A DNA stretch of 64,000 nucleotides, taken from the IMG/VR virus record IMGVR_UViG_2778261375_000003. The stretch is one strand, 5' to 3'. How positions within the stretch are numbered: position 1 is the first letter of the stretch; every line of letters starts with the position of its first letter. Shown here one piece after another: positions 1-64,000 of this stretch. The position numbers and the translations under genes were made by a program. The notes under the pieces were generated by a model, which was given only the letters and a program-made list of their open reading frames with translations, ran no database searches and was not told where the DNA came from. This stretch comes from a virus. Taxonomy: Duplodnaviria; Heunggongvirae; Uroviricota; Caudoviricetes.

Positions 1-12983: not shown

Positions 12984-13681
12984 AGATTGCTTTAGTTTTT
13001 CGCTCTGGTGGTGACTATAACGCTTCCGATGTGCAGTGGCTGGTTAATCAACTGCCAAAAGGCTATGAAATTATTTGCCTGACAGACCTGAAGCGTTTAC
13101 ATGTACCTGGCGTCAAAGTTGTCCCATTGATCAACCAGTGGCAAAAGTGCCGTGGCTGGTGGGCGAAAATCGAGTTGTTCCGACCGGATATAACCGATGA
13201 TCTGTTCTATCTGGATTTGGACACGGTTATTGCCGGTGATATACGCCCAATCCTAGAGCATCCACCAACCAGCTTCACCATGCTTAGGGATTTTTACCAT
13301 CCACAATATCGTGGCAGCGGTGCCCTGTGGATACCAAATAGTGTTAAAGCGCATATCTGGAGTTCATTCTGGCAAGATCCGGAAGGTTGGATTTCTCGTT
13401 GTGTCACTACTGAGTGCTGGGGTGATCAGGGGTTCTTACGGAAGGTTATGGGCGATGATACACCAGCATTTCAGGATCTGTATCCAGGATGGTTTGTAAG
13501 TTACAAGGCCGATGTTGTGGAACCTGGTTCAAAATATGCGAGCGCGCGTTACTCCAGGGGGAATGGGGCATTACCAAAAGACTGCCGAATAATCTTTTTC
13601 CACGGCAAACCGCGACCTCGCGAAGTGTCAGAGGATTGGCTTCCCCTTGTCAGCTCATTTTTTGAGCGAGAATCAGAATAA
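12980..13681 (+). CDS. putative GT-A-like glycosyltransferase (233 aa)
   Basis: YLDLDTVI (DxD-like) motif in a Rossmann-like N-terminal half; overlaps the ppp stop. Confidence 0.4.
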
Positions 13682-13682
13682 T

Positions 13683-13699
13683 ATTGCTCTAATAATTCC
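13683..13699 (+). promoter_or_regulatory. C1 operator-like site
   Basis: ATTGCTCTAATAATTCC, identical to the consensus over the first 13 positions. Confidence 0.6.
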
Positions 13700-13731
13700 A
13701 TATTTTTAAAGCGTGATGTACACTCATCACG

Positions 13732-13748
13732 TTTTTTATTAGAGCAAT
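13732..13748 (-). promoter_or_regulatory. C1 operator-like site, inverted relative to 13683-13699
   Basis: ttttttattagagcaat is the reverse complement of ATTGCTCTAATAAAAAA; the two operators flank the palindrome cgtgatgtacactcatcacg. Confidence 0.6.
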
Positions 13749-13982
13749 CTACAAGGTGCACTATGTGGCCATTCCGACGGAAATATCACTACTGGCTGAT
13801 CGCCTTTGTTACGCCGACCGGCGGTATCAGGCATGTCATCACCAGGTATCGCAACAAGAGACTCACCTTAGCCAGAATTTTACAGGCTGCCATAGGTGAG
13901 GGACTGGATACAAATTGCGTAGTCCTTCCTCCTTCATACTTAGGAAAAATGACCGAAGCACAAGCTAATACGGAACTTTGAA

Positions 13983-15245
13983 ATGAGCACTTCAGCACAA
14001 AACCAATCAATCGAAAATGTATCTATCCCTGACGTCCTGAATGCCGGTATCCCGGCCATTATCCAGAACATCCGGGCCGCGCAACGCCGCGTTAGTTGTG
14101 ATGACCTCACAGCGCGTTTTTTTGATAATGCGGTTCAGTCAGCGGAGATGCTTCACGCACAGCTTATTGATGTTTATAACGCAGAAGCTGATAGCCATAA
14201 CTCCCTGGTAGATGCAGCTGAAAATATGCAGTTGGATCTCGGTCTGAAGGGTAAAGAAATTGAAGAGCTTCAGCTGCAAATTGAACATTTGAAACGCCAG
14301 CAACAGGACGCGATCGACGATGCGACGCATGACGCCAACCAGCGTGCTGATAATGCCGAACGTATAAGCATTGAGCTGGAAACAAAACTCAATGAAATGA
14401 CCGCGATGGTTGAACTGCGGAACTCACAGATTTCAACGCTAAAATCTCAATATAAAGAGATCATGAAACTTGATCCTTTTAACCTTGAGAAACGCTATAA
14501 CAAAGCTAAAAGCGAGCGACAGGAACTGCGTAAGCAGGTCGCCGACCTTAACCAACAGCTCAAAAAAACTATTAAAGATGCAAGCGAAGCGCGCGTGGCA
14601 TTTGCTAATAAAAAAGCAGAGGTTACCGCGCTGGTTAATGAGAATGCCAAATTTGCGACGCTCAAGAAGGAAATGTATGGCATTACTGAGCGCCGTTTCC
14701 CTGCAAGAAAACTTCATCCGACGTTAGGGCAAATCTCCTTCTTCCCGCGCCTCCTGGCTTATGGGATCTCATCGCCTAAAGAGTTCAATAACGAGCGTCC
14801 TTATATCGTTTCTAAGCTGGACTTTGCTTATCAGTTCTGCTGCGACATGGGCTATGCCATTGATATCCGGATCAACGAATGGTTGATGCCAAACTTCCAG
14901 CCGTTGGCCATTTTCCGCGAGTTCCAGCCGGAAGGTTGGGTAGAGTTCTTCCATGAATTGATCTGTAAAGAGATGGAAAGCCGCCGCCCGGAACTGGTCC
15001 GTCGAGTTGAGTGGGCGCAAGAGGTTATGTTGGCAGAGGCAGAGCTGCCGTTCGAACCGGAATTCATTGATGATCTGGCAACTAAAGGGCTGCATACCCT
15101 GTTTGATGTGGTTACCCGCCGTCATGAGCAGTTGGTTGTCGAATTGGGTTTAGAGGAAACAGCGGCAAGAAGACTTCTCGATGTTTGCTATGCACGTAGC
15201 GATGCATGGGAAAAAGAGAACGGCGGCACTATTTACGTTCGCTGA
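13983..15245 (+). CDS. hypothetical coiled-coil protein (420 aa)
   Basis: long heptad-rich central region (KEIEELQLQIEHLKRQQQD...), downstream of the operator pair. Confidence 0.55.
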   Translation: MSTSAQNQSIENVSIPDVLNAGIPAIIQNIRAAQRRVSCDDLTARFFDNAVQSAEMLHAQLIDVYNAEADSHNSLVDAAENMQLDLGLKGKEIEELQLQIEHLKRQQQDAIDDATHDANQRADNAERISIELETKLNEMTAMVELRNSQISTLKSQYKEIMKLDPFNLEKRYNKAKSERQELRKQVADLNQQLKKTIKDASEARVAFANKKAEVTALVNENAKFATLKKEMYGITERRFPARKLHPTLGQISFFPRLLAYGISSPKEFNNERPYIVSKLDFAYQFCCDMGYAIDIRINEWLMPNFQPLAIFREFQPEGWVEFFHELICKEMESRRPELVRRVEWAQEVMLAEAELPFEPEFIDDLATKGLHTLFDVVTRRHEQLVVELGLEETAARRLLDVCYARSDAWEKENGGTIYVR

Positions 15246-15317
15246 CAGTTACAGTGTCACTTTTAATGCTGGTGGAGTGCGCCCACCAGCATTTTTTTCG
15301 TCCAATGAGGAGGGCAT

Positions 15318-15824
15318 TTGAGTATTTTCAATAAACACGCACACCAGGAACGTCCGTATATCGTCATAGTTGATATTGATGGAACAATATCAGAGGCAAC
15401 TGAAGACAGACTGCATTTGCTTCCGCCACCAGGTAAAGGTGCATTAACAAAGGACTGGAACGAGTTTAATCTCGCCTGTGACACCGATACTCCCATCACT
15501 CCAGTTATTGATATGGTGCGCCAGTTATTTAACGTTTACACGGTCTGGTTTGTAACCGGGCGCTGTGAGATCGCAAGGGATAAAACACGAGCCTGGCTGC
15601 GGAAGTACGTAACAAACGGGGCTGAGCCTTTGCTATCTATGCGTCCTGCCACCGATGACAGAAATGACGGCCCAGCAAAGATTGATCTCCTTAAGAAAAT
15701 TGGTCTAAGTAAAATCGCGTTCGCGCTGGAAGATAAGATTGAAGTGGCGCGTGTTTTCAGGAGGAACGGCGTGCTTACGTTAATGGTCAGGGAGTATGAA
15801 AATGCGCTTCTTCATCAACAATGA
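15318..15824 (+). CDS. HAD-superfamily phosphatase-like protein (168 aa)
   Basis: N-terminal VIVDIDGTI matches HAD motif I (DxDGT). Confidence 0.55.
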   Translation: MSIFNKHAHQERPYIVIVDIDGTISEATEDRLHLLPPPGKGALTKDWNEFNLACDTDTPITPVIDMVRQLFNVYTVWFVTGRCEIARDKTRAWLRKYVTNGAEPLLSMRPATDDRNDGPAKIDLLKKIGLSKIAFALEDKIEVARVFRRNGVLTLMVREYENALLHQQ

Positions 15825-15840
15825 TTGCTCTAATAAATCT
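15824..15840 (+). promoter_or_regulatory. C1 operator-like site
   Basis: ATTGCTCTAATAAATCT, one mismatch to consensus, overlapping the stop codon of the preceding gene. Confidence 0.65.
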
Positions 15841-16018
15841 TGATTTTTAAAACGGAGAAAGTGAAAATAAAAACATGCCGCAAGGCGCGGCATGTATCCA
15901 ATCAATCACAGGAGCTGAAAATATGAACACGGCATTCAAAATCATTATGGCCGCGATCTATTTCTGGCTGTTCTCTATCACTTTTGGCGGCATCGTCGCA
16001 CATGGGTAAGGGGGATGC

Positions 16019-16747
16019 ATGAAAGGCGAAGTGAAAGAGCGCGGCATGATTTTCAACGATGAGATGGTCCGGGCCATCCTCGAAGGAAGGAAAACGCAGA
16101 CGCGGCGGATAATGAAAAATCAGCCTGCGGAAGTTGGTCCAGAAGCACCAGTGATGGTTAGAAAAATTGGTGCAGGTTTTCAGTGGTACGGGGCTGATGG
16201 TGTAAGCAGTGTTTTCAATTGCCCATTTGGTATCGTCGGCGATCGAATTTGGGTTCGTGAAACATGGGCGATATTAGGCAATGAGGATGGTTGCAGTGTG
16301 GACTGGAACGACAACCTTTGTCGTGGCGATGAGAAGAACGCAGCAAGGATTTATCGGGCCAGTTGCGAGCAAAAACCTGGTGATTACGGCTTATGGTCGA
16401 TACCCGATGATGCCGACTGGAAACCTCACACTGTGAATGAAAAGTTTGATGGTGGGTGGCGTCCATCAATTCACATGCCGCGATGGGCATCACGCATTCT
16501 GTTGGAAATTACCAACGTGCGCGTTGAACGGTTGAACGATATCAGCGAATGCGATGCAAGGGCTGAGGGCGTTCCGCCTGCTGGAAGTTTGCTTCCTGAT
16601 CACCCGGGAACATTCCTTACTCCCAAGGGGGATTTCGCAATGGCCAAGGTTGCGTTCCAGCGCCTGTGGGAATCCATCTATGGTGAAGAAAGCTGGAACG
16701 CTAATCCCTGGGTGTGGGTAATCGAGTTTAAGCGCATTCAGGAATAA
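16019..16747 (+). CDS. ASCH/PUA-like domain protein (242 aa)
   Basis: N-terminal MIFNDEMVRAILEGRKTQTRR motif typical of ASCH-type phage proteins; pattern-based. Confidence 0.4.
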   Translation: MKGEVKERGMIFNDEMVRAILEGRKTQTRRIMKNQPAEVGPEAPVMVRKIGAGFQWYGADGVSSVFNCPFGIVGDRIWVRETWAILGNEDGCSVDWNDNLCRGDEKNAARIYRASCEQKPGDYGLWSIPDDADWKPHTVNEKFDGGWRPSIHMPRWASRILLEITNVRVERLNDISECDARAEGVPPAGSLLPDHPGTFLTPKGDFAMAKVAFQRLWESIYGEESWNANPWVWVIEFKRIQE

Positions 16748-16750
16748 ACC

Positions 16751-17629
16751 GTGAGTATGCATCAAGTCGTCAGCTTTTCAGGTGGACGAACATCGGCTTA
16801 TCTCGTTCATCTGATGGAAGCACAGCGAAAAGCTGGCGCTAGCGTCCATTTCATTTTTATGGATACCGGCTGTGAACATCCTCTGACGTATCGCTTTATT
16901 CGTGAGGTTGTGAAGTTCTGGAACGTACCGCTAACGGTGTTGCAGGTCGATATAAATCCAGAACTTGGGCAGCCAAATGGTTATACGGAATGGGAACCAA
17001 AGGATATTCAGACGCGAATGCCGGTGCTTAAACCGTTTATGGACATGGTTAAAAAGTACGGTACGCCATACATCGGCGGCGCGTTCTGTACCGACAGGCT
17101 AAAACTCACCCCTTTCACGAAATATTGCGATGACCATTTTGGGCGAGGGAATTACATCACATGGCTCGGTATTCGTGCGGACGAACCCCGTAGGCTGAAA
17201 CCGAAACCGGGCGTCCGGTATCTTGCCGAACTGTCAGATTTTGATAAGTCGGATGTTATCCGGTGGTGGCGAAAACAACCTTTTGATTTGCAAATCCCGG
17301 AGCACCTCGGGAACTGTGTTTTTTGCATCAAAAAGTCAACGCAAAAGCTGGGGCTTGCATGTAAAGACGAACCAGGTCTGATGCGGGTTTTTAATGAACT
17401 GGTTACAGGCAAACACGTCAGGGATGGTCATCGCAGAACAGGTAAAGACGTTATGTACCGTGGCCACCTGACGCTTGACGGGATTGCCAGAATGTATGCC
17501 GACAGTGACTACAGAAATTTGTATCAGGCGATGGTGCTGGCCAAGCGGTTTGATACTGGTTCGTGTTCCGAATCATGTGAAATCTGGGGTGACCAATTGG
17601 AGTTGAAATTCGAAGAGGTAGTGGAATGA
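16751..17629 (+). CDS. PAPS-reductase-like (phosphoadenosine phosphosulfate reductase family) protein
   Basis: N-terminal VSFSGGRTSAYLVHL PP-loop-like motif; 292 aa. Confidence 0.6.
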   Translation: MSMHQVVSFSGGRTSAYLVHLMEAQRKAGASVHFIFMDTGCEHPLTYRFIREVVKFWNVPLTVLQVDINPELGQPNGYTEWEPKDIQTRMPVLKPFMDMVKKYGTPYIGGAFCTDRLKLTPFTKYCDDHFGRGNYITWLGIRADEPRRLKPKPGVRYLAELSDFDKSDVIRWWRKQPFDLQIPEHLGNCVFCIKKSTQKLGLACKDEPGLMRVFNELVTGKHVRDGHRRTGKDVMYRGHLTLDGIARMYADSDYRNLYQAMVLAKRFDTGSCSESCEIWGDQLELKFEEVVE

Positions 17630-17829
17630 CAATCGTAAAAACCCATACCGGTACCGTGATCACCAAAGATGGCCCGAAGGTAAAAAAACTGCACCAAACA
17701 GAGCGGATGTGGGTCGTTGGCAAAAACGAGTTTTACCACAAAGAAACTGGACGCCGCCATTTTGCAGAAAATACGCGCCGCCGACTGCTGTTAGACACCA
17801 TCAAGCCTATCGAGGTGAAGCATGTTTAA
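17626..17829 (+). CDS. hypothetical small protein (67 aa)
   Basis: start overlaps the preceding stop; basic protein. Confidence 0.45.
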   Translation: MTIVKTHTGTVITKDGPKVKKLHQTERMWVVGKNEFYHKETGRRHFAENTRRRLLLDTIKPIEVKHV

Positions 17830-18061
17830 ACAGAACGAAAAAGCTATCGCTCAAATTGCTGATTATATCCCGCGTGCGTGCCGGGGTATGCAGTTGCAGG
17901 AAGCCAAAGCGCGCCTGGAGAAAAAAATTGCGCTCTATATTGATGACGGCTGTGATTCCGCCGTTCTTAACGCGGCGTTCGCACCAGCTCTTAACTGTCA
18001 CACTCGGGAGTCTTTTTTTTCGTGCATCGCAGCGCAACTCCGCCAAGGAGGCAACCAGTGA
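17822..18061 (+). CDS. hypothetical small protein (79 aa) ending in ...AAQLRQGGNQ
   Basis: C-terminal motif and the AGGAGGCAACCAGTGAG junction are shared with the 18690-19352 gene. Confidence 0.45.
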   Translation: MFKQNEKAIAQIADYIPRACRGMQLQEAKARLEKKIALYIDDGCDSAVLNAAFAPALNCHTRESFFSCIAAQLRQGGNQ

Positions 18062-18702
18062 GTAACCGTTTTTACATGATGTGCTTGCGTGAAACTGTGG
18101 GTAATAACGCCTCATTCCATTGCCATAACGGCAATGGTTACAGTTCTGATATCGATCGAGCACATGTTTACACGCAGGAAGAAGCCCAAAAAGCCTGGAA
18201 TTGTGGTCGAGATATCGATCAGCCTGTTTGCGCTGATAGCGTGGATGCAATGGCTGTGTGGCACGTTGATTGCCAGTACATCCCTACAGAAAGCCTGATT
18301 GAGTCAGATTGCACTGAGTATGTGGCCTACAAAAAAGGTAGCTGGAACGGCAACGATGTTTACTGGCTTCAACACGGTGGATTGCCAACAGATGACTTCA
18401 GTAAAGCGACCATCTTTAGCGTCGTCAACAAAAACGAACCAGGAATAGTTTGGTTGCCATTTTCCATTGCTGATGCAGCAAAGCGCCGGACGTTCAATAT
18501 CAATAACTTTAACCGCAGAACAATGGTTCAGGGCGCAGGTTTGGTCATGCCTGACTGGTTGAAAGAGCAGAACAGAAGAAAGAAGTCGCGAAGCGGGAAG
18601 GTGCGTTGGAATTGTCCGCATTGCGGAAAAATAACCTGGCAGTACAGCCCATATGATTTTGAAGGCTGTAGTGATTACAACTGTGAAGGATGGCGAGAAT
18701 GA
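18058..18702 (+). CDS. hypothetical Cys-rich protein (about 214 aa)
   Basis: GTG start inside the conserved junction AGGAGGCAACCAGTGAG (the track ORF 18022 is a likely over-extension); C-terminal CPHCGK zinc-ribbon-like motif. Confidence 0.5.
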   Translation: MSNRFYMMCLRETVGNNASFHCHNGNGYSSDIDRAHVYTQEEAQKAWNCGRDIDQPVCADSVDAMAVWHVDCQYIPTESLIESDCTEYVAYKKGSWNGNDVYWLQHGGLPTDDFSKATIFSVVNKNEPGIVWLPFSIADAAKRRTFNINNFNRRTMVQGAGLVMPDWLKEQNRRKKSRSGKVRWNCPHCGKITWQYSPYDFEGCSDYNCEGWRE

Positions 18703-19352
18703 CAATTGACTATCAGGTACTGCGTGAGGCGGCAGAAAAGGCAACACCAGACGAATGGGTCGCATTTATTTCGACGGATACTGGTACTTATGCGGTGCAC
18801 ACGCCCGGTGATGAACGATGTGAAGACGTTATCAAATGGACCGGCTTTGATGGACAGAAAAATGCAGAGAACAACGCTCGTCATGTTGCCGCGTTCAACC
18901 CAAAGGTTGCACTGGAGCTGCTTGGTGAAATTAAGTGCTTGGAGGACACAAATATTGATGCCACGTGCCGAATTTCAGAGCTTGAGACTAATCTCGCTGC
19001 GCTGGTGGCAGAGAACGCTGGGCTGAAACACGCAATGGCCGTAACTCTTGAGCATGTGTCGGTCACGGATGCAGGGCAGGCCGGAGTTGCTGCAATGATT
19101 ATCAACGATGCCCTGCACCACAGCGAAACTCCAGCTACCGATGCTTTCCTGTCTGAAGTGCGGGCGCAGGGGGTGGATGCTGCTATAGAAGCTGCAAAAA
19201 ATCTGGTGGCCCAAGAATATGAGTATAAGGATTTCAAAGCGGCGCAGAGTGATTGCTGTATGCACCCTGGTTCAGACCTGGTAGGGAAGGTTGAAATGAC
19301 TGAGTGGTTAGTTGACTTTGCTGCCCAGCTTCGCAAAGGAGGCAACCAGTGA
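18690..19352 (+). CDS. ead/Ea22-like family protein (220 aa)
   Basis: N-terminal YQVLREAAEKATPDEW motif; C-terminus ...AAQLRKGGNQ. Confidence 0.5.
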   Translation: MARMTIDYQVLREAAEKATPDEWVAFISTDTGTYAVHTPGDERCEDVIKWTGFDGQKNAENNARHVAAFNPKVALELLGEIKCLEDTNIDATCRISELETNLAALVAENAGLKHAMAVTLEHVSVTDAGQAGVAAMIINDALHHSETPATDAFLSEVRAQGVDAAIEAAKNLVAQEYEYKDFKAAQSDCCMHPGSDLVGKVEMTEWLVDFAAQLRKGGNQ

Positions 19353-20101
19353 GCGAAATTAATTACCAGGCACTGCGTGAGGCGGCGGAACGTGCAATTC
19401 CAGCAATGGAACGCCTGTTAATGTTGCCAGCTGATGATGATTTGTTAAGTGAACAGGAACTTAAAGATTACGGTGTGGATATTGATGCGCTCAACGCCTT
19501 CAAATTTCTGACCGGACCAGAAACCGTGCTGGCGCTGCTGGATGAACGGGAAAGAAACCAGCAATACATAAAACGCCGCGATCAGGAGAACGAGGATATT
19601 GCGCTAACGGTAGGGAAGCTGAGAGTTGAGCTTGAGGAAGTAAAACAACACGCTGAAGAATTATCCGAAACCAAGGCTGTTCGTAACCAATGGCGGCCAG
19701 ATATTTGCCCAATAACCGGACGTGCATTTTTCATGTGGATTGAGCATCCAACATTGGGAAATGTGCCGACATATGGTGGCCCATTAGATAGTTACACCAT
19801 TCCAACAAAGGACGGTGACGGTGAGTTTTCATGTGAGCGTTACGATCATGATTTTGGCGGTTGGGTAGAAAGCGAATGTCTTGGGTTATATCTGATTGAT
19901 GATAGAGAACAATGCAGGGTCTACGAACTGGAGGAACGCGTTAAGGAACTGGATGCTCGGGAAATATCGCTCCCGGAACGTAGCAGCATGCTTCATCGAA
20001 CAGATTTTCACGATGATTACCAAACGGTAATGGCATACAAAGTTTCTGAAGTCATCGCTGCAATCCGCGCCGCAGGCATTCGCATCAAAGGAGGTGAGTA
20101 A
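19349..20101 (+). CDS. ead/Ea22-like family protein (250 aa)
   Basis: N-terminal YQALREAAERAIP and ETVLALLDERERN motifs; GTG start in the conserved junction. Confidence 0.5.
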   Translation: MSEINYQALREAAERAIPAMERLLMLPADDDLLSEQELKDYGVDIDALNAFKFLTGPETVLALLDERERNQQYIKRRDQENEDIALTVGKLRVELEEVKQHAEELSETKAVRNQWRPDICPITGRAFFMWIEHPTLGNVPTYGGPLDSYTIPTKDGDGEFSCERYDHDFGGWVESECLGLYLIDDREQCRVYELEERVKELDAREISLPERSSMLHRTDFHDDYQTVMAYKVSEVIAAIRAAGIRIKGGE

Positions 20102-20446
20102 TGCGTGTGGCATGTATCGGCTTGTTACCGTACCCGACTCGTTTTTGGGCTTCTGCGCTAATTGCAAAGCCGTATGTCCTGATGGCTGACAACATCATCC
20201 CGGCACCAAAGCGCCGCCATACCGGTATTGCAGCGGCACGACGAGCAGCAAAGAGACGCAGGAGAGCAAAGCGATGAAAAACCGTAAGGCAAAACGACTT
20301 TTTTTACAGCGACCTGTGCGTGTGGTGGAGCTGGTTATTAGCAACCATAAGATAGCGGTACTCCATCCATTTGGTCAGGTGGCTTTTGCCGCAAAGCGTA
20401 AGCCTACTGCGTCACAGAACAGGCGGAAGAAAGGGTACGCTGTAAG

Positions 20447-21139
20447 ATGAAAAACCGTAAAGCAAAGATTCTGTTAGTTCGTAGAAACGCTCCTGGCGTC
20501 TGGCAGTGGGTGAGACTCAGCAACCGACGGATGGGGTTGATGAAATATTACGGGATGATGGATTGTGGTTTTTGCAAAAAGCCCAGCGCGGCGCAAAACC
20601 GCTGGAAAAACCACTTGCGCACTAAAGGAGTAACACACCGCGAACTCTGTCAGATTGCGTATAAGTTCCTTAAGCGCAACGGGTTCAAGGTTTGTTTTCA
20701 TGACCGCTTTATAGCTGTAACCAGTACCGGAGAACAGCCAGATGCTATGGGATTCAGAAATTCAGCATCATGCCTGATAGAGGCGAAGTGTTCTCGTGCT
20801 GACTTGTTGGCAGATAGAAAAAAGCGTTTTCGTAAAAATCCATCTCTTGGAATGGGCGACTGGCGATTCTTTATTAGTGAGCCGGGAATTATTTCAGTTG
20901 AGGATTTACCACCTGGCTGGGGATTACTTCACGTTGTTAACGGAAGAGTACGGAAAGTACATGGGTGGCCCAAGGGTAATTGCTGTTGGGGTAATCCTGA
21001 CGATAAGCCATTTACTGGAAATAAGCAGGTTGAATGCGATTACATGTTATCTGCATTAAGGCGCATGGAGTTGAGAGGGCACCTTAATGAAATATATGAC
21101 GGTGTAATTGTTAATAAGAAAGAAGGAAACGCAGCATGA
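20447..21139 (+). CDS. hypothetical protein (230 aa)
   Basis: ORF with a duplicated 5' end: atgaaaaaccgtaaRgcaaa occurs at 20274 and 20447. Confidence 0.5.
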   Translation: MKNRKAKILLVRRNAPGVWQWVRLSNRRMGLMKYYGMMDCGFCKKPSAAQNRWKNHLRTKGVTHRELCQIAYKFLKRNGFKVCFHDRFIAVTSTGEQPDAMGFRNSASCLIEAKCSRADLLADRKKRFRKNPSLGMGDWRFFISEPGIISVEDLPPGWGLLHVVNGRVRKVHGWPKGNCCWGNPDDKPFTGNKQVECDYMLSALRRMELRGHLNEIYDGVIVNKKEGNAA

Positions 21140-21522
21140 TCACTATTACCAAAGAACGCCTGCTGACAATCCAGCAGTGGCGCGAAACATACGGACCTGG
21201 TAGCAACGTTGTACTGCCAGCAGAAGAAGCGGAAGAACTGGCACGAATTGCTCTGGCATCGCTGGAAGCAAAACCAATAGGTGCATTCCACATTGCAGAA
21301 CAGCAAGTTGACGGCACAAGTGACTACATCAAGGATGGGGAGTGGCCTATTGATAATGGAATTATTGAGGTCTACGCCGCTCCCCCCGTTCCAGTAGTAC
21401 CGGAAGAAAAACCAATGCCTAATCCTCTTAGCATGTACGCGGTTGATGCTGTTGCCGCTATTGCAGAGGTAAGAGGCTGGAATGCCTGCCGCGCGGCTAT
21501 GCTTCATGGGAAAGGAAAGTGA
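21136..21522 (+). CDS. hypothetical protein (128 aa), paralogue of the N-terminus of the 21955-23235 product
   Basis: shared motifs LARIALASLEA, VYAAPPVPVVP, AAMLHG. Confidence 0.5.
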   Translation: MITITKERLLTIQQWRETYGPGSNVVLPAEEAEELARIALASLEAKPIGAFHIAEQQVDGTSDYIKDGEWPIDNGIIEVYAAPPVPVVPEEKPMPNPLSMYAVDAVAAIAEVRGWNACRAAMLHGKGK

Positions 21523-21523
21523 T

Positions 21524-21745
21524 ATGGCTAACTCATTACTTGAAACCTGCAACAACTGGCAGATTCAGAGGGCGGAGATTTTATCTCGCAATCCAGATAT
21601 GGCAATGACAATTGATAATCTGGACACGCTAATTGAACGGACCGTGCGTTCTGCAATTGATATAGCACATCGAGTGGATTGGGATTTCAGAGAAGCGGAG
21701 CGGCTTGCTAAAGAGCAGGAGAAAGCAGCGGGTAAAGGAGACTGA
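21524..21745 (+). CDS. hypothetical protein (73 aa)
   Basis: internal ATG of track ORF 21482-21745 chosen as start. Confidence 0.4.
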   Translation: MANSLLETCNNWQIQRAEILSRNPDMAMTIDNLDTLIERTVRSAIDIAHRVDWDFREAERLAKEQEKAAGKGD

Positions 21746-21746
21746 T

Positions 21747-21944
21747 ATGGATAAAAACACCACTGCTTACTGGAATCTGTCACTTGATACCGAATGCCCA
21801 AAATGCGGTCACAATTTCGATCTGCTTTGTGATCCAGATTTCTGGGAATTTTCTGGAGCAAAACAGGCATGTGAAGAAATAAAAGGTTACGAAACATGCT
21901 GTCCAGAATGTAACCATGAATTTAAAACAGATTTTGTGTATTGA
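21747..21944 (+). CDS. zinc-ribbon protein (65 aa)
   Basis: CPKCGH...CCPECNH double CxxC motif. Confidence 0.45.
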   Translation: MDKNTTAYWNLSLDTECPKCGHNFDLLCDPDFWEFSGAKQACEEIKGYETCCPECNHEFKTDFVY

Positions 21945-21954
21945 GGCATAACGA

Positions 21955-23235
21955 ATGACCACTTTTACTAAAGAACAATTAATAGAGATGATTAAGCGCA
22001 ATATAACGGTTATGGATCGTTATCCTGATTTAGTAACTGCACAAATGGATCTGGAAGTATACAAAATTGCGCTGGCATCACTGGAAGCAGAACCAGTTGC
22101 TTATATTTTCAAACATCCGGCCGGGAAATTATTCTGGGCTTTAACGGATGAAAGCAATAAAGAGCAAGCGGACGTTATTCCTGTTTATGCTGCCGCGCCT
22201 GCGTCGGTTGTGCCGGATAATGCATCAGAGCCTCTTGCTTATGCTTACAAAGAGCTTACGCCTGAGATTATGCGCAACCATTTAGCTGTATTCGAGCGAT
22301 ATGGAATAGCCCCAAACGATAGCTCTACCACAATTCAGGCACTGCGAATCGCGCTGGATGGTATAGAGCGGAGCGACGCCATGCTTCAGTCCGGAAACTT
22401 TCGGGAAAACAAGAATTCGTCAACCAATAATTTTCGGGAAATCGCGGAAACGTCAACCAACTATCCGGTAATTCCTAGTGAGGTGTTGTCCGCAATCCTG
22501 AAGGTTGCCAAGATTCGTGCCGATTTCGATGATTTTGACGGTGACAGGCGAGGTATCGGTGATTGTCTGGATGAGGCTGAGCAAGAGCTTATCGTTACCA
22601 TTAACAAATATGCCAGTCAGTTGGCAGCAGAACCGATAGCGACTAATGACGTTCGAGAGCAAACAGCCGTTCCGCCAGTTCCTGTAATACAGGCTGATGT
22701 CGCGCAGGCAATTGAAAAACTCAAACGGAAATTAGTGGAATGCAATCGCTATAACTACTGCGCAGATGCAGTTAAGGGCGTTGAGTATGCCTGCCACGCT
22801 GCCATGCTTCAGGGTAGCCAACCTGTAAGCCAAACTTACAAGTTTCCAGTTAATACACCTTGCCAGGATGCGCCAGCCCATATCTGGCTGCAAACAGCTG
22901 GAGTATGGCCAGAAGATGGCGAGTTAAGCGAATTAACATGGTGCAGCCACAATCAGCACCATGATGACACGCTATATGTTCGAGCTGACTTGGTAAATGG
23001 CAATTCTCCGGTAACTCCGGATGGTTGGATAAGCTGTAGTGAGCGAATGCCGAATACCAAAACAGCCGTTCTTGTTGCCGTGGAGTTTGACAGGAAAGGT
23101 GACTGGCGAATGAAATGGGCTACTTACATCCCGGGGCATCCTGACGCTAATGATGGGTGGATAATTCCTGGTGCGTCGTGGAAACCGTCACACTGGATGC
23201 CGCTACCAGAACCGCCGCAGGAGGTGAATCAATGA
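21955..23235 (+). CDS. hypothetical protein (426 aa) with repeated paralogous domain
   Basis: contains YKIALASLEAEP, VYAAAPASVVP, AAMLQG motifs shared with the 21136 product. Confidence 0.55.
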   Translation: MTTFTKEQLIEMIKRNITVMDRYPDLVTAQMDLEVYKIALASLEAEPVAYIFKHPAGKLFWALTDESNKEQADVIPVYAAAPASVVPDNASEPLAYAYKELTPEIMRNHLAVFERYGIAPNDSSTTIQALRIALDGIERSDAMLQSGNFRENKNSSTNNFREIAETSTNYPVIPSEVLSAILKVAKIRADFDDFDGDRRGIGDCLDEAEQELIVTINKYASQLAAEPIATNDVREQTAVPPVPVIQADVAQAIEKLKRKLVECNRYNYCADAVKGVEYACHAAMLQGSQPVSQTYKFPVNTPCQDAPAHIWLQTAGVWPEDGELSELTWCSHNQHHDDTLYVRADLVNGNSPVTPDGWISCSERMPNTKTAVLVAVEFDRKGDWRMKWATYIPGHPDANDGWIIPGASWKPSHWMPLPEPPQEVNQ

Positions 23236-23299
23236 GCTGGCCTGAAGCATTCACCACGGTAGGAATTGTGATGGCGGCAGCACTGGGTTTGTATTCAAT

Positions 23300-23551
23300 T
23301 TGTCGCTGGTGGTAACGATGGGAAAAATAACTTTTGTAGTCGAATTTGAGGATGGTAAAGAGCCACCTGTTAGCGCCAATCTTGATGTTGCTGGTGGCAG
23401 GCTTGTTTCGGTTCTATTTGGTGACTACCGAGATGACTTCTTCCAACCAGAAGAAGTTGATGTAGTGCGAGAGGCATTAAACGAGTTAAGTGTTGATAAC
23501 GATGATGCTCATGCGGAAATCATCCAAAAAATGGAACTGCTAACTCACTAA
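23300..23551 (+). CDS. hypothetical small acidic protein (83 aa)
   Basis: ORF with upstream purine-rich tract. Confidence 0.45.
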   Translation: MSLVVTMGKITFVVEFEDGKEPPVSANLDVAGGRLVSVLFGDYRDDFFQPEEVDVVREALNELSVDNDDAHAEIIQKMELLTH

Positions 23552-23599
23552 ATTATCAATTATGGTGCTATCACCTACGACACCGAGAGAAAATTTATA

Positions 23600-23722
23600 A
23601 TGTCAAAAGTAAATGTTTTGATTTTTTCAGCAATTGTTGGCTTTGGTTTTACTGCCGGAGTGCAGATTTATATTACGTGGGAAAAAATCATCAACTACGC
23701 ATGGAGTTGTTTTATTAAGTGA
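23600..23722 (+). CDS. small hydrophobic peptide (40 aa)
   Basis: ATG at 23600 to TGA at 23720-23722, one predicted TM helix (MSKVNVLIFSAIVGFGFTAGVQIYITW...). Confidence 0.3.
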   Translation: MSKVNVLIFSAIVGFGFTAGVQIYITWEKIINYAWSCFIK

Positions 23723-23729
23723 GGTAAGT

Positions 23730-24023
23730 ATGTGGAGAGGTAATAGTCATGGCAAAAGCCAGATGATACTTACCGAATATAAGCTAGACCACAAAACCAA
23801 TAAATCACGTTCAGTATATTTGCTCCGGCACAATAGCCGCGTAAGAAATACCGTGCTGGAACAAAATCTGACAGTTGAAATGGATAATTACGGGGGATTC
23901 AAGCCAACAATTTCACTTGATGATTTTCCTCGTGGTTTAAGCGAAAGAGAAGCAATGCTGAAATTAGCAGAATGGCTACAAAGATTAAGCATTGCTATTG
24001 AAGATAACTGGTCTGAACCTTAA
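23730..24023 (+). CDS. hypothetical protein (97 aa)
   Basis: ATG at 23730 preceded by gaggtaag RBS-like sequence; track ORF 23634 probably over-extended. Confidence 0.45.
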   Translation: MWRGNSHGKSQMILTEYKLDHKTNKSRSVYLLRHNSRVRNTVLEQNLTVEMDNYGGFKPTISLDDFPRGLSEREAMLKLAEWLQRLSIAIEDNWSEP

Positions 24024-24029
24024 ATTTAT

Positions 24030-24404
24030 ATGATGACACTAAAACATTTTCTTGACCGCCCATTATGGGCGGCAGCCGCAGGCTATGACTTTAATTATAT
24101 GGATTGCATGTCTTATACCGCCAATGCATACGACTATTCCTTCAGTCTGCTGCTTAATTCTTTAAGAATATTGCCGCAAACAGAAGTTGGAGAGATTCAT
24201 TTATGGCTATTGGGCTTTATCGCGGCTGGAGTTGGTATTGCTGTATGGCCTTTTATTTTCTGGCTGGTGGCTGTTGTAGTGTGGTTTAAGTGCAAGACGT
24301 ACCGGAGAAAGTATTTCTTAGGTGATGGAATGACTGATATTGCCAAAATGAACATTGAAAAATGGACTAAGGAATGTGAAAAGAAATGGCGCAAAAAGAA
24401 ATGA
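24030..24404 (+). CDS. putative membrane protein (124 aa)
   Basis: hydrophobic segment LWLLGFIAAGVGIAVWPFIFWLVAVVVWF. Confidence 0.5.
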   Translation: MMTLKHFLDRPLWAAAAGYDFNYMDCMSYTANAYDYSFSLLLNSLRILPQTEVGEIHLWLLGFIAAGVGIAVWPFIFWLVAVVVWFKCKTYRRKYFLGDGMTDIAKMNIEKWTKECEKKWRKKK

Positions 24405-25036
24405 CCAGAATCACTGAAGAGCGTATATTAGAGATTATTTCCCGTATCGAAATGTATGGTCACGGTGCTGGATATACGGCAGATGAAGTATTGGAAATAG
24501 CCCAGCAGATGCTGGCCTTGAGACAAAAAGAGCAACATGAAAGTAATACGTGTAGATTGAATTTTGAGCAGTGGCTGGAACAGCAACGCGGAAAAATCGA
24601 TGTGGACTGCGGTTGTGTGTCCACTGAAACATTCATGCACTGGCTGTGGGTAGCTTACGAGGCTGGCAACTATCCGGATATTCCGGATAGTTCGGTGCCA
24701 GCGCCAGGAAAGGGCGTCACCGGTGAACGTATCCGCATTAAGCCGCATGTTTATCGCGAACTGGTTAACCGTCTCCACGATACAGCGATCAAGTGTGCTG
24801 GCACCCAGCAATTACGAGAAAGAATTAGCCGTGTTTTGGGCGACGTTATTACACCAGATCATCATAAACAAGCCGAGAAAAGTGACCTGGAAAGGTGTCA
24901 CCTTGAGGCGGCATTAAACATTAAGCCGGGGCATACGCTTGGCATTATTGATGCACTATTGGTTCATAAGATGGCCAGGGCTTTATTGCCGCTGGTGGCT
25001 GAAAAGCATGAGGTGGACCATGCCAACGAAAGCTGA
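24386..25036 (+). CDS. hypothetical protein (216 aa)
   Basis: ORF overlapping neighbour stop/start. Confidence 0.5.
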   Translation: MAQKEMTRITEERILEIISRIEMYGHGAGYTADEVLEIAQQMLALRQKEQHESNTCRLNFEQWLEQQRGKIDVDCGCVSTETFMHWLWVAYEAGNYPDIPDSSVPAPGKGVTGERIRIKPHVYRELVNRLHDTAIKCAGTQQLRERISRVLGDVITPDHHKQAEKSDLERCHLEAALNIKPGHTLGIIDALLVHKMARALLPLVAEKHEVDHANES

Positions 25037-25304
25037 ATTACAGGTGCGCGTAGATGAGCTTGAAAAAGAGAACGCGAGCCTCAAAAAAATGCTGTCGCGG
25101 GCGGAAAGGGAATTATCAGGCAAATTATTGCCAGAAGAACTGCCACCAGCAGATATACCTGATCGAGTGTCCTGGTGGATGAAGTATTTCCGTGCACCGT
25201 GGGAGGCGTTTTGGTGCTACGACCATCGCAGATGGTGTGATGAACTTGATAGCAATTTTCCCTACTTTGCGGAAGGGAACACCTGCCCTCAATGCAGGGG
25301 ATAG
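25020..25304 (+). CDS. hypothetical coiled-coil/zinc-ribbon protein (94 aa)
   Basis: internal ATG at 25020 chosen; ELQVRVDELEKENASLKK coiled coil and C-terminal CPQC. Confidence 0.4.
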   Translation: MPTKAELQVRVDELEKENASLKKMLSRAERELSGKLLPEELPPADIPDRVSWWMKYFRAPWEAFWCYDHRRWCDELDSNFPYFAEGNTCPQCRG

Positions 25305-25639
25305 CATTTGACGAAATCGATCACCCTATCCTGAACTTCAGAAAGAAGGTCTTTTTCACGCGCCAGGACGTCAGGATATTGACGTTCTGGCCTTACCAGA
25401 TGCCGGAGCTTCCCATTAAGCAGAATGGCCTCAGAAAACACTTTTACGCTGTGCTTTATCCCCTCTGTTTCACTTTTCAGCGTCAAAATAAAGCGCAATT
25501 GCTTATTAGCCTGATTCGGATTCAATACACGAATTTGCAGTTCGTCTATGCTGTTCCGCAATGGGATTGATGCCACCACACTGGTGCAGTCTCTGATTGT
25601 CTGAATTGAACGGCTAACATTGAGAACGTTATTGTGCAT
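25289..25639 (-). CDS. hypothetical protein (116 aa), only minus-strand ORF in this block
   Basis: non-overlapped ORF between two plus-strand genes; no motifs recognised. Confidence 0.35.
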   Translation of the reverse strand: MHNNVLNVSRSIQTIRDCTSVVASIPLRNSIDELQIRVLNPNQANKQLRFILTLKSETEGIKHSVKVFSEAILLNGKLRHLVRPERQYPDVLAREKDLLSEVQDRVIDFVKCYPLH

Positions 25640-25671
25640 GTGCCTGATCCACTAACTCCTGGAGGTTTCTT

Positions 25672-25923
25672 GTGTCAGATCGAAATATAGCAGCTAAAAG
25701 CCAGGAAGAGCGAGACAAGGTGAACGTAGACCTTGCCGCCAGCGGCGTTGCTTACAAAGAACGGCTGAATATACCTGTGATTGCAGAGCAGGTGGCCCGT
25801 GAGCAACCGGAAAACCTGCGCGCCTATTTCATGGAACGGCTACGGCACTACCGGCAGTTAAGCCTCCAGTTGCCAAAAGGGAGCGATCCGGTGTATCAGA
25901 ACGAGGATGCACCAAAAAAATAA
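25672..25923 (+). CDS. hot: homologue of DNA polymerase III theta subunit (Hot-like)
   Basis: 83 aa; [36 protein letters not shown] closely parallels the E. coli HolE core as recalled. Confidence 0.75.
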
Positions 25924-26008
25924 CGGCAAGATGGGGGAGAAATGTGATTAGCCCCCAGCGTGGCGCGCCTACAAACCCCGCTTTCACAAACTATGCCTTT
26001 TCAATGTA

Positions 26009-26028
26009 TACTGTATGAATAAACAGTA
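26009..26028. promoter_or_regulatory. LexA (SOS) box upstream of humD
   Basis: TACTGTATGAATAAACAGTA fits CTGT-N8-ACAG perfectly, about 20 bp upstream of the humD start. Confidence 0.75.
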
Positions 26029-26046
26029 TCATTGAGGTAAAACGCT

Positions 26047-26436
26047 ATGGGCTTCCCTTCTCCTGCGGCGGATTATGTTGAAAGCCGAATTTCTCTTGAT
26101 CAGCAGATAATTAGACATCCTTCAGCGACCTACTTCATGCGGGCAGCTGATAGCCATCACCGTGAGGGAATATTGCAGGGTGCTTTGCTGGTGGTTGATT
26201 CCTCGCTTACTCCGGTTGATGGTTCTCTGCTTGTGTGCGCTATGGAGGGTGAATATCGCATAAAGAGATACAGGAAGTATCCGCGCCAGCACCTGGAGGA
26301 CTTAAGCACCGGGAAGAAAGAGGCGTTACCAGTAGATGACGATGGATACACGGGCAGTAATGCTGTTTTTGGTGTGATCACTCATGTCATCAATGATGCC
26401 CGAAGTGGGGAATTTGATGATTGTCCGGTTATTTAA
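26047..26436 (+). CDS. humD: UmuD-like S24 peptidase (HumD-like)
   Basis: 129 aa with LexA/UmuD-like C-terminal domain; preceded by a LexA box. Confidence 0.75.
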   Translation: MGFPSPAADYVESRISLDQQIIRHPSATYFMRAADSHHREGILQGALLVVDSSLTPVDGSLLVCAMEGEYRIKRYRKYPRQHLEDLSTGKKEALPVDDDGYTGSNAVFGVITHVINDARSGEFDDCPVI

Positions 26437-26502
26437 GCTGCAAAGTGCTGGTGCTTTATGCCTGTGAAGTTTATAATTGTGTACACATAACGAGTACACG
26501 AG

Positions 26503-26730
26503 GTGTTTATGCAATCCATTAACTTCCGTACCGCGCGTGGCAACCTTTCTGAAGTGCTCAACAATGTTGAAGCCGGGGAAGAGGTTGAAATCACCCGCAG
26601 AGGCCGTGAGCCAGCAGTAATTGTCAGCAAGGCTACTTTCGAAGCCTACAAAAAAGCGGCGCTGGATGCTGAATTTGCATCCCTGTTTGACACCCTGGAC
26701 TCCACCAACAAGGAACTGGTTAACCGATAA
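26503..26730 (+). CDS. phd: Phd antitoxin
   Basis: about 73-75 aa, [26 protein letters not shown]..., immediately followed by doc with overlapping stop/start. Confidence 0.9.
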
Positions 26731-27110
26731 TGAGACATATATCACCGGAAGAACTTGTTGCGCTTCATGATGCGAATATAAGCCGCTACGGCGGCCTGCC
26801 TGGCATGTCAGATCCGGGTAGGGCAGAGGCCATTATCGGGAGAGTTCAGGCCAGAGTTGCCTACGAAGAGATCACCGACCTTTTCGAAGTCTCCGCCACC
26901 TACCTGGTGGCTACAGCGAGAGGGCATATATTCAATGATGCCAATAAGCGTACCGCGCTAAACAGTGCGCTGCTATTTCTACGCCGTAACGGGGTGCAGG
27001 TATTTGATTCACCTGAACTGGCAGACCTTACTGTAGGCGCTGCGACTGGCGAGATATCTGTATCTTCTGTCGCCGACACGTTACGTAGATTGTATGGTTC
27101 TGCGGAGTAG
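26730..27110 (+). CDS. doc: Doc toxin (Fic-fold kinase)
   Basis: 126 aa; [22 protein letters not shown]...; overlaps phd stop (TAATG). Confidence 0.9.
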
Positions 27111-27114
27111 ATTA

Positions 27115-27294
27115 ATGGCACGCAAATACAACAAATTGTCCCGTGAAGCGTTAAAGATGCTTCTTGATGGCGTGAGTCGCCGCAAGGTAAAGCAATACCT
27201 GGTTGGTAAGCAAATTGGAGTCAGGACCGCTATTGCTGTGTTATGCCGTCAGGAAATGGTTGTGCTTAAACAGAGAATGCCGGGCAGCAGATAA
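27115..27294 (+). CDS. hypothetical small basic protein (59 aa)
   Basis: internal ATG of track ORF 27094-27294. Confidence 0.35.
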   Translation: MARKYNKLSREALKMLLDGVSRRKVKQYLVGKQIGVRTAIAVLCRQEMVVLKQRMPGSR

Positions 27295-27321
27295 AGCCCA
27301 ATCAGTGATTAAAGGTGTGAT

Positions 27322-28365
27322 GTGAAAGCCGTAATTACTCCCTTTGTACAGAAAGAGCTTGGCCTCGCCACGTTCAAAGTGGATCAGGAGGTCAGAAAAC
27401 TGGTGGAGGCTGGCCGTAAATTTATCATGGAGCCGGTGCCGCGTGAGTTAATCGAGCACATGGAAGACGGCCTCGTTGTTACCGAGCAAACCATGGCAAC
27501 AAATGAGGCGTTGCAGCCGTTTTTTAACAGCGATGAACTGTTTCGCCGTATTGGTGGAATTGACGCGCTGGTGGCGTGGTTGCGTAGGAAAGAGGGTCAA
27601 TGCCAGGCCGCAGATCGTAGTTGGTGTGACAACCATATTGTCCACGCTGAACGAGACAATAGCGCGGTGTTGTTGTGCTGGCATCACGATAACCATTACC
27701 GGATGCGTGGTTTTAATGAGCTGAAAGAAACGCTGCACAATAATCGCGTTAACTGGATACTGGATGTCGCCCGTCAGGAAATGGGCCTTTCAAATAGCCA
27801 TGATTTAAGTATTCAGGAGCTGTGCTGGTGGGCTTTCATGCGCAACATGATGCACCTGATGCCGGAAGAAGTCTGCCGCATATCAATAAATAAGATGAAG
27901 GCTACTCCGCAGGATAGCGGACCTCTGAAAGAGGCGGATATTCGCCCGTATGACGATCGCGCTACAGCATATGTTCAGATGATGGAAGAACGCGCCGCGC
28001 CGATGCGTGCAAAAGTATGCCCTGTGGATGTTGACTCCGACCCAGGTATGGCGCATTTCAAAATACCAAAACTTCAATCGCTAAAATTGCCCGAGTACAT
28101 GGACTTTGTGGCTTCCCGTCCATGCTGTGGCTGTGGAGCTGCGGGAGCTGGCGCTCACATTACGCCTTATATCGTTCGTCATAGTCGATTATGCGCGCAT
28201 GACATTTATGCTATTCCTCTGTGCCAGTCATGCCAGCGTGATATTGAGCGTGACCGCGATAATTGGGAGAAGACGCACGGCAGGCTGGCGATGCATCAAC
28301 GATTGTTCTTTGATTACGCGCTTGGAGTCGGCGTTATCACAAGTCACTCGTCGAGCGTTAGATAA
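27322..28365 (+). CDS. hypothetical Cys/His-rich protein (347 aa)
   Basis: ORF with clusters CWHHDNH and [12 protein letters not shown]...CQSCQ. Confidence 0.5.
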
Positions 28366-28366
28366 A

Positions 28367-28383
28367 ATTGCTCTAATGTATTG
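28367..28383 (+). promoter_or_regulatory. C1 operator-like site upstream of lpa
   Basis: ATTGCTCTAATGTATTG, with a weaker overlapping second copy. Confidence 0.6.
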
Positions 28384-28453
28384 CTATTTCTTTAATCGAG
28401 GGTATTATATTCGTCGTTGATTAGTTGACATGGGCTAATCAGTAGGTGACAGG

Positions 28454-28906
28454 ATGTTACTTAACTGGCAGGGACGCCACTTCATGGAAATAAATCACTC
28501 ACGAATTACATCGTATGAGATTGCGGATTACATGATCCGCACTAAATCTCTTCTATCAGCGAAAGAACTCGCAGCAATCCTTGAAAAGGAATACCCGCAT
28601 CTGGATGTCGATAAGCGCGATGTTTATCTGCGCTTAAAGGCTATCGCTGTGTCTAAGTATTCGTCTGTTTTGATTGATGACAGTACACGCCCACGTAGAT
28701 TTCAGATCCACTCTCTGAATCCTGAATTCTTTCGCCGCAGCCGCGCTCCGCGCCGGTTTGATGAAAAACTCCAGAACGAACTCTATATGACGCAGGACGA
28801 AAAGGAACGCCGGGAGCACCAGCCTTGGGTAATGGCGCGTCAACTTTTCAATAAGGTGGCCCGTCAGCACCGTCATTACGGTAATGCCACATCCGCACGT
28901 ATCTGA
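28454..28906 (+). CDS. lpa: late promoter activator (Lpa-like)
   Basis: 150-aa basic protein immediately upstream of pacA and under an operator; assigned by size and synteny. Confidence 0.6.
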   Translation: MLLNWQGRHFMEINHSRITSYEIADYMIRTKSLLSAKELAAILEKEYPHLDVDKRDVYLRLKAIAVSKYSSVLIDDSTRPRRFQIHSLNPEFFRRSRAPRRFDEKLQNELYMTQDEKERREHQPWVMARQLFNKVARQHRHYGNATSARI

Positions 28907-28991
28907 TTGATTGCTTGCCCGTTCCGGGCCTTTTGACATGTGACTTTCGTTACCCTCGCGTCAAAAAGAGTTTTTACGAAAGGAAGCATAA

Positions 28992-30185
28992 GTGACCTGG
29001 GACGATCACAAGAAGAATTTTGCTCGCCTGGCGCGAGATGGTGGTTACACCATCGCACAATATGCCGCCGAGTTTAATCTCAACCCAAACACCGCACGTC
29101 GTTATCTCCGTGCATTCAAAGAAGACACCGGAACAGCGGACAGCCGTAAGCCAAATAAGCCTGTCAGAAAACCACTAAAAAGCATGATCATTGATCACGC
29201 TAATGATCAACGTGCAGGTGATCACATTGTGGCTGAAATGGCTGAAAAACAAAGAGTTAATGCTGTTGTCAGTGCCGCAGTCGAGAACGCGAAGCGCCAG
29301 AATAAGCGCATAAATGATCGTTCTGATGATCATGACGTGATCACCCGCGCCCACCGGACCTTACGTGATCGCCTGGAACGCGACACCCTGGATGATGATG
29401 GTGAACGCTTTGAATTCGAAGCTGGCGATTACCTGATAGATAACGTTGAAGCGCGGAAGGCCGCGCGCGCTATGTTGCGTCGGTCCGGGGCTGATGTTCT
29501 GGAAACCACTCTTCTGGAAAAGTCTCTCTCTCATCTCCTTATGCTGGAGAACGCCAGGGATACGTGTATTCGCTTGGTTCAGGAAATGCGCGATCAGCAA
29601 AAAGACGATGATGAAGGAACTCCGCCTGAATACCGTATCGCGAGCATGCTAAACAGCTGTTCCGCGCAGATAAGCAGCCTGATCAACACCATTTACAGCA
29701 TCCGGAATAACTATCGAAAAGAAAGCCGGGAGGCGGAAAAGCACGCTTTGTCTATGGGGCAAGCTGGCATTGTTAAGCTGGCATACGAACGAAAGCGTGA
29801 AAACAACTGGTCAGTGCTGGAGGCAGCTGAATTCATCGAGGCGCATGGAGGGAAAGTACCGCCCCTGATGCTGGAGCAAATCAAAGCCGATCTGCGTGCT
29901 CCTAAGACCAATACCGATGATGAGGAAAGGCAAACAGCCGTCGGTGGCCCTTCTCTTGAAGATCTGGACAAAGTTGCGCGAGAACGGGCCGCCAACCGCC
30001 GCGCCGATGCCGCATTGTGGATTGAGCAGCGTAGGGAAGAAATCGCCGATATCGTTGATACAGGCGGTTATGGAGATGTTGATACTGAAGGTGTATCAAA
30101 CGACCCATGGCTGGAACAAGACCTGGACGAAGACGAGGAGGAAGACGAAGAAGTTACCCGCAAGCTATACGGGGATGATGATTAA
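28992..30185 (+). CDS. pacA: pacase (terminase) small subunit PacA
   Basis: 397 aa; the pac hexamer cluster lies inside the ORF; acidic C-terminal tail; followed by pacB with ATGA overlap. Confidence 0.8.
29185..29343. other. pac packaging site (4 + 3 TGATCA/G hexamers)
   Basis: TGATCA at 29185, 29192, 29204, 29219 and TGATCG/TGATCA at 29315, 29327, 29338, flanking a roughly 90-bp core. Confidence 0.8.
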
Positions 30186-31669
30186 TGGCCAGAAGTTGCG
30201 TAACGGATCCACGTTGGCGCGAGCTGGTGGCGCTATATCGTTATGACTGGATTGCTGCCGCTGATGTTTTGTTCGGCAAAACACCTACCTGGCAGCAGGA
30301 TCTGATTATTGAGTCTGTGCAGGAACAGGGTAGCAAGACATCTGTTTCGTCTGGTCACGGTACCGGGAAATCAGACATGACTTCTATCATGATCATGTTG
30401 TTCATAATCATGTATCCAGGTGCCCGTGCCATTATCGTTGCGAACAAAATTCAGCAGGTAATGACCGGTATATTCAAGTACATCAAGATAAACTGGGCTA
30501 CTGCCACCAGCCGTTTCCCATGGCTTGCTGATTATTTTGTTCTGACAGAAACCGCTTTCTATGAGATTACTGGTAAAGGTGTATGGACTGTAGTACCGAA
30601 GGGCTTTCGTCTGGGAAGTGAAGAAGCTCTCGCCGGTGAACACGCAGATCATCTTCTGTATATTATCGATGAAGCCTCCGGTGTCAGTGATAGAGCTTTC
30701 GGTATCATCACCGGTGCTCTTACCGGACAGGATAACCGCATCTTATTGCTGTCACAGCCTACACGCCCAAGCGGCTATTTCTACGATACACACCATAAAC
30801 TGGCCAAGCGTCCTGGTAACCCTGATGGCGTTTATACGGCGATCACGCTTAACAGTGAGGAATCACCGTTGGTAACGCCAGCATTTATCAAAATGAAGCT
30901 GGCGGAGTACGGCGGGCGTGATAACCCTATGTACATGATTAAGGTACGCGGCCTATTCCCTAAATCACAGGATGGCTTCCTTCTTGGACGTGATGAGGTT
31001 GAACGTGCAACGCGGCGGAAAGTCAAGATTGCCAAAGGATGGGGCTGGCTTGCATGTGTGGACGTTGCTGGTGGTACGGGACGGGATAAGTCCGTTATCA
31101 ATATCATGATGGTGTCCGGCCAGCGAAATAAACGCCGTGTAATCAACTATCGAATGCTGGAATACACAGACGTTACAGAAACGCAGCTTGCCGCCAAAAT
31201 TTTCGCAGAATGTAATCCTGAGCGATTCCCCAATATCACCATAGCGATAGACGGCGATGGCCTGGGTAAAGCAACGGCGGATCTGATGTACGAGTATTAT
31301 GGTATTACCGTACAGCGTATACGCTGGGGTAAAAAGATGCATAGCCGTGAAGATAAGAGCCTGTACTTTGATAAACGTGCTTATGCCAATGTTCAAGCCG
31401 CAGAGGCCGTAAAATCTGGTCGTATGAGACTGGATAAGGGTAATGAAACTATTGAGGAAGCGTCGAAAATCCCTGTAGGGATTAACTCCGCAGGTCAATG
31501 GAAGGTGATGAGTAAGGAGGATATGAAGAAAAAACTCAACCTGCACTCACCAGACCATTGGGATACATATTGTTTCGCTATGCTGGCGGATTATGTTCCC
31601 CAGGATGAAGTGCTTAGCGTCGAAGACGAAGCGCAGGTTGATGAAGCTCTGGCATGGCTTAATGAATGA
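30185..31669 (+). CDS. pacB: pacase (terminase) large subunit PacB
   Basis: 494 aa with Walker A-like GHGTGKS and terminase nuclease-like C-terminal part. Confidence 0.8.
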
Positions 31670-31672
31670 ATA

Positions 31673-31689
31673 TTTGCTCTAATAAATTG
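31673..31689 (+). promoter_or_regulatory. C1 operator-like site at the pacB 3' end
   Basis: tTTGCTCTAATAAATTg, consensus core intact. Confidence 0.6.
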
Positions 31690-31819
31690 TGTTTTTTAGC
31701 TACCGATGTTACATTGAACCTGACCTCTTGCGCCTTGTGGCATTTTCGGTTTATGCTTATCAGGCACCTCATTAAAACGGGTGCCGGGATTGGCCTCCCG
31801 CTTAAGTCTAAGGCGATAC

Positions 31820-31842
31820 AGACGCCGCTCGCGTCTTTTTTT
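31820..31842 (+). terminator. Rho-independent terminator-like hairpin in the leader of the antirepressor-like module
   Basis: stem agacgc/gcgtct with 5-nt loop, followed by 7 T. Confidence 0.5.
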
Positions 31843-32007
31843 GTATCGGCGTACACGCACACCTCTACAATGGTGGGCTGTATGGGGCTACCTTCGGGTA
31901 GGCTGGTTACCTTGGACGCCAGTAAGGCCAACTCCGTACAGTCCACCGCCAGCAAGATTGGTCTCTTCTGCGGTGGTTACATACCAACGTCTAAGGAGGC
32001 TGCCAAT

Positions 32008-32229
32008 ATGGCTACTATCCCTACCCCAACTCATCCTGAATTTATCTGGCGCTTTTACTCCTGCCAAAAACGTCACTATCACTTCGTTATTGCACCAACA
32101 GAAGATGAGGCCCGCTCTCAGCTTCCTGACGCCCCATGTATTTTCTCTGCCCGTTTTTCCACTGATTCACGCAATTCTCTCAGTTACTGGTGCCTCCCTG
32201 TTAACGCTTCTGCTCAGGAGGGACTATGA
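32008..32229 (+). CDS. small protein (73 aa) translationally coupled to the antirepressor-like gene (Icd-like position)
   Basis: ATG at 32008 preceded by AAGGAGG; stop overlaps the next start (ATGA); the longer track ORF 31666-32229 is a likely over-extension. Confidence 0.5.
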   Translation: MATIPTPTHPEFIWRFYSCQKRHYHFVIAPTEDEARSQLPDAPCIFSARFSTDSRNSLSYWCLPVNASAQEGL

Positions 32230-33344
32230 GAACGTCATTAGTCACCCGTGAAGAGATGATCGAGGCAATTGAACAGCACACTGCCTGTATCAGTACCAGG
32301 GATATACCAGGCGTTATTGCCAACTACTTCATGATCACCAAACAACTTTACCGGAGAAAGGACAAGAACGCGGTTCACCGTATCCTGTTGTCTGATATCC
32401 GCGAATACCTGCTCGAACAGGGTCATCTGAATTACGCAACCGTCGCAGCCGAAGCACGCAAGGAGGCACACAGAATGAAAGCAACTAACGTTAAATCAGA
32501 AAAAATTCATGCACCTTCAGTTCAGGAATCGGAGCTGGTGGTTGTTCAGAATCAGTCTGATGAAATTCCCGTTCTGGAATGGCAGGGAGTGCGTGTAGTG
32601 ACAACCGAGACTCTTGCTAGAGGGTATGGGACAGAAACAATCCGTATTCGCCAAAATCATCATGAGAACAAAGTACGCTTTGTTGAAGGGAAGCACTTTT
32701 TCAAAGTTGAAGGAGAATCATTGCGCGAGTTGAAGCACAGAGTAGCTTTAAACTACTCTGTAAAAATTGCTCGCAATGTTCGCTCACTCACCCTCTGGAC
32801 AGAACGCGGCGCAGCCCGCCACGCTAAAATGCTCGAAACCGATCAGGCATGGGCATTCTTTGAAAAACTGGAAGACAGCTACTTCCGACAAAAAGAACAG
32901 CAACCGATCGCAATCCCCCAGACGCTTCCTGAAGCCCTACGCCTGGCTGCCGAACTGGCTGAACAAAAGCAACTTCTGGAACAGAAAGCCCACCAGCTAA
33001 ATCAGCAGCTGGTGGCCGCCGCTCCTAAAGTCGATTTTGCCGACCGGGTATCAGTAGCTAAAGGGATCCTGATTGGGAATTTTGCAAAGGTTGTTGGACT
33101 TAAGCAAAACGCGCTGTTTGTCTGGTTACGGGAGAACGGCATCCTGATAGCGTCCGGTGGACGTAAAAATGTGCCGTTCCAGCAGTACATCAACGCGGGG
33201 TATTTCACGGTGAAAGAAGTGGTGCTGGATGATGAAGATGGCTACCAGATACGGTTGACGCCTCAATTAACGGGTAAAGGCCAGCAGTGGTTGACGCGTA
33301 AACTGCTCGATGCTGGCTTGTTAAAACCGGTGGCAGCTGAATAA
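32226..33344 (+). CDS. antirepressor-like protein (Rha/ORF6N-type N-terminal domain)
   Basis: 372 aa; IPVLEWQGVRVVTTETLARGYG...VRFVEGKHFFKVEGESL resembles phage antirepressor N-domains; in-frame internal Met near residue 84 would give a shorter isoform. Confidence 0.55.
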   Translation: MRTSLVTREEMIEAIEQHTACISTRDIPGVIANYFMITKQLYRRKDKNAVHRILLSDIREYLLEQGHLNYATVAAEARKEAHRMKATNVKSEKIHAPSVQESELVVVQNQSDEIPVLEWQGVRVVTTETLARGYGTETIRIRQNHHENKVRFVEGKHFFKVEGESLRELKHRVALNYSVKIARNVRSLTLWTERGAARHAKMLETDQAWAFFEKLEDSYFRQKEQQPIAIPQTLPEALRLAAELAEQKQLLEQKAHQLNQQLVAAAPKVDFADRVSVAKGILIGNFAKVVGLKQNALFVWLRENGILIASGGRKNVPFQQYINAGYFTVKEVVLDDEDGYQIRLTPQLTGKGQQWLTRKLLDAGLLKPVAAE

Positions 33345-33376
33345 TGGAAGAATGCCCGGTTGATGCCGGGCATAAT

Positions 33377-34228
33377 TTATTGCGCGCTTTCGGGGTTGTC
33401 GTTTACTGGCTGCCCCTTCTTGGTTTTACGGCTGCGCGTAACTGATGCGGCTGACTTAACCTTTTTCTCTTCGCGAGTGATGGCAATTTGTTTTTTTACA
33501 TTTTCAATATCTGCCAGGCGATATATTTTTGCTTGCGGCCAGCGGTCGCAGATGATCGGTTCTATGGAGTCATAAAGGCTAAATTTTGCTTTTTCGAATT
33601 CACCGTTGATGATAATTCCATCACGGAGAGTTTCATCGCAGATAAACACGCCACACAGTGGCACATGGTAACTAACTGATTTACCATCATTGTAGTTAGG
33701 GCTACTGGAAATGTAGTGGACGCGCAGCATTGTTTCGCTAAAGCCGTGTACGCGCATACGGAATTTTTCATCCTCCGGGTACTGCCTCATTAGCTCTTTT
33801 GTTGCTTCCAGGTTCTCTATGTATTTCGCACTGTGCTCATTGATCCCCGCGCTTTTTTGGATGCGAATGTCCTTATCAATCAGATGAATAATGCGGCCAG
33901 CGGTCATGTTGACGCTGTTCACAGCTTCTGTCTGATAAGTTGTAACCTTGCGCACACCGCGAAGGATGTTAGGCACTGGATATAAAATAGTCTTTGGGAT
34001 ATTGAGGTCTGGGTACTGTTCCAGTTCCCGCGCCATTAAAGTCCATTTATCAATTTCAGCCTGAATGCTGTCAGTTTCTTTGAACGGTAGAACGACAACC
34101 GGGCGTACAGGACGACCGTCGCTGGCTGTATCAACGTGTTGGGCGCGTGCAACGGCTTTTTTTAGAAAGAGATCCCTGAAGCTGACGAACTCCTGGTACA
34201 GTTGTTCGCCGTAGACATAATTTATCAT
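33377..34228 (-). CDS. c1: C1 repressor of lysis
   Basis: 283 aa beginning MINYVYGEQLYQEF; upstream coi and operator cluster; many cognate 17-bp operators in the window. Confidence 0.85.
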   Translation of the reverse strand: MINYVYGEQLYQEFVSFRDLFLKKAVARAQHVDTASDGRPVRPVVVLPFKETDSIQAEIDKWTLMARELEQYPDLNIPKTILYPVPNILRGVRKVTTYQTEAVNSVNMTAGRIIHLIDKDIRIQKSAGINEHSAKYIENLEATKELMRQYPEDEKFRMRVHGFSETMLRVHYISSSPNYNDGKSVSYHVPLCGVFICDETLRDGIIINGEFEKAKFSLYDSIEPIICDRWPQAKIYRLADIENVKKQIAITREEKKVKSAASVTRSRKTKKGQPVNDNPESAQ

Positions 34229-34322
34229 TGATCCTCCTCCAGAATTGACATGGTCAATAACGCCCGGCTGAGAAAACCGGTCATTACTGACCTATATTAT
34301 AGAGGGATCAAACAAAAATAAT

Positions 34323-34339
34323 AGATTTATTAGTGCATT
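34323..34339 (-). promoter_or_regulatory. C1 operator-like site between coi and c1
   Basis: gatttattagtgcattt is the reverse complement of an operator variant (3 mismatches). Confidence 0.5.
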
Positions 34340-34548
34340 TATTGTGAGTCTAACTGGTTAGTTGCCATGAGATATTCGATTGTGTCAGTGAGGTCATCCA
34401 GGTCGTCTTGGGTGATGCGGTACTCCTGATTGGATATCTTTGAGTAGTGTTCAGCAATGGCGCGGGCAGCGTCGGTTTCGGCAGGGTCTACAGATAAAGC
34501 GTTAGAGCAATGTCTAACGTCGTCGATGGTTGGTTGAATGAAAGCCAT
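34339..34548 (-). CDS. coi: C1 inactivator Coi
   Basis: 69-aa ORF directly upstream of c1 on the same strand. Confidence 0.75.
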   Translation of the reverse strand: MAFIQPTIDDVRHCSNALSVDPAETDAARAIAEHYSKISNQEYRITQDDLDDLTDTIEYLMATNQLDSQ

Positions 34549-34786
34549 AATTATGCCTCACTGTATTGACAACACAGAGCCTGAAGCTCTGACCTACTGT
34601 TTCACCCATGATCCATGCTGGGGTAATCTAACAACATTGCGCTGTGTGTAAGATGAGCAATGCATAGCTGTAATGCCGTTGTATAAGGTTTCCCTGTTTG
34701 CTCATTTCCTTCTGAGCCGCTCTACAACGCTGAAGACACATTAAATAGTGAATCCAAAGTCGTATTACGTAACGTCGGCAAAACTA

Positions 34787-34803
34787 TAATTTATTAGAGC
34801 AAT
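34787..34803 (-). promoter_or_regulatory. C1 operator
   Basis: taatttattagagcaat is the reverse complement of ATTGCTCTAATAAATTA. Confidence 0.7.
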
Positions 34804-34869
34804 TGTCAAACAACTATGAAAAACAATCCAGTTTTTAGCTGGTGGAGTGGGATTTTTCTCTCAAAATTT

Positions 34870-34886
34870 ATTGCTCTAATAATTCT
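34870..34886 (+). promoter_or_regulatory. C1 operator
   Basis: ATTGCTCTAATAATTCT. Confidence 0.7.
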
Positions 34887-34920
34887 TGATTTTTATGCGC
34901 AGCTGGACGTAAACTCCTCT

Positions 34921-34954
34921 TCAGACCTAATAACTTCGTATAGCATACATTATA
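34921..34954. other. loxP: loxP site-specific recombination site
   Basis: exact ATAACTTCGTATA-GCATACAT-TATACGAAGTTAT. Confidence 0.98.
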
Positions 34955-35144
34955 CGAAGTTATCTTAAGGGTTATTGAACATGATCAATTTACCTGTAAA
35001 TCCATACAGTTCAATACCTTATCAGGTCAAATAGTGATCATTTGATCAAGGTTGCGCTACGTAAAATCTGCGAAATGTTGGCAGTGTTAGTGCTCCAGAT
35101 TTCGCGTAGCGCACTTAGCACCACCAATCAATCAGAGGTGAAAA

Positions 35145-35366
35145 ATGGGATATTCAGCTGCTAAAGTGTCCACTCATATTGAGCTTGAGAAAAACCGTGG
35201 TTACTGGCGGGCAAAAGGGTTTGATTGTGATAGTTGTCAACTGTCATTATCGCGCGGTGAAGAGAAAATAGAACGCACGCGCGGTCGCTGGCGTTTCTAT
35301 GACGAGAACCATAAACAGGTAAAGGCAGAGCCGATCCTGTACACTTTACTTAAAACCATTATCTGA
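35145..35366 (+). CDS. hypothetical small basic protein (73 aa) between loxP and cre
   Basis: ATG preceded by gaggtg RBS; stop 8 bp before the cre start. Confidence 0.4.
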   Translation: MGYSAAKVSTHIELEKNRGYWRAKGFDCDSCQLSLSRGEEKIERTRGRWRFYDENHKQVKAEPILYTLLKTII

Positions 35367-35373
35367 GTGTTAA

Positions 35374-36405
35374 ATGTCCAATTTACTGACCGTACACCAA
35401 AATTTGCCTGCATTACCGGTCGATGCAACGAGTGATGAGGTTCGCAAGAACCTGATGGACATGTTCAGGGATCGCCAGGCGTTTTCTGAGCATACCTGGA
35501 AAATGCTTCTGTCCGTTTGCCGGTCGTGGGCGGCATGGTGCAAGTTGAATAACCGGAAATGGTTTCCCGCAGAACCTGAAGATGTTCGCGATTATCTTCT
35601 ATATCTTCAGGCGCGCGGTCTGGCAGTAAAAACTATCCAGCAACATTTGGGCCAGCTAAACATGCTTCATCGTCGGTCCGGGCTGCCACGACCAAGTGAC
35701 AGCAACGCTGTTTCACTGGTCATGCGGCGGATCCGAAAAGAAAACGTTGATGCCGGTGAACGTGCAAAACAGGCACTAGCGTTCGAACGCACTGATTTCG
35801 ACCAGGTTCGTTCACTCATGGAAAATAGCGATCGCTGCCAGGATATACGTAATCTGGCATTTCTGGGGATTGCTTATAACACCCTGTTACGTATAGCCGA
35901 AATTGCCAGGATCAGGGTTAAAGATATCTCACGTACTGACGGTGGGAGAATGTTAATCCATATTGGCAGAACGAAAACGCTGGTTAGCACCGCAGGTGTA
36001 GAGAAGGCACTTAGCCTGGGGGTAACTAAACTGGTCGAGCGATGGATTTCTGTCTCTGGTGTGGCTGATGATCCGAATAACTACTTGTTTTGCCGGGTCA
36101 GAAAAAATGGTGTTGCCTCGCCATCATCCACCAGCCAGCTATCAACTCGCGCCCTGGAAGGGATTTTTGAAGCAACTCACCGATTGATTTACGGGGCTAA
36201 GGATGACTCTGGTCAGAGGTACCTGGCCTGGTCTGGACACAGTGCCCGTGTCGGAGCCGCGCGAGATATGGCCCGCGCCGGAGTTTCAATACCGGAGATC
36301 ATGCAAGCTGGTGGCTGGACCAACGTAAATATTGTCATGAACTATATCCGTAATCTGGATAGTGAAACGGGGGCAATGGTGCGCCTGCTGGAAGATGGTG
36401 ATTAG
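35374..36405 (+). CDS. cre: Cre tyrosine recombinase
   Basis: 343 aa beginning MSNLLTVHQNLPALPVDATSDEVRKNLMDMFRDRQAFSEHTWK; near-identical to Cre as recalled, with a few substitutions (e.g. VASPSSTSQ). Confidence 0.97.
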   Translation: MSNLLTVHQNLPALPVDATSDEVRKNLMDMFRDRQAFSEHTWKMLLSVCRSWAAWCKLNNRKWFPAEPEDVRDYLLYLQARGLAVKTIQQHLGQLNMLHRRSGLPRPSDSNAVSLVMRRIRKENVDAGERAKQALAFERTDFDQVRSLMENSDRCQDIRNLAFLGIAYNTLLRIAEIARIRVKDISRTDGGRMLIHIGRTKTLVSTAGVEKALSLGVTKLVERWISVSGVADDPNNYLFCRVRKNGVASPSSTSQLSTRALEGIFEATHRLIYGAKDDSGQRYLAWSGHSARVGAARDMARAGVSIPEIMQAGGWTNVNIVMNYIRNLDSETGAMVRLLEDGD

Positions 36406-36422
36406 CCGTCAACGCATAATAA

Positions 36423-36439
36423 ATTGCTCTAATTATTTG
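36423..36439 (+). promoter_or_regulatory. C1 operator upstream of cra
   Basis: ATTGCTCTAATTATTTG. Confidence 0.65.
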
Positions 36440-36455
36440 ATATTTATGGTGGCAT

Positions 36456-36767
36456 ATGAGAAAGGATTTCAACATCGACGGAAAATATGTAGTGCTGTCT
36501 GTAAGCACTAATATTCAGTCGCCAGCCGTCATTGTCACTGTAAAGCTGAGCGATAGAATGCCTGATATTGACTCAATATCCGTTGCGTTTCCTGTCAAAA
36601 GTATGCGTAGTGCTGAACATTTCGTAATGAATGCCACCGAGGAAGAAGCACGGCGCGGTCTTGGTAAAGTGATGTCTGAGTTTGTCGAATTTCTGGGGCT
36701 CGTTAACAAAGCCCTCACAATCAGTTCAGCAAGGTCCAAAGCGTTAACAGCTTCCATGATGAAATAA
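36456..36767 (+). CDS. cra: small protein downstream of cre (Cra-like by position)
   Basis: 103-aa ORF between cre and ref; name from P1 synteny only. Confidence 0.5.
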   Translation: MRKDFNIDGKYVVLSVSTNIQSPAVIVTVKLSDRMPDIDSISVAFPVKSMRSAEHFVMNATEEEARRGLGKVMSEFVEFLGLVNKALTISSARSKALTASMMK

Positions 36768-36791
36768 AAAAAAGCCTGGCAAGGAGCCAGG
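36764..36791 (-). terminator. hairpin with A/T run between cra and ref
   Basis: gcctggc-aagga-gccaggc stem-loop preceded by 8 A on the plus strand (= T-run on minus strand). Confidence 0.4.
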
Positions 36792-36899
36792 CTGCACAAA
36801 AGAGCGGGTTTGTATTCCGCATCCAATCAATCAAGAAGGAGTATAGCACACAGGTACTGAAGTGAAAAAATGTGATTCGCGATAAACAAAATATCTACC

Positions 36900-36929
36900 A
36901 TTGCTCTAATTGATTGCTATAATTGAGCC
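36900..36929 (+). promoter_or_regulatory. tandem overlapping C1 operators with embedded TATAAT (ref promoter region)
   Basis: ATTGCTCTAATTGATTG (36900-36916) and ATTGCTATAATTGAGCC (36913-36929). Confidence 0.7.
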
Positions 36930-36982
36930 GCAGTTTTTGTCAACTACGAAGACGTGCCATTACTTAACTCCTTGACATCATA

Positions 36983-37008
36983 GGCGGCCATTAGGCCGCC
37001 TTTTTTTT
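36983..37008 (+). terminator. Rho-independent terminator-like hairpin immediately upstream of the ref start codon
   Basis: ggcggcc-atta-ggccgcc followed by 8 T, ending 7 nt before the ref ATG. Confidence 0.5.
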
Positions 37009-37014
37009 GACCAT

Positions 37015-37575
37015 ATGAAAACAATCGAACAAAAAATTGAACAGTGCCGCAAGTGGCAGAAGGCAGCCAGAGAACGAGCGATCGCTCGGCAACGGGAGAA
37101 GTTGGCTGATCCGGTCTGGCGAGAATCTCAATATCAGAAAATGCGGGATACTATCGACCGCCGTATCGCTAAACAGAAAGAGCGCCCACCAGCCAGCAAA
37201 ACGCGGAAAAGCGCGGTAAAAATAAAATCTCGTGGCTTGAAGGGGAGAACACCAACGGCGGAGGAACGGCGCATCGCCAATGCTCTTGGCGCTCTCCCCT
37301 GCATTGCCTGCTACATGCATGGAGTAATATCTGAAGAGGTGTCTCTGCACCATATCTCCGGTCGTACCGCGCCGGGTTGTCACAAAAAGCAATTGCCCCT
37401 TTGCAGATGGCACCACCAGCATGCAGCACCGGCTGAAGTAAGAGAAAAATACCCTTGGCTGGTCCCTGTTCATGCCGATGGTGTGGTTGGAGGCAAGAAA
37501 GAATTCACCTTGCTGAACAAGTCAGAGATGGAGTTACTGGCTGACGCCTATGAGATGGCAAACATCATGCACTAA
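37015..37575 (+). CDS. ref: Ref recombination-enhancement HNH endonuclease
   Basis: 186 aa; basic N-terminus and HNH-like CHKKQLPLCRWHHQH motif; C1 operators upstream. Confidence 0.85.
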   Translation: MKTIEQKIEQCRKWQKAARERAIARQREKLADPVWRESQYQKMRDTIDRRIAKQKERPPASKTRKSAVKIKSRGLKGRTPTAEERRIANALGALPCIACYMHGVISEEVSLHHISGRTAPGCHKKQLPLCRWHHQHAAPAEVREKYPWLVPVHADGVVGGKKEFTLLNKSEMELLADAYEMANIMH

Positions 37576-37736
37576 TAAATATATTATTTTTAATGATAAA
37601 TGATTGACAACTGACAAGTGACTTCAGTCAGAATCATCACACGCCCGGTACGGATGGATCCCTTTTCAAATATTCCATGGACGGCACAGTCTGAGTACCG
37701 GGCGCTACCTTCAGTTGTATTGCTAAGCCGCCGCTG

Positions 37737-38405
37737 GTGGCTTTTCTTTTTTGTAGGGGCGCTATGGATAAGAAAATATGCGTTGTTTCGATGAGCGTCG
37801 GCAAACCGGCGTCAATGACTGCTGCATGGATCAATAACGAGCTGATAATGGCTGAGCGGACCAGCTACCCTGAACGCCGCCGCGACATGGAACTCCAGCT
37901 GCTGCGCGAATTGCGAGAAAAAGAGGAAAAGGGTTTTATCGTGCTGGTGGAAGAGGAAAACAGCTTTATTACTGGTCGAGTTGGCCAGCGTGTAAGGTTG
38001 CGCGATCCCTTCATGAACGGCAGGCCGGTACTAATTGAGGCAATGCAGATTTATAAGGAGCTGGAACGCCAGAAAGCAATCAAGTTACCGCGCAAGGAAT
38101 CCGGCAAATACATCCTCCACCAAAGCATCTTCGATTCCGAACACGATAAAAAAGGCGATGAATTTTTCAACATCAATTGGAGCGAAATAACGACAGAGCA
38201 TGTTCTGACGTTACTCTGTTGCTTTGCGACGGAATACAACAACGTTGCCAGCGCCGACTACATCAGGGCAATGGCTTGTGAAGTGGATAGTCGTGATGAC
38301 TCATCGCTGATAGCGTCATATATAAACATCATCAAGAAAACTCAAATTATGGGATGCGCTAGAGTTCCTCAAGGAATACTCACCGGAAAGAATAATATTC
38401 TATAA
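37737..38405 (+). CDS. mat: Mat-like protein (by position)
   Basis: ORF downstream of ref; the track start overlaps a hairpin with T-run, so the true start may be the ATG at 37764; name from P1 synteny. Confidence 0.5.
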   Translation: MAFLFCRGAMDKKICVVSMSVGKPASMTAAWINNELIMAERTSYPERRRDMELQLLRELREKEEKGFIVLVEEENSFITGRVGQRVRLRDPFMNGRPVLIEAMQIYKELERQKAIKLPRKESGKYILHQSIFDSEHDKKGDEFFNINWSEITTEHVLTLLCCFATEYNNVASADYIRAMACEVDSRDDSSLIASYINIIKKTQIMGCARVPQGILTGKNNIL

Positions 38406-38469
38406 CCTACGAAGGTTATTTGTTACTTTCTGCGTAAACCTACAACTAACCTTCCTAAGTTAAGGAAGG
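38404..38469. terminator. bidirectional terminator zone between convergent mat and the AT-rich gene
   Basis: hairpins aacctacgaaggtt and ccttcct-aagtta-aggaagg with T-rich flanks. Confidence 0.45.
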
Positions 38470-38502
38470 TATTTATCATGAAGTGTAGACATAAGCGTAT
38501 TA

Positions 38503-39543
38503 TTACATGGGCTTAACCACAACCTTTCCGTATATATCAAGTTTTGAATGTAATACGTTGACGTGAGACAATTCTTTATTCGAACTAACTTTATCTAAAA
38601 TTATATTTTTATCTTTTTCAGTCATGTTATACCCTAAGGTAATTTGCTTGAATGCAGAAAAAGGAATTTTCTTTAAGTTAATTTCATGATAGTCATGAAA
38701 AACATCAGGATACTCATTTAATAGGCAGTCATCAATCGATGGAGAGACAATGCTTCCTATTTTTCTCTCGCAATCAGCCAATGGAAAAATAATTCTACTT
38801 TCATTTTCAGGAAGCCACTCTTCACCTTTTGTATAAAGAAGCCTATTAATAAAAAGCTCGCGAACTGAATCTCGATTTAAGATCCCATGCAATGTATTAT
38901 CTTTATTCTTTATATCTATATTCCTCGATGGCGCAGGATAGCCATTAAATCGCACAGCGCCTTTATAATAGGTTACAGATGCTCTATCTTCTGGATTATA
39001 ACTAACATCACACGGCCGATATATTTTGAAAAAATCGTGTGTTTCATCGAAAACTACAGCAAACCCCTTTCCTATCGATGCATAATGAGTCCACATGTGT
39101 AGATTGCAATCACTTTTTGATAGAGAGAACACACCAAGATGACAGCTTACGGCTTCTACTAAATAATCGTTAAGGTACGTTACTATTTCTTGGAGTTTAG
39201 ATTCATCATATGAATCCATTGAGGTAAAACCTTCATTGATTAACAAGTGTGGAAAATCCTCTCCGTATCGTTTCCCGCAAGGTTTTAAATAATACTCTAA
39301 CTCTTGTATAGATGGGACATAAGATGGATCTCGTTGCATTTTCTTAAATTCATTTCTAGCCCATGCGTAATCGGCTGGTGAAAATTTATTAAAAAATGGA
39401 AGAAGTCGCGACTCACTCGACGGATCATTAAGATACTTTGGTTGCGTTGCTCTAAAGAAACCATCCTCCAGACAAGATGTTCTAATGTGCATGCCCGGCC
39501 AAGGTTTATCCATATAACTCTCGCCTATATATTTAACTAACAC
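38503..39543 (-). CDS. AT-rich 346-aa protein of unknown function at the R-M (res-mod) locus; candidate defence/accessory gene, possibly DUF2971-like
   Basis: single markedly AT-rich ORF between mat and lxc with terminators on both sides; motifs KY...LNDP and GVFSLS...MWTHYA...GFAVVFDE recall the DUF2971 pattern (from memory, unverified); GTG start. Confidence 0.7.
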   Translation of the reverse strand: MLVKYIGESYMDKPWPGMHIRTSCLEDGFFRATQPKYLNDPSSESRLLPFFNKFSPADYAWARNEFKKMQRDPSYVPSIQELEYYLKPCGKRYGEDFPHLLINEGFTSMDSYDESKLQEIVTYLNDYLVEAVSCHLGVFSLSKSDCNLHMWTHYASIGKGFAVVFDETHDFFKIYRPCDVSYNPEDRASVTYYKGAVRFNGYPAPSRNIDIKNKDNTLHGILNRDSVRELFINRLLYTKGEEWLPENESRIIFPLADCERKIGSIVSPSIDDCLLNEYPDVFHDYHEINLKKIPFSAFKQITLGYNMTEKDKNIILDKVSSNKELSHVNVLHSKLDIYGKVVVKPM

Positions 39544-39566
39544 TGTATGTCGATCCTGTTGTTTAA

Positions 39567-39584
39567 GCCCATATCATATGGGCT
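39567..39584. terminator. palindromic hairpin between lxc and the AT-rich gene
   Basis: gcccatat-c-atatgggc perfect palindrome. Confidence 0.35.
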
Positions 39585-39595
39585 TTAAATGATTA

Positions 39596-39844
39596 TTAAT
39601 CAGCATTCAGAAGCAATGCGTTATCTATGATGATCTGCTCCCATTCTTCGAATGCCCGATCGCGGACACCTTGGGGAACACTGTTAGTTTTGAAATCGAC
39701 GACCGTCCGCCATTTCCCGTCCGGGCGGTACATGCGCAGAGCTTTACTTCCCCCTTCCCTGCGCACCTCAACGTTATGCTTGTCAGCAAACTCTTGTAAT
39801 GCTCGTAGCGTCCCATGCTTTACTGTGTAGTATCGCTTTTTCAA
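39596..39844 (-). CDS. lxc: small regulatory protein (Lxc/Bof-like by position)
   Basis: 82-aa basic protein immediately upstream of ulx-darB; name from P1 synteny and size. Confidence 0.5.
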   Translation of the reverse strand: MKKRYYTVKHGTLRALQEFADKHNVEVRREGGSKALRMYRPDGKWRTVVDFKTNSVPQGVRDRAFEEWEQIIIDNALLLNAD

Positions 39845-40281
39845 GTTTTCTCTCCAGCCTGTGCCAAGGCTTCAACTTCCAAATCGTAAGACTCAAACTC
39901 ATAGTCCTGGTCGTCAACTTCTTCAGGCACTGGCAGTAAATGCCAGGCTGAGTATATCTGACCATTATCAAAACGCTCCTGGCTGTAGAGCGTCGCGGCT
40001 ATGAGTGTTAGCGCCGGGCGGTCATAACGGTAAATTTTGCGAACGTCACGGTCAACGAGACGACCGAAATTACCATAACCGCGCTCCAGTAATAATTTTT
40101 TAATTTCCGGCCAGTATGGACCATAGCTGCGGTACAGGCGGGGATTTTTCAGTAATCGCCCGCGTAGCCCTGACAGGAAGAAATCAACGTATTCGTCTTC
40201 TGTCTTTCCTAACAACGCCGTACGCAGTACCGCCTCAAGATATGTTTTATTCGGTTTTATTGTATCAGATAGTGTGGCCAT
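39841..40281 (-). CDS. ulx: Ulx-like protein (146 aa)
   Basis: ORF directly downstream of darB in the same operon; name from P1 synteny. Confidence 0.5.
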   Translation of the reverse strand: MATLSDTIKPNKTYLEAVLRTALLGKTEDEYVDFFLSGLRGRLLKNPRLYRSYGPYWPEIKKLLLERGYGNFGRLVDRDVRKIYRYDRPALTLIAATLYSQERFDNGQIYSAWHLLPVPEEVDDQDYEFESYDLEVEALAQAGEKT

Positions 40282-40314
40282 ATTATGCGACGCCCGGCGA
40301 ACCGGGCGCTCCTG

Positions 40315-43300
40315 TTATGCGTATTGTTGGATGACGGCCAGAACGTCCGCCACGTTGTGTTTTGTCTCGATAATCCACCAGTTACCCGGGAAATCGCTGT
40401 TCTTTGCCTTCGCTGGCAGCCAGCGAGCGCCGAATTTCGCCTTGATTGCGTCTTTCGCACGGAAAAGAATGCCTTTCATGCCGGACGCCTCCTGAAGCCC
40501 AAATACCTCGCCAGCGGCGAATTTTGGTGCGTACATCATCTTCAGGTCGGCGGTGGATACGCGATAATTCAGACCAAGAGACTGAGCTATGCTGGTGGCA
40601 TCACCCTGTATTGATGATAACTCTTCTTGTTTCTCGTTTCTGGCGGCAATTTCTTCCTCCGTGATGTTGCCAAGGGCCAGGTTTATCCGATCAGCGTCTG
40701 CCTGTTTCTCTTCATCGGTGCGCCCGGCAAGTACCGTGTTAATTCTGTGCAATATCTCCACATGATTCTTGCGCATGCTGAGCAATTCCGGCGTAACCTC
40801 GTTAAGGTCCACCAGCCCAAGGATGGCAAGGTCGGTAAACATTGATACCAGGTTGTAGGTCATGCGATAGCTGAGTTGCCCATAGGCTGATGGCAACTGC
40901 ACCGCATCCATTTGATAGGCATCCATAAATTTAGAGCCGTCGTTTACGACATCCGCAATTGCCGGTGTGATTTTCCCTGTGGTGGCGGCCTCCCTGATTG
41001 CTGTTACCCACGATTGAGTCAGCGCGGCGACTGCATGATTCAGATTGGCTTTCCGTTCTGCTGCAATGCGCGCGCTTGCTGCGTCCATTGCCTGCTTGAT
41101 CTCGTCTTTATTGCTGTAAATGCCAATGGTGCCAAACTGTGCTGTGGTGATCTCATAATCTGACGCCCGGAACTCATTGGTACCGAAAATGGCATTGGTG
41201 ACTTCAAGTTCAGAATCCCCGTTACGAGTAGCCCCCTGGCTTGTTTTCTCCGGCATTCTGGCGATCGCATCCGCTATTTTCTCCTGAATTGCTTCAGGGG
41301 ATAGCGTATCTCCGTATGACGCGATTACATCGCCATAATTGGAGCCAAACAGTTCAACCAGGAATGCTTCTGCCGAACGGATCTGGCGGTTATTCCCTTC
41401 CGACATCATACCAAGCACCCATTTTGCAATTGACGACTTCAGCGCGCCGTCACGGCGATCCGGGTAAACCGCATGCTTCAGTGGGTCCGTATAGGTACCA
41501 ACAAAATCAATGCTATAGCCTGACTCTGTAGTCTGAACGCCGTATGAGTCAGTGATTTTGATCATGCCGCGCTGCTGGAAACGGTAGAAATCGTCACAGG
41601 AAACGATGTCGTTAATCCCGGCGATGGAGACGCCACCACTGATTTTCTGCATAACAGCATCTTCATCGGGAGTTACATCAACCTGTTTATCCAGCGTCTT
41701 CACATCCCAGTTACCCGATTTGGTGCCTTTGAAGGTAAAGATGATCTCCACATCTGCGCGCTGGCTGTCGAAGTCCAGCGACTTAATGCGAACGATATCA
41801 CCAGCACAATCATAGTATTGGCCTACACGCCATGAGCGATCGCCGATAACAAGGAACTCACTCGCATGGTTAACCAGGTCAGGATCAACATCCAGAATGC
41901 CTTTATTTATTGCATCCTCCACCAGCGGGCGCAGGCGTTTGATATCCGTCGCGGCCTTCTGAGTACGGTTCAATAATTTCTCATAGCGGGAGATGGCTTG
42001 AGTGATATTAGCCTTGCGCTGAATGGCGCTTTTCAACGACGCGCGATACTGTGCTAACAACATACGGTCTGTGTGATGGACGCTACCCCAGCGGGCTTTC
42101 CAGTCTGCGTTATCAGCTGCTTTGGCCATTACCGCCTGTTTGAATTTAGCTACCTCGGCGGTGGTCTTTTCAAGTTCCGCTTTGCTTCGCTCTAATTCAG
42201 CGGTAAGTACCTCCACATCCTCGCCAGCTGCGTGCTGCGCCTTGATGTAGTTCTGAAGGTCGATAGTAGCCTGTTCTTTCTGGCGAGCGCGTTGCGCGGC
42301 TTTCGCCTTATCCATTTGAACCTGCATCATTGCCAGACGTTCGCCATCATCCTTAGCGGTATACATCTGCATTTCGATCATATCGTTGGCGTCGGCGTTC
42401 TCCATTTCTGACTTATCTGAACGGAGGATATCGGAGATCCAGCCTGCTTTACGCTTCAGCGTCTTCAGTCGGTATTCATCGAAAGAACCCTTGCCGCAGT
42501 AGTAGTGAACGCGAACGCTTGCACGGTTGGAGCCAACTCGGGCACCGCGACCGTTTCGTTGCGCAATACTGGCTGGAGTCCATGGCAACGTCAGATGATG
42601 GATGTCAGTCGTTCCTCGATGCAGGTTGATACCCACCTCTGCCTTTTTGTTGCAGATGATGATCGGAGTCCGGCCCTCCTGGAAGTCGGCTGCAATCTTT
42701 TCCAGACCGCCCAACGACATTTCATTTTGCTGCGCGATATAGGCGTCATACAGAGCCATTTGCTCGTTGTATTTCGCTATCTGTGCATCTGTTGGTTCAT
42801 CCGGTAACTCTTTCGGCGGTTTAACCGCTTTCAGTTTCTTACCGGTTTTACCTGCCTCGGCAACCGTCTGAGCATTCAGTATCCCCACCTTTGAAGGTTC
42901 AAGGTTAAGAGCATTGCAGATAATGCGCTTGAGCTTCTGGTGCTGCGTTTTTTCATCGGTGAAGATGATTTGCTTACCTTCCGGGAAAAACTCCTTCAGC
43001 GTGGCAATCAGCTTCGCGTATTTGGGCGTAACGGGGTGAGTTACGGTCTGTTCGTCAATGCCAAACCTGGCCAGGCGCTTATTCACTTCCTGCTCGAACG
43101 CTTCCGGAACCTGCAACTGAATAAACTCGCCCTTATCTATCAGGGAGTATTGCGATTGCTGCGTGATTGAATCATCACTGTCGTCGTCTTCGCTGGTGGC
43201 TTGTTTAGGCAAACTGTCTGCCAGCTGCTGCACCGCATCGGCGTACTCCGGCAGGAAACGATAGGTGATCCGGCGATAGTACAGGTCCATGTCAGTACAT

Positions 43301-46300
43301 ACGCGGTCCATATCCCTGATTATTGAGAAGATCGGACGGGCTTTCTCGTGCTCAATCACGCCGTCTTCATTGACCGAGGTCGTTACACCATTGTTGGCTT
43401 TGGCCGCCGCTTCCGCCTGCTGACGCAATTCTTCATACGCCGCCAGTTGTTCTTCAGTAAGTGGTGCATCCTGCTGGTGTTCGTCCAGTTCCGGGATCTC
43501 CACGGTATCCTTAACGTCTTCCGCCGTTTTAAGCGTTGTCCAGCGATGGAATATGCCGCGCAGCGCATCAAGGTTTTCAAAACCCACCAGCGCCATTTTT
43601 TCTTCAACTTCGCCGCTGATTTTCTGTACCGTTTCCAGCCTGGTCTTGCCGAAGAATTTAACGAAGTCATCAGGACCGTAGATCCCCATCTTCTGCCAGT
43701 ATTCCTTCGGCAGAACATGAGAAAGCATGTTGTATGCATCGATCGGGGTGTTAACGACTGGCGTTGCAGTCAGGAGAACCGGTCCACGCCCACCATTCTT
43801 TTTCATCAGGTACGCGTTTTTGATTGCCATATCTCGCGCCGATTGCGCCACCGCGCTGGTGGGCAGATAGGCCAGCTGTGACGCTTCGCGACCATTTTTA
43901 TAGCTATTGCGGTAGTTGTGGCCTTCGTCAGCAATCACGCTGTCGAAGCCCATATCCTCAAAGTACGGATACTTCTCTGCTTTTTCGGTACCGGTATCTG
44001 AATACTCCGACAATACCCGGCGACGCGCCGCCTCTTTGCGATGGGAATCGGAGTCCATTGCGCTGGCCACACGCCCGGCAGCAACGAAGTCATAAAGCAT
44101 GTCTTGTGCATGCTCATCTACGGTGTCATCACGTAGCGGAATGCGGGCGTATTGTTCTTTGGTAAACACGACTGCACGGTAGTTTGAGTGCGGGATCGCG
44201 TTCATCCGCGCCGTGATAGTGGCTTCATCTGCCAGCTTAAGAGCATCGCGCATAACTGGAGTGCCATCAGTACCAAGAACAGGTTTACCGTTCTCATTGA
44301 GCACCGGCACCTGGCGAATCTGATCGCCATCCATCAGCACATCAAGACCGACGAACAAGTAGTTACTGAATGCCTCTTCACTCAGGAATTCTTTTGCTTC
44401 GTAATACCAATTTTCCAGCACTGATTTAGGCACTACATACGCAGTACGGGTAGAGCGACCGTTCTCATAGTTGAACGCCTCAAGCGCCAGCGCGGTCGTG
44501 GTTTTACCCAGCCCGGTGCCGAAGCCCAGGATGCCGCGCCCATCTTCGGACAGTCGGCGCACCTCGCTATTCTGGTAATCAAATGGCTGGCGCTTACCGC
44601 TTAATCCCTTCAACCCAAGCGGATCGCCAGAGTGTTCATACGGGATATTGCTATTGAACACATCGTTGTATTTGGCAACCAGCTCATCGTAGCGATCGTG
44701 CGTCTTGATCCACTTATTGAACTGGTCCTCAAGCAGTGCCATCTGCTCGCGGTAGCCGTTCGCCGTCGCGCTATCTTTGCCACCGATACGCGCACCATTG
44801 AGATACTTTTCCAGCTGTGCCGGGAACCCGGTCGCGTTTTCACCCGATTTACGGTCCCACTCGTAGCGGATCTCGCCTGTTTCTTTATCCTTGCGCTGGA
44901 CGACACCGTATCGGTGCCCGACGAACAGACCATCACCACCGTGATAGGTGTCAGAAACCATTTCGTCGCCTTCCAGCTGCACTGACTGCACATAGCGCAG
45001 ATCCGGATAGCCGTTTTCCTGCAAAAATTCCAGAATGACGGAGCGGTCGAACCAACGGCTATTGAGCTTAAAGCGAATATTCTCTGCTGACGTCTTGATG
45101 CGCTTCTCTTCGATCGCTGCCAGCTGATTAAGGACGTTGTTCTTTACTGGACCGTCGGGGAGTGTGGCAAGAAATTCCTGTTTTGGAGCCACTATCTCGT
45201 TAATGTCGCCGCTGGTGGCGCGGGCGAACGGAACAATCCCGCCATACGGTGAAACCGCAATACCAGGGGTGCTGGCCAATAAATTAAGCAACTCTTCATC
45301 ACTGGCTGGCAGTTCGCCGGTAAACGCAAAGCGGAAATCATCGAGCTGGATTGGATCGCGGGTAAGATCGCTATAGAGATAACGCAGGGTGTCCTGATAG
45401 CTGGTGGAGTCATAACTGGCGCTGGAATCATGCGTAACCAGCTTTCCTGTCAGCTCGTCAGAAATAGTGCCATCCAGCTTAATCGCACCACGGAAAGCAA
45501 ACCAGGCGCGCGCACCGCTCCCCGACAATTTCGCTATCGGACCGCGACCGGGGTTACCAAAACGGTCAATCTCTGCCTGCAAACGGGATACCAGAGAAAG
45601 GCGCTGCTGTTCGATTTGTTCAGCACTATGCCCGGCGGCCTTCATGTCCTGATATTCAATTAACATCCGGCCAATCATCGCCCCGCGATACAAGCGTTCA
45701 CGGTATTTTTCAGGCTGGCTGTTAATCCAGTCCACCAGCTGCACCATATCGTCGCTGATTGATGTGGTGTACTTATCGCGGACATTTGCCATCTGGGTAA
45801 ATGTCATGCCGAGACGGCCTTCTGTTGTAGTCAGGTTACGCTGAAGAGCCTCCCAGCTATCCGCGCCATAACTGGCAGCATCGATCTTAAGTTCCTTCCC
45901 GGCATCAGCTTCAATCCAGCGACCACCAGCATATTTTTGCCATACGCCATTAATCAGGCGCATTTCCCCTTCACCAACAACGTCTGCGGTCGGTGACGGT
46001 TCAGCCATATCGAGCAAAGACCAGTCGATACGGCTTTCGAAACGATGAATCAGCTTCGCTTTAAGAGCCTGGTTATCAATCTGACCGTCGGCACGAACCT
46101 CAATACGCCCCTGGAAGCCCTTTTCCTGGGTGCCATGAACAAACCGGCGGCCGTCCTTTTCAAACCACTTGCCAGAAATAAACGTTGGCCAAAGCACATT
46201 TGCCGATTCGAGAGTGCTTTCATCCACCAGGGGGATTTTCTCAGCCATCTCTGCCGGATGTTTGCGCATCAGCACCACATCTACGACCGTACTGGTCCCG

Positions 46301-47082
46301 TTAGCGTCAAAAGTACCGGTAGGCAAGCGGTGGGCACCAAGAAATTCAGCTTTCCGTGATAGGCGCAGGCGTAACCGCTTCATGTTTGAACCTGAAACAA
46401 TGGACGGCGGCACAATCACGCACATGAATCCGCCTGGCTTTATCTTGTCCAGCATGCGGAGCATGAAGTAAGAACCCATGTCCGTTTCTTCTGCGTAAGG
46501 CTTATCGATGTTGCGTGTGTTATCACGACCACCGAACGGAACGTTACCCACAACATGGTCGAATGAATCGTTAGGCGTGCTTACAGCCAGTTGTTCGAAC
46601 GGAGAAATCTGTACGCTGTCTTCCGGGTGCAACAGCTGGTTTATACGACCGGAAACACTGCTGATCTCAGTCGCGGTCATCACCGTACCAACCGGTTTTG
46701 TCTCATTAAAAACGCCGGTTCCCGCCGATGGTTCCAGAGTGTTACCTACGTCCGCGCCGTAGAGCTTCATGATCTCCCAGACACCTTCAGCGATCGGCTT
46801 TGGTGTGTAATATTCGGAGACGGACCCGCCAATGCCGCCTTCGCCGGTGTACCCAGCCAGGATCTGGCGCTGTTCATCTGTCAGTGTCGCGCCGTCCACC
46901 AGCGAATTAAGCAAATCTATCGCCTTCTGATTCGCCTCCCGGCGTAGTCGGTCATAGCTTTTGCCTTCCACCTTTTCCACGCCGTATCTAATCGGCGCTC
47001 GGTGAGATGTTATTGCCCTAATGTATTTCAATATTTCGCTGACACTTGAACAGCGAAACACCCCTATAGATAGCTTGTTCAT
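40315..47082 (-). CDS. darB: DarB antirestriction protein (N6-adenine methyltransferase + DExH helicase fusion)
   Basis: 2255 aa; AdoMet motif LEPSAGTGVF and NVPFGG, helicase Walker A GFGTGLGKTTTAL and DEGH box. Confidence 0.9.
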   Translation of the reverse strand: MNKLSIGVFRCSSVSEILKYIRAITSHRAPIRYGVEKVEGKSYDRLRREANQKAIDLLNSLVDGATLTDEQRQILAGYTGEGGIGGSVSEYYTPKPIAEGVWEIMKLYGADVGNTLEPSAGTGVFNETKPVGTVMTATEISSVSGRINQLLHPEDSVQISPFEQLAVSTPNDSFDHVVGNVPFGGRDNTRNIDKPYAEETDMGSYFMLRMLDKIKPGGFMCVIVPPSIVSGSNMKRLRLRLSRKAEFLGAHRLPTGTFDANGTSTVVDVVLMRKHPAEMAEKIPLVDESTLESANVLWPTFISGKWFEKDGRRFVHGTQEKGFQGRIEVRADGQIDNQALKAKLIHRFESRIDWSLLDMAEPSPTADVVGEGEMRLINGVWQKYAGGRWIEADAGKELKIDAASYGADSWEALQRNLTTTEGRLGMTFTQMANVRDKYTTSISDDMVQLVDWINSQPEKYRERLYRGAMIGRMLIEYQDMKAAGHSAEQIEQQRLSLVSRLQAEIDRFGNPGRGPIAKLSGSGARAWFAFRGAIKLDGTISDELTGKLVTHDSSASYDSTSYQDTLRYLYSDLTRDPIQLDDFRFAFTGELPASDEELLNLLASTPGIAVSPYGGIVPFARATSGDINEIVAPKQEFLATLPDGPVKNNVLNQLAAIEEKRIKTSAENIRFKLNSRWFDRSVILEFLQENGYPDLRYVQSVQLEGDEMVSDTYHGGDGLFVGHRYGVVQRKDKETGEIRYEWDRKSGENATGFPAQLEKYLNGARIGGKDSATANGYREQMALLEDQFNKWIKTHDRYDELVAKYNDVFNSNIPYEHSGDPLGLKGLSGKRQPFDYQNSEVRRLSEDGRGILGFGTGLGKTTTALALEAFNYENGRSTRTAYVVPKSVLENWYYEAKEFLSEEAFSNYLFVGLDVLMDGDQIRQVPVLNENGKPVLGTDGTPVMRDALKLADEATITARMNAIPHSNYRAVVFTKEQYARIPLRDDTVDEHAQDMLYDFVAAGRVASAMDSDSHRKEAARRRVLSEYSDTGTEKAEKYPYFEDMGFDSVIADEGHNYRNSYKNGREASQLAYLPTSAVAQSARDMAIKNAYLMKKNGGRGPVLLTATPVVNTPIDAYNMLSHVLPKEYWQKMGIYGPDDFVKFFGKTRLETVQKISGEVEEKMALVGFENLDALRGIFHRWTTLKTAEDVKDTVEIPELDEHQQDAPLTEEQLAAYEELRQQAEAAAKANNGVTTSVNEDGVIEHEKARPIFSIIRDMDRVCTDMDLYYRRITYRFLPEYADAVQQLADSLPKQATSEDDDSDDSITQQSQYSLIDKGEFIQLQVPEAFEQEVNKRLARFGIDEQTVTHPVTPKYAKLIATLKEFFPEGKQIIFTDEKTQHQKLKRIICNALNLEPSKVGILNAQTVAEAGKTGKKLKAVKPPKELPDEPTDAQIAKYNEQMALYDAYIAQQNEMSLGGLEKIAADFQEGRTPIIICNKKAEVGINLHRGTTDIHHLTLPWTPASIAQRNGRGARVGSNRASVRVHYYCGKGSFDEYRLKTLKRKAGWISDILRSDKSEMENADANDMIEMQMYTAKDDGERLAMMQVQMDKAKAAQRARQKEQATIDLQNYIKAQHAAGEDVEVLTAELERSKAELEKTTAEVAKFKQAVMAKAADNADWKARWGSVHHTDRMLLAQYRASLKSAIQRKANITQAISRYEKLLNRTQKAATDIKRLRPLVEDAINKGILDVDPDLVNHASEFLVIGDRSWRVGQYYDCAGDIVRIKSLDFDSQRADVEIIFTFKGTKSGNWDVKTLDKQVDVTPDEDAVMQKISGGVSIAGINDIVSCDDFYRFQQRGMIKITDSYGVQTTESGYSIDFVGTYTDPLKHAVYPDRRDGALKSSIAKWVLGMMSEGNNRQIRSAEAFLVELFGSNYGDVIASYGDTLSPEAIQEKIADAIARMPEKTSQGATRNGDSELEVTNAIFGTNEFRASDYEITTAQFGTIGIYSNKDEIKQAMDAASARIAAERKANLNHAVAALTQSWVTAIREAATTGKITPAIADVVNDGSKFMDAYQMDAVQLPSAYGQLSYRMTYNLVSMFTDLAILGLVDLNEVTPELLSMRKNHVEILHRINTVLAGRTDEEKQADADRINLALGNITEEEIAARNEKQEELSSIQGDATSIAQSLGLNYRVSTADLKMMYAPKFAAGEVFGLQEASGMKGILFRAKDAIKAKFGARWLPAKAKNSDFPGNWWIIETKHNVADVLAVIQQYA

Positions 47083-47148
47083 TGGTAATCCTTAACAAGT
47101 GACTAGTGTTAAATTCCGTTCAAACACGATGCGAATTATTCTAATTAA

Positions 47149-49879
<2,731 letters not shown>

Positions 49880-49892
49880 CCACCAAAAATAA

Positions 49893-49918
49893 CCCCGGCA
49901 GCTGCCGGGGTTCTCGTT
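49893..49918 (+). terminator. Rho-independent terminator-like hairpin after pro
   Basis: ccccggc-agct-gccgggg followed by ttctcgtt. Confidence 0.5.
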
Positions 49919-50170
49919 AACTATTATCACCTTCGCCTGCGTGCCATATATTTGCGCACCGCGCGGCCTGGACAATCTGAAGCTGTTTCTTTCTGCTGCA
50001 TCAATCTCGCAGCCATGCTCAAAAATGTCAGGCACAGCCGAAGCCCGGCATACAATAGCGGTTCCAGTGGCCACGTCTCATTGAGCACATATACCGCCAT
50101 GAAAATCGAGTCAAAAACTATCGCCGCCAGCGATAACTTCATTGTCGAAAGTCGGCGGAGCTGCCGGAGT

Positions 50171-50728
50171 TTATTCATTGACAAGCCCCGTCAGGCAAAG
50201 CTGGCGTTCTTTTTCACGGCGAATCTTTAAACCTCGCAGGGGCACGCCGTTACTGTTCACGAAATCAGGGAGATGGTTACACATATTCACCCATTCCCCT
50301 TTCTGCGCCCACTTGTGGATGGACGTTTCTACTCGCATGCCTCGCGCTTTGCTGTAGTAGGTCCGTAAGCTATTGCATCCCATATTGAATGCCGCGCTTG
50401 TCATTGCACTGAAGGCATTATCGGGCATGTCTTTGCCCCGGAAGTGCTGATTAATACAGCGTTCAGCGATCAGGATATTCTTTTCCCAATCAGCGGCGAT
50501 TTGCTGGTCGGTTTTTCGCACACCCGGCGTTACCCCGTGTGTATTACCGATCCCGTCAGTCCATACCCCCGCCGGGCACATGTATGGATCACGTCGGCAA
50601 CCTTCAGCGTTACCAATCAGCTCAAGCCCCGCCTGGTTGGTTCGCACATTGCCATTACCCATCACGATGGTAATCATCACCGCGATAGCGCAAATTGCAC
50701 CGCCTCCTGCGGCTGTTTTTCCCTTCAT
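50171..50728 (-). CDS. lyz: SAR-endolysin (T4-lysozyme-like, Lyz)
   Basis: 185 aa from MKGKTAAGGGAICAIAVMITIVMG (signal-anchor-release N-terminus) followed by a lysozyme-like domain; the track ORF is extended 33 codons upstream. Confidence 0.8.
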   Translation of the reverse strand: MKGKTAAGGGAICAIAVMITIVMGNGNVRTNQAGLELIGNAEGCRRDPYMCPAGVWTDGIGNTHGVTPGVRKTDQQIAADWEKNILIAERCINQHFRGKDMPDNAFSAMTSAAFNMGCNSLRTYYSKARGMRVETSIHKWAQKGEWVNMCNHLPDFVNSNGVPLRGLKIRREKERQLCLTGLVNE

Positions 50729-50861
50729 AAAGACCTCATAAGCGAATTTTTTACGCTCCAGGACAAACACCCATTCACAGCCAATACCGACTGACTCGAT
50801 CCCTTTAGAAGGCACAGGATAATGCAAATCACTTGTTAGCTACGTTTCAAAGATATACATT

Positions 50862-50878
50862 ATTGCTCTAATTAATTT
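50862..50878 (+). promoter_or_regulatory. C1 operator upstream of ssb
   Basis: ATTGCTCTAATTAATTT. Confidence 0.7.
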
Positions 50879-50897
50879 ATTTTATTAGGTAAGATAA

Positions 50898-51386
50898 GTG
50901 GCACAACGCGGTGTAAACAAAGTCATCCTGATTGGTACCCTGGGGCAAGACCCGGAGATCAGGTATATACCAAATGGCGGAGCGGTCGGAAGACTCAGCA
51001 TCGCAACGAATGAATCATGGCGCGACAAGCAAACGGGCCAACAGAAAGAGCAAACAGAATGGCATAAAGTCGTTTTGTTCGGAAAACTTGCTGAAATTGC
51101 GAGTGAGTATTTACGAAAAGGTTCTCAGGTCTACATCGAAGGGAAACTTAAAACCCGTAAGTGGACAGATGACGCCGGTGTAGAACGTTACACGACGGAA
51201 ATTATCGTCAGCCAGGGCGGCACCATGCAAATGATCGGCGCTCGCCGCGACGATTCACAATTCTCAAATGGCTGGGGGCAGTCAAACCAACCTCAAAACC
51301 ACCAGCAATACAGCGGTGGCAGTAAACCTCAGAGCAACGCCAATAGCGAACCTCCAATGGACTTTGAAGACGATATTCCATTTTGA
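50898..51386 (+). CDS. ssb: single-stranded DNA-binding protein
   Basis: 162 aa; OB-fold N-terminus [19 protein letters not shown], Gly/Gln-rich linker and acidic tail DFEDDIPF. Confidence 0.95.
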
Positions 51387-51522
51387 GAGGGCTGAAAGTT
51401 GCTCGATTACTTAAAAATAACTTTACCTAATTGGTGTAAAAAAATGGGCGCAACAAAGCGCCCCAACAATAGAGTTTCAAATTAATAAAAAGGTAATAAA
51501 TAACATGAAGTTAAATTGAGAA

Positions 51523-51602
51523 GAGGCAATTTTATTGCCTCTTCAAAGGTGGCATGAGGGTGCCACCTATATGCGGGCAGTGACATCACTCCCTTCCCGC
51601 AT
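51523..51602. terminator. convergent terminator hairpins between ssb and the porin gene
   Basis: gaggcaat-tttatt-gcctc, ggtggca-tgagg-gtgccacc, and atgcggg...cccgcat inverted repeats. Confidence 0.5.
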
Positions 51603-51619
51603 ATTCTTACCTACCAAAA

Positions 51620-52732
51620 TTAGAATTGGTAGGTCATACCAACAGCAACGATGTTGTCGGTTGCAACCTCAGATCTTTTGGTAAATTCACTTTCATCAAT
51701 CAGGTTGATCTTGTAGTCAACGAAAGCGGACATATTTTTGTTGAAGTAATAAGTCGCACCCAAGTCGATGTATTCAACCAGATCCTGGCTGCCGAACGCA
51801 CCAATATTTTCACCGCGAGAGTGCAGATAAGCGATGGACGGACGCAGGCCGAAATCAAACTGGTATTGAGCAACAGCTTCAAAGTTTTTCGCCTTGTTCG
51901 CGATAAAGTCATCACCGAAGACAGTCATATTCTGAGTTTCAGAATAAGTTGCAGCCAGGTAAATGTTATTTGCGTCATATTTCAGGCCAGTAGCCCATAC
52001 TTCAGCAGTTTTACCAGAAGCATTCAGAGGATCCTTTTTAGCATAGGATACCTGCCCATCAGTACGATCAGATTTTGCATAGGTTGCACCAACGCCAAAT
52101 CCTTCATAATCGTAAGTAGCAGACAGACCAAAGCCATCACCATTAGATTCAACTACGTCACGGCCTTTCCAGTTGTTCACTTTTGCAGCACTATCATTTT
52201 TACCTTGATACTGCAAAGCAAAGTTCAGACCATCAACCAGGCCGAAGAAATCATTGTTACGGTAGGTGGCTACGCCAGTAGCACGCTGGGTCATAAATAC
52301 ATCGGTCTGAGTCCAGGTATCTCCACCAAACTCAGGCAGCACGTCAGTCCAAGCGCCAATATCATAAGCTACACCATAGTTGCGACCATAGTCGATTGAA
52401 CCATAATCAGCAAAACGGAGGCCAGCAAATGCAAGACGAGTTTTATCTTTATCAGAGCCCTCAGATTCAGTACGGTTACCTTTAAATTCGTACTCCCACT
52501 GACCAAAACCGGTTAACTGGTCATTAATCTGAGTTTCACCTTTGAATCCCAGACGAGCATAAGTCTTATCTCCGTCATCACTAGCTGAAGAAGAGAAGTA
52601 ATGTTCTGCGTTAACTTTGCCGTACAGATCCAGTTTATTACCGTCTTTGTTGTAGATTTCAGCTGCTTGCGCAGACATTGCCATCAGGACAGATGCTGCA
52701 ACCGCAGAGAGTGCCACTGTGATTTTTTTCAT
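51620..52732 (-). CDS. general outer-membrane porin (NmpC/Lc/OmpC family)
   Basis: 370 aa; signal peptide [39 protein letters not shown] and C-terminal ...VAVGMTYQF, classical enterobacterial porin signature. Confidence 0.9.
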
Positions 52733-52844
52733 TTTTTTTGCCCTTTAGATTGAACTTTTCAGTAGAAAAGAAGTCACTGCGGACAAATGTTTATCTTTTT
52801 TGGATTCGTGTTTCAAGTTTTGCAAATAAAAATCAAGGTATTTT

Positions 52845-52860
52845 TGTGATCAAAATCACA
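52845..52860. promoter_or_regulatory. CRP-type binding-site palindrome upstream of the porin gene
   Basis: TGTGA-TCAAAA-TCACA, perfect match to TGTGA-N6-TCACA, about 120 bp upstream of the porin start within an AT-rich island. Confidence 0.55.
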
Positions 52861-53473
52861 AATAATAGCCTTGAAAACCCAATGGACTATTAGAAAAAAC
52901 TCAATTCACAGAATAAAAATTGACAAAATAGATCAAAAAACAATCAAAAATAAGCACAAAAGACAAACAATTAAATTATCACAAAAATAATAACTGTCAA
53001 AAATAGATAGCCTGTTAATTAACAGGGCTTTAATGGATGTAGACTTGAAATCTACTTAAAAATTAGAATCAAATTAATTACTGCCGATTGGGTATTAAAT
53101 TGAATCTATATTGTGAGAGTTAAAGACGATGTGTTTTAGTTATAAATGTTATTCCCTAAAATGGAGCGGTCTCATCGAATCCTGATTAATAACGAGCTAA
53201 GCTAATTCATTTTAGTATGTGTATATCTTTACCCTCTGAATATGCAATAAAGAAGAGATATTAAACAATATGTAGCTTCAGGATTGACTCTGGAAGAATT
53301 AAAAGATCGACTAAAGTGTTCAATATGTGGTGAGCGAAACGCAAAAATTAATTTTTTTTGATCTAACATATTAGGTAACGGCTTGCTTCCATAACCTAAA
53401 GCAAGCCACTACGCGTTTACTTTAAGTACACAATTAACATATCAGAACAGATTATTTTTGCACAATCAGGGAG

Positions 53474-53785
53474 TTAATATACGATCTGGTCTACATGATC
53501 ACCAAAATCATCATCGTCGTCGTCATCATCGCCACCATCTACTGCTGGCCAATCAACAAACCAGCCAGCGTAAAGATGCAGCGTTCGGAGAACATCACTT
53601 GCGGGAGCATCAAGGGTGTTAACGAATCCCATATAGCTATTGGGATTTGCCCCAGCTATGGCTTCAGCGATCATGTCCTCGGTAATGTCACCGGAGATAA
53701 TGCTTAAACGCCCGGAAACTTCTTCATTATCATCAAATTCGATAATGGCATCTCCGCCTAATGGCGCTGCGATTTTAATCTGCAT
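53474..53785 (-). CDS. small highly acidic protein with poly-Asp tract (103 aa)
   Basis: C-terminal GGDDDDDDDDFGDH run; last gene of the leftward dar operon. Confidence 0.5.
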   Translation of the reverse strand: MQIKIAAPLGGDAIIEFDDNEEVSGRLSIISGDITEDMIAEAIAGANPNSYMGFVNTLDAPASDVLRTLHLYAGWFVDWPAVDGGDDDDDDDDFGDHVDQIVY

Positions 53786-55463
53786 TATTTAGATCCTTTG
53801 CCACACCTAATAACAGTTCCAGCAATCCGTCACCATTCATCAGTGATGCGGCAGCGGCCTCTTTGTCATGATACAACTGAAGAGCCATAGAGAATACTTC
53901 CGTTGCTGACGTTTTGGAAATAGTCGGTGATTTCTGCCGAATTTTCCCGGTGTTACTTACTGAGGCTGGCGGGTATACCTTCGCCATATAAATATTACTC
54001 AATCGAGATCTGAAGCACCATTCAGGCTTGCCACGCCCACCGATATTAACGAAAGATGGCTTATCCCCTTCAACATTGGCCTTCAGGAATGACCGGGCTT
54101 TCTCTAACAAACCAGGGTTACTGTACTCAAGATGATGACCCAGCTCGTGCCACAGTGCACTTGCATTTTCATCGTTCAAATTGACAGCAACAACACCATT
54201 AAGATTTGCATATGCCCTTCCCTGGTGGTGAACCACCTTTGATAAGGTCGAAATTTTACCGCCGGTCAGGCGATAAATATCAGCAAGTTCCTTGCGCAGG
54301 TCTATCCCACCATTCTGTCCAGCGCGGGCTTCTTCCACTTCTTCCGTGATAAAAGAGTCGGCCCACTCAAGAGCTTTTTCTTCAGATACGGATGAGTTTG
54401 CGATCGCACTGTTCATGGCAGATAACACTTTCTCGTGGACCGAACCCATTCTTCGCTGATTCATTTGCCAGCGTGTCTGCGGGTTATATGAGAATCGCTT
54501 AAGTAGTTGGTCAAGCTGCTCAAGTTCTTCTTCACTGACATACCTTTTAGCCTCACCAATAATGCCAGGGAGAATATTGCCGTTAGGATTAAACGCTCGC
54601 GAAAGGAAGAGTTTCAGCGCCCCCATGCCCTCCGATGCTTCAATATCACCAATAACCCGGTTAACAATGGCCGCACTCTTCGGATTAGCATCCGCCAACG
54701 CTCTGGCTACAATTTGCAGGGACGATACGACCTCACGCTGCATATCAGTCCTGATCTCATCAATAAACTCTGGCGTTATGCCGTGCTCTTTAAGGATATC
54801 CCTGCCTTCCGCCGTTACCCCATCGATATCACCGACATGTTTATTAACCCGACTTTGCAATGCCTTAAATGCCTTCAGAATTCCACGGGCATCATCCGCT
54901 TTAATAACGGCCTTCCTGAATGCTGGCAAGAAGTCTGAGTTAACCTCATTTTGTTGATCGGCCCACTGAATGGAGGCTTCTTTCATCTCGTCCAGAGTCA
55001 GATCACCCAACGCGGTATGGTCTGTGAATATGAGCGACAACCTCTGAACCATTTCTGCCAATGGTGATGCCGAATGCGCCGCGCTAAGGAATGCTTTCAC
55101 CCTGGTTGGGCGAATGGAAAACCAGTCAATAGCTGGTGGCATATCTCCGTTTTTTATCGCCTGCGCTATCTCGTCAAAGCCATCGCGCCCAAGGGAGGAT
55201 GCGTGATTTAACAAGCCGCGAAGTAACGAATTGCTGATACCGAATAATCGGCACCATTTATTCACGTCGGCAACAGGCATTCGAACAAAATGCGCAAGCA
55301 CTTGTACAAGCTGTTCATCCTGGGGATCTGTTCGGGAAAGCAGCCTGATCAGATGAATAATGTCTTTGATGCCGGATGCCCGATGTAATAGCAAGCTGGT
55401 ATATGGCGCAACACCGTTGTATCCGCTGCTGGTGGCCATAACTATCTGATCGTTTAAACTCAT
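53775..55463 (-). CDS. hypothetical protein (562 aa) in the darA operon (DdrB position)
   Basis: ORF overlapping its neighbours in a co-directional operon downstream of darA. Confidence 0.55.
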   Translation of the reverse strand: MSLNDQIVMATSSGYNGVAPYTSLLLHRASGIKDIIHLIRLLSRTDPQDEQLVQVLAHFVRMPVADVNKWCRLFGISNSLLRGLLNHASSLGRDGFDEIAQAIKNGDMPPAIDWFSIRPTRVKAFLSAAHSASPLAEMVQRLSLIFTDHTALGDLTLDEMKEASIQWADQQNEVNSDFLPAFRKAVIKADDARGILKAFKALQSRVNKHVGDIDGVTAEGRDILKEHGITPEFIDEIRTDMQREVVSSLQIVARALADANPKSAAIVNRVIGDIEASEGMGALKLFLSRAFNPNGNILPGIIGEAKRYVSEEELEQLDQLLKRFSYNPQTRWQMNQRRMGSVHEKVLSAMNSAIANSSVSEEKALEWADSFITEEVEEARAGQNGGIDLRKELADIYRLTGGKISTLSKVVHHQGRAYANLNGVVAVNLNDENASALWHELGHHLEYSNPGLLEKARSFLKANVEGDKPSFVNIGGRGKPEWCFRSRLSNIYMAKVYPPASVSNTGKIRQKSPTISKTSATEVFSMALQLYHDKEAAAASLMNGDGLLELLLGVAKDLNNAD

Positions 55464-55475
55464 CCCTGTTACGCC

Positions 55476-55841
55476 TTATACCGCCTCTTTAATGTTGGCG
55501 GCTATCCATGCCGCCGTGTGCTGTTTAACCTGGTCCAGGTCGATGTATGTGCCAACATATTGACTTAAGTCCTGCAACGTACCGATAAATGCATCGGTGC
55601 TCTGATCGACGAATTTATCAGCCAGGAAATCAGCAACCAGTTTTGGCACACCATCATGCACCGAAGGTTGTTTTTCCTCGCCACTACCGCTGCCGGATGC
55701 GCCGTACCCCATCTGTTGCATGATCTGGTCAATTTCATCGCTGATATCCAGCAACTCCATGCCACTCGCGGTCGCCGCTTTGGACATCAGAGCATCCAAC
55801 TTATCGCTGAGATCCATTAACTCAATAGCTGATAGTGTCAT
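55476..55841 (-). CDS. hypothetical protein (121 aa) in the darA operon (DdrA position)
   Basis: ORF overlapping the darA 3' end. Confidence 0.5.
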   Translation of the reverse strand: MTLSAIELMDLSDKLDALMSKAATASGMELLDISDEIDQIMQQMGYGASGSGSGEEKQPSVHDGVPKLVADFLADKFVDQSTDAFIGTLQDLSQYVGTYIDLDQVKQHTAAWIAANIKEAV

Positions 55842-57757
55842 GCCACTACCCCCGCTTTCTGGATTGCTACCAGCAGATCAGCCAGGTGGCGAGCAGCGCC
55901 ATTAACCAGCTCTTCGTTTTCCTCAAAACGCCCGGCAGCCTGAAGGGCTGCAATCGCTTCCCGGACATTACCCCGGGCATTACGGATCTCCGCCATGTCA
56001 GTGCTTTGCATATCCATCACGCTATTGAGATATTCAATGGCTTTATTAGCCTCTGCATCTGCTTCGCTAACCGTTTCATCAGGCTGTGCCGGGGCCGGTT
56101 CTGGCTGAGTAATCTCACCGACTTCGGCCTGCAATGCATTGATCATGCTCTGCACCATTTTCTCGGTGCCAGCGCCCCCCGGAAACGCAATATTGGGGAA
56201 AGTTTTTTGAAACTGAGTTTTCAGCATTACGCGGAACTCGTCTGGTGAGCTGGTGGCCAGCTCCAGAGCTTTTTGTGCATATTTGCCAAACGGACCATTA
56301 GTAAGTGTCTTCGCCAGGAAGTCGAAAGAATCCTCGCGAGGCAATAACTTCAGGTCGTACTCACTCATTTGCTGATCAGAAAGCGGGGTATCGTAAGTAA
56401 CAATGCCGTAGCGCGCGTATTCATAATACGGGTCACCTTTATCAGGGCGCGGCAGAATTGCTTTGTTACCTTCAGGTATCGCGCCAGGGGCCGCCGGACG
56501 CATTTGCAGGGCATATCGATATGCGCCTACAGAGACTTCTGGTTCAGGCGAAGAGCTGCCGGTATCCTCCACTGGTTCAGGTTCGACGTTTTCCGGTTTA
56601 GGTTCTTCTGGTTGGACCAGATATTCCGATACATTACCCGCTTTATAGGCTTTAAACAGCTTGCCGATCGCATCTGTCATGTCCACACCCTGTATGGATT
56701 TAGCCTTGATCATGTACACGCTGCCATCCGGATCGGTTAACTGGATATACCCTTCGCCGTCCCCAATGAATTGCTTCATTAATGCACCATTACTGAGCGT
56801 CGCTTCCCCGTCCATATGCATACGATTTTTGATACTGGCAAGGCGATCCGTCAGCGCGAGAGAGTGCCCACCAGTCATCCCCGCTGGAGCAATGGTATCG
56901 CGCCCACCAGTGCGATTGAGCTGATCAATCTCCGCCTGCAAACGCTCATTTTCTTGATAAAGAGAATCCGCTTCCGAAGCAACTGCGTTAATTTTCTGCT
57001 CCAGATCTGCCTTCTGGCCTTCTACCGCTGCCACCTGATCCGCGAGGTCGCTCATGGCATCCTCTTTCTGGTCACTGTCAGCCTGTAGTTGGGTTATTTC
57101 ATCAACCAGGGCTTTTTTCTTCTTCTGCGCACGCTGGAATTTTGCCGAGTTTTTCTCTGCAAGGTTGGCAAGTTTCATGGTGACCTGCGCCAGCGTCATA
57201 TCACGTCCACTCATCGGAGCAACGGTGTGAGTAACGTCTTTTTTATTCAGTAAGAACTGGAAAGCAACCAGCGTATCGCTATTGGTGATCCGGTTTTCCG
57301 CTGTCGGGCTATGAAACAGAATGCTGATAGTCTGACCATCACTGAGCGGGATAATGGCTGGCAGGACCGGCAGCCCGTTAACGTTACGTGCCCGGCCAAT
57401 TTCAGCGCCGCCGATCGCTCGCGCGCCGCTCTGGGCCACATCCCCCGTTTTATCACTCCCCGCAGAGATTCCGGTACCATTCAGCTTCTGGTTCAATGCC
57501 CGGACAAATGCCTGCATGGTCCGGTGTAACTGCAAACGAGTAGAACTAATCGCCTCCAGTAAATCCGTAGCACACCAGTGGATCGGCGTGTCATAGAAGA
57601 ACGTAGCCTCGATTTCCTCCAGGGTGTTGGATTCCGTCATCAGATAGCGGTCCTCTCCGGCCATTAATGCGCGATATTCATCATCAGTCACTGGCGGGGG
57701 AAGTACGTCAAGCCCAGGCTTGATCGTCACCCCTTTATTGATATTGAACTGTTCCAT
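55838..57757 (-). CDS. darA: DarA-like antirestriction/capsid internal protein
   Basis: 639-aa protein with central coiled coil, between hdf and the ddr-position genes; name from size and synteny. Confidence 0.65.
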   Translation of the reverse strand: MEQFNINKGVTIKPGLDVLPPPVTDDEYRALMAGEDRYLMTESNTLEEIEATFFYDTPIHWCATDLLEAISSTRLQLHRTMQAFVRALNQKLNGTGISAGSDKTGDVAQSGARAIGGAEIGRARNVNGLPVLPAIIPLSDGQTISILFHSPTAENRITNSDTLVAFQFLLNKKDVTHTVAPMSGRDMTLAQVTMKLANLAEKNSAKFQRAQKKKKALVDEITQLQADSDQKEDAMSDLADQVAAVEGQKADLEQKINAVASEADSLYQENERLQAEIDQLNRTGGRDTIAPAGMTGGHSLALTDRLASIKNRMHMDGEATLSNGALMKQFIGDGEGYIQLTDPDGSVYMIKAKSIQGVDMTDAIGKLFKAYKAGNVSEYLVQPEEPKPENVEPEPVEDTGSSSPEPEVSVGAYRYALQMRPAAPGAIPEGNKAILPRPDKGDPYYEYARYGIVTYDTPLSDQQMSEYDLKLLPREDSFDFLAKTLTNGPFGKYAQKALELATSSPDEFRVMLKTQFQKTFPNIAFPGGAGTEKMVQSMINALQAEVGEITQPEPAPAQPDETVSEADAEANKAIEYLNSVMDMQSTDMAEIRNARGNVREAIAALQAAGRFEENEELVNGAARHLADLLVAIQKAGVVA

Positions 57758-57758
57758 G

Positions 57759-58370
57759 TTAATTTCCTGCTTTCAGTTGCTTAAGACGACGTTTGAGTTC
57801 GCCATTCCGTGCCTTTTCGTTATTGAGTCGGCCCGTCTCCGTATCCAGCTTCGCCCGCAAATCAGTGATCTGCTGTTGATTGAAAGACACCGAATTCTGC
57901 GCGGACTTATAAGCGGCAACCACCTGAGCATTCCGCTGTTTTGCCTCTTGCAGGCGCTGAAAGTTGGATTTTACTGCCGGTTTCTTGTCTACCGGATTGG
58001 CAACACGTTTCGCTTTGGCGATCAGTGATTTCTGGAATTTTGCGGAGTTTTTGCTGGCCGCTTGCCCCATGACGGTACCAAGCGTCTTGATATCCGGCGA
58101 CTGAGCGTTAGGAATAGCTTTTCCATTCAGCTTCACAGACGATATATCGCCAGTATCGTTTACCTGTATGGCAAGAATTTGTCCGTCGTTAAGAACCAGC
58201 TTTGCGGTTTTAACTTTAACGCCATCTTTCGTTGTTGCGCGGTTGCTGGAGTCAACCTCAATTACCGTAACCCCGGTTTTATTGATCGCCGCGATAAGGG
58301 ATTTCAGCCCCTTTTCATTAACCTGGTCAAAATCGACCGTTGCATACTTATTTTTCGTCATCTGACACAT
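57759..58370 (-). CDS. hdf: Hdf-like protein (203 aa)
   Basis: ORF immediately upstream of darA, coiled-coil C-terminus; name from synteny. Confidence 0.5.
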   Translation of the reverse strand: MCQMTKNKYATVDFDQVNEKGLKSLIAAINKTGVTVIEVDSSNRATTKDGVKVKTAKLVLNDGQILAIQVNDTGDISSVKLNGKAIPNAQSPDIKTLGTVMGQAASKNSAKFQKSLIAKAKRVANPVDKKPAVKSNFQRLQEAKQRNAQVVAAYKSAQNSVSFNQQQITDLRAKLDTETGRLNNEKARNGELKRRLKQLKAGN

Positions 58371-58791
58371 CCTGTGCGAGATTTATTACGTAACTTCTGC
58401 GGATTTGCTGAGTAACAGGGAAAATCCGATACAACGGGTTAATGAACGAGTCGCCATGCGTAACCATGACGTTGAAATGCCACAGTCGCTCTCCTTTACC
58501 CATATATTCAGTGGGTATGTACAACCATTCACTGTTTTCGCCCTGTTCAGCCGACGTCAGACAACGTTGTTCGCCTTCAATCACTGTCGTCGGCTTCTGA
58601 ACATCGCGGATCCAATATCTGACCGTTGCGCCGCGCAAAAACGGGAATTTAGACCGGTATTTGAACGGCACCCGGATGAAACCCGGTTTAATTTCCACAT
58701 CACCAAGTTCTAAGTGCGTGATGTCCTTGCGTTTTAGCAAATAGCGATCGGCTAAGGCTAACGCAAGAACGCATACACCCCAGCCAATCAT
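58348..58791 (-). CDS. lydB: LydB-like holin antagonist (147 aa)
   Basis: ORF overlapping the lydA 3' end; name from synteny. Confidence 0.5.
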   Translation of the reverse strand: MIGWGVCVLALALADRYLLKRKDITHLELGDVEIKPGFIRVPFKYRSKFPFLRGATVRYWIRDVQKPTTVIEGEQRCLTSAEQGENSEWLYIPTEYMGKGERLWHFNVMVTHGDSFINPLYRIFPVTQQIRRSYVINLAQDVSDDEK

Positions 58792-59117
58792 TTCCCGCCT
58801 CCCTTTTTCACCAAACTTGTAAGAACATTCAGAATGCTATCGATATTCACTCGTTTCATCCCTGAAATCACCTCATGACCGTTATTGCTGGCTATCGTTA
58901 CCATTAAGTACGTAATTGATAACTCCCAGCCCTCGTGTTGCCCCAATAGGTACGCCACCGCGCCAGCTGTCACTGCAACAAAGATCTCCGTAACCAATCC
59001 TAACAAATTGCCAGACTGGCGACCGTCTCGGACATCCATCAGGAACGTGCCTATCCCACCAATTACTGAAAGCAGGAGCGCAATAGCAACTGGAGCTAAT
59101 TCCTGTGTGTCAAGCAC
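58788..59117 (-). CDS. lydA: LydA-like holin (109 aa)
   Basis: small protein with hydrophobic helices (VAIALLLSVIGGIGTFLM, IFVAVTAGAVAYLLG). Confidence 0.6.
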   Translation of the reverse strand: MLDTQELAPVAIALLLSVIGGIGTFLMDVRDGRQSGNLLGLVTEIFVAVTAGAVAYLLGQHEGWELSITYLMVTIASNNGHEVISGMKRVNIDSILNVLTSLVKKGGGK

Positions 59118-59184
59118 AAGTTCCCTCCTACGTTGTCAGGAGGTAATGGTATGCAAAGTAACTTCTCAACCGGTCATTTGTTGC

Positions 59185-59466
59185 TTAAGAGGCATTTCTA
59201 TTGAGGTGCGAATCGATAATCCTTTGTAACTTTTCAAGAATGAGCCTGTTATTGATGCTGCAAATAATAGTCACGCAATTCTGAAGACTTTCATCCATAC
59301 CCTTATATTCCGCGAAATACATGCCTATAAAGCCTGCAAGTACGGCAGCAATACACTCGGCCATCAATTGCCTGCATGACGCTTCGTAACGTTTTTCACG
59401 AACCCCATTCAGAAACGAATGCACCCCGCCAAGGATGGAGAGGAGCATTATTGTGAAATCACACAT
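59185..59466 (-). CDS. second holin-like small membrane protein (93 aa)
   Basis: hydrophobic helices (IMLLSILGGVHSF, IAAVLAGFIGMYFA), similar architecture to lydA. Confidence 0.5.
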   Translation of the reverse strand: MCDFTIMLLSILGGVHSFLNGVREKRYEASCRQLMAECIAAVLAGFIGMYFAEYKGMDESLQNCVTIICSINNRLILEKLQRIIDSHLNRNAS

Positions 59467-59593
59467 AACTATTTCCTTAATAGTGAATTAAATATCATTG
59501 GGAAACGGTATGTACTTTGTGATTTCCACACATACTGGTTTTTGTTAATTAAAATCCGCAGCTTGCTATAAATAACGATAGTGAGCAGAAAAT

Positions 59594-60154
59594 ATGCTAA
59601 TAGGCTATGTACGCGTATCAACAAATGAACAAAACACTGCTTTACAACGAAATGCCCTTGAAAGCGCAGGATGTGAGCTAATTTTTGAGGATAAGGCGAG
59701 CGGCAAAAAGGCTGAACGCCCTGGGCTAAGAAAGGTTTTGCGTATGCTTTCCAGAGGTGACACCCTGGTCGTATGGAAGTTAGATCGTCTTGGGCGCAGC
59801 ATGCGTCACTTGGTTGTGCTGGTGGAGGAGCTGCGTGACAGAGGAATTAACTTCCGGAGTCTCACTGACTCCATCGACACCAGTACACCAATGGGGCGCT
59901 TTTTCTTTCACGTAATGGGGGCGCTGGCAGAAATGGAACGTGAGCTTACCGTTGAACGTACACGCGCTGGACTTGATGCAGCTCGCGCAGAAGGTCGAAT
60001 AGGAGGCCGTCGGCCTAAATACCAAGAAGAAACATGGCAGCAAATGCGTCGATTGCTGGAGAATGGCATCCCCCGTAAGCAGGTTGCAATCATCTATGAT
60101 GTTGCTGTTTCCACGCTTTATAAAAAGTTTCCTGCGTCATCATTTCAATCCTAA
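59594..60154 (+). CDS. cin: serine DNA invertase (Cin-like)
   Basis: 186 aa; MLIGYVRVSTNEQ with catalytic Ser motif, C-terminal HTH; 3' end overlaps the crossover site. Confidence 0.9.
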   Translation: MLIGYVRVSTNEQNTALQRNALESAGCELIFEDKASGKKAERPGLRKVLRMLSRGDTLVVWKLDRLGRSMRHLVVLVEELRDRGINFRSLTDSIDTSTPMGRFFFHVMGALAEMERELTVERTRAGLDAARAEGRIGGRRPKYQEETWQQMRRLLENGIPRKQVAIIYDVAVSTLYKKFPASSFQS

Positions 60155-60172
60155 ACCTTGGTTTGGGAGAAG
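60145..60172. other. cix-like crossover site (left)
   Basis: ttcaatcctaaaccttggtttgggagaa with imperfect dyad around AAACC-TT-GGTTT; inverted copy at 61968-61994. Confidence 0.7.
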
Positions 60173-60594
60173 GTTCGGCATTACCCGTTGGTGTGCCTGT
60201 CCCGTGGCCTTCCGCCACTCCGCCAACAGGCTGGCTAAAATGCAATGGTGCGGCTTTTTCTGCTGAAGAATACCCGGAACTGGCAAAGGTTTATCCGACA
60301 AATAAATTGCCTGATTTACGCGGTGAATTTATTCGTGGATGGGATGATGGGCGTGGGGTGGATTCCTCTCGTGGTTTGTTGACATCTCAAGACCATTTAT
60401 TTGCTTCTCATGGGCACTGGTTTGACAAGTACTATGCGCTAACAGGTTTTGATACAACGGGAGGTCGGTTCGTAGTTACGGCTGATGCTTTCGGGGAACT
60501 TATTAAGGCAAATTCAATTTCTACGGTATCGGTTGGTGGTTCTGAAACCCGGCCGCGCAACGTCGCATTTAACTATATCGTGAGGGCAGCCTGA
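60163..60594 (+). CDS. tail-fibre variable C-terminal part (Sv'-like), silent in this orientation
   Basis: frame opens at the crossover site with ...LGEGSALPVGVPVPWP...GWLKCNG..FS..EYPELA, typical fibre C-terminal segment; no constant part upstream. Confidence 0.65.
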   Translation: MGEGSALPVGVPVPWPSATPPTGWLKCNGAAFSAEEYPELAKVYPTNKLPDLRGEFIRGWDDGRGVDSSRGLLTSQDHLFASHGHWFDKYYALTGFDTTGGRFVVTADAFGELIKANSISTVSVGGSETRPRNVAFNYIVRAA

Positions 60595-61196
60595 TGAATA
60601 AAGCCGTATTAAATAACGAACTCATTGCCATAAAAGCGGGAGACATTACCATTTATAATTATGATGGTGAAACGCGGGAATATATTTCCACATCAACTGA
60701 ATATCTTGCGGTTGGCGTCGGTATACCGGCATGCTCCTGTTTAGATGCTCCTGACTCATATAAAGCTGGTTATGCAATCTGCCGTTCTGCAGATTTTAAC
60801 TCATGGGTATATGTGCCAGACCACCGTGGTGAAACGGTATATAGCACTGAAACAGGAGAATCAAAAGAAATCACAGCTCCGGGTGATTACCCTGAAAATA
60901 CAACCACTATCGCCCCGTTAACGCCATTCGATAAATGGGATGGTGAGAAATGGGTGACCGATACTGAGGCACAGCATTGCGCCGCAGTAGACGCGGCAGA
61001 AGCACAGCGTCAGTCACTGATTGATACTGCAATGGCTTCCATCAGTCTGATTCAACTGAAATTGCAGGCCGGGCGGAAGCTGACGCAGGCAGAAACCACC
61101 CGACTTAACGCTGTGCTGGATTACATTGACGCGGTGACGGCAACAGATACCAGCACCGCGCCGGATGTCATCTGGCCTGAACTGCCGGAGGCGTAG
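60594..61196 (+). CDS. tail-fibre assembly protein (U'-like)
   Basis: 200-aa ORF following Sv' with overlapping stop/start. Confidence 0.6.
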   Translation: MNKAVLNNELIAIKAGDITIYNYDGETREYISTSTEYLAVGVGIPACSCLDAPDSYKAGYAICRSADFNSWVYVPDHRGETVYSTETGESKEITAPGDYPENTTTIAPLTPFDKWDGEKWVTDTEAQHCAAVDAAEAQRQSLIDTAMASISLIQLKLQAGRKLTQAETTRLNAVLDYIDAVTATDTSTAPDVIWPELPEA

Positions 61197-61608
61197 GCCA
61201 TTCAATATCTGGCGCACCGGAAGTATCGACCAGTTCCAGTGCGTCCAGGTAATCCAGCCACAAATTATATTGCGCCAGTTCGTCACCTTTCAGACGACCA
61301 ATAGCCGCTTTACCAGGCCATTGTTTACTGTTCATATAATCGTTGGCCTGATTAATCAATTGCTGCTTCTCCAATTCGGCTGCAGCAATTTGTTCCTCAT
61401 GTGTTGGTGGTGGAATTTCGGACCATGCAGGAAAACCATTTTCTCCAGCGATACGGATTTTTCCTTTCGGCGGTAATCCGGAAAACTCAATATACACTTG
61501 CTCATCAACTTCAACAGCATCATCTGGCCATGAGTCAGCTTGAGTGTAATCCTCTTTCATCCCCAGCGGATAGAAAGAGTTTGTAGTCGCGGAATATATG
61601 TAATTCAT
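61168..61608 (-). CDS. tail-fibre assembly protein (U-like)
   Basis: 146-aa ORF convergent with U', downstream of Sv on the minus strand. Confidence 0.6.
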   Translation of the reverse strand: MNYIYSATTNSFYPLGMKEDYTQADSWPDDAVEVDEQVYIEFSGLPPKGKIRIAGENGFPAWSEIPPPTHEEQIAAAELEKQQLINQANDYMNSKQWPGKAAIGRLKGDELAQYNLWLDYLDALELVDTSGAPDIEWPTPPAVQAR

Positions 61609-61629
61609 TTTTCACTCCATATAGCTAAA

Positions 61630-62022
61630 TTAACAGCCTAACGCTAAAAATGAAGCGCCGAGGCCAGGAGTACTGGCTCTGGATATAAATTTAACCGGGT
61701 CGGGACTAAAACCTGCACAGGCAATATAACCAACAGCCCCGCTATCTGGTGTGTAGTCTTGTGAGACCAAAACACGCAGACATCTGTTTGGAAATGCAAT
61801 CGGGAAATGGGTTACTACATCCTGTGCAATGCCTGGTGCGCCGATTGAGCCCCACTGAAGAATAAAACCTGATGGTAATTTTTGATATCCAGTACCTGAA
61901 ACAGAAAGCGTGAAGCTACCCATATCAGGTATCTGATTCGCCCCTGTCCCTACATTCCTTTTAGCCGCTTCTCCCAAACCAACGTTTATGAAAATGCAGA
62001 AATAACGAGCAGATGGCATCAT
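61630..62022 (-). CDS. tail-fibre variable C-terminal part (Sv-like), lacking an upstream constant part
   Basis: frame crosses the right crossover site (...[11 protein letters not shown]...), but no long in-frame ORF continues upstream; a Pin-like gene lies there instead. Confidence 0.6.
61968..61994. other. cix-like crossover site (right, inverted)
   Basis: cttctcccaaaccaacgtttatgaaaa is the reverse complement of the left-site core with a few mismatches. Confidence 0.7.
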
Positions 62023-62048
62023 TCCTGCTTTTGTCAGGGAGATCTACC

Positions 62049-62603
62049 ATGCTTATTGGCTATGTACGTGTGTCAACAAATGACCAGAACACAGATCTAC
62101 AACGTAATGCGCTGAACTGTGCAGGATGCGAGCTGATTTTTGAAGACAAGATAAGCGGTACAAAGTCCGAAAGGCCGGGACTGAAAAAACTGCTCAGGAC
62201 ATTATCGGCAGGTGACACTCTGGTTGTCTGGAAGCTGGATCGGCTGGGGCGTAGTATGCGGCATCTGGTCATTCTGGTTGAGGAGTTGCGCGAACGTGGC
62301 GTTAATTTTCGCAGCCTGACGGATGCTATTGATACCAGCACACCGATGGGGCGTTTTTTCTTTCATGTGATGGGGGCCCTGGCTGAAATGGAACGAGAAC
62401 TGATTGTTGAACGAACAAAAGCTGGACTGGAAGCTGCTCGCGCACAGGGACGAATTGGTGGACGTCGTCCCAAACTTACGCCAGAACAATGGGCACAGGC
62501 CGGACGATTAATTACATCAGGAGTTCCTCGCCAGAAGGTGGCGATCATCTATGATGTTGGCGTATCGACTTTGTATAAGAAGTTTCCGGTCGGAGATAAA
62601 TGA
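62049..62603 (+). CDS. second serine DNA invertase (Pin-like)
   Basis: MLIGYVRVSTNDQNTDLQRNAL..., closely related to but distinct from the Cin copy at 59594; resembles the e14 Pin family as recalled. Confidence 0.85.
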   Translation: MLIGYVRVSTNDQNTDLQRNALNCAGCELIFEDKISGTKSERPGLKKLLRTLSAGDTLVVWKLDRLGRSMRHLVILVEELRERGVNFRSLTDAIDTSTPMGRFFFHVMGALAEMERELIVERTKAGLEAARAQGRIGGRRPKLTPEQWAQAGRLITSGVPRQKVAIIYDVGVSTLYKKFPVGDK

Positions 62604-63067
62604 AACCGCAGCACGTCGTATGCAAGAACGTGCCACGGCTGGCTGATGGACGTTCGATAGCGCGAGTTTGAATGAAAATCAGCCGGAGATGATTTTACAT
62701 AATTGCTACGGAATTATTCAATACAGGGATTGCTTGTGTCTGCATGGATTGACCTGAAATAGTCCCGAAAATTTCTCTAAAAAACTCGAAAAAAATGGTA
62801 ACTAATTGAATGTATTAATATGCAATGGTACGTGTTTGGGATTAAAAGATGAACGTGATTTTGTTTAACACATTAATTTTAAATGATTTTCTTGTTTGTT
62901 GACGAAAACAGGAATCGTGTTCGGTCTCTTTTTATCTGTTAAAAGCCAGAAGCATTCCCTTCGCTGACTTTATAGTCAACCATAACACACACTCTACTGT
63001 CTGAGTCCAGCGTTTTTTAACATTCTTGTTAAGATTATGTGATCTTTAGCGCGGGAGGAAAATATTG

Positions 63068-63724
63068 ATGAAACAGCCTGCGCCCGTTTATCAGAGAATT
63101 GCGGGTCATCAATGGCGACATATCTGGCTTTCTGGCGATATACACGGTTGTCTTGAGCAGTTGCGCCGCAAATTATGGCATTGTCGTTTTGATCCGTGGC
63201 GAGATTTACTTATCTCAGTGGGAGACGTTATCGATCGTGGGCCGCAAAGTTTACGTTGTCTGCAGTTACTGGAACAACATTGGGTTCGTGCGGTAAGAGG
63301 CAATCATGAACAGATGGCGATGGATGCGCTGGCATCTCAGCAGATGTCTTTGTGGTTGATGAATGGCGGCGACTGGTTTATTGCGCTGGCAGATAATCAA
63401 CAGAAACAAGCGAAAACGGCGCTGGAAAAATGTCAGCATTTGCCCTTTATTCTTGAAGTACACAGTCGTACCGGCAAACATGTTATTGCTCATGCCGATT
63501 ATCCAGATGATGTTTATGAATGGCAAAAGGACGTTGATTTGCATCAGGTCTTGTGGAGCCGCTCGCGATTAGGTGAACGCCAAAAAGGGCAGGGAATTAC
63601 AGGTGCTGATTATTTCTGGTTTGGTCATACACCGTTGCGACATCGCGTGGATATTGGCAACCTGCATTATATTGATACCGGTGCTGTCTTTGGGGGCGAA
63701 CTGACTCTTGTGCAATTGCAATAA
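63068..63724 (+). CDS. Ser/Thr protein phosphatase, lambda-PPase family (PrpA/PphA-like)
   Basis: GDIHG, GDVIDRG, GNHE motifs; sequence strongly recalls enterobacterial chromosomal PrpA; second PPase-family gene in the window. Confidence 0.8.
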   Translation: MKQPAPVYQRIAGHQWRHIWLSGDIHGCLEQLRRKLWHCRFDPWRDLLISVGDVIDRGPQSLRCLQLLEQHWVRAVRGNHEQMAMDALASQQMSLWLMNGGDWFIALADNQQKQAKTALEKCQHLPFILEVHSRTGKHVIAHADYPDDVYEWQKDVDLHQVLWSRSRLGERQKGQGITGADYFWFGHTPLRHRVDIGNLHYIDTGAVFGGELTLVQLQ

Positions 63725-64000
63725 TTAAAAATCACCGTACTCCTGTGCAGGTCGCCAGAAACCATCTATAAAATCCTCAATCGGAAAACAACCGCCATGG
63801 CGGATCCGTTGATCGCTCATAGAATAAAGACACTGCTGTTCCGTGTTGTAGACATCCACAACAATATCTTCACAACCGCCATCCAGGTAGCAAACAAAAA
63901 GTACCAGCGCGAACATTTCATCCCCGAAGTGTGGTGCCGTACCGTTAAGTTTAGGAGAGATTTTACAACGGGGGAATAACCAGGACAAATAACCCGCCAT
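63725..64000 (-). CDS. 3' part of an unidentified ORF truncated by the window end
   Basis: open frame running off the right edge. Confidence 0.3.
   Translation of the reverse strand: MAGYLSWLFPRCKISPKLNGTAPHFGDEMFALVLFVCYLDGGCEDIVVDVYNTEQQCLYSMSDQRIRHGGCFPIEDFIDGFWRPAQEYGDF

Follow-up and report, generated by a model that had tools for sequence, protein, structure and literature searches.

A previously annotated pair of inverted C1 operators before pmgR of a P1/P7-type phage encloses a putative terminator hairpin and promoter

The short gap between the genes pmgQ and pmgR of a P1/P7-type phage carries two inverted C1 operators and, between them, an inverted repeat which, once transcribed, would form a hairpin with a T tract directly behind it. 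We consider it reasonably probable that these signals make up one module of terminator, promoter and double operator, in which C1 would shut the pmgR-pmgS promoter in the lysogen. Judged by sequence, the operator pair is the Op86a/Op86b pair already annotated before pmgR in P1 and P7; it has stood in the GenBank records of both phages for about two decades, and by itself it matters little beyond P1 biology. Our addition is a modest one, namely a comparative argument that the central repeat appears to be a hairpin or terminator at the RNA level, interleaved with the promoter of the essential head-tail joining gene pmgR. The hairpin with its T tract, the comparison of six lineages, the hexamer in the hairpin loop and the expression step across the junction are new; the comparative points on the hairpin and the -10 are minor refinements.

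The stretch of DNA analysed, which we call the window, is 64 kb long. Across the locus of the element, its nucleotide identity is 99.6% to phage P7 and 99.0% to phage P1, and the coordinates of all relevant features are collected in Table 1. The earlier note, made from the letters of the window, had placed the element in a short gap between a glycosyltransferase-like gene and a small ORF that precedes a 420-aa coiled-coil gene. This gene context was borne out: the upstream gene is pmgQ, for which the glycosyltransferase label is the RefSeq annotation, the two downstream genes are pmgR and pmgS, and the gap between pmgQ and pmgR measures 81 bp and is filled by the operator/hairpin element. pmgQ is the final gene of the upstream transcription unit, which runs from pmgL/pmgN to pmgQ. 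PmgR is essential in P1, and its deletion leaves heads and tails unjoined (PMC9024508). Pfam gave no match for PmgQ, PmgR or, in the copy searched, C1. The window also encodes the repressor itself, and its c1 is syntenic with P1 93232-94800. Four segments of the window (16713-24655, 31667-32994, 38284-39596 and 51386-53253) have no megablast match to the P1 record AF234172; presumably they are variable or cargo regions of a P1/P7-like element.

Table 1. Features of the pmgQ-pmgR junction and associated genes, in window coordinates.
Feature	Position	Strand	Details
pmgQ / hdmD	12980..13681	+	ORF list, 233 aa; the P1 and P7 records have it at the homologous position
C1 operator Op86a = OpmgRa (P1) = Op(sht[a]) (P7)	13683..13699	+	ATTGCTCTAATAATTCC; 14/17 to consensus
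Sigma-70 promoter PpmgR, predicted in AF234172	13684..13712	+	-35 TTGCTC 13684-13689, 17 bp, -10 TAAAGC 13707-13712
Alternative candidate pmgR promoter	13697..13724	+	-35-like TCCATA 13697-13702, 16-bp spacer, -10-like TACACT 13719-13724 (hairpin loop)
Terminator-like hairpin	13708..13737	+	Core arms 13712-13718 / 13725-13731; loop TACACT; T6 13732-13737
C1 operator Op86b = OpmgRb (P1) = Op(sht[b]) (P7)	13732..13748	-	ATTGCTCTAATAAAAAA; 14/17 to consensus
Shine-Dalgarno-like AAGGTG	13753..13758	+	Direct sequence reading; 4 nt upstream of the pmgR ATG
pmgR / shtA	13763..13981	+	72-aa ORF; annotated in P1/P7; deletion phenotype PMC9024508
pmgS / shtB	13983..15245	+	420-aa coiled-coil ORF, co-transcribed with pmgR; annotated in P1/P7
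c1 (repressor of these operators)	33377..34228	-	280/283 residues identical to C1 of the P1 c1.100 record

Both operator copies have the coordinates and the sequences that had been claimed for them, and their opposite orientation was confirmed. Measured against the C1 operator consensus, a 17-bp asymmetric sequence ATTGCTCTAATAAATTT (quoted in PMC8546580), the two share a perfect 13-bp core, ATTGCTCTAATAA, and their mismatches are confined to the last four bases; the load of three mismatches at the 3' end is no greater than that of the annotated operators Olpa and Oref. Overall, the window contains 14 matches to the consensus with at most three mismatches, compared with 0.29 expected from shuffles. 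In a repeat search, the 13-nt operator arms came out 100% complementary, separated by 40 nt. The complete 17-mers are separated by 32 bp and span 66 bp from outer edge to outer edge.

Comparison with the known P1 operator map, which had been proposed as a check, was run, and both sites coincide base for base with the annotated OpmgRa and OpmgRb. In AF234172 they are entered as protein_bind features for 'phage repressor C1' and called 'monovalent'. The comment on OpmgRa reads 'former Op86a; controls expression of pmgR and pmgS', and that on OpmgRb 'former Op86b'. The P7 record AF503408 likewise enters the two sites as protein_bind features. Within the element, the window differs from P1 by a single base, G for A at 13711. 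A full-text literature search for 'Op86' returned nothing relevant to P1. The idea of a composite C1 regulatory element serving the small ORF and the 420-aa gene is supported by the operator annotation in P1 and P7 and the presence of c1 in the window. Both sites combine a consensus match, a cognate c1 in the same genome, positional homology and purifying selection relative to the flanks. A divalent C1 operator of the Op72ab type was also considered and ruled out: the sites lie 32 bp apart without overlap, and the record says 'monovalent'.

To follow the element through related genomes, loci were collected via the PmgS protein, so that the sampling carries no bias toward operators. Scans of metagenome and viral collections with a PmgS alignment gave almost only P1-clade loci, which are useful for polymorphism and not for divergence; a search of genome contigs with PmgS gave two near-identical loci. 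The P1-clade set comprised 122 ungapped copies with 63 unique sequences. Among these 63, positions 1-11 of Op86a and all 17 positions of Op86b are invariant, and the last codons of pmgQ vary greatly. The six bases directly after Op86b (13749-13754) are hypervariable, with up to 9 or more variants per column.

The operator pair is kept in six lineages, the P1 clade and five more distant ones, with PmgS identity down to 52-53%. The five are Cronobacter phage JK004, whose locus has about 71% nucleotide identity to the window, together with L183 (PmgS about 70%); a group of Salmonella plasmids, L006-L008 and L280-L282 (about 69%); L067 (69%); L278 (64%); and L273-L276 (52-53%), the most distant. 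In all six lineages the inverted orientation is kept and the outer-to-outer span of the operators is exactly 66 bp. Relatives with about 21% PmgS identity (Citrobacter, Pantoea and E. coli plasmids) were dropped from the comparison, as they have another gene context and no C1-type operators. Among these, L011 and L012 (on Citrobacter and Pantoea plasmids) carry the annotation 'RNA polymerase alpha C-terminal domain-containing', and a relative of 27% identity gave a weak HHH_5 match; PmgS, labelled 'putative morphogenetic', may have a DNA-binding helix-hairpin-helix end. A separate observation concerns L283 (27% PmgS identity), where a perfect 15-bp inverted pair, AAGATACTAATTTAT-N17-ATAAATTAGTATCTT, lies at 2190-2250 before a pmgR-like gene. 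There is no hairpin between its arms; it brackets the region in the same manner but differs from Op86 in operator sequence and spacing.

The sequence enclosed by the two operators, 13712-13731, had been described as a 20-bp palindrome. The description stands for its 7-bp arms, CGTGATG and CATCACG, but not for the 6-nt centre TACACT, which is non-palindromic, so that the 20 bp are palindromic only in part. An optional A·U/G·U extension of the stem, in which 13708-13711 would pair with 13732-13735, lengthens the arms to 11 nt (AAAGCGTGATG/CATCACGTTTT). The + strand RNA folds at -13.4 kcal/mol (z = -6.8), and the 7-bp core alone at -8.5 kcal/mol. On the coding strand, the hairpin lies 31 nt past the pmgQ stop codon. 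A U tract comes directly after the stable stem-loop, on the same strand as the upstream gene, which is the form of a terminator. The T6 tract is formed on the + strand by positions 12-17 of Op86b, and it exists because Op86b has AAA at operator positions 15-17. This AAA is unique among the 15 P1 operators from the record, almost all others being T-rich there.

A strict scan of both strands of the 64 kb, which required a perfect stem of 7 bp or more, 3-8 nt in the loop and six or more T among the eight bases that follow, returned 5 distinct sites, the Op86 hairpin among them, compared with 0.03 expected from shuffles. The built-in terminator scan did not call the Op86 hairpin, we think because the stem was extended into the T run. 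Rfam gave no family match to the hairpin. The P1 record AF234172 contains no terminator features at all, so its silence on the Op86 hairpin is uninformative. Three further strict sites lie at 36773-36793 (-), 36982-37001 (+) and 49893-49910 (-), two of which flank the region just after the operator Oref at 36900. Elsewhere, between the operator OpmgT/Op88 (15824-15840) and the start of pmgT, there is a perfect hairpin at 15874-15894, CATGCCGC-AAGG-GCGGCATG, with AAAATAAAAA before it; on the minus strand this reads as a T run. From its sequence the hairpin looks like a minus-strand terminator; the neighbouring genes are all on the plus strand, and according to the P1 record the stretch resembles sequence found downstream of plasmid hsd loci.

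Between lineages, the stem changes on both sides. The P1-type arms are CGTGATG/CATCACG, and in the Salmonella type and L067 they read CATGGTG/CACCATG, with pairs 2 and 5 changed on both sides (two of the seven core pairs). JK004, L183 and L282 have CATGGTG/CGCCATG with one U·G pair. In L278, the 3' arm CATGCCG pairs with CGGCATG, a 5' arm that lies three bases further upstream, and the stem reaches -16.5 kcal/mol. The arms of L273-L276, GTGTGGTG/CGCCACAT, include two G·U pairs at -16 to -19 kcal/mol. All three arm mismatches between lineages are thus of the G·U type, so the constraint is meaningful for RNA only. The T6 tract is kept in five of the six lineages, a count that covers few independent lineages; L273-L276 have CTTGATT in its place and retain the hairpin. 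Within the P1 clade, we also looked for an excess of pair-preserving changes among the low-frequency stem variants and found none, as four transitions preserve pairing and four disrupt it (manual tally). Overall, the comparison favours a transcript-level hairpin of terminator form as the role of the central repeat, rather than the site of a second protein.

A larger fold is also available to this region. A read-through transcript could fold the operator cores of 13680-13752 into a 13-bp outer stem that surrounds the inner hairpin (-26.9 kcal/mol, z = -10). The operators are invariant, so this outer stem shows no variation. In such a model, the long and nearly continuous duplex of operator cores could be a processing site.

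Published transcript data from P1vir cover the junction. At 10 min in the WT host, the RNA-seq log fold changes were 7.4, 7.0, 6.9 and 7.0 for pmgO, pmgP, ppp and pmgQ, versus 9.0 and 10.0 for pmgR and pmgS; in a dksA host at the same time, they were 6.6, 6.5, 6.1 and 6.2 versus 9.0 and 9.1 (PMC8201110 table S1). At 10 min, pmgR and pmgS stand 2 to 3 log units above pmgQ in both hosts, as measured in P1vir and not in the exact genome of the window. This early rise across the gap indicates that a promoter is active there. At 30 min, the values were 11.66 for pmgQ, 10.81 for pmgR and 11.70 for pmgS, all at gene level (PMC8201110); the drop from pmgQ to pmgR is small and pmgS is back up, so efficient termination is not demonstrated by these data. 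CRISPRi roadblocks placed in pmgO to pmgQ did not reduce plating, though pmgR is essential. Their harmlessness fits a separate pmgR promoter, a weak argument because the knock-down of pmgR itself scored as non-essential.

Two promoter candidates for pmgR lie within the element. The -10 of the PpmgR predicted in the record is TAAAAC in P1, where the promoter scores 7/12, and TAAAGC in the window, where it scores 6/12. The alternative, with its -10-like hexamer in the hairpin loop, scores 7/12 in the window and in P1, 8/12 in the Salmonella type and L067, and 9/12 in JK004, L278 and L273-L275; in each non-P1 lineage, it is the best hexamer pair within the element. The loop hexamer is always -10-like, with T1, A2 and T6 invariant: the P1 clade has TACACT, four lineages have TATCAT, and the most distant lineage has TATTAT. 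Within the P1 clade both candidates are poor by score, and in the promoter scan of the window neither passed the threshold (scores 6-7/12); the scan called the loop-centred site independently in JK004, L278 and L273. A late promoter dependent on Lpa was ruled out at this position. The late-promoter consensus was derived from 11 annotated P1 late promoters and consists of a 9-bp -22 box AAGTGACTT, 4 nt and then the -10; where that box would lie relative to TACACT, the nine nucleotides read TTAAAGCGT, which on manual reading is no match to the -22 box.

Were the promoter the one predicted in the P1 record, with its -35 TTGCTC in Op86a and its -10 TAAAAC/TAAAGC, transcription would start at about 13720 inside the hairpin and the loop hexamer would be a by-product. 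This promoter is annotated in AF234172, its TTGCTC within an operator is also the -35 of the annotated P1ban, its score in P1 equals that of the loop candidate, and transcripts begun at about 13720 would also be without the 5' arm of the hairpin. However, even in the record it carries the label 'predicted'. The final T is missing from its -10 in every case, and the hexamer degrades to TGAAGC in JK004, TGCGGC in L278 and TTAAGG in L275 (4-5/12), whereas three positions of the competing hexamer are kept everywhere. On this comparison, the functional -10 is probably not the one that the P1 record predicts, and we regard a pmgR promoter built as in the record as rather unlikely, if still worth keeping in mind. 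For the loop hexamer being the real pmgR -10, we see an about even chance.

The module that we favour, in which terminator, promoter and double operator are combined, would work as follows. Transcripts that reach pmgQ would start upstream, at the C1-controlled PpmgN and at the late promoter LPpmgL. They would contain both arms and the U tract, and for them the stem-loop with T6 would act as a Rho-independent terminator. The pmgR promoter would be interleaved with this hairpin, with its -10 in the loop and its start at about 13731. Transcripts that start at either candidate promoter would lack the 5' arm and would thus escape termination. In the lysogen, two monomer-binding, inverted C1 operators would keep the pmgR-pmgS promoter shut: Op86a would overlap the -35 of the loop promoter by three bases, Op86b would cover about +1 to +17, and C1 would thereby bracket the RNA polymerase site from both sides, as a double lock. 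A more pointed version holds that the 2004 annotation mis-assigned the pmgR promoter and that the upstream operon's terminator carries the real -10 in its loop. A single 66-bp module would in that case stop incoming transcription and restart it in a terminator-immune form, locked by two C1 monomers, and the T tract would double as the degenerate end of Op86b. We offer this version tentatively, as a possibility to which we give somewhat less than even credence.

The constant geometry of the pair also invites an explanation by looping or cooperativity. C1 bound at Op86a and at Op86b would touch, possibly together with Lxc, and bend the 32 bp of DNA rich in A and T tracts between them; the hairpin would be incidental and the spacing would reflect the geometry of a protein bridge. 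The exact 66-bp distance and the inverted orientation kept in six lineages would fit this explanation, as would the A and T runs in the spacer and the inverted operator-like pair before the pmgR-like gene of the distant relative with 27% PmgS identity. C1-mediated looping has reportedly been seen at the P1 c1 operators, which also counts in its favour. However, the centre-to-centre distance of 49 bp, or about 4.7 helical turns, is very short for a protein-mediated loop, the P1 record calls both operators 'monovalent', and no more than 17 bp separate the pair in the distant relative. Natural 1-bp insertions in the spacer also speak against a strict bridge, as 4 of 126 P1-clade sequences are 302 and not 301 nt long, with variants that have T7 or an extra A. 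Nor is looping needed for the fixed span, because promoter geometry (-35, 16 bp, -10, +1) alone already sets the 66 bp, and looping would leave the covarying stem and T6 unexplained. We find looping improbable.

Least credible of all, and in our view very improbable, is the second regulator that the earlier note had imagined on the central palindrome, a dimer bound to CGTGATG-N6-CATCACG over the promoter: a 7-bp inverted repeat with a 6-bp centre does lie at the core of the promoter region, and symmetric changes in both arms between lineages would fit the palindromic site of a co-evolving dimeric protein, but the arms keep complementarity only and not their sequence (2/7 positions differ in relatives of about 71% identity, the register is shifted in L278 and the arms differ again in L273), mismatches of the G·U type have no meaning for the recognition of duplex DNA, a terminator accounts for the T6 that adjoins the stem whereas a protein site does not, there is no known candidate for the regulator, and matches to the palindrome with at most three mismatches number 5 in the 64 kb versus 3.3 expected, only one of them exact, which is no excess of further copies beyond chance.

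The combined terminator, promoter and double-operator module would be a compact natural case in which signals of these three kinds overlap. The comparative argument on the hairpin and the -10 is useful for the engineering of P1 or P1-like phage-plasmids and for the annotation of their transcription units. Compared with OpmgRa/OpmgRb of P1 and Op(sht[a])/Op(sht[b]) of P7, the element of the window has the same position, sequence and flanking genes, without any difference of substance. The P1 and P7 GenBank records annotate two operators and a predicted promoter, and they neither mark a terminator nor assign the central inverted repeat a role. With the intrinsic terminators of enterobacteria and their phages, the Op86 hairpin shares a stem of 7-11 bp, a 6-nt loop and a T6 directly after it. 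It differs from typical ones in that the stem is short, with 4/7 pairs G-C and a core of -8.5 kcal/mol, in that it overlaps a promoter and an operator, and in that one lineage is without the T tract. The P1 divalent operator Obanab (former Op72a/b) also places two inverted C1 sites at one promoter. Its 17-mers, however, are offset by 11 bp, so that they overlap and make up a single incomplete palindrome, whereas between the Op86 sites there are 32 bp with the promoter core and the hairpin. At Plpa/Olpa, P2c4/Oc4 and Pdmt/Odmt of P1, the operator overlaps the -35 by 1-3 nt, which is the same geometry as that of Op86a and the candidate -35. At P2ssb/Ossb and PkilA/OrepL, also of P1, the operator abuts or overlaps the -10, to which Op86b, lying downstream of the -10, is loosely comparable. 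The P1 promoters with a single operator have one position or the other, whereas Op86 combines both at one promoter.

Follow-up and report, generated by a model that had tools for sequence, protein, structure and literature searches.

A probable second immI-type immunity module between pacB and c1 in a P1-like phage

Our analysis indicates, with a probability that we put at roughly 85%, that the interval between pacB and c1 in the P1-like phage DNA studied here holds a complete second immI-type immunity module. The stretch that was analyzed in full (64,000 nt) is referred to below as the window. The original prediction, made from the sequence alone, had described an immI-like operon inserted between pacB and c1, and every element that it listed was found at this site, with minor corrections of coordinates (Table 1). 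The gap between the two genes is filled by a block of 1.7 kb (window 31670-33375), which stands in for the 24-nt spacer of P1, P7, and SJ46. Since the stop codons of pacB and c1 lie only 24 nt apart in P1, the 1.7 kb constitutes additional DNA relative to P1, P7, SJ46, and phiW39, and the interval is not colinear with P1, in keeping with the predicted insertion. The left end of the block is exactly the pacB stop codon, and its right end falls inside the former spacer, where the hairpin that separates the convergent ant and c1 genes is partly homologous to the pacB-c1 spacer of P1 and SJ46. By inspection, neither end showed inverted repeats, att-like sites, or transposase genes.

Table 1. Elements of the module between pacB and c1 (window coordinates)
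Feature	Position	Strand	Basis or remark
C1 repressor operator, homologue of P1 Op51/Oc4	31673..31689	+	TTTGCTCTAATAAATTG, 2 mismatches to the consensus
Putative C1-controlled promoter	31687..31715	+	TTGTGT-17 nt-TACATT; positional homologue of P1 P2c4/P51a
Putative constitutive promoter	31728..31757	+	TTGCGC-18 nt-TATGCT; positional homologue of P1 P1c4/P51b
IsrK-type / a1b1 leader RNA	31764..31842	+	Rfam isrK RF01394
a1 target TTGGCCT	31790..31796	+	7/7 Watson-Crick pairs with c4 a'; co-varies
b1 target GTCTAAGG	31806..31813	+	8 bp with c4 b' loop, one G.U; co-varies
Intrinsic leader terminator	31820..31842	+	6-bp GC-rich stem 31820-31836, 7-T run to 31842
c4 antisense RNA	31872..31950	+	Predicted mature ends, from alignment to the 77-nt P1 c4
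a2 target TTGGTCT	31958..31964	+	7 bp with a', one G.U; co-varies
b2 target CGTCTAAGG	31988..31996	+	9 bp with b', one G.U; co-varies
icd-like gene, 73 aa	32008..32229	+	NCBIfam phage_ICD_like, 49.8 bits; cell-division inhibitor homologue, coupling ORF
ant1-like gene, 372 aa	32226..33344	+	Pfam ORF6N and ANT/KilAC; start overlaps icd stop
ant2-like in-frame internal start (Met84), 289-aa product	32475..33344	+	Codon position equals that of annotated P1 ant2
GC-rich hairpin	33352..33373	.	Between convergent ant and c1; likely terminator

The block has the same order of elements as P1 immI (operator, promoters, a1, b1, c4, a2, b2, icd, ant1, and ant2), for which functions were taken from the AF234172 annotation, PMC8546580, and PMC8201110. 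The spacing is also close: the operator lies ~193 nt from c4 here and 203 nt in P1 immI, a1 is separated from b1 by 16 nt (14 nt in P1), and a2 from b2 by 31 nt (29 nt in P1). The two loci differ in position, since P1 immI lies between sim and kilA-repL and the module described here between pacB and c1, a difference that is positional and not mechanistic.

Sites resembling the C1 operator consensus ATTGCTCTAATAAATTT with at most three mismatches number 14 in the window, versus 0.29 expected. The one at the head of the block, which the original prediction had likewise identified as a C1 operator, aligns column for column with the annotated Op51/Oc4 of P1. A consensus scan called no plus-strand promoters in the leader, and the two putative promoters were therefore positioned solely through alignment to the annotated P1 promoters; both fit the sigma-70 consensus poorly (7/12 each, by manual count). 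Their placement suggests that they are the counterparts of P51a and P51b. Indeed, the -35 element of the putative C1-controlled promoter shares 3 nt with the end of the operator, as in P1, and the expected transcription start of the putative constitutive promoter (~31764) coincides with base 1 of the isrK match.

The first RNA element of the leader was recognized by the Rfam isrK model with 60.8 bits (gathering score, 50) over model positions 1-77 of 77; the c4-a1b1 family, which also matches here and overlaps the isrK match, stayed below its threshold, a point of difference from P1 immI. In the predicted fold, hairpin 1 is followed by hairpin 2, which carries a1 in its loop, then by b1 as a single-stranded segment, and finally by the intrinsic terminator, so that the leader shows the characteristics of the IsrK family, including the terminator at its 3' end. 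This terminator had been predicted from its GC-rich stem and 7-T run, and both are confirmed; among relatives, the T-run varies from 6 to 9 T. Because a1 and b1 are complementary to c4 and pair in cis in the predicted fold, a role of the a1/b1 leader RNA as a decoy is plausible. The leader of phage 673R5 falls below the isrK gathering threshold and is one C short in hairpin 2. Given that pacA and c1 are split in the same record, the latter probably contains sequencing errors.

The leader can also be read as protein coding. An ORF of 187 aa (31666-32229), whose ATG overlaps the pacB stop codon and which is in frame with icd, matches Pfam Phage_ASH (PF10554) at residues 35-126 with 44.5 bits, and in RefSeq the leader is labeled as a partial "ash family protein" pseudogene, with the RNAs omitted. 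The Ash family is P4-derived. We nevertheless rejected this reading and consider it extremely improbable, since most related loci have a disrupted or shifted frame: in 36 of them a stop codon lies 6 codons ahead of the icd ATG, and the variable length of the T-run shifts the frame even between near-identical loci. Moreover, the matched stretch consists of isrK, c4, and the a2/b2 targets, and its variation tracks RNA pairing rather than codons.

The suggestion in the original prediction that the leader might encode a c4-like antisense RNA is borne out by Rfam family RF01695 (C4), which matches 31866-31953 at full length with 75.9 bits (gathering score, 45). The minimum free energy of the fold is -41.6 kcal/mol (z = -4.21), and Rfam reports this one C4 only in the window. 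The RNA is encoded on the same strand as icd and ant, and its scaffold belongs to a sequence class other than that of P1 c4. Its b' loop (CCUUGGACG, 31910-31918) and its a' segment (AGGCCAA, 31925-31931) are complementary to b1 and a1, respectively, upstream and to b2 and a2 downstream. The b2 target overlaps the Shine-Dalgarno sequence of icd (AAGGAGG, 31993-31999), a layout shared with the annotated b2 of P1, and the complementarity between the leader and the ribosome-binding site of the 73-aa ORF that had been envisaged at the outset is thus found as pairing between the b' loop and b2. A direct repeat, gtctaagg, had also been noted in the leader; its second copy is where it was described (31989-31996), whereas the first lies at 31806-31813 and not at 31807. 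The exact 8-mer occurs twice in 64 kb, which is within chance by itself, and what makes the repeat significant is that it is complementary to the c4 loop and co-varies with it. Judging by this pairing, the two copies of the repeat correspond to b1 and b2, the targets of the c4 loop. We also searched the 64-kb window for additional targets of c4 in trans, using CGTCTAAGG with at most one mismatch, and obtained 6 matches versus 8.7 expected; none of these is meaningful apart from b1, b2, and the c4 loop itself.

The pairings are conserved through compensatory change. Across 16 distinct leaders, pairing is 100% in the internal helices of c4, where 9 pairs have changed on both sides, and likewise 100% in the a1/b1 contacts with c4, where 7 of 15 pairs have done so. 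For the a'-a2 and b'-b2 contacts the figure is 95.3%, and both partners have changed in 7 of 16 pairs. Slid controls were 27-56% paired.

Cognate duplexes have energies of -23 to -29 kcal/mol, compared with -6 to -18 kcal/mol for non-cognate ones. At -25.0 kcal/mol, the cognate duplex of this module is slightly weaker than that of P1 (-28.5 kcal/mol), because the b and a2 duplexes each hold a G.U pair. Cross-pairing between this module and the canonical module that resides with it in relatives amounts to only -7.6 and -7.7 kcal/mol. By these calculated energies, the c4 code is orthogonal to the canonical immI code of relatives that are 99-100% identical in the region; the a and b recognition codes also differ from, and are predicted to be orthogonal to, those of P1 immI. 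At the pacB-c1 site, the isrK-type scaffold carries at least 5 combinations of codes, and the P1-type scaffold, at canonical and other sites, carries at least 8.

Downstream of the RNA elements, the 73-aa ORF had been described as having a strong ribosome-binding site and a stop codon that overlaps the start of the 372-aa ORF. Both features are present, and only the start codon had to be moved, from 32009 to 32008. The product is 74% identical to P1 Icd, which is also 73 aa long. Its stop codon (32227-32229) and the ant ATG (32226) overlap as ATGA (32226-32229), as they do in P1, and this overlap points to translational coupling of icd and ant.

The 372-aa ORF was rightly regarded as antirepressor-like, since it contains a KilAC domain (PF03374, 107.9 bits versus a cut-off of 25.3) and shares 56% identity with P1 Ant1 along its full length. 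The protein consists of an N-terminal extension (residues 1-83), an ORF6N domain (116-202), and the KilAC/ANT domain (260-361). The C-terminus is near-identical to that of P1 Ant, with 87% identity over residues 230-372, whereas the middle domain, at ~19% identity, is unrelated: the P1 Ant middle domain is swapped here for ORF6N, which P1 Ant does not have. In addition, the internal in-frame Met that had been proposed to yield a shorter isoform is Met84, the same codon at which Ant2 of P1 starts. Its ATG (32475) is preceded at 8 nt by AAGGAGG (32460-32466), and the RKEAHRM motif is conserved. A tblastn search of the window returned no third icd/ant copy.

One could ask whether the block is a leftover of recombination that no longer functions and is in decay, its ORFs being intact by chance. 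Its promoters are weak by consensus, its b duplex has a G.U pair, and its Ant is a mosaic. Yet neither ORF is interrupted and both evolve under purifying selection (dN/dS, 0.02-0.09 for icd and 0.22-0.43 for ant), the RNA contacts are all maintained by compensatory changes over at least 5 allele combinations, and hundreds of independent plasmids have the module. We therefore regard decay as highly improbable.

Whether the module is a second one or a moved one was judged from close relatives, because the canonical immI position lies outside the window. The plasmid pE2-2 is 100% identical to window 31400-33700, and phage 673R5 is 99.4% identical over window 31000-34300. Both carry this block and also keep the canonical locus adjoining kilA-repL, in the order sim-c4-icd-ant-kilA-repL, which argues for a second module rather than a moved one; the source genome of the window presumably has the canonical immI locus as well. 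The top E. coli plasmid matches have at least two matching places per record. An alternative is that the module is the sole immI of this phage, relocated from the kilA-repL flank into the pacB-c1 gap. Besides the location of the canonical site beyond the window, some IMG/VR loci could be cited in its favor, since they have this type of cassette at the canonical site, with kilA next to it, and show that cassettes do move. Set against the relatives with both loci, relocation appears very unlikely. Accordingly, of the two terms in the original description, "rearranged or secondary", the second is the better reading.

In the proposed operation of this second module, transcription would start just 3' of the C1 operator, from the P51a-like (C1-controlled) and P51b-like (constitutive) promoters. 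A fraction of the transcripts would end at the leader terminator, giving an IsrK-type RNA of ~79 nt with a1 and b1, and the read-through transcript would be processed to a c4 RNA of ~79 nt (in P1, by RNase P). The b' loop and the a' junction of c4 would then bind b2 and a2 on the same mRNA and mask the ribosome-binding site of icd, and with icd untranslated, the coupled ant1 and ant2 would stay silent. If c4 were absent, non-cognate, or titrated, Icd and Ant would be produced; Icd would stop cell division, and Ant would antagonize C1, shifting the phage toward lytic growth. In P1, it is a complex of Ant1 and Ant2 that inactivates C1, c4 represses ant in trans, and RNase P generates the 5' end of c4. 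Given that the c4 codes are orthogonal, a lysogen would hold two independent RNA "locks" over two antirepressors.

That Ant acts on C1 is extrapolated from the conservation of its N- and C-terminal regions, as its middle domain is unrelated to that of P1 Ant. The circuit may operate as described while Ant mainly targets something else, for example a host factor or other prophages' repressors, and serves competition between phages. In line with this possibility, identity in the middle domain (residues 84-229) falls from 100% to as low as 18% among alleles while the neighboring C1 is 97-100% identical among the same loci (where complete), the ORF6N domain is missing from P1 Ant, and Stx phages use the same isrK-C4 scaffold to drive Rha-type regulators. 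On the other hand, residues 1-83 and 230-372 are ~99% conserved among alleles and the KilAC part closely resembles that of P1 Ant, a pattern consistent with an invariant partner such as C1, and the C1 operator at the head of the module links it to the C1 regulon. We consider a principal target other than C1 unlikely.

Several known systems share parts of this second immI-type module. The isrK-orf45-anrP locus of Gifsy-1 in Salmonella comprises the IsrK sRNA, the processed STnc1160 RNA, a coupled small ORF, and the antirepressor AnrP (PMC4825925). Common to both are an IsrK-family leader, a terminator that is partly read through (read-through would apply here by analogy), a stable processed RNA of ~80 nt further downstream (predicted here), complementarity of IsrK to the downstream RNA, and a small ORF coupled by an AUGA overlap to the antirepressor. 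They differ in that the coupling ORF is here a separate 73-aa icd located 3' of c4, whereas the 45-codon ORF of Gifsy-1 overlaps the processed RNA, and in that this module, unlike the Gifsy-1 locus, has C1 operator control. Hfq binding by IsrK, and activation in trans by its short form of the translation of the downstream ORF and the antirepressor, were shown for Gifsy-1 only (PMC4825925), and a similar activation may be supposed here.

In Stx-converting lambdoid phages, such as Stx2 phage F039 (LC710660), isrK and C4 are both annotated, and the 250-nt scaffold is 87% identical to the one described here. The differences cluster in a1/a'/a2, in b1/b'/b2, and in one compensated hairpin stem. The cassette lies directly upstream of a Rha-family regulator in these phages, and it has neither icd nor a C1 operator. 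A further parallel is P4 immunity (CI RNA with seqA, seqB, and seqC), where a processed RNA is likewise located between upstream and downstream complementary sites on one transcript. P4 CI works by terminating transcription prematurely, and it has no icd-ant pair under its control. IsrK has been called a structural homologue of seqA (PMC4825925).

RCS47, plasmid pTZ20_1P, and other P1-like phage-plasmids have the same insertion at the same site, so that an "ant" separates pacB from c1. Over 96% of window 31000-34300, RCS47 is 95.8% identical to the sequence described here, and the middle domain of its Ant is 75% identical to that of the Ant described here, whereas its c4 codes are a' GUCUCAA and b' CCUUUGAC, compared with a' AGGCCAA and b' CCUUGGAC in this module. 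The RCS47 record (FO818745) annotates "ant" in this insertion, and PMC6906374 mentions the insertion in one sentence. No RNA component is annotated in the records examined or mentioned in the passages of PMC6906374 consulted.

Overall, 271 plasmids in PLSDB have the module at the pacB-c1 site, as do 249 complete genomes of E. coli and over 55 loci in IMG/VR, and ~4 in 10 of the P1-type pacB-c1 junctions in PLSDB hold it. It is a common, little-described variant of the known immI system and not a new kind of system. The frequency at the PLSDB junctions implies that natural P1 immunity is often a two-lock arrangement, and classical P1/P7 heteroimmunity is one case among many alleles.

Immunity systems determine whether two P1-like elements can live in one cell and whether one excludes or induces the other. 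We tentatively propose, as a possibility that we hold with limited confidence, that interchangeable c4 cassettes form a combinatorial RNA "barcode" of immunity in P1-like phage-plasmids, built from independent a and b codes on a fixed scaffold, at least two orthogonal modules per genome, and swappable Ant middle domains. The terminated IsrK-type leader could act in such a scheme as a sponge for its own c4, which would make the cassette a three-RNA toggle. P1-like phage-plasmids in E. coli and Salmonella often carry ESBL and other resistance genes. If the barcode proposal were true, the number and identity of the modules would decide which P1-like elements coexist, exclude, or induce each other, and the spread of resistance genes on P1-like plasmids would be shaped by them. 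The locus joins three subjects that are mostly discussed separately in the literature, namely c4 and a1/b1 of P1, IsrK and STnc1160 of Salmonella, and seqA and CI of P4, as one modular RNA cassette.

The approximately 1.7-kb block between pacB and c1 (window 31670-33375) is, in our analysis, a genuine extra immI-type module that has a c4 code of its own, set in a P1-like (Punavirus) genome. The P1 spacer from the pacB stop to the c1 stop is only 24 nt, and only the two flanks of our query are matched in P1, P7, SJ46, and phiW39; the match spans the whole block in vB_EcoM-673R5 (99.4%), RCS47 (95.8%), and JL22 (93.5%). When aligned against the empty P1 and SJ46 sites, the extra DNA begins on the left exactly at the pacB stop codon and ends on the right inside the old spacer (~33360-33376); therefore, the interval is not colinear with canonical P1. 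The module is transcribed toward c1, with a hairpin between ant and c1. Elsewhere, the window carries three tRNA genes, whose 673R5 counterparts are annotated as tRNA-Asn, tRNA-Thr, and tRNA-Met.

Features of the module and its surroundings (window positions)
Feature	Position	Strand	Detail
tRNA genes	683-755, 761-833, 2464-2536	+	
pacA	28992-30185	+	
pacB	30185-31669	+	
C1 operator	31673-31689		TTTGCTCTAATAAATTG; 2 mismatches
Other operator-like sites (examples)	15824-15840, 34787-34803, 50862-50878		
isrK (Rfam)	31764-31841	+	60.8 bits (gathering 50)
a1	31790-31796		UUGGCCU
b1	31806-31813		GUCUAAGG
Terminator	31820-31842		T-run 31836-31842
C4 (Rfam)	31866-31953	+	75.9 bits (gathering 45)
b'	31910-31918		CCUUGGACG
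a'	31925-31931		AGGCCAA
a2	31958-31964		UUGGUCU
b2	31988-31996		CGUCUAAGG
icd Shine-Dalgarno	31993-31999		
icd (73 aa)	start 32008	+	behind AAGGAGG
icd stop/ant start	32226-32229	+	ATGA
ant (372 aa), Met84	32475	+	own AAGGAGG
Ant residues 84-229	32475-32912	+	
Hairpin	33352-33373		
c1	33377-34228	-	
coi	34339-34548	-	
cre	35374-36405	+	

The C1 operator predicted directly after pacB was recovered against the C1 consensus; aligned element by element with the P1 immI annotation, it corresponds to Op51. It is one of 14 C1-operator-like sites in the window at ≤3 mismatches (0.29 expected), in keeping with the dispersed C1 regulon known from P1. Two further positions align with P1 P51a and P51b. 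Since both are weak by consensus and a consensus promoter scan called neither, we regard them as putative promoters, placed by alignment with P1; the expected start of the second (~31764) falls on the base where the isrK match begins.

The original prediction of an immI-type architecture, with a leader possibly encoding a c4-like antisense RNA, is supported by Rfam, by folding, and by the P1 alignment. More specifically, the C4 match lies in the leader and folds into the three-helix shape of the family (-41.6 kcal/mol, z = -4.21), and the order a1, b1, c4, a2, b2, icd, ant1, ant2 aligns with P1 immI at almost equal spacings. Overlapping the isrK match is a c4-a1b1 match below threshold, and the isrK-type leader thus corresponds to the a1/b1 region of P1 plus a terminator. 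In the predicted whole-leader fold, a1/b1 pair in cis with a'/b', resembling the inactive "structure A" of Gifsy-1 IsrK (PMC4825925); a1/b1 could serve as a c4 decoy, as a folding aid, or in P4-like control of the neighboring terminator. The intrinsic terminator was confirmed. Its T-run, found at the same position in related loci L008-L070, is 6 to 9 T long in loci that otherwise hardly differ; this variation could set how much terminated IsrK-type RNA is made relative to read-through, or it could be homopolymer sequencing noise.

According to the P1 annotation, the c4 loop b' and junction a' pair with b2/a2 on the icd-ant mRNA, and the upstream copies are b1/a1. Here, b' pairs with b2 over 9 bp (one G.U) and also with b1, a' pairs with both a1 and a2, and b2 overlaps the icd Shine-Dalgarno sequence. 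The predicted direct repeat GTCTAAGG is present at 31806-31813 (one base from the position first given) and 31989-31996. By itself this octamer is within chance expectation; we identify it as b1/b2 because both copies pair with the b' loop.

We fetched 79 related IMG/VR loci, sorted them by context and by code, and assessed co-variation in 16 distinct leaders of the module's scaffold class (alignment A5). The c4 internal helices were paired in 100% of cells, with 9 pairs changed on both sides; the corresponding values were 95.3% and 7 of 16 pairs for a'-a2 and b'-b2, and 100% and 7 of 15 pairs for a1-a' and b1-b'. Sliding the partners by 1-3 columns as a control gave 27-56% pairing. RCS47 differs in its codes (a' GUCUCAA with UUGAGAC, b' CCUUUGAC with GUCAAAGG), whereas its leader is otherwise similar and its promoter region and icd are nearly identical to those of the window. 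Likewise, an Stx2 phage cassette in which both isrK and C4 are annotated as RNAs has an 87% identical scaffold and differs almost only in the recognition elements. The a and b codes assort independently among the related loci. One allele group (L047, L048, L054, and relatives; 14 loci) starts icd with GTG instead of ATG and carries the b code GCAAAAGG.

A protein reading of the leader was also considered, since Pfam Phage_ASH (PF10554) matches a 187-aa ORF (31666-32229) over the translated isrK-c4-a2/b2 stretch. We rejected it: the frame is not conserved, 36 loci have a stop 6 codons before icd, and the variable T-run shifts the frame among loci. The match coincides exactly with isrK, c4, and the a2/b2 targets and is best explained as translated RNA sequence, which PF10554 may in part model.

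Downstream, the small ORF with a strong ribosome-binding site, its stop overlapping the start of the large ORF, and the internal in-frame Met were all as predicted. The 73-aa product matches the NCBIfam Icd-like family (74% identity to P1 Icd, 99% to RCS47 Icd; dN/dS 0.02-0.09). The antirepressor-like product has ORF6N and KilAC/ANT domains. Its overall identity to P1 Ant1 is 56%: the C-termini are nearly identical, the N-termini similar, and the middle parts unrelated. The two proteins share the conserved RKEAHRM motif around the Ant2 start. In ant, dN/dS is 0.22-0.43. Across the fetched loci, residues 1-83 and 230-372 are ~99% identical in most alleles, and identity over residues 84-229, which are hypervariable or replaced, falls from 100% to as low as 18%. 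The neighboring C1 is 97-100% identical wherever complete, so the middle does not track C1, and we infer from these alignments that contact with C1 is more likely to be made by the conserved ends.

Is this a moved or a second module? Plasmid pE2-2 (NZ_CP048917) is 100% identical over window 31400-33700 and also has icd-ant-kilA-repL at 39-42 kb, and 673R5 carries sim, c4-a1b1, C4, ant, kilA, and repL. With the canonical locus present in both, the secondary-module option originally raised is favored. The window ends short of the canonical immI position, and it is on these relatives that its module is best read as a second one. The canonical c4 codes of both relatives are unrelated to that of the window (pE2-2: b' CACAAUC, a' CUGCUAA). 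Predicted duplex energies are -25.0 kcal/mol for the module's cognate contacts versus -7.6 and -7.7 kcal/mol for cross-combinations with the co-resident canonical module, and the two modules are therefore predicted to be orthogonal. P1 and P7 are a known heteroimmune pair; P1 against a P7-like code gives -13.5 kcal/mol versus -28.5 kcal/mol cognate.

In the 673R5 record (ON470615.2; L002, L006, L007), pacA, c1, hsdR, and other genes are fragmented, and one base is missing from the leader hairpin. The record probably holds many indel errors, to which we attribute the missing isrK match in our Rfam search of 673R5.

Contig IMGVR_UViG_2698536372_000019 (L014 3001-5465, L080, L085) has at least three icd-ant modules, of which two closely follow pacB as a tandem pair, and as many as 7 places match in a single E. 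coli genome; module number per element therefore varies. An isrK-type c4 cassette can also occupy the canonical site, upstream of kilA (L034 and L044, icd-ant then kilA). In three loci that lack pacB and c1 within about 3 kb (L074, L081, L083), P1-type c4 cassettes precede an Ant 99% identical to that of the window. The RNA cassette, the body of Ant, and the genomic site recombine independently of one another.

The probe for the pacB-c1 junction matches 703 PLSDB records, 314 with a contiguous P1-type junction and 271 with a window-like module; the module is also present in 249 of 5,426 complete E. coli genomes. The large ORF is annotated "ant" in RCS47, and RefSeq labels the products "Icd-like protein" and "KilAC antirepressor," with no RNA over the leader (window 31666-31983), which bears a partial "ash family protein" pseudogene. 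One sentence of Venturini et al. 2019 (PMC6906374) describes the pTZ20_1P pacB-c1 insert as two short ORFs plus ant, like RCS47, and our literature search found no paper on c4/IsrK RNAs, codes, or orthogonality at this site. The module is thus frequent in public data and annotated in part, and the literature hardly discusses it.

By homology with P1 (annotation; PMC8546580, PMC8201110) and Gifsy-1 (PMC4825925), leader transcription would yield a terminated IsrK-type RNA and a read-through RNA processed to c4. This c4 would mask the icd ribosome-binding site, and without icd translation the coupled ant genes would stay silent; loss or titration of the cognate c4 would release Icd (division block) and Ant (C1 antagonist). 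The significance of the module lies mainly in the two-lock architecture, in its allele diversity, and in the unification of c4-a1b1, IsrK, and P4-type cassettes.

Follow-up and report, generated by a model that had tools for sequence, protein, structure and literature searches.

What a single AT-rich gene does at the place where phage P1 keeps a restriction-modification (R-M) locus is the question raised by the DNA analysed here, a window of 64,000 nucleotides (IMG/VR record IMGVR_UViG_2778261375_000003) from a P1-like (Punavirus) phage-plasmid. Between mat and lxc, the window carries one gene of 346 codons, hereafter ORF346. A preliminary description, made from the sequence, regarded it as cargo swapped in at the res-mod position of a defence hotspot and as a candidate for an undescribed single-gene anti-phage function. 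The slot has been listed earlier as a low-GC variable region, "RD-1" (PMC6906374) or "region 1" (PMC9603915), and neither publication reads it as a defence-gene slot. DUF2971, the family to which the preliminary description likened the protein, has already been classed as an ADP-ribosyltransferase (ART)-like family (PMC12522546).

Gene order and start of ORF346

On the plus strand, cre (35374-36405) and ref (37015-37575) are followed by mat, whose conserved part (37764..38287) forms the left flank of an exchange site and whose 3' end (38288..38405), encoding a diverged but homologous Mat C-terminus of ~39 aa, is linked to the cassette. The minus strand carries ORF346 (38503..39543; 346 aa, GTG start), which encodes a DUF2971 protein with a predicted ADP-ribosyltransferase-like fold, then lxc (39596..39844), the C1 modulator gene and conserved right flank of the exchange site, and further on ulx (39841-40281) and darB (40315-47082), both of them anti-restriction genes. 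The GTG was accepted as the correct start because 45 homologues share the MLVKY N-terminus; an internal ATG (39513) was rejected, the conserved MLVKY lying upstream of it. The 5' leader (39544..39595, minus strand) begins directly after the lxc stop and contains a hairpin, followed by an AGGA at 39554-39557 as ribosome-binding site, 10 nt 5' of the GTG. In agreement with the preliminary description, the sole plausible gene from the mat stop (38405) to the lxc stop (39596) is this minus-strand frame, and the gaps beside it measure 52 nt (5') and 97 nt (3'), so that a partner gene cannot fit in the cassette.

Composition and transcription signals

The cargo interval (38406-39595) has a GC content of 0.354 vs 0.483 for the window, and only 0.5% of same-size sliding windows (mean 0.482, sd 0.034) are as low, which bears out the earlier remark that ORF346 is more AT-rich than the backbone. 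Hairpins do bracket the gene, and their designation as terminators holds only in part. The one between the lxc stop and the ORF346 start (39565-39585; AAGCCCATATGATATGGGCTT) has a dG of -12.1 kcal/mol and a z of -3.4, with 0 of 200 shuffles folding as well, and lacks a U-tract on the ORF346 strand. The intergenic stretch between the convergent mat and ORF346 (38406..38502) is a candidate bidirectional terminator, in which one hairpin (38449-38470) has an 8-bp stem and another, small one (38402-38419) overlaps the mat stop. A terminator scan returned 2 sites vs 1.7 expected from shuffled sequence, which is no excess. Every cargo variant compared has its own GC-rich hairpin directly after lxc.

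No sigma-70-like promoter was found upstream of ORF346 on the strand of the gene. At the site equivalent to the annotated P2mod promoter of P1, manual reading gave a weak hexamer pair only, for which no promoter is claimed, and no C1 operator was found within ~1.5 kb of ORF346. The probable source of transcription into ORF346 is read-through from lxc.

The mat-lxc interval as a cassette-exchange site

In canonical P1 (NC_005856), res and an IS5-interrupted mod lie between mat and lxc, as the preliminary description had stated, and it is these genes, instead of ORF346, that occupy the site; ORF346 is not a conserved gene of the P1 backbone. A megablast search with 37000-40400 found the flanks in 710 records of plasmids and 21 of phages and the whole interval in one piece in only 78 and 2 of these, respectively, the DUF2971 cargo itself being present in 90 plasmid records. 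For junction mapping, eight slot variants were fetched and compared with the window. DNA homology to the other variants ends at ~38287, inside the 3' end of mat, and returns in all of them exactly at the lxc stop codon (39595-39600), so that the breakpoints are identical among the 8 variants compared. Over the last ~39 mat codons, alignment of the Mat C-termini shows homology that is kept at the protein level but diverged among variants; 88 plasmid records have the mat 3' allele of the window at >=99% identity, vs 90 with the cargo. From these breakpoints and the matching counts of mat allele and cargo, the exchanged unit is therefore 38288-39595. Homologous recombination within mat and within lxc presumably transfers the cassette.

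The alternative occupants are diverse. P1 has EcoPI res-mod, and the P1-like phage SJ46 has a RelA/SpoT protein, CapRel-SJ46, an experimentally characterised and proven defence protein (PMC9712102). Other variants carry SIR2 proteins that match the ThsA, LmuA and PDC-S25 models, a PIN/DUF4935 protein that matches PDC-S34 and PD-T7-3, YaaC with a small ORF, an EAL-domain protein or a GNAT acetyltransferase. A preprint on nucleoid-protein-activated effectors that mentions SJ46 (10.64898/2026.04.06.716658) was considered and set aside; it cites CapRel-SJ46 for structural comparison only.

ORF346 is thus a swapped, AT-rich cargo at the res-mod position of P1, as had been proposed, and the mat-lxc interval exchanges cassettes at fixed breakpoints, its occupants supporting its behaviour as a defence-gene exchange site. 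The notion of a defence hotspot is upheld by the sharing of the slot with EcoPI, CapRel-SJ46, SIR2 and PIN proteins, and by orthologues of ORF346 that neighbour HEC-04-like and PDC-S64-like genes or occupy moron sites in P2-like prophages. A slot reserved for defence is not proven, since the EAL, GNAT and YaaC cargos matched no model in the defence-model scan. Of 5,426 complete E. coli genomes, ~13% contain P1-like elements; 699 have the lxc-ulx backbone and 63 the cassette, so that ~9% of the P1-like elements carry it.

Family, fold and conserved motifs of ORF346

The translation contains the motifs that had been pointed out in the preliminary description (PKYLNDP and GVFSLS..HMWTHYA..GKGFAVVFDE), and the suggestion of DUF2971 proved right: residues 150-251 match the full 89-position model of Pfam DUF2971 (PF11185) with 28.4 bits vs a gathering cut-off of 22 (E 4.2e-6). 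All 40 aligned relatives match this model too. Pfam gave no other family for ORF346, and the NCBIfam scan gave no match. In PADLOC, ORF346 matches four PDC-S31 models with E from 3.2e-16 (best) to 1e-6 at partial model coverage; in one case, residues 118-324 align with positions 92-238 of a 259-position model. The PHROGs match is phrog_1762, which has a function-less annotation. Membership of the DarT family was not found, Pfam and PADLOC at E <=1 returning only DUF2971 and PDC-S31. HMMER profile searches of PDB sequences with two family alignments gave no match, and therefore DUF2971 has no sequence-detectable relative with a solved structure.

The AF2 model of ORF346 (pLDDT 91.9) shows a predicted ADP-ribosyltransferase-like fold, including the split beta-sheet of ARTs. 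Its secondary structure runs from a strand (29-31) through helices (56-135) to another strand (136-142), and on to helices (218-246) and a strand (248-254). This layout agrees with the one published for DUF2971, an ART core into which large helical segments are inserted between strands 1-2 and 4-5 (PMC12522546). The family is further marked by a conserved Tyr (motif II) and an ExE (motif III) (PMC12522546), and both are present in ORF346. In an alignment of 40 proteins, down to 22% identity, the invariant residues are K4, R31, D40, Y154, G160, Y182, K239, W243, E248, R250 and G304; E246 is conserved in at least 90%, ORF346 reading E246-N-E248, and position 140 is S or C, inside an [S/C]-x-[S/T] motif. 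The alignment thus shows an apparent ART-type signature, R / [S/C]x[S/T] + Y / ExE, with R31, S140-x-S142, Y154 and E246-x-E248 as candidate catalytic residues. By sequence and secondary structure, the three motifs fall on the strands at 29-31, 136-142 and 248-254. No ATPase, helicase, methyltransferase or classical nuclease domain was found in ORF346, in line with the preliminary description, which had seen no Walker, helicase, methyltransferase or obvious nuclease motif; that impression overlooks the ART-type R / SxS + Y / ExE signature.

Residues 255-346 are conserved family-wide and are, for this reason, integral to the unit and no lineage-specific add-on. The lower entries in the comparison list of ORF346 comprise SopF, CteC, TreX, CopC, heat-labile enterotoxin, scabin and pertussis toxin.

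Relatives and their genomic context

In RefSeq, ORF346 is annotated as a "DUF2971 domain-containing protein" on ~90 plasmids. Close homologues over the full length, ~350 aa long and 36-53% identical, come from Klebsiella, Serratia, Salmonella, Vibrio and Shewanella, among others. When 1.84 billion cluster representatives were searched with a profile, 39 matched at E <=1e-30, and 8,682 (50% identity clusters) at E <=1e-3. Judged by these sequence matches, the ~350-aa group of ORF346 is a small gammaproteobacterial subfamily of a very large superfamily.

The Salmonella orthologue is a lone opposite-strand gene (moron) between gpV (baseplate) and gpS (tail) of P2-like prophages, an arrangement found in 121 collection blocks. 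The Serratia orthologue lies at the end of a P2-like prophage, adjoining smpB, and is next to a gene matching PDC-S64. In Klebsiella the orthologue is part of a small chromosomal islet, next to a 509-aa ABC-type ATPase that matches the HEC-04, AbiLi, AriA, PtuA, GajA and Old models, and in Shewanella its chromosomal context is uninformative. Orthologues have a GC content of 35-39% whatever the host, and hold ~50% identity with synonymous sites saturated. No conserved partner or neighbour was found at the Klebsiella, Serratia, Salmonella and Shewanella loci, and an ORF346-type gene would therefore act alone. A two-gene toxin-antitoxin arrangement was considered and rejected, the cassette being too tight and the orthologues having no conserved neighbour.

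Comparison with known systems

The nearest functional precedent is Aristaios, a distant 316-aa single-gene DUF2971 protein of the Lactococcus plasmid pUCCL641_199 (PMC11381338, PMC13064643), which confers a validated, abortive-infection-like resistance in which phage transcription and protein production are blocked (PMC11381338). Its likeness to ORF346 consists in the single gene and the common Pfam DUF2971 domain, the level at which the two were compared; Aristaios comes from a Gram-positive host, whereas ORF346 belongs to the distinct ~350-aa gammaproteobacterial subfamily, and tblastn of plasmids gave no Lactococcus match. The PDC series comprises 145 candidates, defined by the embedding of their genes within BREX, DISARM or type I R-M loci (bioRxiv 10.1101/2024.01.29.577857). 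PDC-S31 and ORF346 are both single-gene candidates with a DUF2971 core, but the founders of PDC-S31 lie inside BREX, DISARM or R-M loci, whereas ORF346 lies on a phage-plasmid and matches the models only partly.

The DarT toxin of DarTG is an ssDNA thymidine ADP-ribosyltransferase. Its macrodomain antitoxin DarG is encoded adjacently, whereas ORF346 is the only gene in its cassette; the motif I His of DarT is replaced by Arg in ORF346, which has in addition two large helical inserts and the extra 255-346 module.

CapRel-SJ46 occupies exactly the same mat-lxc slot as ORF346. It is a fused toxin-antitoxin that acts by abortive infection, effector and self-restraint being combined in one polypeptide (PMC9712102), and its trigger is a capsid protein. 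In fold and chemistry it is unrelated to ORF346, being a toxSAS tRNA pyrophosphokinase, and it is encoded on the opposite strand. EcoPI res-mod shares with ORF346 the slot and the low-GC character of a recent acquisition, and shields the lysogen from foreign DNA; it is, however, a two-gene type III R-M system of ~5 kb with a methylation logic of self and non-self, without homology to ORF346.

Proposed function and alternative explanations

ORF346 is a credible, tractable single-gene anti-phage candidate, as the preliminary description had concluded. The epithet "undescribed" has to be dropped in view of the RefSeq annotation, the PDC-S31 models, Aristaios (PMC11381338), the ART classification (PMC12522546) and the published RD-1. 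An anti-phage role is probable. The reading that we favour, with moderate confidence, is that ORF346 is a self-contained single-gene DUF2971 anti-phage effector, carried as exchangeable RD-1 cargo and working through the following mechanism.

In the lysogen, ORF346 would be produced at a low level by read-through from lxc across the U-tract-less hairpin, and would be free of C1-operator control; this read-through is suggested because no separate promoter was detected and because the product of lxc, a corepressor, acts in the prophage state. The enzyme would be autoinhibited by its own non-catalytic parts, namely the large helical inserts and the module of residues 255-346, until infection by another phage triggers it. 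It would then spend NAD+ to ADP-ribosylate either nucleic acid (DNA or RNA), after the model of DarT, CmdT or Tpt1-type enzymes, or a core gene-expression protein. Transcription and translation would be shut down and the infection aborted, and the population carrying the P1-like element would be protected. Nucleic acid as the specific target of ADP-ribosylation is a tentative proposal, made by analogy and doubtful on present weighing.

The same fold might serve another chemistry, ORF346 still being a defence or toxin effector, though no ADP-ribosyltransferase, and acting as a Tpt1-like RNA 2'-phosphotransferase or end-modifier, or as an NAD+ glycohydrolase that depletes NAD+. Against this, the ExE and [S/C]x[S/T] motifs are typical of R-S-E-type transferases (PMC12522546), and Aristaios blocks transcription and protein production with no general collapse, an observation that discriminates poorly between the chemistries; we consider this explanation unlikely.

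A second alternative keeps the ART chemistry and reverses its direction: P1 would use ORF346 for offence or anti-defence, in lytic growth or establishment, with host proteins or nucleic acids as substrates and as an extension of the neighbouring anti-restriction module darB-ulx. ORF346 follows immediately downstream of lxc, ulx and darB, with which it shares its strand, and its family has a PHROG. ARTs are known to serve phages in host takeover, as with Alt, ModA and ModB of T4, and enzymes directed against host immunity would be a further precedent. However, ORF346 alternates at one site with the bona fide defence genes EcoPI and CapRel-SJ46; its presence on only ~9% of P1-like elements marks it as dispensable; some orthologues lie outside phages, in chromosomal islets where defence-type ATPases are their neighbours; and the family is found embedded in BREX, DISARM and R-M loci. 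A BFVD search, which is a weak test, gave no viral ART. Taken as a whole, an offensive role seems quite unlikely.

A role with no link to phages, as a plasmid-addiction toxin, a factor in bacterial competition or an effector aimed at the host, would draw on the prediction that ~18% of DUF2971 proteins are effectors (PMC12522546), on the predicted secreted effectors among DUF2971 proteins in Legionella, and on the double role of P1 res-mod, which also works as an addiction module at the same site (PMC6906374). ORF346 nonetheless has no signal peptide, secretion-system context, cognate antitoxin or immunity gene, and genes of its type are carried by several unrelated temperate phage types at known moron sites, which makes such a role very unlikely. 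Neutral, hitch-hiking cargo, functionless in the present element, would suit the lack of a detected promoter and the 4 synonymous and 3 non-synonymous changes within the lineage, which are uninformative for dN/dS, but is hardly probable at all given an ORF that is intact in ~90 records of plasmids and in 63 complete genomes of E. coli, the retention of every family-invariant residue and the ~50% identity of orthologues despite synonymous saturation.

Beyond the single-gene effector that we favour, slot and protein may be read jointly: the slot would be dedicated to single-polypeptide immune sensor-effectors, its occupants besides EcoPI being CapRel, SIR2, PIN and the DUF2971 enzyme, and ORF346 would be an antitoxin-less nucleic-acid ART, self-restrained by its family-specific inserts and C-terminal module and triggered by a component of a phage. 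This reading is speculative, and we consider it more likely wrong than right. A bolder addition is that the cassette-linked Mat C-terminus might be functionally coupled to the cargo, as more than a hitch-hiker.

Significance

Within the literature searched, three elements of this analysis appear to be new: the recognition of RD-1 as a fixed-breakpoint slot for defence cassettes, CapRel-SJ46 among its occupants, the existence of a distinct ~350-aa DUF2971 subfamily on P1-like and P2-like temperate phages, and the Arg-type motif I together with the [S/C]x[S/T] motif in this family. To our knowledge, Aristaios alone among DUF2971 proteins (8,682 cluster representatives) has a validated anti-phage phenotype, and no member has a demonstrated activity or a solved structure. 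ORF346 offers a natural and genetically tractable E. coli setting in which to ask whether DUF2971 proteins are ARTs and what they target, and also how a toxic ART stays silent without an antitoxin. If the joint reading of slot and protein were true, it would provide the first mechanistic model for the DUF2971 superfamily, in the tractable E. coli/P1 system. A published variable region, RD-1, is recast as a cassette slot that has received EcoPI, CapRel-SJ46 and several further candidates. Since ~13% of complete E. coli genomes harbour P1-like elements, which often bring resistance genes with them, immune cargo of this kind may affect both phage therapy and gene flow.

The mat-lxc slot and its cargo

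The last ~39 codons of mat vary with the type of cargo that follows, as seen when the 3' end of the gene in the window (38288-38405) was compared with those of loci L010-L016. Strong divergence is confined to the DUF2971-linked and EAL-linked alleles, the remaining alleles forming a single class. The window's own mat 3' allele and the DUF2971 cargo are linked almost one-to-one across plasmid records (88 versus 90), and hitch-hiking is the simple explanation for this linkage, with functional coupling a more speculative one. In the P1-like Salmonella phage SJ46 (L010, 2472-3593), the exact same slot between mat and lxc houses CapRel-SJ46, a well-studied defence protein which PADLOC v2 labels only as a candidate, PDC-S33 (E 7e-87).

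The DUF2971 gene is also present, with an intact ORF and 99.3% DNA identity, at 2138-3178 of MH422554.1 (L001, a 'Punavirus P1' isolate); it is unannotated in GenBank, where the record leaves the interval from Mat to the modulator protein empty.

Candidate C1 operators and further low-GC patches

When up to 3 mismatches were allowed, a scan of the whole window for the P1 C1-operator consensus returned 14 matches (for example at 15824, 34787, and 50862) against 0.29 expected by chance, which fits a P1-type immunity circuit. At the same threshold, no match was found between 36917 and 47011.

Another low-GC patch (51841-54161) is the seat of a full-length Gram-negative porin gene on the minus strand (51620-52732, 370 aa; Pfam Porin_1, E 3.9e-148), which may serve in lysogenic conversion or as a receptor swap; its neighbouring ORFs, 53474-53785 and 53775-55463, had no Pfam or PADLOC matches. 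A third patch with GC <0.40 (23241-24661) lies downstream of a DUF551-containing ORF (21955-23235) and may be a further cargo slot, its small ORFs (24030-24404 and 24386-25036) likewise having no match in Pfam or PADLOC.

DUF2971 genes beyond P1-like elements

Orthologues of the window's 346-aa DUF2971 protein (ORF346) occupy moron sites of P2-like prophages (L017/L018, 8001-9050; L006-L009, 8001-9053 and 11113-12156). The orthologue is placed between gpV and gpS in Salmonella prophages and at the prophage end by smpB in Serratia, where a neighbouring 347-aa gene matches PDC-S64, itself only a candidate. A plasmid tblastn search additionally recovered a distant DUF2971 gene, with 22-27% identity to ORF346, on ~180 non-mobilizable plasmids, mostly of about 107-128 kb, from Klebsiella, Enterobacter, Citrobacter, Salmonella, and E. 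coli (for example NZ_CP056436.1, 30200-30796, and CP074286.1, 89999-90595). These plasmids may represent a second phage-plasmid group carrying DUF2971 cargo.

Follow-up and report, generated by a model that had tools for sequence, protein, structure and literature searches.

Porin genes comparable to the one analysed here are described from: (i) the lambdoid elements PA-2 (lc) and DLP12 (nmpC), whose Lc and NmpC genes carry the 3' untranslated region (3'UTR) ipeX, repressing host OmpC and OmpF (PMC12197685) in a manner that, according to a review, is not base pairing (PMC3617542), (ii) the P1-like phage P7, whose GenBank record (AF503408 / NC_050152) has annotated the gene as nmpC, 'NmpC precursor', since 2002, and (iii) chromosomes of the ompD type, exemplified by Salmonella ompD, the transcription of which is activated by CRP according to a passage of PMC5137417 that cites Santiviago 2003, and which has a 5'UTR of 69 nt (PMC3333887). 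The ssb-hxr interval of P1-like elements is designated RD-2, one of five variation hot-spots, in an article that also mentions nmpC as the gene for the porin precursor of P7 (PMC6906374, by Venturini et al. 2019).

The window (the whole stretch of 64,000 nt that was analysed) carries a further member of this group. The locus is likely, with good confidence, to be a CRP-activated and self-contained accessory cassette (a 'moron') of the NmpC/Lc/OmpD lineage, the same as P7 nmpC, that swaps porins as in PA-2. The cassette is already known in kind and, as a discovery, matters little: the gene is annotated in P7, its location is published, and the CRP and IpeX biology of the family is in the literature. 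New here are the homology and positional conservation of the CRP-type site, the finding that the AT-rich tract is composite, the lack of C1 control and the diverged ipeX in P1-like elements.

A porin cassette at the ssb-hxr junction

The original prediction of a cargo porin between ssb and the dar operon, at the site of IS1 in P1, is borne out, as P1 carries isaA-IS1-isaB between ssb and hxr where the window has the porin. Alignments to P1 and P7 break off right behind the ssb stop codon, with foreign DNA from 51387, and resume within isaB near 53254. The locus has these features:

50898..51386, plus strand: ssb, the left flank (open reading frame, profile match and P7 annotation)
51387..53252, minus strand: porin cassette, non-P1 DNA in place of P1 isaA-IS1 and most of isaB (P1/P7 alignments)
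51620..52732, minus strand: porin coding sequence (CDS), P7-type NmpC, 370 aa (open reading frame list, profile match and PDB chain alignment)
52664-52732, minus strand: porin signal peptide of 23 aa, with cleavage between SAQA and AEIYNK
52921..53252, minus strand: distal AT-rich upstream DNA, peculiar to this cassette (sequence search)
53254..53361, plus strand: isaB remnant, the last 35 codons and stop, P1 backbone (P1 alignment and comparison to pHNCF11W)
53375..53412, no strand assigned: hxr/isaB intergenic hairpin, common to P1 and thus backbone, not cassette (P1 alignment)
53474..53785, minus strand: hxr (odaA in P7), the right flank and last gene of the dar operon (open reading frame and phage annotations)

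The DNA upstream of the porin gene had been taken for an AT-rich, non-coding island of some 730 bp. It is indeed AT-rich, with a GC content of 26-33% over 52650-53400 compared to about 47-55% in the flanks, but it is not a single non-coding unit. The tract is a composite of 741 bp in which only 52733-53252 (520 bp) belongs to the cassette, followed by the end of isaB and, at 53362-53473, by the hxr/isaB intergenic region of P1 with its hairpin. This isaB end is the sole real coding remnant; the small open reading frames of the AT-rich DNA, including one of 39 aa that is annotated in JL22, are unsupported. The distal part of the cassette (52921..53252) includes the hairpin CCTGTTAATTAACAGG at 53011-53026, with a T run after it on the minus strand, and a sequence search found no match to this part outside porin-carrying P1-like elements. 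The same distal DNA occurs in Escherichia fergusonii pHNCF11W, where it adjoins a near-full isaB, which in turn adjoins hxr. Because pHNCF11W retains this near-full isaB, the cassette must first have replaced isaA-IS1, with most of isaB lost later in the window/P7 type.

The porin gene is full-length and encodes a signal peptide, as originally predicted. Its intact product matches the NCBIfam 'porin OmpC' model NF007841 over residues 8-370 of 370 with 530.4 bits (curated cut-off 484 bits), and mature OmpC/OmpK36 PDB chains align end to end with residues 24-370. The protein has a cleavable Sec signal peptide (of 23 aa also in the P7 record of NmpC), a mature start of AEIYNK and a C-terminus of TYQF. 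Thus, the full-length profile match, the Sec signal, the AE(I/V)YNKDGNK-type start and the C-terminal Phe of general bacterial porins (OmpC/OmpF/PhoE) are all found. Judged from these family features, the transcript product is a general porin, predicted to form a trimeric outer-membrane channel.

The amino acid identity is 96% to P7 NmpC and 75% to OmpD of S. arizonae, whereas for the majority of other enterobacterial porin loci it is about 59-62%. In the comparison that had been proposed with lambdoid and chromosomal porins, the nearest are Lc/NmpC (80-84%), followed by OmpD (72-75%). By sequence relationship the porin is a member of the NmpC/Lc/OmpD lineage of mobile-element porins. No donor genus emerges for the P7-type allele, as identity is at most 82% in the species-representative genomes, the best of which are Escherichia. 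The differences between the CDS of the window and that of P7 are concentrated in two short stretches. The porin protein is under purifying selection as measured by dN/dS: for seven of the eight homologues compared, namely P7, the IncK2/Z copy, three other copies of the P7 type, PA-2 and ev099, the ratio is 0.06-0.13. The pseudogene status that had been named as a possible refutation does not apply to this intact and constrained copy, although it does apply to some others: the porin is interrupted by IS10 in pSvP1 (PMC6906374) and reduced to a truncated open reading frame in another copy (L089). Since such broken copies exist, the gene is dispensable.

The cassette is widespread. Phages JL22 and phi456 match the 2.1-kb region at 51400-53500 with 100% identity, and P7 with 95%. 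Of the plasmids in PLSDB, 131 have a match to the region, which in 99 covers at least 80% of the query, and 483 carry hxr; about 100-130 of the 483 hxr-bearing plasmids carry the porin cassette. Many hosts of the matching plasmids are multidrug-resistant livestock isolates. Among complete E. coli genomes, the 3'UTR element is present in 152 of 5426, with 100 copies on plasmids and 52 on chromosomes.

Promoter and CRP-type site

Alignment of the DNA upstream of the porin start codon suggests the following arrangement:

52733..52780, minus strand: putative 5'UTR of 48 nt with a conserved AAAGTTCAA block and an AAGG Shine-Dalgarno (conserved alignment columns; the length hangs on the predicted start of transcription)
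52788..52816, minus strand: putative core promoter, with -35 TTGAAA (52811-52816), a 17-bp spacer and a weak -10 TAAACA (52788-52793) (alignment)
52845..52860, no strand assigned: CRP-type site TGTGATTTTGATCACA (as read on the porin strand), 10/10 core, centred 120.5 nt upstream of the ATG (motif scan and PA-2 lc alignment)

The exact CRP consensus match that had been reported upstream of the porin is confirmed. The palindrome TGTGATCAAAATCACA at 52845-52860 is the sole match to TGTGA-N6-TCACA in the 64-kb window, even when one mismatch is allowed, and its match extends to TGTGAT....ATCACA. In the record of PA-2 lc (J02580), the exact alignment partner of this palindrome is annotated as a CRP site (ATAGAGATCTACTTCACAAAT, positions 1363-1383). 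A second, distal CRP site, comparable to the one annotated at -425 in PA-2, is absent within one mismatch from the whole window.

The palindrome could instead be a chance match in AT-rich DNA or the site of another factor, with the porin expressed constitutively or silenced by H-NS. The upstream DNA is very AT-rich, it has no detected canonical core promoter, and the single match at up to one mismatch does not exceed the 1.9 expected per window. By contrast, an exact match is expected only 0.05 times per window (and is present in 5 of 100 shuffles), and this one aligns with an annotated site. Its position is likewise preserved. Twelve mobile copies were examined (the window, P7, two other P1-like variants, one copy on a 454-kb plasmid, two chromosomal copies flanked by IS elements, one copy on an IncK2/Z plasmid, and those of PA-2, 434, ev099 and E. 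albertii), and in each the centre is placed 36.5 bp upstream of an invariant TTGAAA, even though the divergent copies retain only 55-74% identity to the window in the 200 bp that precede the ATG. The perfect core occurs in three lineages with different spacers, the P7 type, L093 (the copy on the IncK2/Z plasmid) and L094 (an Lc-type copy on a chromosome), in the variants TGTGA-TTTTGA-TCACA, TGTGA-TCTCGA-TCACA and TGTGA-CCTTGA-TCACA; the half-sites are kept while the spacer varies in L091, L093 and L094. Because the half-sites and the distance to TTGAAA are kept while spacer and flanks vary, the element looks like the footprint of a bound site. Together with the CRP activation of the related ompD (PMC5137417), these observations make a chance palindrome very unlikely. 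On the strength of the alignments, the CRP-type site is inherited.

The chromosomal relatives carry a variant of the same arrangement. Among the six with a located start codon, five (three Enterobacter species, S. arizonae and Citrobacter werkmanii) show a site that scores 7-8/10, has an unaltered TCACA half and lies 45.5 bp upstream of TTGAA[AC]. The sixth, Klebsiella spallanzanii, is without either element. The approximately 190 bp proximal to the ATG are 78-83% identical to the upstream regions of E. coli chromosomal porin genes, the regions upstream of lambdoid lc and nmpC align in the same promoter layout, and CTTGAAA is unchanged in ten of ten aligned promoters. Transferred by alignment from Salmonella ompD, the start of transcription would lie near G52780, which fits TTGAAA-17-TAAACA. 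From this start, the CRP-type site would be centred at about -72.5 and its Salmonella counterpart at about -81.5, both of which would be class I positions (near -61.5, -71.5, -82.5 or -92.5). A promoter scan found no consensus-like sigma-70 promoter on the porin strand, where the -10 element is poor, and such a weak core promoter fits dependence on an activator.

Other forms of control were considered. Silencing of the porin by H-NS is plausible, given the low GC content (26-33%) of the upstream DNA. The window has 14 C1 operators (ATTGCTCTAATAAATTT) compared to 0.3 expected, but none falls within 51387-53473, the nearest being at 50862-50878, upstream of ssb. Control of the porin by P1 immunity was thus rejected and, as the cassette is without a C1 operator, the porin should be expressed in lysogens, unsilenced by prophage immunity. 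A P1 late promoter was also rejected: the left half of the palindrome resembles the -22 box of LPlyz, but by eye no -10 element stands at the right spacing.

The structured 3'UTR and ompC

The porin stop codon is followed by a folded region with these predicted elements:

51438..51619, minus strand: structured 3'UTR, ipeX counterpart, from the porin stop codon to the terminator, 182 nt (folding and lambdoid comparison)
51569-51604, minus strand: hairpin 1 (folding)
51547-51568, minus strand: hairpin 2 (folding)
51520-51544, minus strand: hairpin 3 (folding)
51464-51519, minus strand: single-stranded stretch, 56 nt (folding)
51446-51463, minus strand: intrinsic terminator GGGCGC...GCGCCC, with its U run (U7) at 51438-51444 (folding)

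The region had been described as convergent hairpins that terminate the porin gene. This holds for the porin strand, which has three stem-loops and one intrinsic terminator; a canonical terminator for ssb is not among them. The fold has a minimum free energy of -66.9 kcal/mol (z = -6.0), and the same layout of three hairpins, open stretch and terminator follows PA-2 lc and the nmpC genes of DLP12, 434, ev099 and E. albertii. With a 3'UTR only 58% identical to ipeX, the homology is distant. Base pairing is preserved by compensatory changes in hairpin 2 and the terminator (three pairs among five P7-type sequences, a count reached in 10 of 500 shuffles), and further AU/GC and UA/AU swaps separate the P7-type from the Lc-type 3'UTRs. 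By this shared architecture, the hairpin region is a diverged counterpart of ipeX.

Rfam provides no ipeX-type match even for 3'UTRs that are identical to that of DLP12 (PA-2 and 434), hence there is no family model to score. A relationship to the sRNA GcvB was weighed, since the full model of RF00022 matches all seven scanned P7-type 3'UTRs (the window, P7, L007 and L089-L092) at 26.8-30.5 bits and one stretch resembles region R2 of GcvB. However, the best of these scores is below the curated cut-off of 42 bits, just 14 nt remain of the G/U-rich region R1, a direct alignment to K-12 GcvB does not convince and the homologous lambdoid 3'UTRs give no match. That the element is a phage-borne relative of GcvB is thus extremely improbable, and this identity was rejected in favour of homology to ipeX, which explains the element.

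The 3'UTR is, on the comparisons at hand, an element that travels with the porin. In five of six comparisons among copies with P7-type flanks, the 3'UTR is better conserved (92-100% identity) than the CDS (75-94%); the exception is pHNCF11W, with 92.9% in the 3'UTR and 98.7% in the CDS. The hairpin region of the IncK2/Z copy is about 90% identical (by manual count) while the dS of its CDS is 1.1. In one chromosome, an IS-flanked copy joins an Lc-type CDS (97% amino acid identity to Lc) to a 3'UTR of the P7 type and a CRP promoter with a perfect core. The zero divergence between the 3'UTRs of the window and P7 was set aside as proof of selection; the adjoining end of ssb is identical too, so recombination better explains this identity.

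The open stretch was compared to K-12 ompC from -60 to +40, with 200 shuffles and 2500 random enterobacterial segments as controls. For the open stretch of the window, the predicted duplex with ompC has -25.1 kcal/mol, a value that 5 of the 200 shuffles and 0.2% of the 2500 segments also reach; its core consists of 11 bp that span the AUG (AAUAACAUGAA) and a further 6 bp, and the best complementarity is at -6..+13 of ompC. The open stretch of DLP12 IpeX reaches -26.7 kcal/mol in pairing with -32..-2, matched by none of the 200 shuffles and none of the 2500 segments. As calculated from predicted duplexes, the open stretch of the 3'UTR is complementary to the start region of ompC.

The best complementary stretch lies at another part of ompC in the window than in DLP12 IpeX; this, the low identity to ipeX and the review's view that IpeX acts otherwise than by base pairing (PMC3617542) count against the porin-swap reading.

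A different account would have the porin serve mainly in nutrient uptake by the host under carbon limitation, or replace OmpC/OmpF lost from resistant strains, instead of excluding phages, with the 3' hairpins as mere terminators or stabilisers or as a relic of a lambdoid late leader next to Q. CRP control fits scavenging, many hosts are multidrug-resistant livestock isolates, and the receptor of P1 is lipopolysaccharide (LPS), not a porin. In lambdoid phages, moreover, the 188 bp from the Q gene to the porin stop codon are taken up by this block, at the place expected for a late leader; a search of the opposite strand of this lambdoid block for a sigma-70 late promoter found none. An inert 3'UTR, by contrast, is at odds with the compensatory changes, with the greater conservation of the 3'UTR than of the CDS in most P7-type comparisons, with the retention of the hairpins in the IncK2/Z copy and with an open stretch specifically complementary to the ompC start, while activity of IpeX is published for the DLP12/PA-2 version. 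This account is rather unlikely as a whole, and the porin-swap cassette is preferred.

Proposed mechanism and comparison to known systems

In the mechanism proposed for the porin-swap cassette, the weak sigma-70 promoter TTGAAA-17-TAAACA would be activated by cAMP-CRP bound at about -72 (class I). The cassette would be transcribed in the lysogenic plasmid state under glucose scarcity, independently of C1, and the transcript would encode a general porin and end in the long structured 3'UTR, the counterpart of ipeX. Expression would add the phage-plasmid porin to the outer membrane and lower host OmpC, and probably OmpF, in a porin swap as described for PA-2 lysogens. In this scheme, the start of transcription, the dependence on CRP, any phenotype and the 3'UTR's processing and activity are inferred.

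Lysogenic conversion or superinfection exclusion had been predicted as the function. Conversion has a precedent in ipeX of PA-2/DLP12 (PMC12197685), the counterpart of which is present here, whereas P1 itself would probably not be excluded.

For adsorption P1 uses the LPS core rather than a porin, so that exclusion, if any, would be directed at other phages, and at colicins, that depend on OmpC or OmpF. The benefit could alternatively be nutrient uptake or altered permeability. A bolder extension is tentative and somewhat doubtful: the open stretch of ipeX may have shifted to pair across the ompC start codon, P1-like phage-plasmids may swap the major porins of their hosts under CRP control, and the conserved flanks, promoter and 3'UTR, may act as recombination handles for exchanging different porin CDSs.

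If true, the display of phage receptors and the permeability to antibiotics would be changed in about 2-3% of sequenced E. coli. Many P1-like phage-plasmids carry resistance genes and, if the porin swap works as in PA-2, widespread phage-plasmids that spread CTX-M and mcr would alter permeability and receptors according to carbon supply. The practical value is one of annotation, as records of P1-like plasmids read 'porin OmpC' and nothing more, with no label on the promoter, CRP site or ipeX-like 3'UTR.

The systems that compare most closely are P7 nmpC, JL22/phi456 and about 100 P1-like plasmids (annotated 'ompD' or 'ompC'), which have the same gene, ssb-hxr site and flanks at 95-100% DNA identity over 2.1 kb. 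Nothing substantive differs from these records, in which only the CDS is annotated and the CRP site and 3'UTR element are unmarked. The window element has a ddrB deletion that is absent from the phage records.

Similarly to the window cassette, PA-2 lc and DLP12 nmpC with ipeX are stand-alone cassettes of temperate phages, with 80-84% amino acid identity, a homologous promoter, a CRP site 36.5 bp upstream of TTGAAA and a three-hairpin 3'UTR. They differ in location, being lambdoid and between Q and the lysis genes, whereas the window is a P1-like plasmid prophage with the cassette between ssb and hxr. The CRP core is 10/10 in the window compared to 8/10 in PA-2; the 3'UTRs share just 58% identity, and the best complementarity to ompC is at -6..+13 in the window instead of the -32..-2 of DLP12.

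The chromosomal OmpD genes of Salmonella, Citrobacter and Enterobacter (72-75% amino acid identity) share the TTGAA[AC] -35 element and the CRP-like site in five of six relatives. These genes have the site another 9 bp upstream (at about -81.5), a longer 5'UTR of 69 nt, and a short 3'UTR that contains one terminator but lacks an ipeX-like element. The cassette is also like micF-ompC and micC-ompN, in that a porin gene has, physically linked to it, an RNA able to pair with the mRNA start of a competing porin; unlike micF and micC, which are divergent genes, the RNA here is the porin mRNA's own 3'UTR.

Copies of the porin cassette on chromosomes and plasmids

Copies of the cassette carried between ssb and hxr in the window occur in chromosomal and plasmid settings. 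The copy in the E. coli 19SZHZ663Rt chromosome (L094:4700-6200) has IS elements on its flanks and includes: (i) a porin of 97% identity to the Lc porin of lambdoid phage PA-2, (ii) a P7-type 3'UTR of 92% identity to that of the window, and (iii) a promoter of ~78% identity with a perfect CRP core. L094 is a mosaic, with a coding region recombined with regulatory flanks. A second chromosomal copy, from strain SCEC020001 (L007), has a TnpB pseudogene on one side and, abutting its 3'UTR, an IS3 element on the other. A related cassette is found on the conjugative-type IncK2/Z plasmid of E. coli 64A:C (L093:2480-4540), with a porin of 79% identity, a related 3'UTR and a CRP palindrome that is perfect and extended (TATGTGATCTCGATCACATA). 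This cassette also adjoins an ssb gene, but runs in the same direction as ssb.

The window retains only the end of isaB beside the cassette:

53254-53361, plus strand, isaB remnant (last 35 codons)

By contrast, a near-full isaB adjoins the same cassette in E. fergusonii plasmid pHNCF11W (L090:1457-1993), which suggests a history of two steps.

The structured 3'UTR has a sub-threshold match to Rfam GcvB (window 51438-51624, minus strand; 30.5 bits, cut-off 42) that recurs in each of the seven copies scanned whose 3'UTR is P7-type. GcvB identity is rejected, and the match is taken as a chance resemblance of the ipeX-like 3'UTR.

Porin coding sequence and possible RybB pairing

While dN/dS is ~0.1 in all other porin comparisons, the window and pHNCF11W coding sequences give 1.7 (dN 0.014, dS 0.008), a ratio based on small counts that could reflect a loop swap or diversifying change. 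Early in the porin coding region, the motif CAGUGGC is invariant (codons 2-6; window 52736-52717, minus strand). The RybB 5' end begins GCCACUG, and the porin motif is complementary to it. Reported RybB targets include the nmpC and ompD mRNAs (PMC3333887). The cassette may also be linked to the sigma-E response.

The P1-like element and its relatives

The P1 C1 operator consensus, at up to 3 mismatches, is matched 14 times across the whole window (0.29 expected), which confirms that a P1-type immunity network extends over the window. The ddrB gene is shortened:

53775-55463, minus strand, ddrB (562 aa in the window; 995 aa at full length)

The deletion is internal and in-frame, removing ~433 codons (P1 DdrB residues ~13-447). 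Of the matching phage records, all 19 have alignments that stop at the deletion point, which fits the annotation of ddrB at full length in P1, P7 and JL22. Thus, the element of the window differs from phages JL22 and phi456, though its porin cassette is identical to theirs.

Follow-up and report, generated by a model that had tools for sequence, protein, structure and literature searches.

A seam between a P1-like phage-plasmid and an Escherichia coli chromosome at a duplicated tail-fiber cassette, very probably captured by site-specific exchange

The cin–cassette–pin unit that lies near the end of the window (the whole 64,000-nucleotide stretch of viral DNA analyzed here) is a seam, namely, the right-hand join of an E. 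coli chromosome and a P1-like phage-plasmid, and not a self-contained inversion system. Very probably, the phage-plasmid captured the invertible cassette of a resident prophage by site-specific exchange, and the unit is the place at which P1 and chromosome meet at a duplicated cassette. The window is contained, identical in sequence, in contig NOEJ01000003.1 (GCA_002517405.1). Along that contig the order is chromosome, the constant fiber part of the prophage (Sc_pro), cassette, the constant fiber part of P1 (Sc_P1), the entire P1 backbone (93.6 kb), cin, cassette, pin, and pphA.

The unit and its second cassette copy

Positions 1–60157 of the window are P1-like DNA that stops at the cixL core, and from 60153 onward comes the cassette–pin–pphA end of the resident prophage. 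The features are as follows.

1–60157, no strand: P1-like phage-plasmid, ~60 kb (dmt end, ban, pac, c1, cre/lox, darB, prt/pro, darA operon, lydABC, cin)
59594–60154, plus strand: cin, serine DNA invertase, 186 aa (Pfam Resolvase and HTH_7)
60146–60171, plus strand: left crossover site s3, 26 bp, CAATCCTAAACC TT GGTTTGGGAGAA
60153–61982, no strand: invertible cassette, 1,830 bp, bounded at the crossover sites; identical repeat 95,441 bp upstream
60163–60594, plus strand: Sv, fiber tip, Collar domain (ORF, Pfam PF07484)
60594–61196, plus strand: U, tail-fiber assembly chaperone, 200 aa (Pfam Caudo_TAP; annotated tfaE in CS6L)
61168–61608, minus strand: U', alternative tail-fiber assembly chaperone, 146 aa (Pfam Caudo_TAP)
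61630–62022, minus strand: Sv', tip with gp53-like C domain (ORF, Pfam PF21882)
61969–61994, minus strand: right crossover site s4, 26 bp, TTCTCCCAAACC AA CGTTTATGAAAA
62049–62603, plus strand: pin (pinE-type) of the resident prophage, serine DNA invertase, 184 aa, 82% aa identity to Cin
62604–63064, no strand: AT-rich pin–pphA spacer, GC 0.33–0.37, equal spacing in CS6L
63065–63724, plus strand: pphA (prpA), chromosomal Ser/Thr phosphatase (NCBIfam equivalog PRK11439, 441 bits; cut-off 326 bits)
63725–64000, minus strand: yebW (annotated so in CS6L and other genomes; Pfam DUF1482)

The elements named in the preliminary description are borne out by this inventory, essentially at the positions given there: two inverted cix-like sites enclosing two opposed Sv/U pairs, a Pin-like invertase on the plus strand to their right, and then an AT-rich spacer (33–37% GC at about 62600–63050) and a PrpA-like chromosomal phosphatase. 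That description also took the abutment of the cin 3' end on the left site for an anomaly. The adjacency is real, but it is the canonical P1 layout (JL22 annotation), seen also in the sibling contig NOEL01000020.1 and in a further locus of our collection (L019). As in P1, Cin has 186 aa, and the cin stop codon lies inside cixL.

The P1-like part is collinear with phage JL22 (coordinates 68794 to 99605, then 1 to 26396) and, across window 40000–60171, is 98–99% identical to JL22, P7, and P1. Cin matches Gin (PDB 3UJ3) at E = 1.5e-87 and carries Thr119 where the family has Ile. The exact Cin protein occurs on only two contigs across the whole collection, and in no assembly there besides NOEJ. 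Many E. coli assemblies encode the exact Pin protein, with cassette and pphA as its neighbors. In those genomes the chromosomal context is the usual one, the cassette lies in either orientation between the same sites, and cin stands at the left only in NOEJ. The two parental layouts are as follows: a normal P1-like phage-plasmid has cin running into cixL, the C segment, cixR, and Sc_P1 converging from the far side; the resident prophage has a tail module, Sc_pro, the opposed pairs Sv–U and U'–Sv', pin, and pphA, with pphA set in the context yebW-yebV-rsmF-yebT-yebS.

The cassette is present twice on NOEJ01000003.1, with 0 differences across 60153–61982. The sole mismatch falls at window 61983, the first base beyond the right core (blastn against the upstream copy, L005 9560–11392), and the 1,830-bp block forms a separate contig in the Logan assembly of run SRR5336230. 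At the window copy, no constant fiber part adjoins either end: going upstream, the Sv frame meets a stop after 13 codons, within the cin 3' end, and the Sv' ORF takes its ATG start from outside the cassette. The absence of Sc reported in the preliminary description therefore holds for this copy, but Sc has not been lost. A search of the replicon, as that description had advised, located both constant parts at the upstream copy on the same contig, where the cassette sits between the prophage fiber gene and P1 S. Specifically, Sv is fused there to Sc_pro in a 257-aa protein, and Sv' is fused to Sc_P1 in a 644-aa S protein, with P1 R, 16, bplA, and sit beyond it. Sc_pro and Sc_P1 converge on this left copy, P1 homology begins exactly at cixR, and each of the four Sc/Sv fusions is in frame whichever way the cassette points. 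No other assembly of the collection encodes the hybrid S protein (Sc_P1–Sv').

Origin of the P1/cassette joints

All four sites bordering the two cassette copies have recombinant outer and inner halves. When s3 is aligned with JL22 cixL and the prophage sites of CS6L and L005, its outer half proves to be P1 cixL (CAATCCTAAACC) and its inner half that of the cassette (GGTTTGGGAGAA), on either side of a TT core at 60158–60159. In s4, the inner half (TTCTCCCAAACC) and the AA core at 61981–61982 are followed by a prophage-type outer half (CGTTTATGAAAA), and the whole site is identical to the pin-side site of CS6L and of four other loci (L009, L012, L013, L017). P1 cixL and cixR supply the outer half-sites of s3 and s2, respectively. 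The 64 kb contains a 15-nt stretch made up of inner arm and core (TTGGTTTGGGAGAAG) exactly two times, in inverted orientation; the shuffle expectation is 0.08 matches, and none of 100 shuffles reached two. The centre AAACC-TT-GGTTT is common to P1 cix and prophage sites. P1 collinearity extends to 60171, and chromosomal homology begins at 60153.

A near-isogenic P1 with a normal C segment is available for comparison. The plasmid-sized contig NOEL01000020.1 (98,274 bp) of a sibling assembly carries the same P1: it is 100.000% identical to window 11955–57082 (45 kb, 0 mismatches), and up to the core a single SNP, at window 59949 in cin, separates the two. After cin, NOEL01000020.1 continues into the C segment canonical for P1, with Sv' of 504 aa, U' of 177 aa, and U of 175 aa. 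Identity with the window ends within cixL, and the C segment diverges from the window cassette directly inside the site. Thus, the P1 segment was replaced exactly at the crossover dinucleotides. Replacement at these positions points to site-specific exchange of the Cin/Pin type over homologous recombination.

We infer that Cin or Pin was the agent, and the following order of events is our proposal. Conservative serine-invertase recombination between the P1 cix sites and the homologous prophage sites would first have fused the two replicons. A second exchange, or resolution, would then have left the C segment of P1 replaced, at both crossover dinucleotides, by the invertible tail-fiber cassette of the prophage. 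A second chromosome copy, in a sister chromosome or a sibling cell, would have supplied or retained the cassette, and the outcome would be a genome with two identical 1.83-kb cassettes. A passage in PMC4513852 states that wild-type invertases strongly disfavor intermolecular and deletion reactions; cassette exchange therefore requires two rare events. A search of complete genomes did not reveal the reciprocal product, prophage Sc joined to the C segment of P1; the sole full-length match there is 90% identical and lies at another locus.

Homologous exchange, one of the origins put forward in the preliminary description, is a highly improbable source of the P1/cassette joints. RecA would have had to act on prior similarity between C segment and cassette, and some P1-family plasmids (H68–H70, H93) do share about 200 bp with the window cassette in the 5' portion of Sv, so homology-driven cassette exchange is conceivable in other lineages. 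In the near-isogenic NOEL parent, however, the C segment is unlike the cassette from just inside the site. Parental identity across the joints, core included, is 12 bp at the left and 7 bp at the right, which is too short for RecA-dependent recombination, and both joints sit on the crossover centre. Homologous recombination is instead a likely route for integration or excision through a cassette already captured. The chance is slighter still, close to negligible, that the unit is a degenerate, stand-alone cassette whose constant region was lost in place, or a chimeric misjoin of unrelated contigs through short cix similarity alone. Only the local appearance speaks for such a reading, but the cassette ORFs are all intact and identical to those of the copy fused to constant parts, and degeneration is rejected. 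As to a misjoin, the 12-bp common core is far below any assembler k-mer, and the junction k-mers occur independently in the Logan assembly, in which contig SRR5336230_18 runs from cin into the hybrid site. Two further proposals of the preliminary description, an invertase-mediated recombination or integration junction and an assembly path through the shared repeat, do include the readings retained here.

Free plasmid or cointegrate

Site-specific capture of the cassette leaves two physical states, and the sequence fits both: P1 inserted in the chromosome, or a free plasmid threaded through the shared repeat. There is about an even chance that P1 (cin–cassette–Sc_P1) is a free unit-copy plasmid beside a normal chromosome (Sc_pro–cassette–pin–pphA), so that their adjacency is not physical. 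The assembler would have passed from chromosome through the repeat, once around the plasmid loop, and through the repeat again to the chromosome, which would draw P1 as inserted. The graph would be a simple loop in which the repeat edge has two entries and two exits and the plasmid forms the loop edge at chromosome-like coverage. The repeat is perfect and, at 1.83 kb, exceeds ordinary paired-end inserts. The NOEJ contig is exactly what we take to be the minimal traversal of such a loop under SPAdes loop resolution. The batch resembles a short-read de Bruijn assembly, with contig numbers apparently in size order; the NOEL contig terminates exactly where the C-segment inverted repeat ends; and repeats break up the Logan assembly built from the strain's run. 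Among complete E. coli genomes, plasmids hold 546 of the 558 P1 darA–cin places, and P1-family plasmids with the same cassette layout occur as plasmids. Against this, nothing in the sequence contradicts integration, the free and integrated states share identical k-mer content, and a captured cassette with its chromosomal copy kept still demands a transient cointegrate plus segregation or reinfection.

Tentatively, and with slightly less than even confidence, one may instead read the contig as a true cointegrate, with the P1-like genome inserted in the chromosome between direct cassette copies. This state could result from a pair of invertase-mediated exchanges involving a sister chromosome; alternatively, once the cassette had been captured, RecA could have recombined the identical copies. 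The deposited contig is drawn so, and at least a transient cointegrate is needed for cassette capture. Kennedy et al., in 1983, reportedly demonstrated Cin-mediated genome fusion at cix sites in the laboratory. The 12 chromosomal P1-like places in complete genomes indicate that integrated P1 is tolerated. However, these make up only ~2% of places, both chromosomal cases inspected are joined elsewhere than at cix, and the contig, which passes twice through the perfect 1.83-kb repeat, is continuous as assembled only.

Relation to known inversion systems

Besides its cin and backbone, the NOEJ P1 shares with the C segment/cin system of P1, P7, and JL22 the genes S, R, 16, and bplA on the far side of its cassette. 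The C segment itself (4.5 kb, with 0.6-kb inverted repeats and Sv/Sv' of ~500 aa) is absent from the NOEJ contig; in its stead stands a foreign cassette of 1.83 kb, whose tips are short (about 130–143 aa). Where P1 has Sc, the window copy is followed by pin and chromosome. The resident prophage resembles the e14 P segment with pinE (stfP-tfaP / tfaE-stfE-pinE) and Mu G/gin: Sc is followed by the opposed pairs and then by the invertase gene, with its 5' end against the right site. Both orientations occur naturally, and Pin is near Gin. In the window, P1 cin takes the place of the Sc side. The preliminary description had proposed an encounter of a P1-like C segment with an e14-like P segment. 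The left side of the unit is P1-like and the right side Pin-type and chromosomal, as claimed, but the resident element is not e14: it adjoins pphA, e14 lies at icd, and the tail and baseplate module also differs.

Inter-replicon recombination at cix-type sites gives P1 cointegrates bounded by hybrid sites, the intermediate or product predicted for NOEJ. The Cin-mediated fusions and quasi-cix recombination reportedly described by Kennedy et al. in 1983 and Iida et al. in 1984 were laboratory-selected and involved plasmids, whereas NOEJ is a natural isolate in which the prophage's own cassette took part and a cassette was replaced. Some P1-family plasmids carry a short cassette of the Collar/gp53 type natively. 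One of them, the complete plasmid P2 of GZ2408P (NZ_JBYCWU010000003.1), has cin, a cassette (Sv 156 aa, U 200 aa, U' 146 aa, Sv'), and S (671 aa), with the same hybrid-type sites; its cassette is 79–95% identical, its backbone is more diverged, and it is a closed plasmid. Thus, a P1 with the short-cassette layout is viable as a plasmid. The p15B Min multiple-inversion system and recombinase-mediated cassette exchange offer likenesses in their several sites, one invertase family, and reshuffled or exchanged fiber modules. Min acts within one replicon; cassette exchange belongs to engineering and relies on integrases or tyrosine recombinases.

The NOEJ contig would represent a natural case of already known mechanisms. 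If the cointegrate is true, the left cassette would serve two converging fiber genes, and the right cassette would be an orphan between two invertases.

A tail-fibre cassette present twice on one contig

The window corresponds to positions 164,156-228,155 of contig NOEJ01000003.1 (271,099 bp; assembly GCA_002517405.1, called NOEJ here). Open-reading-frame, domain, and site searches establish that the arrangement of an invertible cassette between two invertase genes, reported in the preliminary description, is real and correctly placed. The features are as follows:

59594-60154, plus strand: cin, 186 aa, with Resolvase (PF00239) and HTH_7 (PF02796) domains
60146-60171, inverted relative to the right site: left crossover site, CAATCCTAAACC TT GGTTTGGGAGAA, 26 bp
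between the sites, Sv and U on the plus strand, U' and Sv' on the minus strand: two opposed pairs with Collar, Caudo_TAP, and gp53-like_C domains
61969-61994, inverted relative to the left site: right crossover site, TTCTCCCAAACC AA CGTTTATGAAAA, 26 bp
62049-62603, right of the cassette: pin, its product 82% identical to Cin
right of pin: spacer of 33-37% GC
right of the spacer: pphA (NCBIfam equivalog, 441 bits versus a cut-off of 326), then yebW

Both flanking genes possess the architecture of the Gin/Cin/Pin/Hin family, a resolvase catalytic domain with a C-terminal HTH. Specifically, PF00239, PF02796, and a YVRVS(9)T motif occur in Cin and in Pin, and Cin aligns with Gin (PDB 3UJ3) over residues 1-182 (E = 1.5e-87). 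The 5' coding parts of cin and pin, the region in which this family carries the Fis-bound enhancer, are 76% identical at the nucleotide level. An NCBIfam search assigned neither the invertases nor the fibre parts to a specific family. Each crossover site consists of two 12-bp half-sites around a 2-bp core, and the two sites bound the segment in inverted orientation; across the 64-kb window, the 15-nt inner arm plus core has exactly two occurrences, versus 0.08 expected from shuffles. The enclosed sets of tip and assembly chaperone genes oppose each other, as in the Mu G, P1 C, and e14 P switches. No constant fibre part (Sc) reads into the segment at the window copy: a stop codon lies 13 codons upstream of Sv, and Sv' starts within the pin-proximal spacer, so the reading-frame check upholds the earlier statement that a constant part precedes neither variant.

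An exact-protein look-up revealed that U is present twice on NOEJ01000003.1. Window positions 60153-61982 (1,830 bp) are repeated 95,441 bp upstream with 0 differences, and the two copies first diverge at the base that follows the right core dinucleotide. On the left, the upstream copy is flanked by the tail module of a prophage and a 257-aa fibre in which the constant part of that prophage, Sc_pro, is fused to Sv. On the right lies the 644-aa P1 S protein, in which the constant part of a P1-like phage-plasmid, Sc_P1, is fused to Sv', followed by P1 R, gp16, bplA, pmgA, and sit; the P1 homology on this side starts exactly at cixR. The contig order is chromosome, Sc_pro, cassette, Sc_P1, P1 backbone (93.6 kb), cin, cassette, pin, and pphA. 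The upstream copy is therefore adjoined by two constant parts, and its simulated inversion yielded all four Sc/Sv combinations in frame, encoding proteins of 257, 229, 644, and 672 aa. The absence of Sc from the window copy stands; the constant parts that it lacks, Sc_pro and Sc_P1, both adjoin the identical copy upstream. The proposal of a degenerate cassette fails: the window copy lacks a constant part, which a functional switch should have, as a result of being the recombinant end of a duplicated cassette, the upstream copy of which is fused to both.

The sites that bound the upstream copy (s1 and s2) and the window copy (s3, 60146-60171; s4, 61969-61994) are composed as follows:

s1: CTCGAAAACC TT GGTTTGGGAGAAGG, outer half from the prophage
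s2: CTTCTCCCAAACC AA GGTATTGGATAA, outer half from P1 cixR
s3: CAATCCTAAACC TT GGTTTGGGAGAAGG, outer half from P1 cixL
s4: CTTCTCCCAAACC AA CGTTTATGAAAA, outer half from the prophage

At s2 and s3, P1 outer halves are joined to cassette inner halves. The switch from P1 to cassette is confined to 12 bp at s3 and to 7 bp at s2, and both stretches contain the 2-bp core, the cleavage point of serine invertases. The joints thus lie at the crossover centre, between recombinant halves and without extended parental homology, as in site-specific exchange. A reading of the left site as a hybrid made at the window copy, suggested by comparison with the P1-like reference phage JL22 and with CS6L (an E. 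coli genome in which the prophage cassette adjoins pphA), was rejected because the inner half-site travels with the cassette, both in the second copy and in plasmid P2 of GZ2408P. The decisive comparison for the left joint is that with the near-isogenic P1 of a sibling assembly, NOEL.

The two parents and a near-isogenic control

Window positions 1-60171 are P1-like and collinear with JL22 from its position 68794, through the start of that record (cra, cre), to 26396. Over window positions 40000-60171, identity to JL22, P7, and P1 is 98-99%, and the gene order is that of P1 and P7, down to the darA operon, lydABC, and a cin that ends in cixL, as in a P1-like phage-plasmid (Punavirus). Where such an element would have a P1-type C segment of about 4.2-4.5 kb with inverted repeats of 0.6 kb, this one has the 1.83-kb prophage cassette. 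In JL22 and every other P1-like element inspected, cin is directed toward the C segment and ends in cixL; thus, the abutment of cin on the left site, previously considered anomalous, is the ordinary P1 layout. Elsewhere in the backbone, ddrB (53775-55463) encodes 562 aa here and in NOEL versus 995 aa in JL22 and in one further record (L019); about 1.3 kb is missing at a breakpoint near 55421-55427, and the remaining frame is open. Two stretches are mosaic relative to JL22 and identical in NOEL, namely 16074-25999, with Ea22-like, DUF551, and PAPS-reductase-like genes, and 38275-39595, with a 346-aa DUF2971-like gene.

From position 60153 on, the window matches E. coli chromosomes (CS6L and several assemblies). 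In this chromosomal home, the order is tail/baseplate module, tail fibre (Sc plus Sv), tfaE, tfa, Sv', and pinE, and then pphA-yebW-yebV-rsmF. The cassette is found in both orientations at exactly the same sites among those genomes and thus appears to be a working switch of the Mu G/e14 P type. An e14-like P segment had been suggested as its source; the resident prophage carries the same type of switch but is not e14. In one record (L016, UDGX01000003.1), three prophage-type sites lie at positions 180, 2050, and 3571, and an inverted copy of the Sc/wedge/baseplate module follows pin. Pin may have inverted a large stretch here, a second prophage may be present, or the layout may be an assembly effect.

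The near-isogenic control is contig NOEL01000020.1 (98,274 bp, plasmid-sized) of assembly GCA_002517425.1, from the same submission batch; the P1-like element on it is that of the window, down to the unusual 562-aa DdrB. Identity to window positions 11955-57082 is 100.000%, and, up to the cixL core, a single base (59949) differs across 48 kb. After cin, NOEL possesses a canonical P1-type C segment (Sv' of 504 aa, U' of 177 aa, U of 175 aa, and a long Sv) with the usual inverted repeat. From this identity together with the canonical segment, we infer that the C segment of the NOEJ P1 was very recently replaced by an exact copy of the cassette of its host's prophage, with boundaries at the crossover centres. 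The case is a cassette trade with an internal control: a pair of P1 elements identical over at least 45 kb carries different segments after cin. A common P1 protein used as query matched only unrelated plasmids and added nothing to the NOEJ/NOEL comparison.

The difference at 59949, the only backbone SNP between window and NOEL, changes cin codon 119, in helix E, from Ile to Thr. Pin, Gin, and gamma-delta resolvase all have Ile there, and the exact Cin occurs on only 2 contigs in the whole collection, both from the same strain. The equivalent Hin substitution, I120C, leaves the enzyme nearly inactive; in the H107Y background, cleavage is poor and synaptic complexes do not form (PMC2724282 Table 1). 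By analogy with Hin I120C, Cin I119T is more likely a hypomorph that weakens Cin than a change that activates it. The poor activity of Hin I120C does not support the idea that I119T is an enhancer-independent, relaxed-specificity mutant that would account for the intermolecular reaction. Regarding inversion, the cin-bearing Logan contig SRR5336230_18 (L023) of the same strain ends at 60172, the final position that the two orientations share; simple merging with k = 31 predicts an end at 60182 and a cin/C-segment junction an end at 60164. This end hints that both cassette orientations follow cin in the reads, i.e., that the cin-adjacent copy inverts in culture, and likewise that the reads contain no cin/C-segment junction.

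Origin of the joints and physical state of the element

With only 7-12 bp of shared parental sequence at the joints between P1 and cassette, RecA-dependent recombination is not a credible source of them. Judging from the site structure, a credible source would be conservative exchange of the Cin/Pin type between cix and prophage sites. Gin, Cin, Pin, and Hin complement one another, and Kennedy et al. in 1983 and Iida et al. in 1984 reportedly observed Cin-mediated intermolecular "genome fusion" at cix and quasi-cix sites in the laboratory. DNA invertases are normally efficient only on inverted sites in cis (PMC4513852). Given that the recombination is conservative and that both copies are of the prophage type, a second chromosomal copy, from a sister chromosome or a sibling cell, would have taken part. 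By one route, fusion would be followed by resolution at the other site pair and then by segregation or reinfection, which would produce a free P1 with a captured cassette. By another, fusion and exchange with the sister chromosome would produce a cointegrate. Among complete E. coli genomes and PLSDB plasmids, no match covers at least 80% of the cin-cassette junction. No complete genome yielded the reciprocal product, in which prophage Sc would be joined to the P1 C segment; the sole match, in strain EC02, was rejected since it reaches only 90%, lies at another locus, and lacks an invertase. At 8714-11617 of that chromosome record (L039), the same prophage family is represented near dacD, with an Sc truncated at the site; an approximately 90% match to the start of a P1 C-type Sv follows, then a 762-aa fibre, with no invertase annotated. 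A literature search on NOEJ, GCA_002517405, and SRR5336230 retrieved no publication.

A free P1 with the cassette beside a normal chromosome and a cointegrate of the two contain the same junction k-mers; thus, sequence cannot decide between these physical states. We give an even chance to a free plasmid that carries the captured cassette, with the adjacency of P1 and chromosome being an assembler path. The contig numbers look length-sorted, which suggests short-read de Bruijn assembly, and such an assembler cannot span a perfect 1.83-kb repeat. Moreover, the NOEL contig stops 3 nt beyond the cixR core, i.e., at the outer end of the C-segment inverted repeat, a typical short-read graph break, and in SRR5336230, from the same strain and the only other place in the collection with the exact Cin and the exact U, the Logan pieces break at the cassette ends. 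When SPAdes resolves loops, a plasmid at unit copy that has one two-copy repeat in common with the chromosome is a simple loop and is traversed once; a single traversal yields precisely the contig as deposited. Of the 558 P1 darA-cin places in complete E. coli genomes, 546 lie on plasmids and 12 on chromosomes, and a closed P1-family plasmid with the same short-cassette layout, GZ2408P P2, exists. The arrangement of two invertases with no constant part may be physically absent.

A true cointegrate of P1 and chromosome is somewhat less probable than even. The one support for contiguity is the contig path through the twice-used perfect repeat, and the two chromosomal P1-like elements inspected, in PK-F-10122 (L020) and ST2747 (L021), are not joined at cix and were set aside as precedents for the junction. 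(In L032, the 2.17-Mb contig CASDNU010000023.1, P1 genes lie beside a purU-like gene.) Whatever probability these two states leave belongs to other readings. The fuller scenario of a natural cointegrate formed by invertase cross-talk, in which Cin or Pin fused P1 to the prophage at their fibre switch sites, left one cassette for two fibre genes and an orphan second cassette between two invertases, and had I119T selected with the event, strikes us as rather unlikely. If true, each inversion of the shared cassette would swap tips between the converging fibre genes of two unrelated phages, and Cin I119T would have been selected via altered recombination control or later Cin silencing.

Cassette trade among invertible fibre switches

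Cin and Pin are members of the Gin/Cin/Pin/Hin family, the cassette is of the G/C/P fibre-switch class, and the left part of the window is a P1-like phage-plasmid. The short-cassette layout recurs, with the same site type, in GZ2408P P2 (NZ_JBYCWU010000003.1, L038; positions 6845-10946). There, cin is followed by a Collar-type Sv, U of 200 aa, U' of 146 aa, and S of 671 aa with a gp53-like tip; this cassette is 79-95% identical to that of the window, and similar 5' parts occur in matches H69, H70, and H93-H95. Mosaicism marks the invertible fibre cassettes in Mu, P1, e14, and p15B, and the supposition that phages trade them is reported to be long-standing (Sandmeier 1994). Invertase cross-reactivity, genome fusion, and mosaic fibre cassettes are known already; the novelty lies in a natural case that is resolved to the base pair and comes with an isogenic control.

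The case carries a warning: in a short-read assembly, a unit-copy plasmid can look integrated when it has a single repeat in common with the chromosome, and an "orphan" switch between two invertases can be a by-product of such an assembly path. With respect to phage biology, the findings support invertase cross-reactivity as a route by which phage-plasmids change host range. The same cross-reactivity may also let P1 enter the chromosome.
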